From the NCBI GenBank assembly GCA_002269645.1, contig NIVC01000211.1, positions 372,001-436,000 on the forward strand: a DNA stretch of 64,000 bases, written 5' to 3'. This DNA comes from Macrostomum lignano (Eukaryota). The position numbers were made by a program, and so were the translations under genes. Within the stretch, counting starts at the first letter, position 1; the number at the start of each line of letters is the position of its first letter. The notes beneath the pieces were generated by a model that worked only from the letters and a program-made list of their open reading frames with translations, searched no databases and was not told the origin of the DNA. Shown one piece after another: positions 1 through 64,000 of this stretch.

Positions 1-1766
1 TACTCATTTTAGCAATTTAACGCTGCAAGCAATCATTTGACGCTGCGATCGACTCATTTTGACGCCCTGAAGCAAAACTACTGGTTTCCTCAACAGGTCA
101 AAAAGGTGGGATGGGGTGGGGGACAACGTAATGGCATTTCCCACCCCATAGCTTTGTCCTCCCAGTTCTCCCGCGGTGGGCGACGCCCTGCAGTAGTACA
201 GTAAAAAAATTATTATCCTAATTTTTCTTACGTACGTTAAGTGGAAAATACATTTAAACTCACAACAAACTAAAAAACGGTGCTATACGTGACTCTATGG
301 CACCGTACGTATGGCACCGTACGAGATTTTCTCAGATAAAGAGTTGTTGCCCGAACTCCAATCCTTTCACCATACTTGTAATTTATGCTACAATTGACGA
401 TCATGGTCTCCGAGCAATAAAAGTTTAGTATACCAACAAGAAAAAGTATATATTTTGATCAAGACACGTTTTTCAATTTGATTCAAGCTATTTTAAATAT
501 TTCTTGTGAGCTATATTTTCTGTCAAACACACAGAATGAAAATCGCCCAGAGTTTTCAGCACTCATTTGCAAAAATGAGGGCATGAATTTAACGGCCTTT
601 CGTGACTCGTTTGATATGCGGTCACCCAAATTGTTTACAGTCAGCATCTTTAAATTCTATTTTATGGACGAATTTATTGTCCGAGAATTTAGTTTAAGTT
701 TAGCTTTTGCTTTTTTCTTCATTTCTATTTTGATTTGTCTGGTCAGACGAGCAAGAAAAATTATAATTATTTTTAAATAAAACTTACTAAGAGGCTGGTT
801 TTAGTTTTCAAGCAGCTTCTAGTTTTTAATGTCCTCTTTGTCGTCTTTGATAAAATTAAATTATAAATTAAGCCTAGTAAACATTTGGTTTACAGCTATC
901 TCTTTTGTGAGTTTTAATTTTTGTATAGGACTCAAGTCATCACATGAAATTATATGTCACATTGCCACATAACTATTTCCATTTTCTGTTTTATAGTCAT
1001 AAATAACTATTATTTAATTTACTTATTTTATTTGAATTTTACCTGTCTATTACCTAGCTTATTGCTAATTGCTTGGGTTAGGTGTTCTTTTCTCAACAGA
1101 TCCAACAAGAACTAGCTACACTTATTAAGGGCGATCTTCCAAAAATGTTTGTACCCTTTTGTAAATTCAAAAAGGATTTTTCAAAAAATATGAAAGCAAA
1201 GTTTGAATATTCTTTTGCCTTAGCGGCTTAGGCTAGATTAAAATTAGATTTTCTTAAAAGTAATATTTGTTTTAATGCAACATACAGAGTAAGGGGTTAG
1301 AGAAAAGTGAAGCAAATTGAAAAAAAAACATATTTATAGGTAGAGTGGAGGTGGGAAAAATATATAAAGTAAGTAAATAAATGATATACAATTAAAAAGG
1401 TTATTTATTTAAACAAAATACTATCATTAACTCTAATCTCACTATTATAATAATGTATATATTTTGATTAAGACACTCTTTAAAATTATATCTAAAAATG
1501 TCTTGTTCTATCAACCATTTATTAGTTATTATATTGTTTTCTCTTGGTGATTTCCTACTCTATTCTAAAATGACTGCACTTTTTAAACAGTTTTCTATAT
1601 TAAAATATTTTTATGCTACAGTGATTTTATATTAATTTAAGTATAGTTAAACAAATGATATTTAGTCTATATAAATTCAAAATGCTACTTTATTAATATT
1701 TTATTTATAAAGTGCCATTTCTACAATTGCATTAAATATTGTTGATATTTTGCATGAACTAGTAAA

Positions 1767-3555
1767 ATGGCTGCAGTTGTAAAGCAGGGCCAGTTAAGCA
1801 AGTACACTGGTAAGATAACTTATTTCAGGTGTTAATAAATATTCAGATTGCATTTGAAAATGATTCTACCCAATTTTCTCCAATCCTCTAGGTAGCATGC
1901 TTGGCAGCAGCTGGAAGCAGGTATTCGTTGTACTTCGCTCTGACAGCAGTCTCTCCTGGTTTGACAAGCAAAACCAATCTACTCCAAACCGAACTGTCGT
2001 TCTACGCAATGTGTGCAACTTTTTAGCCTTGGGCGCCGTGACCCAGCGACTGCCATTCAAACCCGTGGTTGACAAAGACCGAGTCAAGCATCTCCTTGCG
2101 GTGCCTCATCAGGCCAGCCAAGAGGCGCGCATTTCCTATTTTTTGTTTGCTAACGACAAAGAGATGGACGACTGGATGTCGGCCATTACTGGTACACTGC
2201 CGCCGCCACCGCAGCAGCAGCAGCAGCAACAGCCTCAGCAGCAGCAGCCGATCCAGGTAAAGTTCATTTCTGACTGGCACTGAATTTGGCGCTTTTTTTT
2301 CTGACTGGCACTGAATTTGGCGCTTTTTTTTCTGACTGGCACTGAGTTTGGCGCTTTTTTTGAATCGTACTGAGTTTGGCGCCCCTTTTTCTGACTTGCA
2401 CTGAGTTTGGCGCCTTTTTCTGACTGGCACTGAGTTTGGCGCTTTTTGTGACTAGCACTGAGTTTGGCGCACTTTTTCTGACTGACACTGAATTTGGCGC
2501 TTTTTCTGACTGGAATCGAGTTTGGCGCTTTTCTGACTGGCACTGAGTTTGGCGCCTCTTTTCTGACTGGCACTGAGTTTGGTGCCGCTTTTCTGACTGG
2601 CACTGAGTTTGGCGCCTTGTTTTCTGACTGGCACTGAGTTTGGCGCCTCTTTTCTGGCTGGCACTGAGTTTGGCGCCTCTTTCTGACTGGCACTGAGTTT
2701 GGCGTCGAATATTTCACCTTCAATGTACTTCCTAAACGTTGTTATCGTTGCTAATTTCAGGCCTCCACCAGCTACCCCGTCAACTCTCCAGCCCCGCCGC
2801 CCTACACTCCGAGTTCGAGCGGCCCACCGTACGGCGGCGGAGGTCCCGGCGGTCCAGGCGCTCCCTACGGCGCTCCGTACGGTGGCGCCCCCTATGGCGC
2901 TCCTTACGGCGGTGCCCCCTACGGTGGTCCGCCATACGGAGGCCCCGGTGGTCCCGGCGGCCCTCCCGGCGGCCCAGCGCCTTACCCCGGCGGCCATGGC
3001 GGTCCTGGAGGCCCTGGCGGTCCACCGCCAATCGGTTTCAACATTGGCGGCGGTCCCGGTGGTCCTCCAATGCCTCCGGGTTCTTCCGGCGGCTATCCCG
3101 GACCGCACCATAGCGGCCCGCCGCCTCCGCCGCCGCCGACCTACGCTGGGCCGGGTGGTTCCGGCCCCGGTTATTACGGAGCGCCACCAGGCGGCGGCGC
3201 TGTGGGCTACCCGATGCAGCCGTACCAGCAGCAGCCGCGCTACCCTCAAGCAGCTGGTGGAGCTGCAGCCTATCCCTACGGCCATCCGCCGCAGCAGCAG
3301 TATCAGCAATACCCACAGCAGCCGGGCGGCGTTGTTGTTGTTAAACAGAAAAAGAAGAAGAACAAAGGAATGCGCAATGCTGCTGTAGGCTTGGCTGCCG
3401 GAGCGGCTGGAGCCTATGTTGCGCATCGCGCGTTCGGCGGCTGGGGTCACGGCATGGGCTGGGGCCATGGGATGGGTTGGCGACATGGCTCCTGGTCTTC
3501 GCTGAGCAGCTGGGGCAGCTGTGGCAGTTTCAGCAGCTTTGGAAGTTTTGATTAA
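1767..3555 (+). CDS. PH-domain protein with Gly/Pro/Tyr-rich C-terminus, PLEKHB/evectin-like (3 exons: 1767-1809, 1892-2256, 2761-3555)
   Basis: Hand-spliced with GT-AG introns in phases 1 and 0. N-terminus MAAVVKQGQLSKYTGSMLGSSWKQVFVVLRSDSSLSWFD...FANDKEMDDWMSAI is a PH domain (basic beta1-beta2, terminal helix Trp). It is followed by PPPY and GPY-rich low complexity, then QQPGGVVVVK...AVGLAAGAAGAYV, the architecture of PLEKHB proteins. Confidence 0.85.
2265..2705. repeat. Intronic minisatellite, ~29-30 bp unit (ttttttctgactggcactgagtttggcgc)
   Basis: Visible tandem array filling intron 2 of the PH-domain gene; accounts for the overlapping minus-strand repetitive ORFs. Confidence 0.95.
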
Positions 3556-3834
3556 CTCAACAGGATGTTGGATGATTGATGGTAGAGAGCAAGAGATGCT
3601 CATAGTGAATTCTGGATACCAAATCTCCCTCTGTAAATTGTTTTATTTTTATTATTTTATGAAGTGGACAAACAGATGTGTAACTTTTGTAGCTTAAATA
3701 AGAGATACGATATAAATTTTTACAATATTGCTAACCCAGCCAAGTAAGACGCGCTGTTCATTTTCGAAGAGTGGTCACAGATGCTCTAAAAAGAAAGTTG
3801 AACAAGACTTCGTTGAAGCATTGGGTTAATAAAG

Positions 3835-4100
3835 TAGTGGTCAGAGCGTCGAACTCACGACTTGAAGGTCGGGGGCTCGATTCTCGGTCCCATTGGAACT
3901 ATTTGTGGCCTTGAGCAACCCAGCTGTAAAACGGGTGCCAGCATTAGCTGGGCTAATTGAGGATGTGTGTGGCGACCCCCCCAGTCCTTGGACTGAACAG
4001 CCGTACGCAGCCTTCAGATGCGCCGCGCAATAGCTGCGGCTGAGCTGTCGGTTGCACACCTGCCCATTTTGGGAAGGTGTAATCAATTATTATTATTAAA
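3835..4100 (+). mobile_element. tRNA-derived SINE, family 1, copy A
   Basis: tRNA-like head (tagtggtcagagcg...ggctcgattc; A/B boxes), body ttgtggccttgagcaacccagctgtaaaacgggtgcc, (tta)n tail. Homologous copies at 5246-5400 and 44786-44940. Confidence 0.8.
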
Positions 4101-4786
4101 ATACTAATATTGCAAGATATTTACACAATAAAGAAATGTTCCCTGCGTCTGTGACTTCTTTATAATGATATTTAGATGTTGCTTTTGATGGCACCATGAC
4201 AGTGGCATCATAAATTATAATATTTCTTCGCACATTGTCAGCTTAAAAACTTTTCAAGCCAGTTTTTAATCATTGTTTTATCTGCTTTTAAATCAAGAGA
4301 CCAGTTAATAAGTTTACTTAGTGGATAATGCTAAGTACCCTGTATACAGTTTTGAGCCTCTATGTATTTATTCAGATTTCTAGCAACCTGTTGTGCTGTT
4401 TGCGATAAAAGAAGAATAGTAGCTATCCAAATATATACTAAATCAAATTTATCAATTAACTAACGCATTGTGGTTGTAGAATGCGTATCATTTAACATTT
4501 ATCCTATAGGAGCGTAAATTATCAAGTTCTATATTTGTCTGCTTTGATAATTTCAATCTCTAGAAGCGCACGATGCTCACATACCGTTTACAACCTTGAG
4601 CACAGTTCGTACAACAATGTAAATCTGGCTCTTATAAGCGTTTATATAGTCTACACCATAGACACATTATTATATTCACGCATATTTGAATCCTAAACTT
4701 ATACTCGTATTACTTGTAGAAAATCAAATTTAGCGAATTTATCGCGTAATTCATCATTTTTACATGTAAAGTACATAAAAATCGGC

Positions 4787-7700
4787 ATGTCAACCAGCTG
4801 TCACCATCTAGATCACAACTGCGAATGGCCAGACACGGACGAGCTGGTGGCAGCAGCCAATCGGATTCGACCCTACGTAAGCGTCACTCCAGTCATGACG
4901 TCATCTTTATTGGACTCGATGTCCAACGGTAGGCGACTTTACTTCAAATGCGAGCATCTTCAACGTACTGGAAGTTTTAAGCTGCGAGGCGCTTTGAACG
5001 CCTTGCTGAGAATGCCTCAGGGCTATGCAGGTGTGGTGGCGCACAGCAGCGGTAACCATGGACAGGCGCTGGCCTGGGCAGCGGACAGGCTCCGTCTGGT
5101 CTGCTGCGTTGTGGTGCCAAACGATACACCGGCGGCAAAGGTTGGCCTTTAAACATTTTTTTAAATGAATCATTTTGGACTAGCTGAGCTTCTTTTTGGC
5201 AACCCCTAAACCCCCATAGCCTAGCCTGGAGTTGTACCTGTATTCTAGTGGTTAGAGCGTCGGACTCACGACTGAAAGGTCGGGGGTTCGATTCTCGATC
5301 ACACTGGAACAATTTGTGTCCTCGAACGAGACATTAAACTCTGCATTGCTTCAGTTCATAGCTGCGGCTGAGCTGTCGGTTGCAAATCTGCCCATTATTG
5401 TATAATTTGGTACAAAAAGCAAAAAAGGCGTCGAAATATTAAAGCTCTATTATATTATGGTTTCTTAGTGTTAGTTTTGTGTAATGAAGATGGCAGAAAA
5501 CAGAAAATACAGGGTCTGTCCCACCGATTACGACGACAGATGCCGATTTACGAAACTTGTTGATTATTTGCTTTTCTCGCCATCTTAGACTAGGTTAGAC
5601 CCTTCGATCCTTAATTTAGAGGAACCCATTTTTAGTCTCCCTCCCCCTTCACAACCAGATTCAGCCCATGCGCAGCTACGGCGCGGAGGTGCACTTCTGC
5701 CAGCCGAACTACTCAGATCGACGGCGGGTCTGCGACAGGCTGGCCGCCGAGCGACGACTCTATCCGGTGCCCTCGTCCGACCACTGGGACGTGATCTCTG
5801 GGCAAGCCAGTGTCGGGCTGGAGCTGATAGAACAGGTGCCAGAGCTGGATGCGGTCTTGGTACCTGTCTGTGGCGGGGGACTGGCCGCAGGTGTGGCTCT
5901 GGCGTCGGCGACGATGTCCAAAGCTGCAGAGCCTGCATCGGCCAGTGCTGCACGGTCGTCTGTTAGAGTCTACTGCGTTGAGGCAGCCGGGAAGGTTAGC
6001 AAATTTTCAGGAATTTTAGTCAGGAGACTTAATTTTCTGCAGGAACACCAAGCCATTACTGCCCATTCTGAGGCATTATACTGCCGATTCTGCCGACTCC
6101 CCTGAGCAGGCACACAAGTGCGTGGTCACGTGCGCAGTCATACGCGCAGGCACACACTCACACACGGGAGTGTACAGCGGCCCTAACTTTATTTTTCGTT
6201 AGGCATGTACACTTCACTGCGCTTTGTGGACCCTCATGGGGCGTTAATTCTAAGGGCGTCCAAGTTAATGCTAGCTACTGCACTTAGAATCGAGCCTGGG
6301 CTGCTGACACATGAGAACGCCTCGCTAGACCACTTGACTAGGGCCCAACGGCTTCTAGAGTCATTTGGCGTTACCTTTTCCCACAAGCTCCGCTTAAGTG
6401 AAGGCCAGTGGCCACCACTGTCAGAGAGATGATGCACTAGCACTAGCTTATGAAAACAATTCAATCTTCTGGCAGTATTGTTGAATATCTCGACGGTCTA
6501 GAGGTCTGGCGACTTGAATATTGTGTGAGAAAGTGCAGAAAAAAGGAAAAACAAAGATTTTCATCTGGCCTAATGTACTTTAAAGTTAAATTTAGTCAGA
6601 AGACTCCAGCGTCAGAAGACTCCAGCGTCAGAAGACTCCAGCGTCAGAAGACTCCAGCGTCAGAAGACTCCAGCGTCAGAAGACTCCAGCGTCAGAAAAC
6701 TCCAGCGTCAGAAAACTCCAGCGTCAGAAGACTCCAGCGTCAGAAGACTCCAGCGTCGGAAGACTCCAGCGTCGGAAGACTCCAGCGTCAGAAGACTCCA
6801 GCGTCAGAAGACTCCAGCGTCAGAAGACTCCAGCGTCAGAAGACTCCAGCGTCGGAAGACTCCAGCGTCGGAAGACTCCAGCGTCAGAAGACTCCAGCGT
6901 CAGAAGACTCCAGCGTCAGAAGACTCCAGCGTCAGAAGACTCCAGCGTCAGAAGACTCCAGCGTCAGAAGACTCCAGCGTCGGAAGACTCCAGCGTCAGA
7001 AGACTCCAGCGTCAGAAGACTCCAGCGTCAGAAGACTCCAGCGTCAGAAGACTCCAGCGTCAGAAGACTCCAGCGTCAGAAGACTCCAGCGTCGGAAGAC
7101 TCCAGCGTCAGAAGACTCCAGCGTCAGAAGACTCCAGCGTCAGAATACACCAGCGTCGGAAGACTCCAGCGTCAGAAGACTCCAGCGTCAGAAGACTCCA
7201 GCGTCAGAAGACTCCAGCGTCAGAAGACTCCAGCGTCAGAAGACTCCAGCGTCAGAAGACCAGCGTCAGAAGACTCCAGCGTCAGATGCATAAGCGTCAG
7301 CTGGCGACATGCAGTCTTGTCATTCATCTACGCCACTGACTCTTGTCCGTCTGTCGAGAATGCTTTCAAAGTAAATGAGATGCCATTTGGTATTATTGTA
7401 CTACACTGTATATCTCTTTAAATATACCTGGTATTTGAAACTTCAATTAGCAAAAAGATTTCACGCATCACTTTTTACGGAATTACTTCTCTAACAGGAG
7501 TCATGAAAATATTTTAATGACTGTATGCGTATAGTCTGGAAAAGAAAATGGGAAATGCATCTGGTACTTTTCCAACTCGGGCATCAACTTGCAGAATCTC
7601 GCGGCCAGCCTTGTCGCCGGCCAGCCGCTGAATACGTCCGACGAGTTTATTCCGACCGTTGCCGAGTCGCTTCGTCTTCGGCCAGTTGCTCCGCTCGCTC

Positions 7701-8023
7701 TCTCGGTGCTGCACCGTCTGGCCGAACGAAGAGTTTTCAGCGTTGACAACGCCGGTATGGCTGGCGGCGTGCGGCTGGCCGCTCGCTATCTCAAACAGAC
7801 AGTGGAAGCCGCCAGCGGCGCCGCCCTGTTCGCCGCTGTACACCTGGCCGACAAGACTCTCCCTCCGGTGACTGAGTGCCAAAATATTGGCGTCGTGCTG
7901 AGTGGGGGAAATCTTGACCCGTTTTCTAAGGAGTTCTACAGATTGACTGCTGAGCTAGAGACAGTCACGGATGGTGGCGGCGGCCCGGTGAACATTGTCG
8001 GGCCTGTGATGCTTCAGATGTGA
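4787..8023 (+). CDS. SRR: Serine racemase-like PLP-dependent enzyme (3 exons: 4787-5140, 5659-5994, 7595-8023)
   Basis: PLP-lysine motif FKCEHLQRTGSFKLRGALN, HSSGNHGQALAWAA, GQASVGLELIEQ, VPVCGGGLAAG and C-terminal GVVLSGGNLD. All introns GT-AG in phase 0. HSSGN rather than ASAGN favours racemase over threonine dehydratase. Confidence 0.85.
5246..5400 (+). mobile_element. tRNA-derived SINE, family 1, copy B (internally deleted, intronic)
   Basis: tagtggttagagcgtcggactcacgactgaaaggtcgggggttcgattc head plus shared 3' segment tagctgcggctgagctgtcggttgca, matching the copy at 3835-4100. Confidence 0.8.
6050..6347 (-). mobile_element. tRNA-derived SINE, family 2, copy A (intronic)
   Basis: Reverse complement reads gggccctagtcaagtggtctagcg...cccaggctcgattctaagtgcag, then body gcagtgaagtgtacatgcctaacg...gttagggccgctgtacactcc, matching 29657-29940 on +. 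Confidence 0.8.
6597..7285. repeat. Intronic minisatellite, 16-bp unit (agactccagcgtcaga)
   Basis: Highly regular tandem array in racemase intron 2; produces the spurious ORF 6450..7421. Confidence 0.97.
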
Positions 8024-8879
8024 AGGCGTGTCTTTGTTTTGTGAGCAGTTGCATTTAGTCGTGAAATCGTAGTACATGCCGCTTCATGAATAAAGAACAG
8101 GTAGAGCATTATACGAGCGTACTAAATGCAACTTAATCTATACATTTATGTCTATAAGAACTAAATTAATGAATGCAACATCTTCAATTTCGACAGTTAC
8201 TATTTGCAAAATTTATTTTTCTTTACTTGCAATAGCTACTTAATAGTAGTATTAGTGCTTTCTTAGTTGTTTTGTAATTTTTATGGCTAAAAAGAGCTAA
8301 AAATATAAATGCTATGATATACGTGCTGAGTGCAGTGGCAACCATAAGTTGGTTAATTTTTGCTATATCAATATAACAAAATCGTTGAAAGGCAGTCAAA
8401 AATTCTTAACAAATGATGTGCGATTATGTATAATTCCCAGATGATTTTCGAATGAAAAAAATGAAAAAAATCAGATGGAACCAATTGTGCTGCCTATTGA
8501 TAATTGTCCTCTGTCGGTTTTTCTATCTGTCCTATCAAGCTGGCGATAACGATAAGTATAACGATACTAAACTCAAATGTGGGTGCCTCATCCAAAAAAA
8601 TCTTGAAGGTTAATCTTAATGCCAGTTTCCGCAAACTAGACGCCGTTCATGTGTCCGTCTGGGCGCCGGACGCTGGCAGCCTTTAGCAACGTCCGAGCGC
8701 TGCATGGCTCTCGATGCAATTAATCTACTGCGTGGAGTCAACTGGACGGGATCTGGCCGTCAGCATTGAAGTCGGGAAGCCGTTTAAAACTTGTCCGACG
8801 AGTTTTTAGTTCACAGCTACACTGGCATGGCCTCGAGGGCGTTCGTCTGGCAGCTCTTTACCTGATCATGAAGCAGACG

Positions 8880-10623
8880 ATGCCCCATGCTATGGGCATT
8901 GCTCTCACATTTAAGGATGCCGAAAGAGGCGATACATAAATTACAAGACCTACACGAGAACACACTTTACCGAGTGAAGGGCGGGGAAGGAATAAGCGAA
9001 GGTTGGTCACCAGAACGCGGTCTCAGAGAAGGATGCCCTACGTCACCGGTTTTATTCAACATTTATCACCAAGCGTGCATGAGAATGGCAGAGAAAGAAA
9101 GACAAGAAGAAGCCAAGAAGTCAGGAAACATATGTGGAATTGAGTGGAGCTGGCCACCAGGACACTCATTACCGCCACAGCGCAGACACCAATACAACTC
9201 AGAAAACCGGACACACATGTTCCAGACCTCCCTCTCTTCGCGGACGACACCACCCTAACAGGGAACCGCGGTGAACTGACCGGTGGCCTCGGAATAACAA
9301 AAGAAGTCATGCAGCGGTTTGAGGAGAAGACCAACGACCAGAAGCAAGAGAACCTCCTCTTCGGAACACCAGAAGGAGGTACGGTGAGGATGCTAGGAAG
9401 CTGGCTAGACGGAGAAGAAGTAGACGTGAGGCAGAGGATCGGAAGAGCCAATAAGAGCTGGAAGACAATAAGGAAACGCTCGTAAAGTGCAGATTGTGAA
9501 AGAGAACACAAGGACGAGTGATTGAAGCCTGAGTCGAGAGCACACTTCTGTATCAAGCCAACGTGAGACCGTTCCACCTGTCCCAAATAAAGAAAATGCA
9601 GCGATGCATGGACAGAATGTATCGGTTTGTCTGGAGCTCTAAAGTGAAGGAACCAATCAGAAAATGGAAGAAAAGGAGGTGAATATGCAAGACATCAGAA
9701 ACGAACTAGGCGTCGCATCCGTGAGATTTAAGATTGAACGCACACACCTCATCCGTGTTTGGCACGTATTACGCATGCCGGACGAGAGACAGACCAAGAA
9801 AGCAGTCTTAGGCTGGTACAAGAGGCTGGAAGGAATCGGGAAGAGAAGACAACGGAAGAACCAGACAATTGACTCTTGGAGGAGATTGTTAAAGGAAGCA
9901 GAAATCGAATCAGAGAGCGCAGAAAGATTTACACAAGATCGAAGTGGAGAAGTGGAGAAGTGGGTTGTGGAAGCGATGACGAAAGAAATGCGAGAATGGG
10001 AGGAACGTCAAGGAAAAAAGGCCGAGGGAAGAAAGCGTAATAACCCGAGACAGAGATCCCACCCACCGGTAGAAACAGAATAGGAACCGGAAGTAATACG
10101 GGAAGAGAGAGGTAGAAGGAAGGAGAAGAGAACGGAGTTCAAATGTGAATATGAAGGATGTGAGAAGATCTGCAAGAGTAAAGCGGGACTAGCGATCCAT
10201 GAGAAGAGAATGCACCGCGTTAGGAACACCCAAGTGATGTTCGAGTGCAGCAAGTGCAAGAAAACATTCACGCAAGAAGCGACAATGAAAAACCACAAGA
10301 AGAGTTGCAGAGGCGAGCAGGAAAAGGACGGAAAGACGGCATGCAACAAGGAATGCGGTATAGAAGTGACAACATCAAATTTGGCGAGACACCGAAAGAA
10401 TTGCAGCAAACCAGGAAAGAGCACAGAAAACTCCACCTAGGAAGTACAAAGCGAAAGTGAAGGAGTGCGAAACGTGCGGCAGAAATTTGTCAGCAACGAA
10501 CATGGCGAGGCATATGAGGATCTGTGGAAGGCCCTGATCTGAGAGGACCCTGTGGAGCCAAGCCGAAAGGCGATAACGGCCAAGAAGAAAAAGAAGACGG
10601 CTTAGCTACTACTACTACTACTA
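8880..10623 (+). mobile_element. 5'-truncated, frameshifted non-LTR retrotransposon (RTE-like RT) with C-terminal zinc-finger cluster and (CTA)n tail
   Basis: RT motifs GLREGCPTSPVLFN and LFADDT across frameshifts, thumb region HVLRMPDERQTK, four zinc fingers at ~10140-10537, ctactactacta tail at 10605-10623. Confidence 0.85.
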
Positions 10624-11559
10624 ACGGTATATATATGTCTGCGCCAAACCCCCCCCCATTCTGTCTGCGCCAACCCCCCAATTCTGTTTGCGTCACCCCC
10701 CCATTCTGTCTGCGTCAACCCCCCAGTTGCACCCAACCCCACTGTTTGTTAGGCCAGCCGGTTTTGGCTGGCTGCGGCTCCAGTGCGCCCCTCGCTCGCC
10801 CTGCGATTGGCTGGTGGTCCAGCCAATATCGGTTTATATTCTTTTCTCCCTCCAATCGCGACCCCGGCTTTGTAACTTTTATAAGACGATCGTAATTTTG
10901 GCTAGCTGAGCCTGGGGTAGCGATACCCCAGGGCTTAACCAGCTAGCGCCAATATAAATATATGCAGGAGCGGCAGTAGGGGAGGCATCTTTTTGGTTGA
11001 ATTGTGCAAGACACAGCCATAAGTTCTAGTACTGCAATAAGACCCGAAGTTATACGCAGTTACTCAGAAGTTACTCAGCCAGAACTGAAGAGCGAAGTTG
11101 AGAGAAGCCTCCCCTACTGCCATCGCCGCTGCTTCGTGAAGATAAAGGAGTGAGGTCGCGCGTTTTTCTCATTTGAGGGACTGGCGGGGATTAATTCATG
11201 CAATAGGGACGGGCTAATCAAGTCTCTTGACGCGATCCCTCGCTCAGAGTCTGAAGTCAGTCCGGCCAGTTGACTGAAGCCATCTTCGGCTCGTTCACTG
11301 TGATAATCAGAGTCGCGATCCGGCCTGTAGCACAACACCATACACAGCTACTATAACGTACAACTACCAACAATCTGGCGGGCCATAGGAAAAAGTGAGT
11401 GCCTAGACTGACCGGCCGGACCTGCTTGGTGCGCGGGTGAATGTACCAATGCCGAAAGGCAAATAAAGGGAAGAAGAAGAAGAAGAAGGGCAAGAACTAC
11501 ACGACCAGGGCAAAGTAGCAGAATTATACTTATCGTCGCTATTTACCAACATTAACAAA

Positions 11560-11680
11560 TCTAATATATCTAAAGTAGCAACCCCCCCTCCACCGGCCCT
11601 GTCTGTCTGTGGGTATGTAACAGGTTATCTCCCAAAAGGCTCAACCGATTTTACTTATCTTTACTTTACTTTTACTTTTT
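11560..11680 (+). mobile_element. Helitron-like non-autonomous 5' fragment
   Basis: Starts A^TCTAATATATCTAAAG, has a ctgtctgtctgt microsatellite and ...aggctcaaccgatttt, as in non-autonomous Helitron/DINE-like 5' ends. Flanked by 33-bp direct repeats (11528-11560, 11681-11713). Confidence 0.5.
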
Positions 11681-12971
11681 ACTTATCGTCGCTATTTACC
11701 AACATTAACAAATATAAACTAATAGTGTTACTAAAAAGTATAAATAACAGAAAAGATTTTCAAATAGATATTCGTGTATGTAACGAAGTATTATGTTAGA
11801 TTAAATTCTGTATTATTTAGTGAGTTCAGATTTAGTACCGCTAATTTACTTGTTTCTAAGAAAATGACTTTTGCCATTAGGGCCTTTCGAAGTGGCTCTA
11901 GCCTCTTACAGATTTAAAGTGTTCAAATTAGCTGTACCGTACCGAAATGCTAGATAGCGGCACTAAATTTAGCGGGGCCCATCACTAGCAGTGGTGCGTC
12001 GAATGGGCTGGAAAGTGAAACTTGCAACTTTAATTATTTCTAATTTTAGCATCCTTAAAGAAGTAAAATGGTGAACAAAGATTGACAGTGACACTGACCT
12101 GTATATAATCTGTATATTGTATGGGTGAAGACAAATTAGACAATAGTTCCAAAATTATAAAAATGAATGGCACAGCTTGACTTATGCTTAGGCCCTATGG
12201 TTTATGAATATATTTAATATTTGGCAGTGCTTATCCCCACGGTACCGTAGGAATAATTTCTGTCTTATTCCAACGGTACCGTGCGAATAATTTTCTGCTT
12301 ATCCGCACGGCACACTGACGAGATAGCTGCCCTATCTTCTACATATGCCGTGGGAATAATTTTCTGCTTATCCGCACGGCACACTGACGAGATAGCTGCC
12401 CTACACGTCCTCTGTTTTATTCCCTCTGCTTTACTAGCTGCCCTATCGGTTTTTATCTGCTACATATATATGCTGTGCGTGAATAGTTTATAGCTTATTG
12501 AAAGGGAATTTGAACTGAGGATACTAAGAAGCTGTTGATCTTGATGATGTATAAACTCGAATCAGTTCTAGACTAGTATATGCATGTGTAAATGCGTGTT
12601 ATTCTGCTTTACTGATACCCTTCTGTATACTTATTCAACAATAATTCAACAAAGTTGTTATACTGCACTCAAATCGTATGTACTAAACTTCCCACACGGC
12701 ATATGTAGAAGATAGGGCAGCTATCTCGTCAGTGTGCCGTGCGGATAAGCAGAAAATTATTCGCACGGCATATGTAGAAGGGTTTCCAGTTGATTCGTCT
12801 GCCGCCAATTCGTCTGCTCAGCAGACGAACTGGCAAACGAATTCGTCTGCTAGCCAATAAGATTAGAGGAAGAAAAGGAGGGAAAGGGTGATGGAAACCT
12901 GCTTTAATCTTCTTATAATGAATGATTTTCTCGCTGTATATAGTATAGGCTATATGTGTAGTGTAACAGTG

Positions 12972-13490
12972 TTATATAGTACATAAATATTCAGAATATG
13001 TAATACAATATGGTAACTGCACGACTCGTGACTCGATCTCCTGATCTACAGTTAAAAACGAGTACTTATTGTATTTCCTAAATTTACACCCAGCTTTACC
13101 TCCATTTCTTCCCAGAATATAACCACGGGAAGATACAAGCAAATCGCCGCCACGTTCGCTTACGCCCCGCTTTAGTTGAAACTGCTCTGGCTCCACGTGC
13201 ATTACTTGAGCAGGAAGAGCTGCCGGTGGCGCGGCGAAAGCTGCTGGTGGATCGGCAAAAGCTGGCAGATCGGCGAAAGCTGCTGGTGGATCGGCAAAGG
13301 CTGCAGGCAGATCGGCGGGAGCTGCTGGTGGCTCGGCGAAAGCTGCTGGTGGATCGGCAAAGGCTGCAGGCAGATCGGCGGGAGCTGCTGGTGGCTCGGC
13401 GAAAGCTGCTGGTGGATCGGCAAAGGCTGCAGGCAGATCGGCGGGAGCTGCTGGTGGCTCGGCGAAAGCTGCTGGCGGATCGGCTGAACC
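12972..13490 (-). pseudogene. Transposon gene remnant: Pro/Ala-rich 21-aa repeat linker followed by a FLYWCH-like start
   Basis: Minus frame DPPAAFAEPPAAPADLPAAFA (63-bp repeats) continues into QLKRGVSERGGDLLVSSRGY, resembling the S-x-RG-x3-L-V-x2-GY start of FLYWCH domains. Confidence 0.5.
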
Positions 13491-13719
13491 CAGATCAGAA
13501 AACTGGCTTGTGCCAACCTTACCAGTACCATTGAGCGTCTGCGTCTGTGTGTGAAAAATTTGTTATCGCTTTGTTATCACTACGAGATTTACATCAAGCT
13601 TAAACTTTGCAGCATGACCGAAAATATCAACAATTACATGTACCGTAGCATAGCATGTAAACAGTAATTAATATATAATAGAATCCTTTATACTACAGTA
13701 GCTGCTGCCAGTCTCTTAC

Positions 13720-13834
13720 CTCATTTTTTCCAGTGCACTTTGAGCATTGCCAATTAAAGGAATGTTCCATCAAAGCATGGTATTCCTTTCGGCTCAAACC
13801 AGTGCCGCAAAGACGGTGCTGCCATAGCTGACAA
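13720..13834 (-). pseudogene. C-terminal half of a PHD finger (CQLWQHRLCGTGLSRKEYHALMEHSFNWQCSKC)
   Basis: Minus-strand translation ending at a gag|gtaag donor. Joins the + strand half at 14126-14201 through the duplicated 8-mer ttgtcagc. Confidence 0.8.
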
Positions 13835-14125
13835 GGTTTCCAGTTGATTCGTCTGCCGCCAATTCGCTCAGCAGACGAATTGGTTTGCAACGTTTTGCCT
13901 ACTCGTCTGCTGCGGCAACCAATGAAATTAGGCCTGCTCCTATACCACTCAATTCTTCATTACATCGCATCCACCCCAGCTAAAGTTTTTGTATACAGTT
14001 TTAATAAAGCCATCGTTTTGAACATCATTTCAATAAGATGACAGTTAAATATTCAACGTGTTAAAGGATTCATTTTAATAATTATAACAAAAACACATTC
14101 AATATAGTGTGTGCGCTACTGAAAT

Positions 14126-14201
14126 ATGACTGACATGTGCATTGAATGCCAGAAAGAAGTGAGTTATCGGCAGCATGCTTTACAGTGCGATTCTTGTCAG
14201 C
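14126..14201 (+). pseudogene. N-terminal half of a PHD finger (MTDMCIECQKEVSYRQHALQCDSCQ)
   Basis: Plus-strand translation interrupted at 14202 by a transposon terminus gggtgccagtcaattcgtc. The joined peptide has a full C4HC3 ligand set. Confidence 0.8.
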
Positions 14202-16479
14202 GGGTGCCAGTCAATTCGTCTGCTGAGCAGACGAACTGGCGGCAGGGTAAATCTCAAACACAAAAGTAAAAAATTTGACAAAAAATAAAAGTTCTGTGGC
14301 ATGCAAAATAATGCTTTACCTCTGAAGATTAAACAATAATATAATAATTTTTCTTCTTAAAACCACAAGTTGGCCTGAATTTCAAGAAAGAATGCTGTTT
14401 GTTTTTTCGAAGGGTATTCTGACAACGATTAATACCGAAGATTAACAGTTTGTTCATTTAACATATAAAATTGTAGTTTTTGTTTTTTTAGAGTTAAATT
14501 TCTATTGGTTTGTAGTATACACAAAATATTCTTTGTTTTTAAGCAACATTTTGTTATAAATTGAGGCTGTTTATAGTTACTTAATTTAACGTGCTAAGAA
14601 TCTGCCTGATTTAATATAAACGGAATATACGGTACCTAAACCATTTTTTATATATATATCGACAACATATCCCGTTGATGGACTGATAATGAACGGAGTT
14701 TATTATTGATGGCAATGAAACGATGCCAATTGGGTTATTTATTTTTACTAAAATTTAATATGGCGAAACCTACAAATTCTGTAATATTCAGACTGACACC
14801 GATGGATCATGGATCTAGTATTCAACTTGAACATATTTTCAAATATGATAACATTAGAGGAATATATTAAATACATTGGCAAAAACAAATTAGAATATTT
14901 CTATGGATTACCAAACATTAGAGCTCAAAATATACACATAAGATCAAAATTGAATATCATTACAAGCGAATTCATCAAAGATTTTCATACAAAAATAAAC
15001 AAACTGCTTACTTAAGTATGTTAGTTGGCTAAATGGTAAAAACCCATATAATGAACTTAATAAGGTCTATACTTCTTTAGTAAAATCACAAGAACATGCA
15101 ATAAAAAACTACTCTTTGTTTAGTATTTTTCTAAATAATAACAAGTTTTGGGAACATTTACATGCTTATGAGCAGAGTAAACTTACACCTTACAGGAAAT
15201 TTTGTGCTCATAAAAAAGTCAAAATGTAACATCAATAGGCATAAGTAAGTAACAATGCATTGACAGTCGCAGATAAAACAAAATAACAATATTTAAAATG
15301 TCTCTGAAAGAATGAATCACTAAAGATCAAAATGTTTGGCGTTGTTTATCAGAAAACCTACACCTTACAGGAATTTTTCAACAGTAGACAAGTGTCATGC
15401 AATTAAGACAGGGCTAAATAAGTTCATAAATATTGAAAACACAGCCGTAAAATATCCACAAGCTCACAGATAAAGGTTTTCCCCTATATTTTCAGTCATT
15501 GTCCCATAGACAAAAATAGTACACGTACACAAAAGAGCGTTATGAAACAAAAAAACGTACTTAAAGTACAAGTCAGAAAAATACGTTTTCGGCACCCGAG
15601 TGGCATCGATAAAAACCCGGACTAAAGGTACAAAAACGAGTGCATAAGATCGGGTAAATGCCATGTCATATGCCACGGTGACATGTCTTCTACCCAATTA
15701 AAAGCGGGCTTGTGTATAAATCCAATGAACTAATTTCGGCGCATAATTAAAATCGTTATTTTGCTGCTTTTAATATAGATCGATGGATTAGTTCAAACAG
15801 TGGAAAGAAGTTTCATTGATACTGCAATATTACTAGTTGCATTGCAAAGTGTAGAGTATTTAAATCAGAATGAGAACTGTTATCAGGGAACTGTCTATTT
15901 ATAATACCTTTAAACATTTAATAAAAGAAGGCCTAACCATCTATACAGGCCTATTATGTAGGGTATACTGTATATAGATCTTTTTAATTTATAAAGACCT
16001 ATCTTTGTTCATTTATTTTTAATCAATGCTAAGCCTCCACTATAATTATATGTTATTAAAATATATCATTATAAAATAGTTGGGCCCTATACTAGCTAGG
16101 GTTATACTTAGAGCTTGCAAATTTATATCAAATTTATATCCAACATTTTTCTAATCCTGATCTTTTTAGAAATTTAGCTTTTCTTTAGCTTAGTAAGTTA
16201 GTATTTTTAGAATAGATATAATTTTTTAGCCTTTATATATTTTTTTCAATTTAGTTTCTTTTCTAGCTAAATTCCTTATTTGAATTTTTAGTTTAAATTA
16301 ATCTTTAAAAGCTACTTTATCCTTAAGCCTAGCCTTAATTTGTCTAACAATATAGCTTTCCCTTATCTTAATCATAATCCTTTAAAGAATCTAGTAGCTC
16401 TATAACCCTAATCCTTTAAGTAATCTATCCTCTCTCTTATCTTAATCATCTAAGAAATTTAGCCACTTTCCTATCTCAA

Positions 16480-19400
16480 TCCTCTAGGAATTTAGCTGCT
16501 TTCTTATCTAAATCTTCTAGGGCATCTAGCCACTCCCAATTCCCAATCTTCTGGGGAATTCAGCCACCCTCCCTTCTCAATCCTCTAGGGAATCCAGCTG
16601 CTTTCTTATCCAGATCTTCTAAGGAATCCAGGCACTCCCCTTTCCCAATCCTCTGAATAATCTAGCTGCTTTCTTATCCAAATCCTTTAGGGAATCCAGC
16701 CACTTCTCTTTCCCAATCCTCTAGAAAATCCAGCCACTCCATTTTCCCAATCCTCTAGGAAATTTAGCTGCTTTTTTATCCAAATCCTCTAGAGAATCTA
16801 GCCACTCCTCTTTCCTAATCCTCTAGGGAATATAGCCCCTCCTCTTTACAAACCCTCTGCGGAATCTAGCCAATCCCCTTTCCTAATCCTTTGGGGAATC
16901 TAGCCACTCCCCTTCCCAATACTCTAGGGAATTTAGCTGCTTTCTTATCCAAATCCTCTAGGGAATCTAGCCACTCCCCTTTACAAATCTTTTAGGGAAT
17001 CCAGCCACTCCCCATTCCCAATCCTCTGGGGAATCTAGCCACTCCCCTTTCCTAATCCTCTGGGGAATCCAGCCACTCCCCTTTCCTAATCCTCTGGGGA
17101 ATCTAGCCACTCACCTTTCCTAATCCTTTGGGGAATCCAGCCACTCCCCTTTCCTAATCCTCTGGGGAATCCAGCCACTCACCTTTCCTAATCCTCTGGG
17201 GAATCTAGAGACTCCCCTTTCCTAATCCTCTGGGGAATCCAGAGACTCCCCTTTCCTAATCCTCTGGGGAATCCAGCCACTCCCCTTTCCTAATCCTCTG
17301 GGGAATCCAATCCAGCCACTCCCCATTCCCAATCCTCTGGGGAATCCAATCCAGCCACTCCCCTTTCCCAATCCTCTAGAAAATCCAGCCACTCCATTTT
17401 CCCAATCCTCTAGGAAATTTAGCTGCTTTTTTATCCAAATCCTCAAGAGAATCTAGCCACTCCCCTTTACAAATCTTTTAGGGAATCCAGCCACTCCCCT
17501 TTCCTAATCCTCTGGGGAATCCAGCCACTCACCTTTCCTAATCCTCTGGGGAATCCAGCCACTCACCTTTCCTAATCCTCTGGGGAATCCAGCCACTCCC
17601 CTTTCCCAATCCTCTAGGGAATCCAGCCACTCCCCTTTCCCAATCCTCTGGGGAATCAAGCCACGACCCTTTCCCAATCCTCTGGGGAATCAAGCCACGA
17701 CCCTTTCCCAATCCTCTGGGGAATCCAGCCACTCTTTTCCCAATCCTCTGGGGAATCCAGCCACTCCCCTTTCCTAATCCTCTGGGGAATCCAGCCACTC
17801 AACTTTCCTAATCCTCTGGGGAATCCAGAGACTCCCCTTTCCTAATCCTCTGGGGAATCCAGCCACTCCCCTTTCCTAATCCTCTGGGGAATCCAGCCAC
17901 TCCCCTTTCCTAATCCTCTGGGGAATCCAGCCACCCCTTTCCTAATCCTTTAGGGAATCCAGCCACTCCATTTTCCCAATCCTCTAGAAAATCCAGCCAC
18001 TCCATTTTCCCAATCCTCTAGGAAATTTAGCTGCTTTTTTATCCAAATCCTCTAGAGAATCTAGCCACTCCTCTTTCCTAATCCTCTAGGGAATATAGCC
18101 CCTCCTCTTTACAAACCCTCTGCGGAATCTAGCCAATCCCCTTTCCTAATCCTTTGGGGAATCTAGCCACTCCCCTTCCCAATACTCTAGGGAATTTAGC
18201 TGCTTTCTTGTCCAAATCCTCTAGGGAATCTAGCCACTCCCCTTTACAAATCTTTTAGGGAATCCAGCCACTCCCCATTCCCAATCCTCTGGGGAATCCA
18301 GCCACTCCCCTTTCCTAATCCTCTGGGGAATCCAGCCACTCCCCTTTCCTAATCCTTTGGGGAATCCAGCCACTCCCCTTTTCTAATCCTTTGGGGAATC
18401 CAGCCACTCCCCTTTCCTAATCCTCTGGGGAATCCAGCCACTCCCCATTCCCAATCCTCTGGGGAATCCAGCCACTCTTTTCCCAATCCTCTAGGGAATC
18501 CAGCCACTCTCCTTTCCTAATCCTCTGGGGAATCTAGCCACTTCTCTTTCCCAATCCTCTGGGGAATTTAGCTGCTTTCTTATCCAAATCCTCTAGGGAA
18601 TCCAGCCACTCCCCTTTCCCAATCCTCTGGGGAATCCAGCCACTCCCCTTTCCCAATCCTCTAGGGAATCCAGCCACTCTCCTTTCCTAATCCTCTGGGG
18701 AATCTAGCCACTTCTCTTTCCCAATCCTCTGGGGAATTTAGCTGCTTTCTTATCCAAATCCTCTAGGGAATCCAGCCACTCCCCTTTACAAATCCTCTGG
18801 GGAATCCAGCCACGCCCCTTTCCTAATCCTCTGGGGAATCCAGCCACTCCCCTTTCCTAATCCTCTGGGGAATCCAGCCACTCCCCTTTCCTAATCCTTT
18901 GGGGAATCCAGCCACTCCCCTTTTCTAATCCTTTGGGGAATCCAGCCACTCCCCTTTCCTAATCCTCTGGGGAATCCAGCCACTCCCCATTCCCAATCCT
19001 CTGGGGAATCCAGCCACTCTTTTCCCAATCCTCTGGGGAATCCAGCCACTCCCCTTTCCTAATCCTCTGGGGAATCCAGCCACTCCCCATTCCTAATCCT
19101 CTGGGGAATCCAGCCACTCCCCTTTCCTAATCCTCTGGGGAATCTAGCCACTCCCCTTTCCTAATCCTCTGGGGAATCCAGCCACTCCCCTTTCCCAATC
19201 CTCTGGGGAATCCAGCCACTCCCCTTTCCCAATCCTCTAGGGAATCCAGCCACTCTCCTTTCCTAATCCTCTGGGGAATCTAGCCACTTCTCTTTCCCAA
19301 TCCTCTGGGGAATTTAGCTGCTTTCTTATCCAAATCCTCTAGGGAATCCAGCCACTCCCCTTTCCCAATCCTCTGGGGAATCCAGCCACTCCCCTTTCCC

Positions 19401-19700
19401 AATCCTCTAGGGAATCCAGCCACTCTCCTTTCCTAATCCTCTGGGGAATCTAGCCACTTCTCTTTCCCAATCCTCTGGGGAATTTAGCTGCTTTCTTATC
19501 CAAATCCTCTAGGGAATCCAGCCACTCCCCTTTACAAATCCTCTGGGGAATCCAGCCACGCCCCTTTCCTAATCCTCTGGGGAATCCAGCCACTCCCCTT
19601 TCCTAATCCTCTGGGGAATCCAGCCACTTTCCTTTCCCAATCCTCTGGTGAGTCTAGCCACTCTTCTTTCCCAATTGTCTTAGGAATCCAGCCTGCAATA
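16480..19700 (+). repeat. 34-bp minisatellite array in left TIR (ggggaatccagccactcccctttcctaatcctct)
   Basis: Tandem array, increasingly C>T/G>A-degenerate toward 16480; inverted counterpart at 31090-33560. Confidence 0.95.
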
Positions 19701-19836
19701 TTATTCGTCGTTGGATCCAGCTTTTCCAGCATTTCTGCTTTGCTATCAACAGTTGTATTTAGCTGATAGTTTTTTCTTGCTAATTTGATTTAATTTATCT
19801 ACGCTGGTAAACTATCATATAATTTATTTTGCTTTC

Positions 19837-22800
19837 ATGGGCCGCTCAAAGAAGTATCTGAAGGTGCGAATCAACGGGCGCACAAGGCAGCTGTCTGGTG
19901 TAGGGAAAACGAGTGTCCTAAAACGAAGTCTCACAACCGCTCACGTGCTAGAAAGTAGTGGTGCAAGTGTCCCGGATGATTGTGAGACTGTTGTAAATTC
20001 TCATGTAGATGGCCCCAGTACTAGCGGAGTGCATTGTGACTGGGAAGATGTGAGTCCTAAAAACAGGCCTGAGATCCTTTCGGCCTTCTTGAAAGCTGTA
20101 GAGGTAGGAGTTTGTGCCCAATGTTTGAAAGTTGGCTCTGCATACTGTCCACAGTGTTCAGCATTTTTCTGTGATGAATGTGTCCGAACTCGTCATATTG
20201 GCCTTGTACATTCCGCGTACCAGGTAAATAATTAATTATCTTCAATTCATTCAAAAATATTCTATTCAATTCATTAATCCTCTACGATTGAGTGAGCACA
20301 TTTTTAAGAGACATAAAATTTCAGAATCGAGAGCCTCTTGACCTAAGTATCAAGTTTGCGTGTGGCTGCACGCCTGGCTCATCATTAAAAGTGACGCTTT
20401 TGGACGCTTTTGGAGGAAAGTTATTTTTACCTTCTATTGTGGCACGAACTAAAATAACTAATTAATCAAATCTTGTATCCTGCAAAGTTTGCTTTTGGAA
20501 ATCTACTAACCTTAATTGTTCTACTTAATGTACCTCTCCTTGTAGGTTACCATTCGGCCATTATCGATGCTTGTGCTAGTTGTCATTGTACTGAATTTCT
20601 CGTTGCTCGTAACTATTTTCCTTTGTCCGACCGTACTTCAGTCTTCGCATCTTTCGAACTGTTGAACAGTTTAGATTCCATCATGATACACGGAATTACA
20701 TCATTATCGAAGGCTTGTACCATCCTTCAGAACAGAAGAATCGTTTTTGGCCAGCGACCGAACGTAATTTCTTTAGTCTAACTTTTTAATGAGCGGAATC
20801 AATTTTAAATTAGACTTTTAGATTATCAATTCACGATGAACCATTAGGTCAATTCTACCATTCCTCCCTCGAATGGCAAATGTATTACTACAATCCAGTG
20901 GAGTGAGACAGTGCAGTAAAAATAATTGAAGCCCAACATACTCGTAAACCTTTTATTTTTACTCTAAGGGCTCTTAGAGTAAAATGTTTAGAGTAAGATG
21001 TTTCAAAAATGTTTTTATTAATTTACTGCAGCGGGATCTGTACTATGACCTTCGACGAAACAACACCCTCGGCCTGTATCGAGAATTTTTAGCTGAAGTC
21101 GCACAATTTCCTTCTGTGTGCACTTTATGCCGATCGAAAGATTTGGTGAGACAAAGATGAATGCTTTGTGATGAAATTTTTAATGTGAAGAGCTTTTCAT
21201 TTATCAGAAATATTACTGTCTTTGACTTAGGGACCCATCCTGCACGGCGACGCCCTAATGGGGTGGAGGCGTCGAGCTGCTGTAGGAGCGGAGATTTTCC
21301 AGGACCCTCTGGACGCAGATCTGCCGTTTCCGTTTGCGCGTGTTGATCTGTCTGGACAAGCCATTGCACCTGCACGCGGCGCTTGCCCGAACTGGACTGC
21401 AGGAGAAACATCTTACATTTGTCGTGCATCCTCAAAGCTGGACGTCAAAGGCTTTTTTATTGTTGCCTGTCGCCATGGGTTTATCTGGTCGTGCTCTGAT
21501 GTGCGCACTCCTGGAGAGCGGTGTGTTTATATGTGTTTTTTTTATTTATTGTGCCTTCACGGTAAGAAATGACTAACAGAATATTTTTGGCTCTTTTTAC
21601 TGATGCAAATCAGCTTCTTTTTTTCTACATTTAGTCTCATCTACCCTACAACTCTACTGCGAGCAGCAGTGCAACGTCTTGGCGTCCAGGAGGAGTCCGT
21701 GACGTTTGTGTATGATGTCGCGTGTAAAATTGGAAGCAAAGTGAAATCAAAGCTTGCTGTGCCGGTTTTTCACGCTTATGGCCACGAGTCTAAATGCCGT
21801 GTAAGTTCAGCTAGAAGTGTTTCTTGGTTATTTAAAATAATCATCTCACGGGTTCACTCATGCTAGGTGATGCTAGGTGATAGTAGGTTAATGCGTATTG
21901 CGTACAGTATTTATATTTCGCAATAAATCCATAAAACTCAAGTAGTTGTTAAACGTATGGTCGTATTTCTATAATGTAATGAGTAATAATTACTTAATAA
22001 TTTCCTTCCAATTTAGCTGAACAACTCAATCCGCGTTACCTCTGGAACTGGCATCACCGACGGCGAGATCTGCGAACGCATTTTTTCGTTTTTACGTCCC
22101 TACGGGCGCATATTAAAAGAGATGCGGATCGACCGGCGCACCAGACTCATCGCACATATCATTGGGATGTATCATCTGCGTTTGGATTTCGGTTAGCTAG
22201 CCAATAACAATTTTTTGTCTGCCGCTTTACAAAAGTGACGTGTCAATGTCTAGCTGTCCAATTTTTTATTTCATTCTGACGAGTATGTTAATTTTTCCAC
22301 AGAGTCGTGGCTGGTATCGAGAGATAAGCTTCTTTCAAAGAAAAAGTATCTGATTGATCAGAAAGTTCGTGAAGTTCGACAGCTCGTACCACAAGCAGGT
22401 TAGTTGATGCATATGCAGCGTTTGGATGTTACCGTTTATCTCTTCGCGTACTCATTTCATAAATGAAACGAGTATAAACTCAAATTTCGTATGCGTAGAT
22501 GCTGAAATTACTACTAATTACCAAAATTTTAGACTTCACCTACCAGCAGTTGCTGCAATTAGGTGAACAATGGCTTCGCGAAGATGCACATGCGGCTACT
22601 CAGCGAACCAGCGATTGGCTTCAAAAGATGCGCCGGCTTGCAGTCGAGAAGCGGCAGGCCTTGAACGCACTTAATAGATGCATTGGTAAATCACATCGCG
22701 TAATATATACGAGTACTTATAAATTCAGTGTCAAAACCTTTTTTGCCATCTTATCATCTATCCAAATCAGTATCATTAATTTGCGTAAATGCTAAATTTT

Positions 22801-23165
22801 ACCCACCAGGTTCGCACCAGAGTCGTCTGCTGACGCGCAAAGTTGATGTACTACGCACAGAAATGAAGAAAGTGCTCGAATCCAGCGGAAGCCAGTATAC
22901 ATTGAAGGAGCTGGAAAACGCTTCGTCGGCGATATACTCCCGTCTTGATAACCACACCATCCGGCCTTTTCCTCTCGCTGTGCAGCTTGCGGCTATTGAA
23001 ATTTTCACCACTTCTATTCGCTCAACAGAAGAAGTCCAGCGGGTCAATGCGGAACGAGATTCTCTAGCTCGATTTAACTCATTTAGGTTGCCCATTACAG
23101 AGGTCTGCAGCAACAAAAGTTCCGACTGCTCGGGCTCATCTTCATCGGAGGACGAACTTGATTGA
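19837..23165 (+). pseudogene. Spliced KDZ-family transposase with N-terminal Cys/His zinc clusters (B-box-like, CxC-like); apparent lesions
   Basis: Exons approx. 19837-20223, 20325-20415, 20546-20763, 20814-20902, 21032-21145, 21231-21520, 21635-21800, 22017-~22166, ~22302-22388, ~22531-22686, 22810-23165. Motifs ILHGDALMG (D), LDVKGFFIVACRHG...GER, FVYDVAC (D), PVFHAYGHESKC, GTGITDGEICERIFS (E), KEM..R match KDZ transposases. Apparent frameshifts near 21085 and 22040 and a GA donor at 20416. Confidence 0.85.
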
Positions 23166-24348
23166 TAACTAAAGTGCATCAGCAACTTTGGTACATTTTG
23201 ATAACTTTTCAACCATGCTTATTTGTAAAAAAAAGTCGTATTCAATTGTTTGTTCAATTACTGAACTACAATATTGCTTAACTTTTTGCTGAGTGTTGCG
23301 ATTTATATTGTATTTGTGGGGTCTAGTAACTTAACTAAGTTATGCTAAGATGCCCCAGGAAAAGTAAGGATAGTTCTGATTGCATTAATTGGGGTCAGGG
23401 TCGGTCGGGTTTTGGTACCGGGTTCGGGGTTTAAAAACATTTTCGTACAAAAAATAAGTATGCATAGTAATGACTGTCCCAGTCTCTCACCACACATCAG
23501 CTGAGCATTTTTTCACCATCTGCCCCGCATTTATGCGAGCCATCTTAGCATTACTTACGAGCTACACTTGGCCTATGTACACAAATGATATCAGTTTCTG
23601 CCATCATTATGACTTATTTCCGCTTCCTACAATGTAATGTGCTACTCATTTTAAGTGACAAAGCAGAGAAAGCCTCATGCATCATTTCAATGCCTGTAAT
23701 TTATTTTTGTATATTTTTACTTGTTCTTGTTCTCCTTTTGTATAGTTTTTACTTTCAAGATGAGATCAGACCACACATCTGTTCTTGTAATATTTAACGA
23801 TCCGCACAAGCAAGCGTGACATAAAGAGCAAGTAAGTTTTTCTTTGTGTCAATTTAAACAAAAAAATACTAATATCTATATGCATGTTTAATTAAATTAC
23901 ATTAAGCAACGAATTTCTGCTGTTTTACTAGGAGTATAAATACGAATTACTTTATCAAGAGAAATTTTTCAAGTTTCGCCTTCGCGTAGTGCACGGTTTT
24001 TTGCATCTTATTTGCAAACTTTTGAGAAAGAAAGGGTCTGTCAATTTAAGCTCATAAAGTGGAGCCCGAGTAACATGTAACATGTCGATCGAGTACTGAT
24101 CAAGCGACATTGAAACAGTCCGCTCCTTTTTGCCAATATGATCAAGGACCTTAATCGCACCCTTATCGGCTGTACGTGTAAATTTTCATACGGCTGAATG
24201 CAGATAATGTTACATGACTTACTTGCAATACATGTAGGAGCGTACATGCAGTGTACATGTAAGTCTGCAGGCTACGCACCCACGCTGACAGCATTTTGTC
24301 AATCGATATGGACACTCAGCAAATGAAGTTAGAACCCCCCCCCCGAAC

Positions 24349-25728
24349 AATAAGTTTCCGGATGTGCCCAGACAGAAATAGTTAGAGAAAAAAACAGTTA
24401 CATCTTTTCAAAGTACTCTTCAGCAGATTCGATGCAAATTTTCATGCGCCTAAATCACTTGCTGAAGCAGCTGGACCAATCTGAAGCAGGCACCTTCTCC
24501 ACATGCAGGGTGAAGGCCTCCAGTCCACGCAGCTTTGGTGATCCATAGCGGATTCCACGCATGGCCTGCACTTGATTTGTGGAAGCACAAAGAAGTCGCA
24601 GGGGGCCAGGTCGGGGCTGTAGGGTGGATGACCGAGCTCTTGAATGCGCTCTCCGGCTAGGAACTCCGCCACCTGTCGAGCCTTGTGGGCCGGGGCGTTG
24701 TTGAGATGGAGAAGGATGCCCCGAGCTCGAGTCCTTGGGCGACGCCTGGAGAGAGCGCTCAGCACTTCTGGCAGGCAAACGTTGGCGTACCAGTCACTGG
24801 TAACTGTGCGCTGCTGCACGAGTGGAACCGCGTGGCCAGATGACCGGTTTTCGCCACAAAAACGGCCACCATCTGCTTCGCCACGCTGCGCGATCTCGAC
24901 GAGCTTGGATGGTGGGGTGCCGCTAACTGGAGTCCGCTGGGCCGACTGCTGCTTAGTCTCCGGGTTGAAACTATAGATCCAGGACTCGTCACCACTGACG
25001 ATATCCCAGACCAAGTTTGAGCTGCCTCCGTTGAATCTGTCGAGCATGGTGCGGCACCAGGTCACCCGAGCCTCCTGCTCCGGAGCCAGCTGATGAGGCA
25101 CCCAGCGTGCAGAAATCTTGCTCAGGTTGAGCTGTGAATATAGGATCGTCCTGATGAATCCTGATGAGATGCCCACCTCTGTCTCTATCTGGGCCACAGT
25201 CACTCGGGCATCATTCTCAACCATGGCCCGGACAGCAGCAACATTATCCTCGGTCGTTGCGGAGACAGGCTGTCCTCGGTCGTTGCGGAGACAGGCTGTC
25301 CTCGGTCGTTGCGGAGACAGGCTGTCCTCGGTCGTTGCGGAGACAGGCTGGCCGCTGCGCTCCTCATCATCCAGACTCTGCCTGCCACGTCGAAATTCGG
25401 CAAACTAGTCAAAAACGGTGGATCTAGAAGGTGCTTCATCCCCAAAAATCCTCGCAATCGCTCAAGACTTTCTTGCTGCCGCAAACCACTTTTAAAATCG
25501 TAATAAATCATTGCTCTAAAATGACTCCTATTGAGCTCCATTGTGAATTCGATAGATAAGGGTGGGTATTCTAGCTTGGTTTGGGTGCTGCACTGGCTAT
25601 ATATGACCAGTTTGTCTGAAACTTTACAAACATTGTACTTTATAAATGTACTTGACACCTATATGGTGTCAGATTTTGTCAGCCGCCTCTCAACTATGCA
25701 CATCCGGAAACTTATTACTCAGCCCTCG
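24349..25728 (-). mobile_element. Mariner (DD34D) element with decayed transposase, inserted in the KDZ element
   Basis: MELNRSHFRAMIYYDFKSG start, ARWVPH, SGDESW, LHLNNAPAH (D>N) and YSPDLAPCDF. 5' TIR tacgagggctgagtaataagtttccggatgtg; partial 3' TIR aataagtttccggatgtg at 24349. Internal 26-bp tandem duplication near 25240-25345 and frameshifts. Confidence 0.9.
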
Positions 25729-26269
25729 TACGTACAAAATCATCAATCTAAACTCAATTTCATCGTCACCGGGCTCCTGGTTGATAGAGAGGGTTCGCTA
25801 TCCAGCATTGTGCAGCTCCATGACCAACAGTCGCTCTGATGCAATGAGGTGTATGCCTCCTCGACAGTCCGGTAAGGCTCTAACCCTGACCCCTTACCCT
25901 ATTCTTTTTCGAGTTTGTGATGGCCCCCTTTCGCGTCGGTCTATTTGAAAATATTGCGATACAGAGGATAGTTTAGGTTGTAGGCTAGACAAACCTACAA
26001 TTGAAGATTTTAAAACCATTGAGTCCTATTTGCCTATGGCCGGTCGGCGAGTCCTACCAAGCTTTCTCTAATGTCGCAGGTACTGTATACAAGTAAATGA
26101 ATAACACGGTTGAACACAATTCCAGATACTCGTAGATCTAGATTGAGTGATAATCCTATTCTGATAGAACGGCTGATAATGATAGTAGGCTTTAACCCGT
26201 GTATTCGCGATTAACTTGAAATTTACACAGGTTTGATATAGCATTTTGCACTCTGTTTGAGATAAGAAG

Positions 26270-26460
26270 ATGCACAGTTTGGTCATTGAAGCTTTGGACA
26301 GAGGTGAGCGGCCGGTCGATCGCGAAATGGACCAAGATTAACGTCAAGACAGTTATACCAATTAAACGTCGGTATGAAGTGTATGAAGAGGACACTTACG
26401 GCCTGACAGTTCAGCGAGTCCCTGGCCGCTCCTGACTAAACCGCGCTTGCTGACAAACTC
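26270..26460 (+). pseudogene. Degenerate Tc1-like transposase N-terminal HTH remnant
   Basis: With one frameshift reads HSLVIEALDRGERPVD-AKWTKINVKTVIPIKRRYE...VQRVPGRS, similar in pattern to Tc1/Tc3 paired-like HTH; no catalytic region seen. Confidence 0.4.
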
Positions 26461-26822
26461 TGAACGAGGTCGCCGCGAATGTTACGGCGGCAAGACTACT
26501 GCGGTCGGGCAACGGAAAAAGAAATGAACCGGGGCTCGAACTCGATAAGCGCCTCAAAGCGCGACAGGTGACAAAGCGACCGGGGGATGAACAAGGGGCC
26601 GCGGAAAGGAGAGAAGTGAGACAGATCCGATTTTTGCCAAAAACAGTTTCCTAGACATTTATGACCAAGGAAACCATGCAGTAGTATTACATTAAATACA
26701 TAATAATGCCGCTCCCCGCGCGTGATGCCAGTTGCGTTACTTGCAATTCCGATCAGAGAAAAATTGAGATCACTAGCTAAAGGTGGAATATACTTTTCAA
26801 TTCTCAGCAGTGTGTATATATA

Positions 26823-27060
26823 CTCAGCAACAGCTAAACCCCCCCCCCCAACTCACGCTGTCACACGGCCCAAAAGTTTTGTATGCCATCGGTGATTCAG
26901 AAATGTGTGAAGGCTGCCGCCGCCAGACGCGAGCGCAAAATGCGGCATGGGGGATTTGGGGAGGGGGTGGCGCAACTCAACCCAGTGGTGGGAATTAAAG
27001 ACTGCTTAACTTTTGTGCCCGTGTGACAGCGTGAGTTGGGGGGGGTTAGCTGTTGCTGAG
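26823..27060. mobile_element. 238-bp MITE with ~55-bp TIRs and TA TSD (Tc1/mariner-type)
   Basis: ctcagcaacagctaa(c)n aactcacgctgtcacacgg at 26823 and its inverse ending 27060, each flanked by TA. Confidence 0.85.
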
Positions 27061-28394
27061 TATATGTAATAGTGCTCCGGATTTTCAACCGCAGGGGCAG
27101 AATGGGCATAATTTCTCGCTACGGATTTTTTCCCTGGAGGTAACGATGCGCGGCAAAACAGCCATAGCCTAAGAGGGCATGGCACCGCCCTAATGTCTCT
27201 ACTGTTGAGTCGAAGTAGGGCCCTGCGGAGGGCGGAAGGACAGGGGACAGCCGGGCGGGATTACTGGCCGTCGGGGTGTTACTTAAAGTACACAAGGAAG
27301 CTTCAAAATCTTCAGTGCTCATAGTGCATCATCAGCCACGCTAAACTTTATACAGATAATAAAGGCCTAGGATTTCGCCTATTGTTGCTTTTTCAAATGT
27401 TGGGCCTGTTGCGTGGGGGGTTGGGCGTGTGCTTTTACTCCGCGTATCGTTTGTGATTTTATTCCTGTGCGTGCGCTCTTTGTCTGGGCTCACGCTCTTT
27501 GCACGTCTCTGCTCTATCGTGACTTTAATGTACACTGTTGGTGTTTTAGCCCTTGGGTTGAGGGGCTGCTATGGAACCTCGCTTATAATAAATCGTATCG
27601 TATGTCAGTGCACTTGGCACTTTCGTCTCGCCTCGCAAACTTTTGGCTCTCGATTTGCACTGACTAACATCTACGATAACTGATATTTCAAATAACTGAA
27701 AGTAAAAGTATCAATACCTCACATTTAACGAATCACCAACAAGCTGGAAAATGTCTAGATGTTGCTCATTCTTCGTCTTCAAAGATTTGGACGCAACTAT
27801 AACAAATATTTATTTACGACGCTTTTAAAATGCTGCCGATTCTTAAGGCGCCAAAGAGCACACGTAAATATATTTTAAAAGCAAAGTACAGGAAAAAACC
27901 TGCATTATAATTGAACACTGTAGCTCATGAGAACGAATTTGAATCGAGCATTACGAGCTACATGAAAGTATAAGAAAGGGTGCTTATTTTGAGGCGTATG
28001 CCGTTGAATTAAAAATGGATGGTGAAAATGGATGGTAAAAATGGTAAAAAGACCTTGATTTTTTCACTGTAAAATTTCAAAGCAGTGAATAAATAAGCTA
28101 GCAATTTAAACTGGGACACCTCTGATCTTTTGAAAATAAGCGCATCCGTTGACAGAAATTGATTTTGCTTCTAATATATATTTTTTGCCATAGGCTTGCT
28201 AGCAATATATTATTTAATCAAATCCTGCTCCTTTTCGAATGGTTACGCAGAGATAAATTTAATTCAATTATTTTGATATTTCACAAGTGGTTTAATACGA
28301 GCTACTCGTACGAATTCAAAGCACTTAATTTTTTCAGATTCTTTTGCAACCATAAAACAAATTACATCTCGGAAACTTCTCGCTTCTCTCCTGG

Positions 28395-30961
28395 TCACTT
28401 TAAAATTTTAATAAGAACTTGAGATTGTGATGTACTACCGACTTTGATGTTTGCAGAATGACCAGCCGCACCGGCTGGCCGAGGACCGGTATATGTAATT
28501 CGAAAGGCTGGACGATGACCGACGGCGCTGCCCGGCAGAGTAGCAATGTCACCGGCAGGACGATGACCGACGGCGCTGCCCGGCAGAGTAGCAATGCCAC
28601 CGGCAGGACGATGACCGACGGCGCTGCCTGGCAGAGTAGCAATGTCACCGGCAGGACGATGACCGACGGCGCTGCCCGGCAGAGTAGCAATGCCACCGGC
28701 AGGACGATGACCGACGGCGCTGCCCGGCAGAGTAGCAATGCCACCGGCAGGACGATGACTGACGGCGCTGCCCGGCAGAGTAGCAATGCCACCGGCAGGA
28801 CGATGACCGACGGCGCTGCCCGGCAGAGTAGCAATGTCACCGGCAGGACGATGACCGACGGCGCTGCCCGGCAGAGTAGCAATGCCACCGGCAGGACGAT
28901 GACCGACGGCGCTGCCCGGCAGAGTAGCAATGCCACCGGCAGGACGATGACCGACGGCGCTGCCCGGCAGAGTAGCAATGTCACCGGCAGGACGATGACC
29001 GACGGCGCTGCCCGGCAGAGTAGCAATGCCACCGGCAGGACGATGACCGACGGCGCTGCCCGGCAGAGTAGCAATGTCACCGGCAGGACGATGACCGACG
29101 GCGCTGCCCGGCAGAGTAGCAATGTCACCGGCAGGACGATGACCGACGGCGCTGCCCGGCAGAGTAGCAATGTCACCGGCAGGACGATGACCGACGGCGC
29201 TGCCCGGCAGAGTAGCAATGCCACCGGCAGGACGATGACCGACGGCGCTGCCCGGCAGAGTAGCAATGTCACCGGCAGGACGATGACCGACGGCGCTGCC
29301 CGGCAGAGTAGCAATGCCACCGGCAGGACGATGACCGACAGCATCATCAACATTCTCTACGGGTGTATCGGAGACGGCATTATCCTCGAGATGACCGAGG
29401 TCAGCAGCACTGGCTCGATGGGGAATAAACTTTAATTTATCCCGCGAATCATACAACTCCCGCAGCTCCGTGTAATTCATTAGTGCAGGGCGTTTAATAC
29501 TCGGAAAAAAACTGCCGCCGAGGTTGTTGAAGTTCAACTTGGCGCCCATTCCGGCTTGAGCTGTGAAAAAAGTAAGTAAACAGATACATAAGTATAAATA
29601 TATATAAATTTGAAAAAATGGATTACTTTTTAAAGCAGCCTACAGGTGGGGGGGGGGGCGTAGCCCAGCGGTAGCGCAGCTGCTCTGGTGTGCCAGCGAC
29701 CCAGGCTCGATTCCAAGTGCAGTCACATTAATTTGGTGCTGAATTGGAATCAAGGCTTGGCTCTGCTCGTGCAATTAACGACCTTGAGAGCCAACCCCCC
29801 AAGTCGCAGTGAAGTGTACATGCCTAACGATAATATAAAGTTAGGGCCGCTGTACACTCCTGTGTGAGTGTGTGCCTGCGTATGTATCCGCGCGCTTGTA
29901 TGCCTGCTCAGGGGAGTCGGCGGAATGGGCAGCAATGCCTCTCGCCGGTTGTGTGCCTCTGTCGCTTAAAGTGCGCCAGGGTGCACGCAACCCCCCTGCC
30001 TTTGATAAAAAAATAAAAAAGCAACCTACAGACCTAAATGTGAGATTTTCTCTTTCCCTTTAGACTTAAATTATCTAAAATTTAGCACAAGTGGGTCTGA
30101 AAAATACTATGAAAAAAATACATAATTAATTCACCATATGCCATGCGAACAGATGCGCGAACTTCTTTACGCATATGCTCAACCGTCGGTTTTTGAGCCG
30201 ACGACTGTGCTAGTCCGGTGGAAAGTAATTCAAATTTCTGCAATGGTAGAGAACAAATACCATTACATTACATTAGTCATTACATCTATTAAGCTTTAAG
30301 GCCTTTTATCTCAAAATTGCAATTGTATGTAATTGCATCAAAACAATTGCATGACAAGAAACATTAGCTTACTTGAAGAACTCCAATATTGTCATTTAAA
30401 ATTCCTGCGACTTCAGGAGAAGCACAAGTGCGAATATTGGAGCCGCTGCGACTCTTCGTGATAATAATGATATGATAGTCGGCAAACATTAGACGTGCCT
30501 GCAAGTGATTAAGCGAATTTATTCATTTACGCTCAGGCGGTACTACCACACAGTCTGTCAGTCTGGACAAGTACAAAATTTAAAATTAAACTTTGGTGCA
30601 CAGTATGCAATTCAATGTAGTTACCAAATCCTCCAATGTATGCACCGAGGGAGTTTGCTGAACTTTTTCTCGTGCAGCACGTTCGTACACAGATTTTTCT
30701 TCAGCAGTTAGACTTTTAAATTTGTCGCTTAAAAAAGCCATGCGTTCCTTGGAAAAGTTATCTGAAAAAATTATCCGAAATAATTGTAGATCATTACTCC
30801 ATTTAAAACAAAAAAGTATAACTTACGAAAAAGAAACAAACACTGAAGTTCAAAGCAAAAAAGCCAAACAAAATCTTACTTGTTCCCATTGTCTTCAAAA
30901 ACATGGACCAGGCACTGGTCTTTCTTGGGCGCGAACGAAAACTTCGGCACTTTTTTTTCAT
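28395..30961 (-). CDS. HMG-box protein with a long 16-aa-repeat C-terminal region (5 exons: 30961-30880, 30761-30625, 30498-30373, 30237-30135, 29560-28395; ~537 aa)
   Basis: All four introns GT-AG with matching phases 1,0,0,1 and no stops. Spliced N-terminus MKKKCRSFRSRPRKTSAWSMFLKTMGTNNFSKERMAFLSDKFKSLTAEEKSVYERAARE follows the HMG-box pattern (PRKPxSAYxLF...L..EEK..YE..A). Confidence 0.8.
28510..29340. repeat. 48-bp tandem repeat (~17 units) encoding AVGHRPAG(G/D)IATLPGS within the HMG gene
   Basis: Unit gacgatgaccgacggcgctgcccggcagagtagcaatg(c/t)caccggcag; in frame with the last HMG exon. Confidence 0.95.
29657..30020 (+). mobile_element. tRNA-derived SINE, family 2, copy B (in intron 4 of the HMG gene)
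   Basis: Head ggcgtagcccagcggtagcg...ccaggctcgattcc (A/B boxes), body shared with 6050-6347, A-rich tail near 30005-30020. Confidence 0.8.
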
Positions 30962-31089
30962 GCTTAAAAATAGCAGAAAATTGAATTGAAGACAAATAAA
31001 CCATACAATTATTATAAAACATGATTTCCTTAAATGAATAAAAAGGAAAGTGGAAATATAAAAGGATGGAGATAAGGAATATAATTGTT

Positions 31090-33560
31090 AGACGTTTGAT
31101 TCTCCCAAAGGATTACGATAGGAGAGTGGCTGAATTCCCTGGAGGAATGGGATGGGAGAGAGGCTTGATTCCTCAAAGGATTGGGAAAGGGGACTGACTG
31201 GATTCCCTAGAGGATTGGGAAAGGGGAGTGGCTGGATTCCCCAGAGGATTGGGAAAGAGAAGTGGCTGGATTCCCCAGAGGATTAGGAAAGGGGAGTGGC
31301 TGGATTCCCCAGAGGATTAGGAAAGGGGAGTGGCTGGATTCCCCAAAGGATTAGGAAAGGAGAGTGGCTGGATTCCCCAGAGGATTGGAAAAGGGGAGCG
31401 GCTGGATTCCCTAGAGGATTGGGTAAAGAGTGGCTGGATTCCCCAGAGGATTGGGAATGGGGAGTGGCTGGATTCCCTAGAGGATTGGGAAAGAGAAGTG
31501 GCTGGATTCCCCAGAGGATTGGGTAAAGAGTGGCTGAATTCCCTGGAGGAATGGGATGGGAGAGAGGCTTGATTCCTCAAAGGATTGGGAAAGGGGAGTG
31601 GCTGGATTCCCCAGAGGATTGGGAAAGAGAAGTGGCTGGATTCCCCAGAGGATTGGGAAAGGGGAGTGGCTGGATTCCCCAGAGGATTAGGAAAGGGGCG
31701 TGGCTGGATTCCCCAGAGGATTTGTAAAGGGGAGTGGCTAGATTCCCTAGAGGATTTGGAAAGGGGAGTGGCTGGATTCCCCAGAGGATTGGGAATGGGG
31801 AGTGGCTGGATTCCCCAGAGGATTTGGATAAGAAAGCAGATAAATTCCCCAGAGGATTGGGAAAGAGAAGTGGCTGGATTCCCCAGAGGATTAGGAGAGG
31901 GGAGTGGCTGGATTCCCCAGAGGATTAGGAGAGGGGAGTGGCTGGATTCCCCAGAGGATTTGGATAAGAAAGCAGCTAAATTCCCCCGAGGATTGGGAAA
32001 GAGAAGTGGGTGGATTCCTTAGAAGATTTGTAAAGGGGAGTGGCTAGATTCCCTAGAGGATTTGGAAAGGGGAGTGGCTGGATTCCCCAGAGGATTGGGA
32101 ATGGGGAGTGGCTGGATTCCCTAAAAGATTTGTAAAGGGGAGTGGCTAGATTCCCTAGAGGATTTGGATAAGAAAGCAGCTAAATTCCCCAGAGGATTGG
32201 GAAAGAGAAGTGGGTGGATTCCCCAGAGGATTAGGAAAGGGGAGTGGCTGGATTCCCCAGAGGATTGGGAAAGGGGAGTGGCTGGATTCCCCAGAGGATT
32301 GGGAAAGGGGAGTGGCTAGATTCCCCAGAGGATTGGGAAAGGGGAGTGGCTGGATTCCCCAGAGGATTAGGAAAGGTGAGTGGCTGGATTCCCCAGAGGA
32401 TTAGGAAAGGTGAGTGGCTGGATTCCCCAGAGGATTAGGAAAGGGGAGTGGCTGGATTCCCTAAAAGATTTGTAAAGGGGAGTGGCTAGATTCTCTTGAG
32501 GATTTGGATAAAAAAGCAGCTAAATTTCCTAGAGGATTGGGAAAATGGAGTGGCTAGATTCCCCAAAGGATTAGGAAAGGTGAGTGGCTGGATTCCCCAG
32601 AGGATTAGGAAAGGTGAGTGGCTGGATTCCCCAGAGGATTAGGAAAGGGGAGTGGCTGGATTCCCTAAAAGATTTGTAAAGGGGAGTGGCTAGATTCTCT
32701 AGAGGATTTGGATAAAAAAGCAGCTAAATTTCCTAGAGGATTGGGAAAATGGAGTGGCTGGATTTTCTAGAGGATTGGGAAAGGGGAGTGGCTGGATTGG
32801 ATTCCCCAGAGGATTGGGAATGGGGAGTGGCTGGATTGGATTCCCCAAAGGATTAGGAAAGGGGAGTGGCTGGATTCCCCAGAGGATTAGGAAAGGGGAG
32901 TGGCTGGATTCCCCAAAGGATTAGGAAAGGTGAGTGGCTAGATTCCCCAGAGGATTAGGAAAGGGGAGTGGCTGGATTCCCCAGAGGATTAGGAAAGGGG
33001 AGTGGCTAGATTCCCCAGAGGATTGGGAATGGGGAGTGGCTGGATTCCCTAAAAGATTTGTAAAGGGGAGTGGCTAGATTCCCTAGAGGATTTGGATAAG
33101 AAAGCAGCTAAATTCCCTAGAGTATTGGGAAGGGGAGTGGCTAGATTCCCCAAAGGATTAGGAAAGGGGATTGGCTAGATTCCGCAGAGGGTTTGTAAAG
33201 AGGAGGGGCTATATTCCCTAGAGGATTAGGAAAGAGGAGTGGCTAGATTCTCTAGAGGATTTGGATAAAAAAGCAGCTAAATTTCCTAGAGGATTGGGAA
33301 AATGGAGTGGCTGGATTTTCTAGAGGATTGGGAAAGAGAAGTGGCTGGATTCCCTAAAGGATTTGGATAAGAAAGCAGCTAGATTATTCAGAGGATTGGG
33401 AAAGGGGAGTGCCTGGATTCCTTAGAAGATCTGGATAAGAAAGCAGCTGGATTCCCTAGAGGATTGAGAAGGGAGGGTGGCTGAATTCCCCAGAAGATTG
33501 GGAATTGGGAGTGGCTAGATGCCCTAGAAGATTTAGATAAGAAAGCAGCTAAATTCCTAG
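31090..33560 (-). repeat. 34-bp minisatellite array in right TIR (inverted relative to 16480-19700)
   Basis: agaggattaggaaaggggagtggctggattcccc units. Distinctive variants (e.g. ggctggattggattcc) appear mirrored in both arms. Confidence 0.95.
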
Positions 33561-34655
33561 AGGATTGAGATAGGAAAGTGGCTAAATTTCTTAGATGATT
33601 AAGATAAGAGAGAGGATAGATTACTTAAAGGATTAGGGTTATAGAGCTACTAGATTCTTTAAAGGATTATGATTAAGATAAGGGAAAGCTATATTGTTAG
33701 ACAAATTAAGGCTAGGCTTAAGGATAAAGTAGCTTTTAAAGATTAATTTAAACTAAAAATTCAAATAAGGAATTTAGCTAGAAAAGAAACTAAATTGAAA
33801 AAAATATATAAAGGCTAAAAAATTATATCTATTCTAAAAATACTAACTTACTAAGCTAAAGAAAAGCTAAATTTCTAAAAAGATCAGGATTAGAAAAATG
33901 TTGGATATAAATTTGATATAAATTTGCAAGCTCTAAGTATAACCCTAGCTAGTATAGGGCCCAACTATTTTATAATGATATATTTTAATAACATATAATT
34001 ATAGTGGAGGCTTAGCATTGATTAAAAATAAATGAACAAAGATAGGTCTTTATAAATTAAAAAGATCTATATACAGTATACCCTACATAATAGGCCTGTA
34101 TAGATGGTTAGGCCTTCTTTTATTAAATGTTTAAAGGTATTATAAATAGACAGTTCCCTGATAACAGTTCTCATTCTGATTTAAATACTCTACACTTTGC
34201 AATGCAACTAGTAATATTGCAGTATCAATGAAACTTCTTTCCACTGTTTGAACTAATCCATCGATCTATATTAAAAGCAGCAAAATAACGATTTTAATTA
34301 TGCGCCGAAATTAGTTCATTGGATTTATACACAAGCCCGCTTTTAATTGGGTAGAAGACATGTCACCGTGGCATATGACATGGCATTTACCCGATCTTAT
34401 GCACTCGTTTTTGTACCTTTAGTCCGGGTTTTTATCGATGCCACTCGGGTGGTTTTCGGTCGCTATCGCCACGATAAAAGCATAAGCTCTGGCTAAAAGT
34501 TTAAAGACACATTTTTCAATCAGTTTTTTATAAATAAAAGTTCAATTTATGTACAAATACTTCTGGTTTAACAATTAAATTCATGCTGAAAGAAAAAATT
34601 TGTTTATAACTTACGTATATTTCAATTTGAGATTTACCCGGCAGACGAATTGACT

Positions 34656-37600
34656 GGGTCGTTCTCAAAGCTAGGTCACAACTTTTTGTTATTGCAAAAA
34701 AAGTTTATACATCGACCAATAATCGTACAAAAAAAATTCTTTCGACAATTTCTGTAAGAAGCTGCTACTAAAACCACAAGAAAACTTGAAATTGACAAGA
34801 AATCAAGGCTATTTGTTATTCTTTGTTGCGGAAAATAAACGACAAAAATATTAAAGAGAAAATAAAATTTTCTTCTATTTTTATTTTAAATATGCAGTTA
34901 AATTTCTTTTGCAAAAATAAAAGAACAAGAAATTGACAAAGGAAATGTTTTTGAGCACAGCATTTTGTTACTCTGCTCTAAATCCCAGACATTTAAAATT
35001 ATCGTGTGCGAAAAAGTGCGAAATTATTATAGCATGCACTCGAAAGGACTTCGATCAGTTTAACTAATCACTGAATTAAGAAGTCTAAATAAGTCTTGAA
35101 AGGTTGAATTAAAAATCAAGTTTTCACTATGTATCTTTTCAAAGTTAAGATGATTCGACAAATAAAGAATGTTCATTTTTATGGTTAATAGAATTGTTTT
35201 CATTTTTACATTAAATATAATAAAATCTAACTAATAGTAGAAAAAGTCAGGGAACTATCCTTGAACACCAAAAAGCACATTGTGGATTTAATATCGACTG
35301 CATGTTCCTTAATAAAGGAATTCGGATACTAGTATATATTTGATTATTTGTAGCATAATTTCTGAAAACTATAACTTGCTTGATTTTACTTTAAGTACTT
35401 ATTACATTAATACTTATACCAAAGCTACATGTACTTAAAATAAAAAATTATAGTTACTTATTAGACATTTTACTCCAAATAACTTAAAATAATTCAAATT
35501 TATTTTAATTAATTCATTTTTTGAAACTTTTTGGAAAATAGACAAAATTGAATTATTTAATTACCAAAAACCTACTAGCTTAACTAAAATAGCAATTAGT
35601 CTTTAAGAAAAGATTTCACTTGTTAATTGAGAAAAATGAGGATGTGCGAGGTGTAAAAATGGAAAGAGCATGCAGGAAACAGAGACAAACAAAAATGTAG
35701 GTAAAAGACACTGCACATGCACATAATATGATAACCAGACATAATGCGCACACTGAAACACCAGTAGCAATGACGCCCAAGCTTTTGATGATCACAAGTG
35801 AAAAGGCAAAACCCAGCCATCTAATCAAAGAAGTAGACTATAGCACGCATATTGAGTGCATCACGCATTTTTTGCAGAGAAGCTCGAAAATTAACATTGT
35901 ATTCTGTGCACAACCACCAACTGCGACAGGGTCTGCCGGGGGATTTGTGGGCACGCGGTCGCGGATACAAATCGGAGGAGTCGCTGACCATTCTGAAATT
36001 ACTAGCTAGCACATGTAATTTTGTGTATTAATATTTTTTAGCCCGCTTTATTTCTATGCTCTCGTCCGCCTCTCGTTAATGCATCCCCAGACTCATGCAA
36101 AAATTAAACTTATGATCGAACTATGCATGGCTTCCGTCCCTCGCTTTGAATCTCTCACCTCCCCATAGTTCCATCAACCTTACCGTAGTGGCTTCCTATG
36201 CAAAAATCATCCCTCCGCATCTTACACAGGCTACTTCAGGCTGTAGACTGTACTACACTATTAATTAGTTGCGCTAAGGAATCTACATGTATTTTGATCG
36301 CAGCGCAGCGCGCTGCTCAAAGAAGTTTAGATCTATCTAGATATTCTAGTAATTTCAGGTTTGTCCATAGACTAGAGCTCATGAGATGAGAATTCCATTA
36401 ACTAGTACATTTAATATGAATGAACTGCGTGTGTGTGTGCTGTGCATACATATGTATAAAGACAGACAAATCGCGTCAGTTTTAGTATTAGGATATACGA
36501 GTAGTTTATGGGCCAAATTATTGTGTGGCACAATTCTTGGCATCACTCAGCAGGCACAAGATGCAGTTAAGCAGCGCACGAAAATTCTACAAAAGAAATT
36601 GAGCCTGGTTGAGGTGATGCGAGGAGGCAGATCCACAACAACAACAACAAAATACGCTGTCATGATGGTAAAAGTCAGCGTCACAGGGCGCGCTTCATGG
36701 CTTGGGCGCGAACAAAGGCCGCGCCACCGGCAGTGTCCGGGGCGCCGGCGTCAGCCAGCAGACAGTCGACATAACGCCGAGTTCGCGCTTGACCTCGCCG
36801 GTAGGGTGCCTGCAGCGTGAGCAGCAGCACCTCCTGCACCGGCTGTGGGCAGTACGACTCGGCGCGGATGAGATGGCCTGCGAGCTGGAGTCGCCGACGG
36901 CGCAGTAGATCACTTGGACGTGGCAGGCCAGCGCGGCGATAGAGTGCCGCGTTGGTGACTCGCTCGACGCCGATGTTGAAGGCGGCGCGCAGCAGACCAG
37001 CGTGCGCCGCACCGACTTGCTGTTCGAGTGAGTCCGTCAGCGTCCAGGTCTCGGCGTTGTACAGCAGGACGGTCTCGATTACCGCCTGGAACAGCGCCGC
37101 CCTCTGGCGGTCCGGTAGGGCCTCGGACTGCAGGACTGCCCTCACAGAACGAAAGGCAGCCCAGGCAAGCCCGCGGCGGCGTCGCAGGTCCTCGCGAGCG
37201 TCTGGAACCAGACCGCCGAGGTAGACGAACTGCTGACATCGCGGGAGTTCGGTCGCCTGCCCGTCAGCGCCTCGGCAAAATATTGCAGCCTCGATGTCGT
37301 CCGGCACGCAGAGCACAACGGTCTTCTGCGTGTTGACCACCAGGCCGACACTCGCCTGGTTGACCACCAGATCCACACAATCTCAGTGAATACACCAGAC
37401 TGCACCAGATACGAGTCCAGTCGAATGTGCGCACTGGTCTAAGCAGCACACGCATGTCCTTCTGACAATGACGGCACCTAGCTTCGTCCAAGCCTTTGCC
37501 AGCGTCACTGACAGCGTCAATACTACCATGCAGTGCCACCTGCAGCACCGACAACGGCAATTCCTCCAGTTAGCCCACAACAGTGGCTAAACTGAGGGAC

Positions 37601-39229
37601 AGGGAACCTACCCACAGAAGACACACACATACACACACAGCACCGGCAGCAGCACTCTGACAGCATAACCTAAAGCTCCATGAGCTCAGTTTTCAAGCAT
37701 TGAAGAAGCAGAAGCAGTCATCTTGGATCCAGGGATCAGGAAGAGTGTTGCATGTCCGACATGTGCTGTTTCCGTGGCAAAAGGTGATGGAGCAAATTAA
37801 TCAACACTTTCTATCTAGCTCGTATTAAGACAAAAAAACTGAGGCAAGCTGGGATTAAACCAAAGAAAATTTTTTACTATACTTTTTTACCATACTTTTA
37901 CTATACTTCTATAGTATAGTAGAGAGGTACTCTATTTAAATGCAGTAAGAAGTGAAACAAATTTATATATTTAATTATTAAATTAAATTAATTCAAGGTA
38001 AATAACTTATTTAACCAATTTATTAGGAGTATTTATTATTATAATAAATTGATTTTTATACCTTACACGAAATAAGCTCTACATTCATTTCTTAGCTTGG
38101 GGCCCATCTGTATAAGGTCAGTTTCTTCAAAATGCTGATTAATTAATTAAGGCCTGTTGTCTTTACTTAAATTTATAAGGGCATCTTAGAAGTTAATATT
38201 ACTATATAATACATGTATAATAGTATTACTATATTATAATAATATAGTTGCAATTTTAATGACTATTGAATAAGTCTAAATGCTTCCCCTATTGACTCTA
38301 AATATATGGTATCTTTCCCTTCAGAAAAAATTAGCATAGAATGACTTGATGAAAACAAAAAAAATCATTTCGAGATACACATTTGCTGATCATTCAGGTC
38401 AAATTTCAAGGTCCAGTTTTGCACATGTTTCTCTGTAGCTTGGTTACAAGGATTTTAATAAAAATATAATAAATATGTCCAATGAACTAACTGATACATA
38501 GCCAAATTGAAGTATTTTCAAAAACAAAAAAAATCATTTGCTCAGTTTACTTTACTGGATATCTGTGTAAAATTTCAGCTCAAAAGGTGCTCCATGGAGA
38601 ATGCTAGTGTGGTTACAGGATATTTATTTTGTGCTTCAAAGTAGGAGTTAATTGCGATGCATGGTTGCTTTTAATTATTTTTATCAATAATAGTGCTCTA
38701 TTTCATAACAATTTTTTACAAAAAGATAATAAGACATGTTTTTCTAATTATCTGCATCAAAATGTATCATTTTAAGCGCACATTCTAGACGTCAGCTGAA
38801 AAATACATTTTGTGAGACGCAAAGAGGCTATCCCACCGGAAATGCTAGGCGTCCAGTTAAGCGTCTATAAAATCATTTATAGTGCAGTTTATTGAGCTTT
38901 GAAAAATTCTTAAATTAAATTTATATAAGCTTTCATTTTAAATGTAATATAGCAAGGTTTCAACACAACAACAACTTGTTTTAGCTACAGACATCTTGTA
39001 GTATCAAAAATTAACATCGGTGAAATGATTGAATTTGAATTTTTTCATCGCTAATTATCGCTTAATACCGCCAGATGATTAAAAACACTTTTGCATGATA
39101 AAGTTCAACCCAAAAATTATCTTTATTCACAGATAAAAGTGTCCTATTATTTTGAATATGGCAGTAACAATAGTAAATGTTCGGAAAATTGTTAAAATGT
39201 TTGCTCCTCCTAGAATTTGCGAACGACCC
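34656..39229. mobile_element. 4.6-kb non-autonomous DNA transposon with GGG termini and 4-bp TSD GACT (Sola2-like)
   Basis: gggtcgttctcaaa at 34656 and inverse tttgcgaacgaccc ending 39229. gact at 34652-34655 and 39230-39233. Removing it restores the host terminus ...gaattgactggcaccc. Confidence 0.75.
36634..37365 (-). mobile_element. 5'-truncated LINE (RTE-like) 3' fragment with (TTG)n tail
   Basis: GLVVNTQKT...FVYLGG...VLLYNAETWTLT...RRRRLQLAGHLIR, the RT-thumb region of non-LTR elements; tail at 36634-36650. Confidence 0.85.
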
Positions 39230-42200
39230 GACTGGCACCCTGTAGAAGATAGGGCAGCTATCTCCTCAGTGTGCCGTGCGGATAAGCAGAAAATTATTCG
39301 CATGGTACCGTTGGAATAAGACAAAAATTATTCCTACGGTACCGTGGGGATAAGCACTGCCTTAATATTTTATCATCTCTATTATTAGACTTAATTTGTG
39401 TTACATCTTTTATCTAAAGCTAAGTGGGCAGACAAACAAACAACCAGAACCAGGCACCAGCTGGGTTGTTAAATGCGTATCTCCTAGTTTTATATAATAT
39501 TGTTAACACAGTCAGCTAAGAATTATAAAATATAATTCAAAAACCAATGAGCTAAGGCTGCAGCTGCTGAGCTATTCCATTCTATATAAGCCTATGGTTT
39601 TAGATAGCCTTATAGCCTATACTTAGGCCTATAGGACATTTTTATGATAAATAGGCCTAATTAATTGAGTTTTATTATGTAAAAAATTGACTTAACATTG
39701 AATCTAATTTTCTAAAGCTTTATTTATTATTAATAATTATGAAAATGAATGTTATAGTAGTAAGCCTAGAATCCCCTAGATCTAAATCTAGGTTTCTATG
39801 CCTTTTGGCACCTCAGTACCTATGCTTTTTGGTACTCTATGCTTTTGGTACCTAGCATGGGTAGGCCTACTAGTCATTTAGATGACAAGTTGTTTTGGTG
39901 ACAAGTTTGTTAGGATTTTTGTTTTGTTCCTATTTGAAAATATCTATCAAAAGATGAATAAATCATATATGTAAAAAAATAAATCAAACTAATTAGACCA
40001 TGTATAGGCCCCTAGTTTTCTTTTTGTGTATATAGATTTGAATTACCCTAGGCCTAGAATTTCTATAAGAAATGCAAAACATAGAAAGATTTATATATTA
40101 GGTCTGCCTCCTACAAAAAATAGGCCTAGTCATTTTGGGCTAAAATGCAAGTTTTCTATATTTATAATGATTTTTTAGGCAAATTTAACAGTTCTATACA
40201 ATATAATCATCTCTATAAACTAGGCCTAATCTCTAAATATTCCAAGAAATATAGTTTATTATCCCATTTATATAGGCTTAGTTCTTGCTTTATAATTGAT
40301 TAGTCTAATAATTTAGTTATTATAATATCTAAGATTAGATAGGGATAAGCAAATTGTGGCCCATAGGTCTTATACAAAGGCTATCCTAAAAGTTTTTCCA
40401 ATCATGCTACAGTTTGGACTGATATCACAACAAAACTATTGATTTTTCATAGGGAGTCAAAATAGGATCCAATTAATATAATGGCTTTCTCAGTGCTTAG
40501 AAAACTTAGAAATGCCATCTATAACACTTGAATCACCCAGGTGTTTTAGAAGTCAGATGATCTCATTGAAAAGCTTGTTCAGGCATTGATACTAGCAACT
40601 CCTAGTCCTCTGTAAGAATTTGGTAGATGCTAAATAAAAGAATTTTACTAAGTTCTGCCATTTCTTCAAATATCTATTTTGGATCAATTTCTAGCAGATT
40701 TCTAGTGGCTATGTTGATAGTTGCAGCCACTACAGCATTGTCTATGGTAGAAATAGATCAATTGTATGAACTTTTGGGATGCCCCTTGTAGTTTTCAAAA
40801 CCTCTATCTAGCTCTTAGGTACTTTATAACTTCATAATATCAATCTGGCCTACTTAGGCCTAAGGCTTATGTTTCTTAGTTCTCTTTTTCTAGAGTCTCT
40901 TTTCTTCATTTTTTCTCCTTTTCTCCTTTCTATTGTCTTCTCTTTTTCCATTTTTATCTCTTCTTTTTTACTTTAATGTTTTCTTTTTATTTTGCTACTT
41001 TCTTTTCTATTTTTTATCTTCTCTATTTTCCTTATCTTTGCTATTTTCTCTTTTTCTTTTTCCTTTCTATATGATTGCTTTGCTAAAAAAGCAAAATATA
41101 AATATAATTGCATGTCATTCAAGATTAAGGCTAAAAATTTCTTACAATTGTAATAAAATAGTTGAACATTGTTTATGTAAAATTTGAGTAGTATTTTTGG
41201 TAAAAGTGGAATGATGCTATATAGTAGCTTTGCCATAACCATTTTTTCTATATCTATAGCCATGTCTCAAAATCTTTCCCATAGCTTATCTATATCCATA
41301 TCCATAGCTAATAAGCTTTTTATAACTGTTATACAATGCTAAGACCTGGACCCTGATAGATGTATTGTATTAGCTAGACACAATGTATATGGCTATCCTG
41401 TATACACAGTTTTGCAGGTTCACATGAGTCTAGGCAGCAAAACCAATGTTGCACTTTTCACAAAGGTGTGCTTGATATAGGTTTCTGACCTACTGTGTAG
41501 ATGAAAAGTTGAAAACTTTGACTGGCTAGCCATATTATCTGGTTATAGGTCCGTTGCCTTGAGCTATTACTTGAAATGCTGCTATTCAAGCTGTAGGGAC
41601 TGCATAGGCTAGTCCAATGGCAAATAGCAATATTCTCTTCTCTGTCCCCTTTTCTATCCTCTTCTCTATTGGCTTTGTTAATCTTAACTTAAGCCCTTAC
41701 TATCCCAACCACAAAGTGCATATGCTGTCAAAATATTGTTTGAGTCCCTGACTTCAGGTACTTAAGAGCTCCCTTTGTAGGCCCATTGATAATAAAAACA
41801 TGTCTTGACTTTAACCCCCCCATTTCAATGCCAATGTGCAATAGTGTCAAAAAATGTCTTTGTTGCTTGAGTCCTCAATTCTATTCTAAGGACTTAAGAG
41901 CTCCCCACATAATGAAAGTGAAAACATTCATCTTAAATTTAGCCTCTACAATCCCAGCCCTATCCTAGTCCCTAACCCCAGGGACTTAAGAGCTTCCCTT
42001 GAAAGTGATTCATCTTAACTTTAGCCCCTTCCACCTAACAACAATGTGCATATGGCATCAAAACTCTCTGTTGCTTCAGTAGCATGCTTTTACTAGCATC
42101 TTATATACATTATTGGCCTAAGCAGTATTTTACTTGTTACAATGTTAATTATATATTGTCAATCAAATAAGCTACAACGAACAACTTTACAAAGGTGTTA

Positions 42201-42586
42201 TCTAGTACAAAACTGAGTTCACAAATGAAAATAATAGTAATTTTTATTTTTTATTCATCAGGCTAAACGCTCCATAAAATTACTTTGTTTAAACACTATA
42301 ATAACATCTACTATTTTCAATCAATTCAAACAAGGTAAGCAAAATTTATCATCAATAAAATTTCAAAATGTTATTTTAAAGATTTCGAATACCATTGGAT
42401 CTCTATTGCATAAGAAGCTTAGATTTTTAAAGTGCATACTTTTATATACTTTCTGAGTAACTTTAATATAGAATCTTTGTTCATTTTTTTGCATGTTTAT
42501 ATCAGATTTCTTAAAAGCATTATTAATAGTCACCAGATTGTAGCAATATAAAAGATAATTAATATAAAAAACTCTAAAGACTGCAG

Positions 42587-45500
42587 ATGGTTGGCAGCTG
42601 CACTAACTTCGACTCTGTAGAAGACGAGAAGAGTTCACATCGTCAGGATTTAAGCACGCTATCAGACTCTGCTGCCAATGAAGAGCTGTCTTCTAAAGCT
42701 ACCGATAATGATGCTACTGCAACGGAAAATATGGATGCTGAAGCCGGCTCTAATGCCAATACAGTCTCCGGTTTTGATTCTCCAACAGCCGAAGGATCCA
42801 GTGATGGAGATACATCGATAGAATCTTCCTTAATCTCTGTCCCAGCCTCCGTGTTGCCTTCTCCATCCTCTTCATCATCTTCGACAGCATCATCAACTGC
42901 TTCTACATCGAAACAGTCGTTAGTGACATTTCCGAATAGTTTAGATTGTAGCTCTGTAGGGCCAGAGTCTCATGAAGACCAGGCTCTGTTCGATGTGATT
43001 ATCATTGGTGCCGGAGTGTCCGGTTTAGCGGCTGCTCAGATGCTGCACAAAGCCGGTCTGAGATGCGTTGTACTCGAGGCTCGAGATCGGATTGGTGGCA
43101 GGATTCACACTATCGAACTGCCAGCTAGCGCAGAGCACGGTCTGCCATCCGTTTCAGTTGATTTGGGTGCCAACTATTTGCATGGCTGCTCAAATTCTCA
43201 GCTGGAACAGCCGCTGTTTCATTTGGCTAGGTGGGTGATGTGCGGGTCTTGTAGTTGATTACTTCATTGGTTAGCTCTGTAAATAAATATTCGCTGGGTT
43301 GGTTTGTGGGTTTTCGGTTACGTCTTCCTATCACCCGGCGCTGAAACAATTCCGTCCATTTCTTAGACTCCTGTCGTGTGATTCAAAACCCATGAGAGCC
43401 AACCCACAAGGCACAAAGAGGGTAATTTGCCTGACAGGAGTGGAAATTCAAAGGCCGCTCTGTACACCCCATATGAGCAGCGGGGCACATGGGGGACATG
43501 CTCCCAGTAAAAGGTATGGGGGGCATGCCTTTGCTTTGGCTCCATAGCCCCACCTCGACCTCACCTTGTGACCCGTTGTGGAAGTTGAAATTTTGCTTCA
43601 GGGCGCCAAAATATAGCGCTGTCAGCGCTAAAGTATGTTTTTAGCGCTAAAATGAGTGCCTGCGGCGCCAAAATAAATGCCTGCGGGGCTAAAATGAGTG
43701 CCTGCGGCGCCAAAATAAATGCCTGTGGCGCCAAAATGAGTGCCTGCAGCGCTAAAATGAGTGCCTGCGGTGCCAAAATGAGTGCCAGCAGCGCTAAAAT
43801 GAGTGCCTGCAGCGCCAAAATGAGTGCCTGCGGCGCCAAAATGAGTGCCTGCGGCGCCAAAATGAGTGCCTGCAGCGCCAAAATGAGTGCCTGCAGCGCT
43901 AAAATGAGTGCCTGCAGCGCCAAAATGAGTGCCTGCGGCGCCAAAATGAGTGCCTGCGGCGCCAAAATGAGTGCCTGCAGCGCTAAAATGAGTGCCTGCA
44001 GCGCTAAAATGAGTGCCTGCGGCGCCAAAATGAGTGCCTGCAGCGCCAAAATGAGTGCCTGCAGCGCCAAAATGAGTGCCTGCAGCGCTAAAATGAGTGC
44101 CTGCAGCGCCAAAATGAGTGCCTGCGGCGCCAAAATGAGTGCCCGCGGCGCCAAAATGAGTGCCTGCGGCGCCAAAATGAGTGCCTGCAGCGCCAAAATG
44201 AGTGCCTGCAGCGCTAAAATGAGTGCCTGCAGCGCCAAAATGAGTGCCTGCGGCGCCAAAATGAGTGCCCGCGGCGCCAAAATGAGTGCCTGCGGCGCCA
44301 AAATGACTTACTGCGGCGCCAAAATGAGTTACTGCGGCGCCAAAATGAGTTACTGCGGCGCCAAAATGAGTGCTAACAACACTTATGTTCGTATTTCCAA
44401 AATAGTTGTAGGAATATAGTCGTGTGTGGAATACTTGGCTTTGTCCTCAATATTTCATCAATTTTACATTTTAACAATCAATCCACAGGCATTTAAAAGT
44501 GCAAACCTGCGTAGCCCCAGCCGATCTGGGCGACAAATATCGCGGCTGGGAGTCAGCCGAAGTGGCCGTCTGGCGAGATTTGGACAGTGGCAATGAGATT
44601 CCATTGGAAACTGTGGCTGATGTCTGCTTTCTGTTTGATCAGTGCCTGATGCACTGCTTGGCCTCGGTTAGGAGGCTGAGAAATCCCGCTTGGGTGCCGC
44701 TACAGTCCGTGTTTCGCGCTTCGACTCGGTGAGTTCTGAACGTTTTTTTAGGATGTAGTGTTCTATTCAGTCATGATCTTCAGATCTTAATGCTGGCACC
44801 CATTTTACAGCTGGGTGAACTGAAGCAATGCATAGTTAGGTGTCTTACTCAAGGACACAAATTGTTCCGAGTGGGTCAGGAATCGAACCCCCGACCTTTC
44901 AGTTGTGAGTCCGCCGCTCTCACCACTAGGCTACAACCCCTTACCTATCTATCTACCTACCTACCTATCTGCCTACCTGCGTATCTCCCTACCTATCCAC
45001 TTACCTATCTACCTACCGATCTACCTATCTACCTGCCTGTCTACCTACCTGCGTATCTACCTATCGATCTACCTACGTGTCCATCTACCTACCTCTCTGT
45101 CTACCTACCTACCTACCTATCTACCTACCTACCTACCTATCTACCTACCTACCTACCTATCGACCTACCTACCTACGTAACTACTACCTCCTTACATATC
45201 TGCTTACCTACCTACCTACCTAACTACCTAATAGGTGCCCATATTGCCGCCAATGGTGTGCAATCTACGAGGGGTTAAAGAGATGAATATATACTACACA
45301 TTATATGATAGCTTTACCTTTCTCCATAAGGTAGACAAATAGAAATTGTTTTATCAAGTGCTCCCAATTGCATTTGAATTTAAGATCATTTTTAATTTAA
45401 GAAATTTAATAACATTTCATATCTATAACTTTGTAAGTTACCTGATTTCAGCGCCATACTAAAGATGCACTGTCAAAACGGCCGCCGACCAAACCAGTTA

Positions 45501-48500
45501 TTGACGCCACTTGAGCAAGGAATCTTCAGCTCACTGTGCGCTCGCCTAATTGCCTACGTGAATCCGTTTCATCGACTGCCGGCTAGCGAAGTCAGTCTGA
45601 TTGGCTACGATGCTTATCTAGCGCTGGCCTATCACACTGATCCGGATTATCCGCCTGCGGGCGAGAGGGAACGGTTTGTGCAATATCTGCGAGATAAGCT
45701 GCGGTCAGCGAGTAAGCCTGAGATTTGCGTGGCTGTTAAGCCCAAGCAGCGACACGAGGATAGGCTTGTTGTGAGTGCCGCGTATAAAGATTTGGTCTCT
45801 GGGGAGTTTAAGGGATTTCCCTGTTCACTTATAAAATGGAGGATTTCCCTGTTCCCTTAGAAATTGGAGGATTTCCCTGTTCCCTTAGAAATTGGAGGAT
45901 TTCCCTGTTCACTTAGAAATTGGAGGATTTCCCTGTTCACTTAGAAATTGGAGGATTTCCCTGTTCACTTAGAAATTGGAGGATTTCCCTGTTCACTTAG
46001 AAATTGGAGGATTTCCCTGTTCCCTTAGAAATTGGAGGATTTCCCTGTTCACTTAGAAATTGGAGGATTTCCCTGTTCACTTAGAAATTGGAGGATTTCC
46101 CTGTTCACTTAGAAATTGGAGGATTTCCCTGTTCACTTAGAAATTGGAGGATTTCCCTGTTCACTTAGAAATTGGAGGATTTCCCTGTTCACTTAGAAAT
46201 TGGAGGATTTCCCTGTTCCTTAGAAATTGGAGGATTTCCCTGTTCCTTAGAAATTGGAGGATTTCCCTGTTCACTTAGAAATTGGAGGATTTCCCTGTTC
46301 CTTAGAAATTGGAGGATTTCCCTGTTCCTTAGAAATTGGAGGATTTCCCCGTTCACTTAAAAATTGGAGGATTTCCCTGTTCCCTTAGAAATTAGAGGAT
46401 TTCCCTGTTCACTTAGAAATTGGAGGATTTCCCTGTTCCCTTAGAAATTGGAGGATTTCCCCGTTCACTTAAAAATTGGAGGATTTCCCTGTTCACTTAG
46501 AAATTGGAGGATTTCCCTGTTCACTTAGAAATTGGAGGATTTCCCTGTTCACTTAGAAATTGGAGGATTTCCCGTTCACTTAGAAATTGGAGGATTTCCC
46601 TGTTCCCTTAGAAATTGGAGGATTTCCCTGTTCACTTAGAAATTGGAGGATTTCCCCGTTCACTTAAAATTGGAGGATTTCCCTGTTCCTTAGAAATTGG
46701 AGGATTTCCCTGTTCCTTAGAAATTGGAGGATTTCCCTGTTCCCTTAGAAATTGGAGGATTTCCCTGTTCACTTAGAAATTGGAGGATTTCCCTGTTCCC
46801 TTAGAAATTGGAGGATTTCCCCGTTCACTTAGAAATTGGAGGATTTCCCTGTTCCCTTAGAAATTGGAGGATTTCCCTGTTCACTTAGAAATTGGAGGAT
46901 TTCCCGTTCACTTAAAATTGGAGGATTTCCCTGTTCCTTAGAAATTGGAGGATTTCCCTGTTCCCTTAGAAATTGGAGGATTTCCCTGTTCACTTAGAAA
47001 TTGGAGGATTTCCCTGTTCCTTAGAAATTGGAGGATTTCCCCGTTCACTTAAAATTGGAGGATTTCCCTGTTCACTTAGAAATTGGAGGATTTCCCTGTT
47101 CACTTAGAAATTGGAGGATTTCCCTGTTCCTTAGAAATTGGAGGATTTCCCCGTTCACTTAAAATTGGAGGATTTCCCTGTTCACTTAGAAATTGGAGGA
47201 TTTCCCTGTTCACTTAGAAATTGGAGGATTTCCCTGTTCCCTTAGAAATTGGAGGATTTCCCCGTTCGCTGAGGAATCAGGGGATTTCCCTGTTCGCTGA
47301 GGAATCAGGGGATTTCCCTGTTCGATGAGGAATCAGGGGATTTCTATGTTCCCTAAAGAATTCGGGGCTTTCCCTCTTTCTTAAAGAATTCGGGGCTTTC
47401 CCTTTTTTCCTAAAGAATTCGGGGCTTTCCCTCCTTCCTAAAGAATTCGGGGCTTTCCCTCTTTCCTAAAGAATTCGGGGCTTTCCCTTTTTTCCTAAAG
47501 AATTCGGGGCTTTCCCTCTTTCCTAAAGAATTCGGGGCTTTCCCTCTTTCCTAAAGAATTCGGGGCTTTCCCTCTTTCCTAAAGAATTCGGGGCTTTCCC
47601 TCTTTCCTAAAGAATTCGGGGCTTTCCCTCCTTCCTAAAGAATTCGGGGCTTTCCCTCTTTCCTAAAGAATTCGGGGCTTTCCCTCCTTCCTAAAGAATT
47701 CGGGACTTCCCTCCTTCCTAAAGAATTCGGGACTTCCCTCCTTCCTAAAGAATTCGGGGCTTTCCCTCCTTCCTAAAGAATCTCTGAAGGACTCACTTGT
47801 CCGGGAAGCATCAGAATGGATTTCAACAGAGTATTTTGGCTCACATCAATACGTACAACTCTCCAAATCTGTAAAACCTCAGGTAAGCGGTTTCTCGGCC
47901 ATCACAGACTTCCTATCCAAAGGTTTGGACATTCGTCTGTCCTGTCCTGTCCGAGCAATTGACTGGACAGCCGGACGTCCGGTTTCTGTCCGAAGCCAAG
48001 ACGGTCAAGTCTTCAAAGCTCGGCATTGCTGCGTTGTCTCCCTACCTGCCGGCGTGTTGAAAGGGCTGCACGATGATAGCAGCGTCACCTTTACGCCGCC
48101 TTTACCCAGGGCAAAGCGACAGGTGAGGGCTTTCTATGACACTCAGACATTAAGACAGGCACTGAGACAGGCACTGAGACAGGCACTGAGACAGGCACTG
48201 AGACAGGCACTGAGACAGGCACTGAGACAGGCACTGAGACAGGCACTGAGACAGGCACTGAGACAGGCACTGAGACAGGCACTGAGACAGGCACTGAGAC
48301 AGACACTGAGACAGGCACTGAGACAGGCACTGAGACAGGAACTAGGACAGACACTGAGACAGACACCAAAACCCAAGACAGACACCAAGACAGACACTGA
48401 GACAGACACCAAGACAGACACCAAGGCAGACACTGAGACAGACACTGAGGCAGACACTGAGACAGACACTAAGACAGACACTGAGACAGACACCAAGACA

Positions 48501-49509
48501 GACACCAAGACAGACACCAAGACAGACACCAAGACAGACACCAAGACAGACACTGAGACAGACACCAAAACCCAAGACAGACACAAAGGCAGACACCAAG
48601 ACAGACACTTAAGACAGGCACTAAGCAGGCTGCACACACAATTATCCATCAATTGAATCCGCACGCAGGCGCTGGGACGCCTCGGCATACCCAAAATCGG
48701 CGCCGAAACTCACGACAAAGTTGTGCTCCGGTTCGCCCGGCCGTTCTGGGATTTGGAGGCTCCGCATCTCGAATGCCCGGATCCTCGGGTTCACCTGCTC
48801 AATCTGCATCTGTACGGCAAGACTGGCGTCCTTATGGCTCACCTGTTCGGCGGCTCCAGCATGCGGACTGCCGGCCTCACCGATGACCAGATTGTTGGCG
48901 TCATTGTTGGTGCACTGCACCGCATGTATCCGATTGCTGCTGCCGGACAGCAACCTGTGAGTGTCCGACTGTCCGAGTGTCTGAGGTGACTGTCCAAGTG
49001 TCTGAGGTGACTGTCCGAGTGTCTGATGAGACTGTCCGAGTGTCTGATATGACTGTCCGAGTGTCTGAGGTGACTGTCCGAGTGTCTGATGAGACTGTCC
49101 GAGTGTCTGATATGACTGTCCGAGTGTCTGAGGTGACTGTCCGAGTGTCTGAGGTGAATGTCCGAGTGTGAGGTGACTTTCCGAGTGTCTAATGTGACTC
49201 CAAGTGTCTTATGTGACTGTCCGAGTGTCTGATATGACTGTCCGAGTGTCTGATATGACTGTCCGAGTGTCTTATGTGACTCCGAGTGTCTGATGTGACT
49301 GTCCGAGTGTCTGATATGACTGTCCAAGTGTCTGATATGACTGTCCGAGTGTCTGATATGACTGTCCGAGTGTCTGATATGACTGTCCGAGTGTCTGATA
49401 TGACTGTCCGAGTGTCTTATGTGACTCCGAGGTCTGATGTGACTGTCCAAGTGTCTCCTGTGACTGTCCGAGTTTCTAATCTGTCTGTTCGTCTGTCTGT
49501 CTGTCTAGC

Positions 49510-49584
<75 letters not shown>

Positions 49585-50092
49585 GTCTGTGTAGTCTTCT
49601 CTGAATTCCAAACAGTAATTGTCTGTCTGACCTGTCTTCCTGTTTTCTGTCTGAATATCTGCCTGCGCTCATCTGCATGTCACCAAAAAACCACATCCTC
49701 AGATCTTCAGTTTGGTCACGCGCTGGTCCGAGGACCCGTGGACGCTGGGCTCGTACACCTCCGGCGAGCTCGGCTGCAGCGAAGCTGACCGTTCAGTGTA
49801 CTCCAGCCCCCTGCCGGCTCCGTCTGCTAATCCTGGCTCGTCGCCAGCTCCTCCCAGAGTCCATTTTGCTGGTGAAGCCACAGTCTCCCTATCGGAAGCG
49901 TACCAGTGCACCCACGGCGCATTCTGGTCTGGCGTGCACCGCGCCAGCGACATCCTGCGCGCCTGCCAGCTGGACAGATTCATCCCGCCCGAGCGTCGGA
50001 TTGTCGACTATTTGATTGGCCGACTGCCGCCGCAGGAACCGTCGCATCCAATGAAACGACGTCGGTTGTGTGCTAATAGTAAATTCGTCTGA
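42587..50092 (+). CDS. Flavin-containing amine oxidase (PAOX/LSD1-like catalytic fold; 6 coding exons: 42587-43230, 44489-44728, 45452-45770, 47883-48122, 48669-48956, 49703-50092)
   Basis: [89 protein letters not shown] and [11 protein letters not shown]. Intron phases 2,2,0,0,0 all GT-AG. Ser/acidic low-complexity N-terminus; a 5' non-coding exon near 42254-42336 is possible. Confidence 0.88.
43640..44375. repeat. Intronic minisatellite, 21-bp unit (gcgccaaaatgagtgcctgc(g/a))
   Basis: Tandem array in oxidase intron 1. Confidence 0.95.
44786..44940 (-). mobile_element. tRNA-derived SINE, family 1, copy C (best-preserved head)
   Basis: Reverse complement ggggttgtagcctagtggtgagagcggcggactcacaactgaaaggtcgggggttcgattcc followed by ttgtgtccttgagtaagacacctaac...cacccagctgtaaaatgggtgcc. 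Confidence 0.8.
44941..45235. repeat. (CTAC/CTAT)n microsatellite
   Basis: Directly visible. Confidence 0.9.
45820..47780. repeat. Compound 28-bp minisatellite (agaaattggaggatttccctgttcactt grading into aaagaattcggggctttccctctttcct)
   Basis: Fills oxidase intron 3; transition units at ~47265-47350. Confidence 0.95.
48150..48620. repeat. 12-bp intronic minisatellite (gcactgagacag / acaccaagacag)
   Basis: Fills oxidase intron 4. Confidence 0.9.
48960..49585. repeat. 21-bp intronic minisatellite (atgactgtccgagtgtctgat) followed by (TCTG)n
   Basis: Fills oxidase intron 5 from the donor onward. Confidence 0.9.
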
Positions 50093-50634
50093 TACTACTT
50101 GCTAGAAGTTTTGTGCGAGTAGTGTGTCTTGGCTATATAAAGTTTGACGCTAATATATTTAGCCACTAAAATAAGCGAAGAAAAATGTTTTCTTAAGTGG
50201 TTTTTTAGTTTTTTATCTGCTGAATACTACTACAAATGACTAGTGAGTAGTAGATGGCCACAGGTATATGATTAGTAAGTTAAGTACTTTCTTGACAAAA
50301 TTTTTGGCGTGTTCTTAACGTTAGTGCTTTTTAACGGTGTTATTTCTCTTTATCCTAGTATATATTATCATCATTATATGTGTATTAAATAAGCACCTCT
50401 CCATGTGCCAGTAGGAATATACTGGTTAATAAACTTTGTACCTGTATAATTAATGTCATTATTTATCGCGATTACAATAGCTTTTTGAGCAAGTCTTTAT
50501 CTTTATCCTGCTGGATTTTGCTAAACGATGAACAAATAAAATGCGCTATTAAAACCCAACGGTCAGTATAGTTTTATTGCTTAATTATAGGCTACAATTC
50601 AACCCTTTTTCCTGCCCCTTTCTCTCTCCCCTAG

Positions 50635-51185
50635 CAATTCCTTACCCCCTCTGCCCAGGTCAATGTACACTGGCTCTCTCCCCCAGCAGTCCCTTACCCC
50701 CTCTGCCCAGGGCAAAGTACACTCGCTCTCTCCCCTAGCAGTCCCTTCCCTCCTCTGCCCAGGGCAATGTACACTCGCTCTCTCCCCTAGAAGTCCCTTC
50801 CCCCCCCCCTGCCCAGGTCAATGTACACTGGCTCTCTCCCCCAGCAGTCCCTTACCCACTCTGCCCAGGGCAATGTACACTCGCTCTCTCCCCCAGCAGT
50901 CCCTTACCCCCCCTGCCCAGGTCAATGTACACTGGCTCTCTCCCCCAGCAGTCCCTTACCCCCTCTGCCCAGGGCAATGTACACTCGCTCTCTCCCCTAG
51001 CAGTCCCTTCCCTCTGCCCAGGGCAATGTACATTGGCTCTCTCCTCCAGCAGTCCCTTCCCCCTCTGCCCAGGGCAATGTACACTGGCTCTCTCCCCCAG
51101 CAGTCCCTTACCCCCTCTGTCCAGGGCAATGTACACTCCCCCAGCAATCCCTTCCCCCCACTGTCCCAGGGCAATTTAAACTCTC
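50635..51185. repeat. ~52-bp intergenic minisatellite (cagtcccttaccccctctgcccagggcaatgtacactggctctctccccag)
   Basis: Visible tandem array. Confidence 0.9.
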
Positions 51186-52084
51186 TACCCTACAATCTTT
51201 TATCAAACTTGGTTTCTGAAACTACAAGTTACTAATTTCGTTATGGAGTTAGCATTGTTTAGTAGTATATTAAAAACTTTAATGTTGTGCATATTGTATT
51301 CAAGCGTATATTCAAAGTTACTTTTCTTTTATTATTTATTATAGAACCTTGCTTTGTTTATCGATAGCTTTTTTTCAATTGTTGATTTTTCTGTTTTCGC
51401 TTTCTTGAGTTTTCTTTGCACAAAAGATTCTAATTTGTTTTTTCGTCTTTAAACATTTTTTAAACTAATAACTATAGTTTTAGTGCAATATGTTAATTTT
51501 GATTCTATTGATTTAAATATATTCATTGATTCTGCACTTGCTACTTATAGTAATACTATAAAAATATGACGCACAATTTTTGACTATCCGACATTTAACT
51601 AGATGACACCCATGACTCATTATTGAACTCTCATTACTATTAATAATTTCGTTTCTCTGTGTAATTATCAAACCGAAATTAATAAGGTGCTTTCAAACTT
51701 GAACCCAGCCACCCATGCAGCTAGCAGCAAGCAGAATTCCACTAAATTGTCCGATTCATACTGTATCCCATTAAGCTTTACTTACTTTATACAGTAGTAT
51801 ATTAAAAATGTTGTTGTATCTCCTAACTGTAATATATTTCTAATTACTGTTTGATAAATTAACCAAATATCACTCAGTGACGATATTGTGTACAGTGTGA
51901 CTAAATTTCATTAACGTGTCAATTCGCAGCTGTTTTTGTTAACTATTACTATAAGTAATATAAAAACAAATTGTCAAGAATTTCAAGCTTTGTTCTTCAA
52001 TTCTCAGTTGTTTGTAAAGTCTACGTTTTTTCCGTTTTTTGTGCATCATTTGTTTGTTTTTCTTCAATGTATAATTGGATACCC

Positions 52085-52775
52085 CTCTCTTTACCTGCCC
52101 TCTGTACCCTCTCCCTGCCCTCTGTACCCTCTCCCTGCCCTCTGTACCCTCTCCCTGCCCGCTGTACCCCCTAACTACCCTCTGTACCCTCTCCCTGCCC
52201 TCTGTACCCTGTAACTACCCTCTGTACCCTCTCCCTGCCCTCTGTACCCTCTCCCTGCCCTCTGTACCCTCTCCCTGCCCGCTGTACCCCCTAACTACCC
52301 TCTGTACCCTCTCCCTGCCCTCTGTACCCTGTAACTACCCTCTGTACCCTCTCCCTGCCCTCTGTACCCTCTCCCTGCCCTCTGTACCCTCTAACTACCC
52401 TCTGTACCCTCTCCCTGCCCTCTGTACCCTCTAACTACCCTCTGTACCCTCTCCCTGCCCTCTGTACCCTCTAACTACCCTCTGTACCCTCTCCCTGCCC
52501 TCTGTACCCTCTCCCAACCTTCTGTACCCTCTCCCTGCCCTCTGTACCCTCTCCCTGCCCTCTGTACCCTCTAACTACCCTCTGTACCCTCTCCCTGCCC
52601 TCTGTACCCTCTCCCTGCCCTCTGTACCCTCTAAATACCCTCTGTACCCTCTCCATGCCCTCTGTACCCTCTCCCAACCCCCTGTACCCTCTCCCTGCCC
52701 TTTGTACCCTCTCCCTGCCCTCTGTACCCTCTCCCAACCCTCTGTACCCTCTCCCTGCCCTTTGTACCCTCTCCT
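52085..52775. repeat. 20-bp minisatellite (ctctgtaccctctccctgcc) upstream of acid phosphatase 1
   Basis: Visible tandem array. Confidence 0.95.
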
Positions 52776-52897
52776 CATACCAATCATCATAAAAATGATT
52801 CACTTTGATATTGACAAATAATTGTTTAATAAATTGTGTATTTCAATAATTCCATCCAATCGCTTACTGTGTTGCATGCCATCTCCAACAGACAGGC

Positions 52898-55800
52898 ATG
52901 CTTCGGTCAGTATTGTTGCTGCTGTTGTGCCAATTTCTTCCTCTAGTAGAGATTTGTCGCACATCGGCCGAAGCTCAAGCAAGCAAGGAGGAGTCTGTCT
53001 CTCAGTCGGCACCCACCCTGCTCCAGGTGACTCTGCTGTATCGTCACGGGGAGCGAACCCCGGTGCACAAGTTTCCTTCGGATCCTTACAAGCAGCTGTT
53101 TCGACCGTACGGCAGTGAGCAGCTTCTGAAAGAGGGCGTCAGGCAGCACTTTGAGCTGGGCAAATATCTGCGTAGGAGGTACTCAAGCTTGTTGCCAAGG
53201 CGATTCAATGTCACCCGGATGCACGTGCGCAGCACAGACACGGATAGGACTATCATGAGTGCTCAGGCCAATCTGGCTGGCTTGTTTCCTGAGCAGTGCT
53301 CTGCGGCTGCTGATGGCGCTGCCCAGCTGCCCGCCTGCTATCCTGTGCCGGTATGTCTGTGTGCTGTCTGCTGTGTCTTTGTGTCTGCTGTGTCTTTGTG
53401 TCCGCTGTGTCTTTGTGTCTGCTGTGTCTTTGTGTCTGCTGTGTCTTTGTGTCTGCTGTGTCTTTGTGTGTGTCTGCTGTGTCTTTGTGTGTGTCTGCTC
53501 TGTCTTTGTGTGTGTCTGCTGTGTCTTTGTGTCTGCTGTGTCTTTGTGTCTGCTGTGTCTTTGTGTCTGCTGTGTCTTTGTGTCAGCTGTGTCTTTGTGT
53601 CTGCTGTGTCTTTGTGTCTGCTGTGTCTTTGTGTCTGCTGTGTCTTTGTGTCTGCTGTGTCTGTGTCTGCTGTGTCTTTGTGTCTGCTGTGTCTTTGTGT
53701 CTGCTGTGTCTTTGTGTCTGCTGTGGATCTTTGTGTCTGCTGTGTCTGTGTGTGTCTGGTGTGTCTTTGTGTCCGCTGTGTCTTTGTGTCTGCTGTGTCT
53801 TTGTGTCTGCTGTGTCTTTGTGTGTGTCTGCTGTGTCTTTGTGTGTGTCTGCTGTGTCTGTGTGTGTCTGCTGTGTCTTTGTGTCTGCTGTGTCTTTGTG
53901 TCTGCTGTGGATCCTTGTGTCTGCTGTGTCTGTGTGTGTCTGGTGTGTCTTTGTGTCTGCTGTGTCTTTGTGTGTGTCTGCTGTCTGCTATGTGTCTGCT
54001 ATGTGTCTTTTGAGCACATAAATACATCTGTGTCTGCTGTGTGTCTGTCTGCTGTGTCTGTGTGTGTCTGCTGTGTCTTTATGTTTGTCTGCTGTCTGTT
54101 GTGTGTCTGCTGTGTCTTTGTGTCTGCTGTGGATCCTTGTGTCTGCTGTGTCTGTGTGTGTCTGGTGTGTCATTGTGTCTGCTGTGTCTTTGTGTGTGTC
54201 TGCTGTCTGCTGTGTGTCTGCTGTGTGTCTTTTGAGCACATAAATACATCTGTGTCTGCTGTGTGTCTGTCTGCTGTGTCTGTGTGTGTCTGCTGTGTCT
54301 TTATGTTTGTCTGCTGTCTGTTGTGTGTCTGCTGTTCCTGTCCACCTGTTCCTCTCACTCACCAGTTGCCCCCCCCTTCACCCCGCCGCAGATCCACACT
54401 GTACCGAAGCCCACAGACCAGCTGCTCAAGATGAGCTCCCCCTGTCCAGCCTACACTCGGCACTGGCGCGAATTCAAACTGCGCCCCGATGGTCCGTACG
54501 CGTCCGCTGGCCGGCGATTCGCCTGGCTGGCCGAGCGCGCTCGAGTCGGGACTGGGTGGCGCCAAGGCGAGCCTCTGGGCATCTCTGAACTATGGAAAAT
54601 CGCCGACCCCATTGCAGTGTGGCGCTCCCTAGGGTTGAAGCTGCCCGACTGGGTGGATCGTGACGTCATAGCCGGATTAGAAGAGCTGCGACATTTGAAA
54701 TTTGCTTGGAAATTCTCGGAACCGAAATTGTACGGCAGCAGGATTGGAGCCCTGATTGCTCGGTTGGTTGGGGATATGGAAGCTCGTCTGGCTGGGAGAA
54801 GCAATAAGGTGCGGTGGGGATTGTTTTTTGGGAATTTTTCCCTTCCTTGTTATTTGTCATTAGGAATTCTAAAACACAATATTTAAAATCTTAAATCCTT
54901 TTTATAGTCCATTTTTTGAGAATTCTTCTCAAAATGTTTAAAATCCCAATCCTGATTTTATATCCCAGATCCTAGATTACTTTATAATCCTCTTATTAGG
55001 AATTCTTTCCCAAAATATTTCAAATCCCAATTCTGCTTTATGATCCCGTTATTGATGATTTTCCACAAACATAAAAAAATCTCAACTTTTTTTTCCCTTT
55101 ATTAATCCCATTATTGGGAATTCTCCCCAAAATTTACAAATCTCAGTTATGGTTTATAATCCACTTGTTGGCAATTCTTCCCCAAATATTTAAAATCCCA
55201 GTTCTTAAATATGATCGCAATAACGAAAATTCTCCCCCAAATATTTAAAATTTCAATTCTGATTTATGATCCTATCAATAGAAATTCTCTCTCCCCAACC
55301 ATTTAAAATCCTAGTTTTGATTTTATTATCTCCTTATTTGTAATTCTCCCTCAAATATTCAAAAAATCCAAATTCTGATTTAAAATCTCCATATTGAAAA
55401 TTCTTCCCCAAATATTTAAAATCCTTTTTGGGGATTGTGTAATCGATGTTGATCCCATCTGAAATGCGGATTTTCCTACCGCATTCATACTCCCCAGATT
55501 CTGCAAGTGTACTCCGCACACGACAGCACCGTCTCTGCATTTTTAAGCGCCTTTGGCGTCTTCAACAATCTCCAACCTCCATTGGCTGCCTGCGCTATGC
55601 TAGAACTGTACAGCGATGGAGAAGTGCGGTTGTTCTATCGGAATGCTTCTACTACTACTACTAATAGTAGTTTGTCAGCTGATCCGCCACTGCCAATGCT
55701 GATACCATTCTGTCAGAAGCCCTGCCTACTAAGCCAGTTAGCTAAGCAGATGCGCAAGCGCGGTGCTCACTCTGATTCAGGCGAATCGATGTGCGAATTA

Positions 55801-56004
55801 GCTACTGATAGTAGCGTTTCTAAAACTACTGTTACTACTGATAGTAGTTCTAATGCGATTTTCATTGTACTTTTTGGATTGATTCTTTGTCTAGCTATTG
55901 CTCTCTTAATCACCTGTTGGTTGTGGAATAAAGAGCGACAGCTGAGATTGGAGTTTGATAGTAATATGTTTGCTAATCATATTAGTAAGACGAAGGATTG
56001 CTAG
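52898..56004 (+). CDS. Histidine acid phosphatase, lysosomal/prostatic type, type I membrane protein (3 exons: 52898-53350, 54392-54808, 55498-56004)
   Basis: Signal peptide MLRSVLLLLLCQFLPLV, RHGERTP, RSTDTDRTIMSAQANLAGLFP, PVP|IHTVP, YSAHDST (HD), C-terminal TM IFIVLFGLILCLAIALLITCWLW. Introns GT-AG, phase 0. Confidence 0.9.
53355..54335. repeat. 17-bp intronic minisatellite (ctgtgtctttgtgtctg)
   Basis: Fills intron 1 of phosphatase 1; source of the Cys/Val-rich spurious ORFs. Confidence 0.95.
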
Positions 56005-56599
56005 TCTATATTGACTGTCTACAGCTAGACTCTATTGGAATCCTCTATATGGACTTTTGGGGCATTTCGTGCGATTCACAACCCATGAGAGGCCAACCAC
56101 CAAGGATCAGAGGAATTCTTTGTTAAATATGTTTGTTTGTTTGGCTTCACCTATGCTTAAATTCCAGGTTTTGTTATTTTGTGAAATTCCGGTATCGTAT
56201 TTTTGTATGAAATTATGCTAGGTAAAGTATATTATAATACTTTAGTATTCCTTGCGCCTTAAGAAATCCTCAACAGTGAAACTGTATACTCCTTTTTATA
56301 ATTGGGATTTTTTCCTGAGCTCCAGTTGTATCAGTTAGTGATTTGGCAATCAGTCACTTCTGTATGATATGCTGCCCGGGTCGGCAAATCTACCTTGAAA
56401 AGTCAGATCAAGAATCTTCATCAGTTCATGGCTGAGGGGAGGGGAGGAGAGAGAATGAGGACTGAGATGTAAAAATGAGAGATGATGAAGGCTAGACAGA
56501 AAATACAAAGAAAGAAAAGATCGGACGGTAGTTGAGAGAGCAGAGAAGAGAGGTGAGAAAAGGGGGAGAGAGGGCATTGATGATAGAAGAGTAGAGTGA

Positions 56600-57760
56600 G
56601 TAGAAAATAGGGGAAAGAGAAGAGGATAAAGAAGAGGGGAGAGAAGAGAGGGGAGGGAGAGAAGAGAGGGAGGGGAGAGAAGAGAGGGAAGAGAAGAGAG
56701 GGGGAGAGAAGAGAAGAGACGGGGAGGAGAGAAGAGAGGGGGAGAGAAGAGAGGGGGGAGAGAAGAGAGGGGAGGAGAGAAGAGAGGAGGAGAGAAGAGA
56801 GGGGAGGAGAGAAGAGAGGGAGAGAAGAGAGGGAGGAGAGAAGAGAGGGGAGGAGAAAAGAGAGGAGGAGAGAAGAGAGGGGAGGAGAGAAGAGAGGAGG
56901 AGAGAAGAGAAGGGAGGAGAGAAGAGACAGGGAGGAGAGAAGAGAGGGGAGGAGAGAAGAGACGGGGAGGAGAGAAGAGAGGGGGAAAGAAGAGAGGGAG
57001 AGAAGGGACGGGGAGGAGAGAAGAGAGGGAGAGAAGAGACGGGGAGGAGAGAAGAGAGGGAGAGAAGAGAGGGGAGGAGAGAAGAGAGGGGAGAGAAGAG
57101 AGGGAGAGAAGAGAGGGAGGAGAGAAGAGAGGGAAGGAGAGAAGAGAGGGGGAGAGAAGAGAGGGAGAGAAGAGAGGGAGGAGAGAAGAGAGGGGGAGAG
57201 AAGAGAGGGAGAGAAGAGACGGGGAGAAGAGACGGGGAGGAGAGAAGAGAGGGGGAGAGAAGAGAGGGGGGAGAGAAGAGAGGGGAGGAGGGAAGAGAGG
57301 AGGAGAGAAGAGAGGGGAGGAGAGAAGAGAGGGAGAGAAGAGAGGGGAGGAGAGAAGAGAGGGGAGGAGAAAAGAGAGGAGGAGAGAAGAGAGGGGAGGA
57401 GAGAAGAGAGGAGGAGAGAAGAGAAGGGAGGAGAGAAGAGACAGGGAGGAGAGAAGAGAGGGGAGGAGAGAAGAGACGGGGAGGAGAGAAGAGAGGGGGA
57501 AAGAAGAGAGGGAGAGAAGAGACGGGGAGGAGAGAAGAGAGGGAGAGAAGAGACGGGGAGGAGAGAAGAGAGGGAGAGAAGAGAGGGGAGGAGAGAAGAG
57601 AGGGAGAGAAGAGAGGGGAGGAGAGAAGAGAGGGAAGGAGAGAAGAGAGGGGGAGAGAAGAGAGGGAGAGAAGAGAGGGGAGGAGAGAAGAGAGGGGGAG
57701 AGAAGAGAGGGAGAGAAGAGACGGGGAGGAGAGACGGGGAGGAGAGAAGAGAAGAGGCAA
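56600..57760 (+). repeat. Polypurine low-complexity array (gaggggaggagagaaga-like)
   Basis: More than 1.1 kb almost exclusively G/A on +. Confidence 0.95.
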
Positions 57761-58309
57761 GAGGAAATGACAGTAGAAGCGAACGAGGATAGAGGAGACA
57801 AGAGAGCTAAGAAGGGACACAAATCTTAAACGGGTCGGATTCCTATTGTAAAGTTTCAATGGGCCCGAATGCCAGGGACTTTGCCAACCCCGTAATGTAG
57901 GTCAATTCCGCCTCCAAGTTTATTGTTTAAAATACAATAAAATAGTGCTAACTTTAACAAAATGAATTTTGAAATGCTTTCTTTATATCATTCATTTTTC
58001 TAAGTAGTTTTACTATTAGTAGTGATGCACGCATTTAGATGCAAGAATTTGTTTTTCTTAAAGTTGTTTCGTCTGTCTATTTACAATAATTAGATTAATT
58101 ATAAGATTTACCCCGATGATTAGTCAGGTATATCTAATTCCTAGAAAGTATAAATTAATTTTCGTATCATTACATGTACTTATTTAAGCACAGCGCGCTG
58201 CATCTTATAAAATATTTGATGTTTGGGTGATGACTGACAAATTTCTCATTTCGTTTCTATTTTTGTATCCTATTTTGACAATTTAGCACAGCCAATCTGG
58301 TCCACTGCC

Positions 58310-59885
58310 TCTCTGTCTCTCTTGTCATCTCACTCTCGAAATGCCCCCCTTCTACCGTTCTCTTCTCAAGCTCACTATACCTCTGTCCTCATCTCCCTCT
58401 CTCTCATCTCCCTCTCTCTCATCTCCCTCTCTCTCATCTCCCTCTCTCTCATCATCTCACTCTCGATATGCCCCCCTTCTACCGTTCTCTTCTCAAGCTC
58501 ACTATACCTCTGTCCTCATCTCCCTCTCTCTCATCTCCCTCTCTCTCATCTCCCTCTCTCTCATCTCCCTCTCTCTCATCTCCCTCCCTCTCTCTCATCT
58601 CCCTCTCTCTCATCTCCCTCTCTCTCATCTCCCTCTCTCTCATCTCCCTCTCTCTCATCTCCCTCTCTCTCATCTCCCTCCCTCTCTCTCATCTCCCTCT
58701 CTCTCATCTCCCTCTCTCTCATCTCCCTCCCTCTCATCTCCCTCTCTCTCATCTCCCTCTCTCTCATCTCCCTCCCTCTCTCTCATCTCCCTCTCTTCAT
58801 CTCCCTCTCTCTCATCTCCCTCCCTCTCATCTCCCTCTCTCTCATCTCCCTCCCTCTCTCTCATCTCCCTCTCTCTCATCTCCCTCTCTCTCATCTCCCT
58901 CTGAGATCTCCCTCTCTCTCATCTCCCTCTCTCATCTCCCTCTCTCTCATCTCCCTCCCTCTCTCTCATCTCCCTCTCTCTCATCTCCCTCTCTCTCATC
59001 TCCCTCTCTCTCATCTCCCTCTCTCTCATCTCCCTCCCTCTCATCTCCCTCTCTCTCATCTCCCTCTCTCTCATCTCCCTCCCTCTCTCTCATCTCCCTC
59101 TCTCTCATCTCCCTCTGAGATCTCCCTCTCTCTCATCTCCCTCTCTCATCTCCCTCTCTCTCATCTCCCTCCCTCTCTCTCATCTCCCTCTCTCTCATCT
59201 CCCTCTCTCTCATCTCCCTCTCTCTCATCTCCCTCTCTCTCATCTCCCTCCCTCTCATCTCCCTCTCTCTCATCTCCCTCTCTCTCATCTCCCTCTCTCT
59301 CATCTCACTCTCTCTCATCTCCCTCCCTCTCTCTCATCTCCCTCTCTCTCATCTCCCTCTCTCTCATCTCCCTCTCTCTCATCTCCCTCTCTCTCATCTC
59401 CCTCCCTCTCATCTCCCTCTCTCTCATCTCCCTCTCTCTCATCTCCCTCTCTCTCATCTCCCTCTCTCTCATCTCCCTCTCTCTCATCTCCCTCTCTCTC
59501 TCTCATCTCCCTCTCTCTCATCTCCCTCTCTCTCATCTCCCTCCCTCTCTCTCATCTCCCTCTCTCTCATCTCCCTCCCTCTCTCTCATCTCCCTCTCTC
59601 TCATCTCCCTCTCTCTCATCTCCCTCTCTCTCATCTCCCTCCCTCTCTCTCATCTCCCTCTCTTCATCTCTCTCTCTCATCTCCCTCTCTTCATCTCCCT
59701 CTCTCTCATCTCCCTCCCTCTCTCTCATCTCCCTCCCTCTCTCTCATCTCCCTCTCTTCATCTCCCTCTCTCTCATCTCACTCTCTCTCATCTCCCTCTC
59801 TCTCATCTCCCTCCCTCTCTCTCATCTCCCTCTCTCTCATCTCCCTCTGAGATCTCCCTCTCTCTCATCTCCCTCTCTCTGATCT

Positions 59886-59943
<58 letters not shown>

Positions 59944-60130
59944 TCCCTCTCTCTCACCCTCTCTCTCATCTCCCCCTCTCTTATATCTCATCTTCTTCTC
60001 TACATTCTCCCTCTCTTATCTCCCCCTCTCTCATCTCCCCCTCTCTTACCCCCCTCTCTCATCCCTCTCATCCTCTCATCTTTATCTTCCTCTCCTGTAT
60101 TTCTCGCTCTGCATCTTCATCTCCTCAAAA
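58310..60130 (+). repeat. Polypyrimidine low-complexity array (catctccctctctct-like)
   Basis: About 1.8 kb almost exclusively C/T on +. Confidence 0.95.
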
Positions 60131-60317
60131 TTTCTCTTTATATATCACTCCGGCCATTACCTATTGAACACATTTACGTACACCAGTCACATTGTTAGGT
60201 ACCGCTTGAATACTAGGCTTCTACTATAGAGTTAAAAGACAAACGATAGCTCAACCTTTGTTGATAAAAAATCAACGGATGAAATTTTGATAATTGATTT
60301 TTTATGAGCGCCGCATC

Positions 60318-63300
60318 ATGTCCATGACAGCTACAGAACGTCAGTCCTTTTCATTGAGTCAGCAATCTGTGCTACTGTCCACTTTGCTTCTTCTTCTTTT
60401 AGTAGCAGAAATTCCCTGCCCAGTTCGGGCCACCAGTCTGGTACAATTGCAGCTGGTATTTCGTCACGGCATCAGAAATCCAATTCGCATGCCCCCGAGT
60501 GACCCGTACGCTAGCAGGTACAATGCGACTCTGGGTCAGCTCACTCCGGCAGGGGCCAAGCAGATGCGGGACTTGGGTCGCTTTGTTCGGGCCTACTATG
60601 CTGATCAGGGGGTGCTGCCCGAGCGCTATGACCCCAATGTGGTGAGTGTGGGGCTCTAGTGTCTGTAATGTGCATCCTCTGAACTGGCATCTACCTGGAT
60701 GCTTAGTTGCTGGGCAGCCAGCCTCCCAGATCCTCAGTTGCTGGGCAGCCAGCCTCCCAGATCCTCAGTTGCTGGGCCAGCCTCCCAGATCCTCAGTTGC
60801 TGGGCAGCCAGCCTCCCAGATCCTCAGTTGCTGGGCCAGCCTCCCAGATCCTCAGTTGCTGGGCAGCCAGCCTCCCAGATCCTCAGTTGCTGGGCCAGCC
60901 TCCCAGATCCTCAGTTGCTGGGCCAGCCTCCCGGATCCTCAGTTGCTGGGCCAGCCTCCCAGATCCTCAGTTGCTGGGCCAGCCTCCCAGATCCTCAGTT
61001 GCTGGGCCAGCCTCCCGGATCCTCAGTTGCTGGGCAGCCAGCCTCTCAGATCCTCAGTTGCTGGACCAGCCTCCCAGATCCTCAGTTGCTGGGCCAGCCT
61101 CCCGGATCCTCAGTTGCTGGGCAGCCAGCCTCCCAGATCCTCAGTTGCTGACCCAGCCTCCCAGATCCTCAGTTGCTGAGCCAGCCTCCCCGATCCTCAG
61201 TTGCTGGGCCAGCCTCCTAGATCCTCAGTTGCTGGGCAGCCAGCCTCCCAGATCCTCAGTTGCTGGGCCAGCCTCCCAGATCCTCAGTTGCTGGGCCAGC
61301 CTCCTCGATCTTCAATTGCTGGGCCAGCCTCCCAGATTCTCTGCAGTTGCTATCTATATGTCAATCTATATGTCAAATCCTAAAATGAGTCCCTAATCAT
61401 CCTTAAGTGCTGAAAAACTCCCCAATTGCAGATGTGGGCCTACAGCACGGACACAGATCGCACGCTGGCTTCCTGTCAGGCATTTTTATCTGGTCTGTTC
61501 CCCAACCAGTCGCCAGGCGCTAATCTAAGCCGTAACGGAAGCTCCGTTGCCTCCGCCGGGACTCCCATACCGATCCACTCCGCCCCAAAAAAGAGCGATG
61601 TTTTAAAGCCTACTGGGTAAGCAATATTAAAGCTGCATGTCGCCTTATATCACTGAAATAGTTTGATTAAAATTATTGCATATTTATCTTAGTATGTTGT
61701 TAAGGGGTGCCACATGATTGTTGAGAGTGCCAGATAATTGTTGAGAATGCCAGATGATTGTTGAGAATGCCAGATGATTGTTGAGAATGCCAGATGATTG
61801 TTGAGAATGCCAGATGATTGTTTAGAGTGCCAGATGATTGTTTAGACTGCCAGATGATTGTTTAGAGTGCCAGATGATTGTTTAGAGTGCCAGATGATTG
61901 TTTAGACTGCCAGATGATTGTTTAGAGTGCCAGATGATTGTTTAGACTGCCAGATGATTGTTTAGACTGCCAGATGATTGTTTAGAGTGCCAGATGATTG
62001 TTTAGACTGCCAGATGATTGTTTAGAGTGCCAGATGATTGTTTAGAGTGCCAGATGATTGTTTAGAGTGCCAGATGATTGTTTAGAGTGCCAGATGATTG
62101 TTTAGACTGCCAGATGATTGTTTAGAGTGCCAGATGATTGTTTAGACTGCCAGATGATTGTTTAGACTGCCAGATGATTGTTTAGACTGCCAGATGATTG
62201 TTTAGAGTGCCAGATGATTGTTTAGACTGCCAGATGATTGTTTAGAGTGCCAGATGATTGTTTAGAGTGCCAGATGATTGTTTAGAGTGCCAGATGATTG
62301 TTTAGACTGCCAGATGATTGTTTAGAGTGCCAGATGATTGTTTAGAGTGCCAGATGATTGTTTAGACTGCCAGATGATTGTTTAGACTGCCAGATGATTG
62401 TTTAGAGTGCCAGATGATTGTTTAGACTGCCAGATGATTGTTTAGACTGCCAGATGATTATTAAGAGTGCCAGATGATTATTGAGACTGCCAGATGATTG
62501 TTTAGAGTGCCAGATGATTGTTTAGACTGCCAGATGATTGTTTAGACTGCCAGATGATTGTTTAGAGTGCCAGATGATTGTTCAGAGTGCCAGGTGATAG
62601 GTGAGAGTGCCAGATGATTGTTTAGAGTGCCAGATGATTGTTGAGAGTGCCGGATGATTGTTGAGAGTGCCAGATGATTGTTGAGAGTGCCAGATAATTG
62701 TTGAGAGTGCCGGATGATTGTTGAGAGTGCCAGATGATTGCTGAGAGTGCCAGCTGATTGTTGAGAGTGCCAGATGATAGGTGAGAGTGATGGATCATGA
62801 TTAAGGAATCTTACTTTAGTTTCTGTGTTTAAAACAATTATTTCCATTTGACATCTCTACAGAATATTCACTGTTCGTACTTTTACAACACTGATTGAGA
62901 AGCATTGCATTGATTTTTTTTAGATGCGCTCCTTTGAACGTTGCGCAGTCGGAATTCATTAAAGAGGCTTTGCTAAAATAGCCTCTAGAATTTGCCATTC
63001 TGTTTGCGAGTTATATTCAGTTAGTTTGAGCACACAGATAAAGAGACGTTATGCTTTGTAAATGCTTTGATTTTTGTCAAAAGAGGATTCCCTTAAAAGG
63101 TCCCTAGAGTCTGTCTATTGCAATTTTAAATGTTCTCATTCGATTTGTGAATTGTGAACTTCTTCTGAGGGATTAATTATCGAATTCTCCACCCTGAGAT
63201 TTGCCTCAGGAACCTCACCCAACACTGAGATTCGCCCTAGAATCTCACCCTGAGATTCGCCCTAGAATCTCACCCTGAGATTCGCCCTAGAACTCACCCT

Positions 63301-64000
63301 GAGATTCGCCCTAAAATCTCACTCTGAGATTAGCTCTAAAATCTCACCATGAGATTAGCTCTAAAATCTCACTCTGTGATTAGCTCTAAAATCTCACCAT
63401 GAGATTAGCTCTAAAATCTCACCATGAGATTAGCTCTAAAATCTCACCCAGAGATTCGCCCCAGAATCTCACCCTGGGATTCGGCCTAGAATCTCACCCA
63501 GAGATTCGCCCTAGAATCTCACCCTGGGATTCGGCCTAGAATCTCACCCACCCTGAGATTCGCCTCAGAATCTCACCCACCCTGAGATTCGCCCTAGAAT
63601 CTCACCCTGGGATTCGGCCTGGAATCTCACCCACCCTGAGATTCGCCTCAGAATCTCACCCACCCTGAGATTCGCCCTAGAATCTCACCCTGGGATTCGG
63701 CCTGGAATCTCACCCACCCTGAGATTCGCCTCAGAATCTCACCCATCCTGAGATTCGCTCTAAAGTCTCACTCTGAGATTCGCTAATGTCTTCATTAAAT
63801 GATTCCAGCTACACCTGCCCAGCCCGAGATCAGCTCATTAAAGCCACCACAACCGGCGCAGCTTATCGAGCCGAGGAGAATCGAGCTCGCGACTTTCTCA
63901 AGCGTTTAGCCTCGGCAACGGGCAAGCAGTCGTTCAGTTTGTCAGATGCCTGGACTCTGGGGAGTGCCGCAGAGATGTGGCTTGGGATGGGCCTGCGGCT
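60318..64000 (+). CDS. Second histidine acid phosphatase paralogue, 3'-incomplete (exons 60318-60641, 61432-61616, 63809->64000)
   Basis: Hydrophobic signal, RHGIRNP, GQLTPAGAKQMRDLG, YSTDTDRTLASCQAFLSGLFP, PIPIHSAP, then GYTCPARDQL...FLKRLASATG. Introns GT-AG in phases 0 and 2; last exon open to the window end. Confidence 0.85.
60705..61340. repeat. 28/32-bp intronic minisatellite (cagcctcccagatcctcagttgctgggc)
   Basis: Fills intron 1 of phosphatase 2. Confidence 0.95.
61715..62785. repeat. 20-bp intronic minisatellite (aga(g/c)tgccagatgattgttt)
   Basis: Intron 2 of phosphatase 2. Confidence 0.95.
63190..63785. repeat. ~25-29-bp intronic minisatellite (ccctgagattcgccctagaatctca) with internal palindrome
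   Basis: tgagattc...gaatctca dyad in each unit; ends just before the acceptor at 63808. Confidence 0.9.

Follow-up and report, generated by a model that had tools for sequence, protein, structure and literature searches.

The 64,000-nucleotide stretch of Macrostomum lignano DNA analysed here (the window, whose coordinates are used throughout) carries an 18,859-bp element at 15593-34451, plus strand, delimited by inverted termini and an 8-bp duplication, with full copies on other contigs. Its outer ends are CACCCGAGTGG (15593-15603) and CCACTCGGGTG (34441-34451), and the terminal 10-mer matches the near-palindrome CACYCGRGTG. The target-site duplication, GTTTTCGG, stands immediately to the left (15585-15592) and right (34452-34459), and is present as a single copy at empty sites. 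The left arm (15593-17205, plus strand) and the right arm (32839-34451, minus strand) form a perfect terminal inverted repeat (TIR) of 1613 nt with 100% complementarity, such that the exact inverted termini, 8-bp duplication and kilobase mirrored arms claimed in an earlier, sequence-only reading of this DNA were all located. The perfect left arm is composed of about 0.9 kb of unique sequence, followed by the initial units of a 34-bp satellite. Subterminal arrays of this satellite extend past the perfect TIR and are strictly opposite in orientation between the sides, with 93.6 copies in a single orientation on the left (16511-19693, plus strand) and 71.5 copies, all reversed relative to these, on the right (31098-33533, minus strand). 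The arms measure 1.6 kb if only the perfect repeat is considered, and 3.4-4.1 kb when satellites are counted. The overall order is TIR, satellite array, two inward-facing genes, inverted array and TIR, all inserted into a high-copy host repeat of 935 bp (left part 14838-15592, right part 34460-34639).

Gene 1 (19837-23165, plus strand) encodes, as a spliced model, a KDZ transposase of 681 aa in 10 exons (19837-20223, 20325-20415, 20546-20763, 21032-21145, 21231-21520, 21635-21800, 22017-22191, 22303-22398, 22533-22685 and 22810-23165). Over its last 476 aa the protein does not differ from the annotated BOX15_Mlig007828g2. The Pfam KDZ model (PF18758) matches the spliced protein at 103.6 bits (E=1.6e-29, cut-off 26.6) and matches individual exons as well, and the multi-exon transposase proposed from the sequence is seen to carry the motifs ILHGDALMG, ACRHGF, TPGER, VYDVACK, FHAYGH and TDGEICER. 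In an alignment of 14 flatworm and fungal KDZ proteins, D277, D394, E439, C350-R351-H352, H413 and H417 are invariant. The candidate catalytic residues are D277 of ILHGDALMG (codon 21249-21251), D394 of VYDVACK (21714-21716) and E439 of TDGEICER (22065-22067), all on the plus strand. An AF2 model of the protein (pLDDT 72, core >85) has the order beta-beta-beta-alpha-beta, with D277 in a beta-strand and D394 at a strand end; a Foldseek search of this model against the PDB returned no significant structural relative, the best being Mos1 at E=0.67. The N-terminus has a B-box-like zinc finger (C93..H125) and a CxC cluster (C142..C174) of the form CGC...CxxCHC, for which the CxC Pfam models give no match at E<=0.01. 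With the CxC2 and CxC1 models, the M. lignano relative P0006 falls below threshold and the amphioxus and fish relatives lie above it.

Gene 2 (28395-30961, minus strand) encodes an accessory protein of 537 aa in five exons (30961-30880, 30761-30625, 30498-30373, 30237-30135 and 29560-28395), in frame and with GT-AG at every splice site. UniProt entry A0A1I8G5N0 matches exons 1-4, and a relative, A0A1I8J7S5, matches the join of exons 4 and 5. The protein consists of an N-terminal HMG-box-like domain, a conserved middle and a tail in which a 16-aa repeat, AVGHRPAGG/DIATLPGS, occurs 17 times, encoded by a 48-bp x17.4 tandem repeat (28506-29339, minus strand). It is probably a DNA-binding HMG-box protein, although its scores of 14.5-18.3 bits with the Pfam HMG box models (PF00505/PF09011) are below the cut-offs of 22.4 and 25.4. 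An hhalign comparison with HMG boxes gave a probability of 73% over 30 columns only, AF2 predicts three helices in residues 26-71 at a pLDDT of just 62-78, and the automatic UniProt name of the matching entry is 'HMG box domain-containing protein'. Two relatives of the protein have no Pfam match, and a PDB sequence search with gene 2 itself matched nothing. Also lying in the interior, and amending the sequence-only reading, are a defective mariner-like element (24353-25712, minus strand), with TIRs of 15+ bp, TA/TA flanks and a DDE_3 transposase whose reading frame shifts at a 26-bp x4 tandem repeat (25247-25350), and a palindromic, MITE-like insert of about 250 bp (26815-27068) with inverted pairs. 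The nested mariner is a passenger, found in all three copies of the element.

These copies came from a search of the 764-Mb M. lignano genome. In addition to the window copy on contig C211, two more full or near-full copies occur at other sites with duplications of their own, C38:490550-514202 and C269:636597-652165, which bears out the proposal of a bounded family in an invertebrate host. The duplications are GTTTTCGG at C211, GCGCCACC at C38 and TTTATTG at C269. Their length is 8 bp at C211 and C38 and 7 bp at C269 and in a 95% subfamily. The first 908 bp of the terminus are 100% identical across seven termini on four contigs, the gene 1 region (3.6 kb) is 100% identical among the three copies, and an alignment of C211 with C269 across 12.2 kb shows 0 mismatches and 2 gap openings. 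The C269 copy is an internal-deletion derivative at its own insertion site; the segment it lacks, 27811-31102 of the window, takes in the whole of gene 2 and extends as far as the right array's inner edge. When the C211 flanks are joined with one GTTTTCGG, they align without interruption to >30 other loci at up to 100% identity, and empty paralogous sites were found for the C211, C38 and C269 insertions alike. The element is real, its boundaries, mobility, KDZ membership and gene structures are established, and each refuting condition set in the sequence-only reading turned out in favour of that reading. It is very likely a current or very recent cut-and-paste mover of the KDZ superfamily. The C38 copy has a scaffold gap, where a 4-kb segment is duplicated, and a related locus, C993, has inverted-copy flanks.

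Two diverged sister lineages, C1651 and C42-type, reprise the layout of TIR, array, two genes, inverted array and TIR with different satellite units. In both, the inverted arrays lie outside the two genes, and the accessory gene has tandem repeats in its final exon. Their gene 2 homologues share the five-exon structure at 38-63% identity and are convergent to the KDZ genes, and the convergent second gene noticed earlier is both real and conserved. The transposase finds its nearest relatives in uncharacterised B-box+CxC1/2+KDZ proteins, which come from amphioxus, echinoderms, a scallop, a nemertean, a priapulid and a fish. Its nearest fungal matches have CxC1/CxC2, and many fungal relatives end in a Ulp1 protease. 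A tree of flatworm, other animal and fungal proteins places the flatworm clade as sister to the other animals and apart from the fungal CxC1/Ulp1 proteins. Around the KDZ relatives in amphioxus, the nemertean and the scallop, a search for accessory homologues found none.

KDZ elements have 7-8-bp duplications and CA..TG termini (PMC12730594), as does the present element with its CACCC...GGGTG ends and 7-8-bp duplication, and they are known from several animal phyla (PMC9297572). The canonical Zisupton transposase combines CxC4, KDZ and SWIM (bioRxiv 10.1101/2024.08.15.608186), and Zisupton-type proteins reach 1300-1400 aa (PMC9297572; PMC12477816). A Pfam search found neither SWIM nor CxC4 in the 681-aa protein or its M. 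lignano relatives, so the canonical architecture is not shown by this transposase, whose N-terminus instead pairs a B-box-like finger with a putative CxC cluster, as in an animal-wide CxC1/CxC2+KDZ clade. On domain architecture, the earlier label 'Zisupton-type' finds no support. A KDZ catalytic domain, a multi-exon gene, TIRs and an 8-bp duplication are shared with Zisupton of Xiphophorus, other fish and fungi (PMC12730594; PMC9297572), but the M. lignano element has 7-bp duplications in two insertions and a separate second gene. Kyakuja has 7-bp duplications, 5'-CA..TG-3' termini and no TIRs (PMC12730594). The KDZ domain and probably a CxC1/CxC2-type cysteine cluster are shared with Kyakuja and Dileera of basidiomycetes, and the termini and 7-bp duplications recall Kyakuja, but fungal Kyakuja are without TIRs and often carry TET/JBP genes. 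Assignment to Kyakuja was rejected on the 1613-bp perfect TIR and the 8-bp duplication in two verified insertions. Giant KDZ elements of Cryptococcus (KDZ1-3, KDZx1), Ectocarpus (KDZ-1_Ec32) and Chlamydomonas also join a KDZ transposase to extra genes, over 6-31 kb, with TIRs and 8-bp duplications where reported, documented recent mobility and nested unrelated transposons fixed among copies (bioRxiv 10.1101/2024.08.15.608186; PMC12477816). The element described here differs in its flatworm host, its arms (1.6 kb perfect, 3.4-4.1 kb including satellites) and its N-terminus with a B-box-like finger and putative CxC cluster. It also differs in its accessory gene, which codes for an HMG-box-like tandem-repeat protein kept in sister lineages, and not for TET/JBP, a ParB-methyltransferase or a product without known function. 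Since fungi and algae are already known to harbour giant multi-gene KDZ elements, the flatworm element is an unusual variant rather than a new kind.

CACTA/En-Spm elements, which have a 3-bp duplication, CACTA termini and a Transposase_21-type enzyme, produce the TnpD transposase and the DNA-binding TnpA from one alternatively spliced unit. On paper they are similar, with two element-encoded proteins, CAC... termini and subterminal arrays thought to be bound by the accessory protein; membership was rejected on the 7-8-bp duplication, the CACCC termini and the presence of a KDZ domain only. Foldback/Galileo-type elements have kilobase TIRs made largely of tandem repeats, and the Galileo transposase is P-like. 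Long-TIR MULEs have TIRs of the same kind (PMC3310237). Both groups differ from the present element in transposase, that of MULEs being of the Mutator type, and in duplication length. Host HMGB1 bends DNA and helps Sleeping Beauty and RAG1/2 to synapse their ends. Such HMG-box host factors have been described for Sleeping Beauty (bioRxiv 10.1101/2020.06.15.145656); HMGB1 is a host protein, whereas the probable HMG-box protein of M. lignano is encoded by the element itself.

It is exceedingly improbable that the mirrored arms arose through an assembly fold-back, or that ordinary host genes are simply flanked by a local inverted duplication. Chimeric long reads could yield arms that are 100% identical, and the inverted flanks of C993 and the duplicated segment at the C38 scaffold gap would be in keeping with such an origin, but three loci that differ in their flanks and have direct duplications carry the 18.9-kb structure, which has also given rise to an internal-deletion derivative. 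The precise empty sites exclude a fold-back. A separate question concerns autonomy. Exons 2 and 3 of gene 1 stay in frame only through an apparent non-canonical GA-AG junction at intron 2 (20416-20545, plus strand; GGAG/GAAAGT ... tgtag/GT), where the C42-type lineage has the canonical GGAG/GTGAGA. If this GT-to-GA change blocked the full-length transposase, the family would be non-autonomous, and a related KDZ lineage would mobilise its copies in trans. None of the public gene models joins exons 2 and 3; the annotated ones begin downstream at MIHGITSL or skip these exons. Many other KDZ lineages reside in the same genome, and the transposases of Ectocarpus giant KDZ families are often pseudogenised, with movement thought to occur in trans (PMC12477816). 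Against this, the GA is common to the C1651 lineage (~51-96% amino-acid identity per exon); every one of the 10 exons in the window copy is nevertheless open, and its 8 remaining introns have canonical boundaries. The portion of exon 3 that lies 5' of the annotated start is also kept as protein, at 68% over 72 aa. Splicing of rare GA-AG introns occurs where donor positions +3 to +6 match the consensus perfectly, as do those of intron 2 (AAGT). Judged from its sequence, intron 2 is presumably spliced, and we regard non-autonomy as unlikely.

Gene 2 might have been captured or be hitch-hiking, and play no part in transposition, whether it is cargo or a regulator that acts on the host. It is missing from C269, which implies that it is dispensable in cis; it was not found near the non-flatworm relatives searched, its DNA-binding domain is weakly assigned, and unrelated extra genes are frequent in KDZ and other giant transposons (bioRxiv 10.1101/2024.08.15.608186; PMC12477816). 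Its position, convergent orientation and five exons nevertheless persist across three lineages with transposases that share only ~47-76% identity, and its reading frame is open in the aligned portions of the C42-type copy. Moreover, each genome homologue detected at E<=1e-3 is either a decayed fragment or situated within or close to a KDZ-type element, and the UniProt matches of gene 2 are from M. lignano only. This conserved linkage is more readily reconciled with a factor that the element encodes and that co-evolves with it than with a one-off capture, and we consider the cargo explanation rather unlikely.

In the mechanism that we propose, the two genes, placed just inside the arrays, are transcribed inward toward each other. 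The DDE-type transposase of gene 1, with its B-box-like finger, CxC cluster and KDZ core, would recognise the CACCCGAGTGG termini, excise the element and reinsert it through staggered cuts 8 bp, or at times 7 bp, apart. The lineage-specific gene 2 protein would most likely bind or bend the subterminal DNA, thereby aiding assembly or regulation of the transposition complex, a role for it and the arrays that is modelled on CACTA TnpA or on host HMGB1 with other transposases. We tentatively suggest, as a possibility still on the doubtful side, that this is a flatworm-specific KDZ branch with a two-component system of its own, in which a transposase perhaps throttled by the conserved GA-AG intron is joined by an element-encoded HMG-box/repeat protein that loads onto co-evolving satellite arms for synapsis, and that it is active today. 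If true, this would mean that a laboratory model animal harbours a two-component KDZ family that is active at present.

The element occupies 15593-34451 (18,859 bp) and is bounded by inverted termini and a flanking duplication. Its left end reads CACCCGAGTGG, its right end is the exact reverse complement of that sequence, and GTTTTCGG abuts the element on both sides as a target-site duplication. Each inverted arm spans 1613 nt and pairs with the other at 100% complementarity; about 0.9 kb of the arm is unique sequence, with 34-bp units after it. These units form a left array of 93.6 copies (16511-19693), all in the same orientation, and a right array of 71.5 copies (31098-33533), all opposite to the left; the unit occurs nowhere else within the 64-kb window. 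The exact termini, 8-bp duplication and mirrored kilobase arms described in a sequence-only reading are therefore all present.

Gene 1 (19837-23165, plus strand; 10 exons, 681 aa) encodes the transposase. As that reading had predicted, the spliced protein matches the Pfam KDZ model (PF18758), at 103.6 bits (E=1.6e-29). Its C-terminal 476 residues agree with the annotated BOX15_Mlig007828g2 at every position. A search of the contig collection for exact matches to the annotated transposase returned nothing. The N-terminus carries a B-box-like C2C2C2H2 finger, whose Pfam match is sub-threshold, and a CGC...CxxCHC cluster. The proposed D..D..E motifs are likewise borne out: D277 (ILHGDALMG), D394 (VYDVACK) and E439 (TDGEICER), together with CRH and FHAYGH, are invariant in an alignment of four diverged flatworm proteins and ten further KDZ proteins from the database search, eight of the ten from named fungi; the three acidic residues are candidates for the catalytic triad. 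In an AF2 model (pLDDT 72, core above 85), strands and helices follow one another as expected for an RNase H-like core; Foldseek returned no significant solved relative, the top match being Mos1 (E=0.67). Going by domain architecture, the earlier label 'KDZ/Zisupton-type' is borne out in its first half only, as Pfam detected neither a SWIM nor a CxC4 domain in the protein; the element belongs to the KDZ superfamily but is not demonstrably a Zisupton.

Eight introns of gene 1 are GT-AG. Intron 2 (20416-20545, plus strand) is apparently GA-AG, reading GGAG/GAAAGT...tgtag/GT, and this junction is the sole in-frame join of exons 2 and 3. At the homologous junction GA is also found in the C1651 lineage, while C42-type elements (the second of two diverged sister KDZ lineages in this genome) have a canonical GGAG/GTGAGA at the same position and phase. 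Canonical joins of exons 2 and 3, AA/GT at 20419 and ATT/GT at 20438 (acceptor 20487), were rejected because they either break the frame or interrupt the cysteine cluster with some 30 hydrophobic residues that are not conserved. The GA-AG intron would be either tolerated as non-canonical or a splicing defect, and could be a rare intron of this kind that restricts transposase output.

The convergent gene 2 (30961-28395, minus strand; five exons, all GT-AG, 537 aa) is indeed a separate gene, as first proposed. Exons 1-4 are reproduced by UniProt A0A1I8G5N0, and the last-exon join is confirmed by a relative, A0A1I8J7S5 (63% identity). The protein ends in a 16-aa repeat, present 17-fold, that derives from a 48-bp tandem repeat, and its N-terminus (RPRKTSAWSMF...KFKSLTAEEKSVYERAA) resembles an HMG box. 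The evidence on this domain is mixed: Pfam HMG boxes score 14.5-18.3 bits, below their cut-offs of 22.4 and 25.4; the two relatives have no Pfam match; hhalign against approximate HMG-box references gives 73% probability; an AF2 model from a three-sequence input has pLDDT 50, with an uninformative Foldseek search against PDB; and phmmer and hmmsearch against PDB sequences found nothing relevant. We therefore grade the domain as probably HMG-box-like. Within intron 4 of this gene, the plus strand of 29650-29800 resembles the head of a tRNA-derived SINE (GGGCGTAGCCCAGCGGTAGCGC...); such a SINE was unsupported by ARAGORN and Rfam.

The window is C211:372001-436000 of a 764-Mb assembly, and a protein match at 100% assigns it to the flatworm Macrostomum lignano. 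Seven termini, spread over four contigs of this assembly, carry the outermost 908 bp of the arm at 100% identity. Besides the full copy in the window (contig C211), this search recovered copies at other sites with flanks of their own. The copy at C38:490550-514202, flanked on both sides by GCGCCACC, has the same interior structure, interrupted by a scaffold gap and a duplicated 4-kb stretch; that at C269:636597-652165, flanked by TTTTATTG and TTTATTGC, is without the sequence of window 27811-31102; and C356 holds a solo left end of 1754 bp with the left flank TTTTTTAG. An assembly fold-back could have been suspected behind such perfectly inverted arms, but empty sites exist for all three full copies. 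For instance, the C211 flanks joined with a single GTTTTCGG align without a break to over 30 other loci, the identity reaching 100%. The insertion target here is a sharply bounded, interspersed, high-copy repeat of 935 bp (window 14838-15592 and 34460-34639) with at least 34 copies; ten that were retrieved are about 99% identical to the window's, and the repeat is probably a young non-autonomous transposon itself. For C38, an empty paralogue lies at C143:410029-410336. At C38:514203-514217, this copy, with its duplication GCGCCACC, sits in a related element that was already in place, 4 bp inside the latter's CACCCGAGTGG terminus. The landing may be a coincidence, or the family may favour its own ends. 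C211 and C269 differ over 12.2 kb by zero substitutions and two gap openings, and C211, C38 and C269 have the same sequence throughout the 3.6-kb region of gene 1; this near-absence of differences implies that the three insertions are extremely young. The element is mobile and not an assembly artefact.

The expectation of 8-bp duplications in other copies held for C38 but not throughout the family. Empty paralogues of C269 read ...ATTATTTTATTGCACG..., so that its duplication would be either 7 bp or 8 bp minus one lost T, and the flanks of an older subfamily (C993, C1198, C1199 and C1971) point to a 7-bp duplication, AATTATG. Known KDZ elements have CA..TG termini and duplications of 7 bp (Kyakuja) or 8 bp (Zisupton) (PMC12730594); the M. 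lignano family shows both lengths. Members of the older subfamily have arms about 93-95% identical to those of the element, have lost the transposase gene and carry a pseudogenised gene 2. One of them, C993:95731-110039, has mutually inverted flanks, 99-100% identical over about 430 bp, while its own arms are just 91% identical; these flanks may reflect an inverted duplication or a misassembly. Lone terminal fragments of 115-150 bp, 95-97% identical, occur at C822:106764, C267:293340, C1763:88717 and C2527:42240, with no partner end within 1.5 kb, and may be truncated copies or remnants.

Gene 2 homologues convergent to KDZ genes occur in both sister lineages, C1651/C105 and C42/C1211/C1176/C4148, whose transposases are about 76% and 47-70% identical to the gene 1 protein, respectively. 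These homologues retain the five-exon structure, and inverted satellite arrays flank the inward-facing gene pair, although the units differ: CCTCCTTGC-type on the left and AGGAGGGTA-type on the right in C42-type elements, with an 18-bp unit repeated 46 times in the last accessory exon, as against CTCCCATTC-type, GAATGGGAGG-type and a 36-bp unit repeated 10 times in C1651. The persistence of this layout with differing units speaks for the arrays and gene 2 as components that belong to the element and evolve together. The C269 copy, lacking gene 2, counts against a strict requirement for that gene in cis; it may have arisen by internal deletion, as derivatives of cut-and-paste elements commonly do.

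The element also carries passengers. A mariner-like element of 1360 bp is nested at 24353-25712 with a TA/TA duplication, its transposase frame broken at a perfect 26-bp repeat in four tandem copies (25247-25350), and a palindromic insert of about 250 bp lies at 26815-27068. The mariner-containing stretch is shared with C269 (99.98%) and C38 (about 99.7%), so the mariner moves along with the element. Nested passengers are also a pattern of giant KDZ elements in Ectocarpus (PMC12477816). The remainder of the window is dense in minisatellite arrays (43644-49499, 50622-54335, 56630-57752, 58388-60081 and 60717-63783). The pair at 56630-57752 and 58388-60081, in which a purine-rich array is followed by a pyrimidine-rich one and GC/AT skew is extreme, may form the arms of another inverted-array element.

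A profile search returned 3602 proteins at E<=0.001. The nearest relatives are other M. lignano clusters, followed by uncharacterised proteins of Branchiostoma, Astyanax, Priapulus, Lytechinus, Apostichopus, Pecten and Tubulanus, with fungal CxC1 + KDZ (+Ulp1) proteins more distant; those of Branchiostoma and Astyanax that were tested show a B-box-like + CxC2/CxC1 + KDZ architecture. A quick maximum-likelihood tree places the nine M. lignano clusters in a single clade (SH-aLRT 98) that is sister to the remaining animals (support 92) and separate from the fungal sequences. At distances of up to 10 kb from the amphioxus, nemertean and scallop KDZ genes, no gene 2 homologue was found. A gene with Pfam GTF2I and Chromo domains adjoins the KDZ gene in Branchiostoma lanceolatum (locus L060, 1-1563) and Tubulanus polymorphus (locus L062, 25491-26451), and could be those lineages' own accessory gene or an unrelated transposon.

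Among animals, KDZ elements are known from fish, lancelets, sea stars, mussels and nematodes (PMC9297572), and giant, multi-gene, recently mobile ones from Cryptococcus, Ectocarpus and Chlamydomonas (bioRxiv 10.1101/2024.08.15.608186; PMC12477816). The literature searched yielded no report of KDZ/Zisupton in Macrostomum as a finding, the one paper with both terms naming each a single time, and no report of a DNA transposon that encodes its own HMG-box cofactor. The main reading, a bounded animal KDZ element with a separate accessory gene and satellite-built ends, holds, and what is unusual in this element is the conserved accessory gene together with the satellite-arm architecture. The 'uncharacterised proteins' of amphioxus, echinoderms, scallop, nemertean, priapulid and cavefish make up an animal-wide clade of KDZ transposases. 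To our knowledge, the biochemistry of KDZ transposition has hardly been studied, and this element lends itself to experiments through its clean ends, its compact transposase (681 aa) and a candidate cofactor that is conserved. M. lignano, whose genome is extremely rich in repeats, serves as a model for regeneration and the germline; the element, an endogenous DNA transposon whose three copies show no base substitutions between them, is a possible genetic tool for large cargo, and a candidate source of continuing mutation and structural variation among M. lignano laboratory lines.

Follow-up and report, generated by a model that had tools for sequence, protein, structure and literature searches.

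A two-gene KDZ transposon of Macrostomum lignano carries an intact, conserved gene for a putative divergent HMG-box protein

A complete KDZ transposon of 18,859 bp occupies positions 15593-34451 of the window, a stretch of 64,000 nucleotides from contig NIVC01000211.1 of Macrostomum lignano. It is flanked by identical 8-bp TSDs, GTTTTCGG, at 15585-15592 on the left and 34452-34459 on the right, and TSDs of this length characterise KDZ elements of the Zisupton/Dileera type (PMC12730594). Each TIR measures 3.4-4.1 kb and consists largely of tandem arrays. The left TIR (15593-19693, plus strand) is made up of an 18-bp terminus, CACCCGAGTGGCATCGAT (15593-15610), a unique part and an array of ∼94 units of 34 bp (16511-19693, located with TRF). 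In the right TIR (31098-34451, minus strand), a 34-bp array of ∼72 units (31098-33533, also from TRF) is followed by degenerate units, a unique part and the terminus at 34434-34451. The outer 1613 nt of the left TIR are 100% complementary to 32839-34451, and within the window the 18-bp terminus motif is confined to the two ends of the element.

The KDZ transposase gene (19837-23165, plus strand) is composed of 10 exons, at 19837-20223, 20325-20419, 20580-20763, 21032-21145, 21231-21520, 21635-21800, 22017-22191, 22303-22398, 22533-22685 and 22810-23165. Every junction is GT-AG, that between exons 2 and 3 being the least certain, and the 671-aa ORF contains no internal stops. The preliminary description considered this gene to have lesions, in contrast to an intact neighbour, but all of the apparent stops and frameshifts fall inside GT-AG introns, and both genes are intact. 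The 3′ 476 aa, counted from the ATG at 20683, are 100% identical to the full-length GenBank protein BOX15_Mlig007828, and the exons upstream of this annotated portion are conserved in a diverged family described below (tblastx). The product includes the KDZ domain PF18758 (E=1.6e-29, 103.6 bits against a threshold of 26.6), and candidate catalytic motifs (HGDA..., VYDVAC and TDGEICE) were recognised by eye. A B-box-like zinc finger is predicted at the N-terminus, where Cys-rich motifs (ACGC, NCHC and CTLC) are visible and the match to zf-B_box is sub-threshold (E=3e-4 to 3e-3). No match to the CxC models of Pfam was found in the transposase.

The second gene (28395-30961, minus strand) had been proposed to consist of five exons, and that model proved to be exact. 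The exons (30961-30880, 30761-30625, 30498-30373, 30237-30135 and 29560-28395) are separated by four introns, all GT..AG and with phases 1, 0, 0 and 1, and the 537-aa ORF is open across all five, as expected of the intact gene first described. The N-terminal 224 aa match GenBank BOX15_Mlig008059g1/g2 with 100% identity, and the gene model equals BOX15_Mlig008059g1 save for the number of C-terminal repeats. As the annotation behind these entries derives exclusively from RNA-seq and transcriptome assemblies, the gene is real, transcribed and spliced as proposed.

The two genes lie tail-to-tail, the transposase ending at 23165 on the plus strand and the second gene at 28395 on the minus strand. 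The ATG of the latter, at 30961, is 137 bp inward of the inner edge (31098) of the right 34-bp array, so that the earlier placement of its start just inside that array was correct. An inner-TIR promoter common to both genes was considered and rejected, since the similarity stops at the last array unit. The spacer between the genes contains the remnant of a nested mariner/DDE_3-like transposon on the minus strand (approximately 24442-25658), recognised from its ORFs and a Pfam DDE_3 match slightly short of the cut-off (E=1.4e-5). Intron 4 of the second gene contains a GC-rich, SINE-like insert (29640-29990), which was recognised from its sequence and is non-coding; ARAGORN detected no tRNA in it.

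The protein predicted from the second gene, here called HMG-like, comprises a putative divergent HMG-box at approximately aa 12-63, a conserved central and C-proximal region at approximately aa 74-196, and then tandem repeats. The conserved central block reads ADYHI-I-K-R-G---TCASPEV...KPTVEHMRKEVRA--R-AY-AGMGAK-N, and no recognisable relative of the central domain was found with Pfam, a PDB sequence search or hhalign against MADS domains. The repeats are encoded by a 48-bp tandem repeat in the last exon (28506-29339, minus strand; from TRF and translation) of 17.4 units that are 97% identical, each specifying a 16-aa unit, GHRPAG(G/D)IATLPGSAV. Counted from the Met, the GenBank proteins are shorter by exactly 14 repeat units (313 versus 537 aa) and hold 3-4 units against 17 in the genome, and the C-terminal repeats also differ among paralogues.

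The N-terminal HMG box of the preliminary description is partly confirmed, as a probable divergent fold that falls below the threshold of the Pfam HMG models. The protein scores 13-14.5 bits against HMG_box (PF00505; E=0.05-0.13), for which the gathering score is 25.4, and 13.1-15.4 bits against HMG_box_2 (PF09011), for which it is 22.4. Two of the three family members, the paralogue P0003 and the homologue at locus L003, gave no Pfam HMG match, and no HMG match was returned by a PDB sequence search. An AF2 model of the 224-aa non-repeat protein had a pLDDT of 45 and a meaningless Foldseek outcome, and residues 1-73 were used instead. These were modelled with a pLDDT of 74.7 and predicted helices at 17-25, 32-43 and 47-62, in the L-shaped, three-helix arrangement of ∼70 residues characteristic of the fold. 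When this model was compared with the PDB using Foldseek, all 43 matches were HMG boxes, with probabilities of up to 0.82, TM 0.5-0.56 and rmsd 2.2-3 Å over 50-59 columns, the single E-values of 1.3-10 being non-significant. A hand-compiled alignment of 8 canonical HMG boxes was matched by hhalign with a probability of 70-73% (E ∼3e-5) over 29-32 columns that span helices 2-3 only. A search with the family profile found a Pfam-verified protein with 4-5 HMG boxes at E=1.4e-5, a value summed over 4 repeats, and against an HMM of the canonical boxes each of 3 N-termini outscored at least 1999 of 2000 shuffles (p≤1e-3). Two family members are named 'HMG box domain-containing' in UniProt. Elements of the box can be read as RK-SAWS...F for the strand and helix 1, a shortened helix 1/loop, and LT-EEK-Y--A for helix 3. 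Support for the first ∼65 residues forming a highly divergent HMG-box with a predicted three-helix L-shape is thus present but weaker than that for the gene model.

Other assignments for these regions appear unlikely. The N-terminus could be a different three-helix DNA-binding domain of the Myb, SANT or MADF type, equivalent to the partner protein of PIF/Harbinger, and equally weak sub-threshold Pfam matches were indeed obtained for MADF_DNA_bdg (E=0.07-0.2) and others; the Foldseek matches, however, included no Myb, SANT or homeodomain structure. Alternatively, the central region could be a degenerate MADS-box, since a β-hairpin-like stretch there resembles the strands of SRF/MEF2 by eye and UniProt calls the family member A0A1I8FSU7 (P0005) 'MADS-box domain-containing'. 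This assignment was rejected, as hhalign against 5 MADS domains gave a probability of 1.1% and Pfam gave no SRF-TF match at E≤10. The A0A1I8FSU7 entry is a mis-spliced model that omits most of the HMG-like exons.

A second copy of the element, 99.7-99.8% identical to that in the window, was found at another site, where the flanking sequence is different and the 8-bp TSD is GGTGGCGC. It also contains the nested mariner-like remnant and carries the HMG-like gene, which is therefore taken along when the element moves. The KDZ gene of this copy appears truncated or rearranged, but lies beside a scaffold gap of 787 N at which a 4-kb overlap is duplicated, and this appearance is most likely an assembly artefact. 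Differences between the near-identical copies are too few for dN/dS of the HMG-like gene to be computed.

Locus L003 represents a diverged giant KDZ family of M. lignano. Its transposase is 65% identical to that in the window and it has the same 18-bp terminus and a TSD of AATAATCG, so that perfect 8-bp TSDs are seen at 3 independent insertions (GTTTTCGG, GGTGGCGC and AATAATCG). The repeat unit of its TIR array is unrelated to the 34-bp unit of the window family. Conservation between the two elements, as judged by tblastx, is limited to the transposase exons and the HMG-like exons; hence only these two genes are common to both families. The L003 HMG-like homologue is 47% identical over 195 codons and shares the position, the orientation and the intron phases 1, 0, 0 and 1. 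Between the families, maximum likelihood gave a dN of 0.60, a dS of 1.9 and an omega of ∼0.32 for this gene, the omega being indicative only, as dS is saturated and NG86 fails.

In UniProt, HMG-like and KDZ proteins are found with accessions exactly 5 steps apart in two cases (HMG-like A0A1I8J7S5 with KDZ A0A1I8J7T0, and KDZ A0A1I8G5M5 with HMG-like A0A1I8G5N0), and this adjacency suggests a third HMG-like/KDZ pairing. Of the family members in the databases, all those that could be assigned a location are linked to an element, directly in the window and L003 families and via accession adjacency for P0003.

In view of these findings, we regard it as very improbable that the HMG-like gene was captured recently from the host or is a passenger without function for the element. 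Two near-identical copies would be insufficient by themselves to exclude capture, and in the databases the family is confined to one species. Against this, the L003 homologue occupies the same place, with identical intron phases, beside a transposase of only 65% identity and between unrelated TIR arrays, and all placeable members are element-linked. The presence of the homologue in both families means that any capture predates the family split and that the ORF has been open since. The gene is therefore ancestral to this KDZ lineage and constrained within it, and recent capture of a host gene, the scenario named beforehand as the one that would overturn the initial interpretation, is contradicted.

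The further suggestion that the gene is a conserved part of KDZ elements was upheld within the M. lignano lineage, by the second copy and L003, but not across kingdoms. When 1.84 billion representative proteins were searched with a HMMER profile, only M. lignano relatives and one generic metagenomic (ENA) multi-HMG protein were recovered. Fungal KDZ elements were reportedly described by Iyer et al. 2014 (PNAS 111:1676) as carrying a divergent HMG domain together with TET/JBP genes. Among the other papers searched, none paired HMG with KDZ or Zisupton elements in this sense. As no relatives were found outside M. lignano, any tie to the fungal HMG proteins is either an analogy or undetectably remote.

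The element looks autonomous and recently mobile. It may also be active at present, given that both genes are intact and transcribed and that copies are 99.7-99.8% identical. Judged from sequence comparisons, the element probably carries the HMG-like gene as a helper of its own. Conservation indicates that the gene matters to the element, but does not in itself indicate that it acts in transposition. The gene is one of two in a KDZ transposon that was active recently, and we consider the chances to be about even that its product, a putative divergent HMG-box protein, serves as an architectural or DNA-binding cofactor of transposition, a role that we infer. Such a protein would bind and bend DNA within the kilobase-long TIRs through its HMG-like domain, the strongly conserved central block may mediate self-association or contact with the transposase, and the lineage-specific C-terminal tandem repeats could make up a tail that is disordered and multivalent. 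Counterparts of such a protein would be host HMGB1, which acts in synapsis by Sleeping Beauty and RAG, and the element-encoded DNA-binding partners of PIF/Harbinger (Myb-like) and En/Spm (TnpA).

Both gene-bearing families have kilobase-long tandem-array TIRs, a correlation with n=2. With array units that are unrelated between the families, any protein that binds the TIRs would have to have co-evolved with them. It is possible, as a tentative extension, that this lineage of animal KDZ transposons encodes its own architectural protein, with a divergent HMG box followed by a novel conserved domain and a rapidly evolving tail of repeats. Such a protein would co-evolve with the kilobase-long tandem-array TIRs and be required to synapse them, replacing the function that host HMGB1 has in Sleeping Beauty and RAG.

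The gene may instead be conserved cargo that aids the element outside the chemistry of transposition, for example as a transcription or chromatin factor for expression in the germline or neoblasts or for anti-silencing, by analogy with the role proposed for fungal KDZ TET/JBP genes. We regard this as rather doubtful. Co-conservation with the transposase across diverged families shows only element-level selection, HMG-box proteins often act on chromatin or in transcription, and the HMG-like gene is transcribed as its own unit, convergent with the transposase. TET/JBP genes on fungal KDZ and other transposons are thought to oppose methylation-based silencing (PMC12730594). However, nothing ties the HMG-like gene to silencing and it has no relatives among host genes, while its constant location beside the TIR and the unusually long repeat-array TIRs of both families suit a cis-acting role at least equally.

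KDZ elements rank with the largest and most poorly understood cut-and-paste transposons of eukaryotes, and their accessory genes are usually dismissed as cargo. The present element offers a clean two-gene case, in which the accessory gene has kept its position and intron phases despite a transposase identity of 65% and wholly replaced TIR arrays. As M. lignano is a laboratory flatworm with established transgenesis, the role of a second KDZ gene is directly testable in it, and the element could become a native vector for transgenesis. Annotation is corrected as well: the HMG-like transposon gene lies behind the UniProt 'MADS-box' entry, a 2138-aa 'protein kinase' entry and several partial models, all of which represent it incorrectly.

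PIF/Harbinger elements have a Myb-like partner protein, and in En/Spm-CACTA elements TnpA binds subterminal repeats. Both resemble the M. lignano element in combining a transposase with a separately transcribed protein that has a small helical DNA-binding domain (predicted in the present case) and in having repeated subterminal motifs. They differ in the transposase superfamily and in the DNA-binding fold, and the function of the M. lignano protein is putative. Harbinger/Nuwa is mentioned in PMC12730594. That HMG proteins can take part in assembling a transpososome has a mechanistic precedent in the HMG-box protein HMGB1, a host cofactor which is proposed to bend DNA and to favour formation of the paired-end complex during Sleeping Beauty transposition and in V(D)J recombination by RAG1/2 (PMC7827188, PMC5224488, PMC6941560). 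HMGB1 is supplied by the host and contains two canonical boxes as well as an acidic tail, whereas in M. lignano the element itself encodes the protein, which has a single, highly divergent putative box.

With fungal KDZ elements, the M. lignano element shares the KDZ transposase (PF18758), TIRs, an 8-bp TSD, a large size and an element-borne HMG-like gene. It differs in its animal host, in having no TET/JBP gene, in its TIRs of 3.4-4.1 kb made up mostly of tandem arrays, and in an HMG-like protein that adds a conserved central domain and C-terminal tandem repeats and for which the profile search of 1.84e9 representatives detected no sequence homology to the fungal HMG proteins. KDZ1-3/KDZx1 of Cryptococcus and the giant KDZ elements of Ectocarpus and Chlamydomonas (PMC11343200, PMC12477816) are likewise 10-30 kb in size with 8-bp TSDs. 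These also carry additional transcribed ORFs without an assigned function, as well as nested TEs that are shared among copies, as is the mariner-like remnant here. However, their extra ORFs are without predicted domains or vary between families, and their transposases are often pseudogenised, whereas in M. lignano one specific accessory gene has been kept across diverged families beside an intact transposase.

The HMG-like gene (28395-30961, minus strand) belongs to a two-gene KDZ transposon that is complete in structure, is transcribed and has moved very recently. The element is 18,859 bp in length (15593-34451), and its ends are complementary at 100% over the outer 1613 nt and continue inward as 34-bp tandem arrays of ~94 units on the left (16511-19693) and ~72 units on the right (31098-33533). 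The termini, CACCCGAGTGGCATCGAT, have no further occurrence elsewhere in the window, and a perfect 8-bp duplication, GTTTTCGG, is found on both sides of the element, 8 bp being the TSD length given for Zisupton/Dileera-type KDZ elements (PMC12730594). Window positions 40964-18395 match locus L002 (GCA_002269645.1, contig NIVC01000211.1) at 100%, and the DNA is therefore that of the flatworm; the proposed gene encodes a protein that matches Macrostomum lignano GenBank entries at 100% identity. The window is dense in tandem arrays throughout (36 TRF rows). Two long purine-rich/pyrimidine-rich arrays of 15-17-bp units (56630-57752 and 58388-60081), ~600 bp apart and opposed in strand polarity (GC skew +0.71 in the first, -0.87 in the second), resemble another array-type inverted repeat.

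The preliminary description took the transposase to be damaged, but direct reading of the DNA places every stop and frameshift of the ORF track inside a GT-AG intron. Ten exons (19837-23165) predict an uninterrupted 671-aa protein, with only the exon 2/3 junction uncertain, that matches Pfam KDZ (E=1.6e-29) and includes a sub-threshold B-box-like zinc finger. From the ATG at 20683 the product is exactly 476 aa and is 100% identical to GenBank BOX15_Mlig007828, annotated on the window contig and on a second contig; the upstream exons are kept in a diverged KDZ family.

The five-exon model of the HMG-like gene was reconstructed exactly (30961-30880, 30761-30625, 30498-30373, 30237-30135 and 29560-28395, minus strand). 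The four introns all follow the GT..AG rule (phases 1, 0, 0 and 1), and the spliced ORF encodes 537 aa. As described, the gene starts just inside the right TIR array, 137 bp separating its ATG from the array's inner edge, and is convergent with the KDZ gene, with 5.2 kb between them. Splicing is identical in GenBank BOX15_Mlig008059g1 (the window locus) and g2, and since genome-guided RNA-seq and transcriptome assembly were the sole sources of the M. lignano annotation (Wudarski et al. 2017, PMC5730564), the junctions and transcription of the gene have indirect RNA support. A 48-bp tandem repeat (28506-29339) encodes 17 C-terminal 16-aa units, exactly 14 of which are missing from the GenBank proteins, probably through short-read collapse. 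As the repeat length is divisible by three, 28395-29549 holds three long ORFs (384, 317 and 325 aa) that overlap one another across the two strands, and only the one in frame with spliced exon 4 is used. Intron 4 carries a GC-rich insert (29640-29990) whose tRNA-like motifs (..GGCTCGATTCC..) and G10 run give it the look of a SINE; ARAGORN called no tRNA in it.

A second copy of the element, on NIVC01000038.1 (loci L001 and L005), is colinear with the window element at 99.7-99.8% identity and carries the HMG-like gene. Identity starts exactly at the element termini, the flanks are unrelated to those in the window, and the copy is flanked by a separate 8-bp TSD, which reads GGTGGCGC at one end and as the complement at the other. 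A 4-kb duplication on both sides of a 787-N run probably arose during assembly. Between the two KDZ-element genes, the spacer contains a nested mariner/DDE_3-like transposase remnant (24442-25658, minus strand) that is common to both copies, and the 18.9-kb element therefore transposed after gaining this insert. KDZ elements are often giant, with extra transcribed ORFs and nested TEs fixed among copies (PMC12477816; PMC11343200).

At the insertion site of the second copy (L005 4897-4913), 12 bases, GCCACTCGGGTG, match a KDZ right terminus exactly; the last 4 are within the 8-bp TSD and are followed by GCGC and then the element terminus. These bases may be the footprint left by an old excision or reflect an insertion preference beside element ends. 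L005 1-270 resembles the TIR's unique part (~80-85% similarity), and purine/pyrimidine arrays comparable to those in the window occur in this copy's flank (L001 1320-1900). The nearest host gene outside the element (acyl-CoA thioesterase-like; Pfam Bile_Hydr_Trans/BAAT_C), placed at 35738-38936, comes from the L001 listing and is thus one of this copy's flank and not of the window.

The diverged family is represented by an element on NIVC01004148.1 (locus L003, ~6887-22950), which has the same 18-bp terminus as the window element, a TSD of AATAATCG, a KDZ protein (BOX15_Mlig010793g2) of 65% identity, and TIRs of ~2 kb made of a 9/45-bp array unrelated to that of the window. It includes a five-exon homologue of the HMG-like gene (20112-20043, 19858-19725, 19200-19069, 18952-18841 and 18642-17954, minus strand; 378 aa), convergent with the transposase and beginning ~570 bp inside the right array. 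Intron positions and phases are the same in the two genes, which share 47% identity over 195 codons, with maximum likelihood estimates of dN 0.60, dS 1.9 (saturated) and omega ~0.3. Only the exons of the transposase and of the HMG-like gene were detected by tblastx between the two elements. The HMG-like gene is thus older than the split of the families and has since been kept open and in position. With a homologue in the same place in a diverged KDZ family, it belongs to the element, and recent capture of a host gene does not account for it; no stand-alone host paralogue was visible in a profile search of 1.84 billion representative proteins. A third pairing is suggested by accession numbering, HMG-like and KDZ entries of the older assembly being exactly five steps apart in UniProt (J7S5 with J7T0, G5M5 with G5N0).

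Assignment of the N-terminus to the HMG box is plausible, several lines converging on it although Pfam scores are sub-threshold. HMG_box and HMG_box_2 scored 13-15 bits, short of their thresholds of 25.4 and 22.4, a formal failure of the HMM search proposed earlier, and matches of the window protein to MADF, T5orf172 and others were as weak. No Pfam match at all was found for paralogue P0003 or the homologue from the diverged family, and a PDB sequence search with the HMG-like protein found nothing. Two family members are labelled 'HMG box domain-containing' in UniProt. A HMMER profile built from two members and used in the same 1.84 billion-protein search matched, over profile positions 12-63 (E=1.4e-5), a protein that carries 4-5 genuine HMG boxes (Pfam E=1e-49). 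Against a hand-entered set of eight canonical boxes, hhalign gave 70-73% probability, with only helices 2-3 covered, and the three N-termini, tested with an HMM of these boxes, each ranked above at least 1999 of 2000 shuffled sequences of matched composition. AlphaFold2 predicts three helices in residues 1-73 (pLDDT 74.7), and Foldseek against the PDB gave 43 matches, every one an HMG box (TFAM, HMGB1, SOX, LEF1, UBF and others; TM 0.5-0.56), no individual E-value being significant. Sequence profile and predicted fold thus point to a highly divergent HMG box, in which helix 1 with its loop is ~7 residues short of the canonical length and Phe or Tyr replaces the helix-2 Trp. Apart from the supposed damage to the transposase, the preliminary observation was essentially right.

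The best-conserved part of the protein is residues ~74-196, for which Pfam and database searches found no recognisable relative; an unbroken stretch of 30 residues, KPTVEHMRKEVRASVRMAYAQAGMGAKLNF, is shared without change with a paralogue of 64% overall identity. Every member has a C-terminal tandem repeat, which is lineage-specific (16 aa x17 in the window, a 12-aa unit in P0003, PNPPTV x17 in the diverged family). A MADS-box reading, from the UniProt name of one mis-spliced paralogue, is unsupported (hhalign probability 1.1%). A0A1I8FSU7 (P0005), A0A1I8J264 (P0010) and A0A1I8FWF9 (P0004) are mis-built or misnamed public models of this transposon gene; the 'MADS-box' entry skips the HMG-like exons, and in a 2138-aa 'protein kinase domain' entry, LINE RT-like sequence, the HMG-like gene and the antisense strand of the transposase 3' end are joined in one chimera.

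The proposed conservation across kingdoms has no sequence-level support, since the exhaustive profile search returned only four M. lignano clusters, two of them mis-built models, and the generic multi-HMG match. The preliminary interpretation was half right, the gene being a conserved and integral KDZ gene within the flatworm lineage. A literature search found no report tying HMG to KDZ or Zisupton in animals. Fungal KDZ elements reportedly occur with 'divergent HMG' proteins, as Iyer et al. are said to have described in 2014, and these may be analogous to the flatworm protein or too remote to detect. The second gene would encode an element-specific DNA-architectural cofactor whose site of action would be the long array TIRs and whose conserved central block would make protein-protein contacts. 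The main rival reading is that it helps the element otherwise, for example in expression or anti-silencing. For an architectural cofactor there are counterparts in the literature in Sleeping Beauty and RAG, where synapsis is aided by HMGB1.
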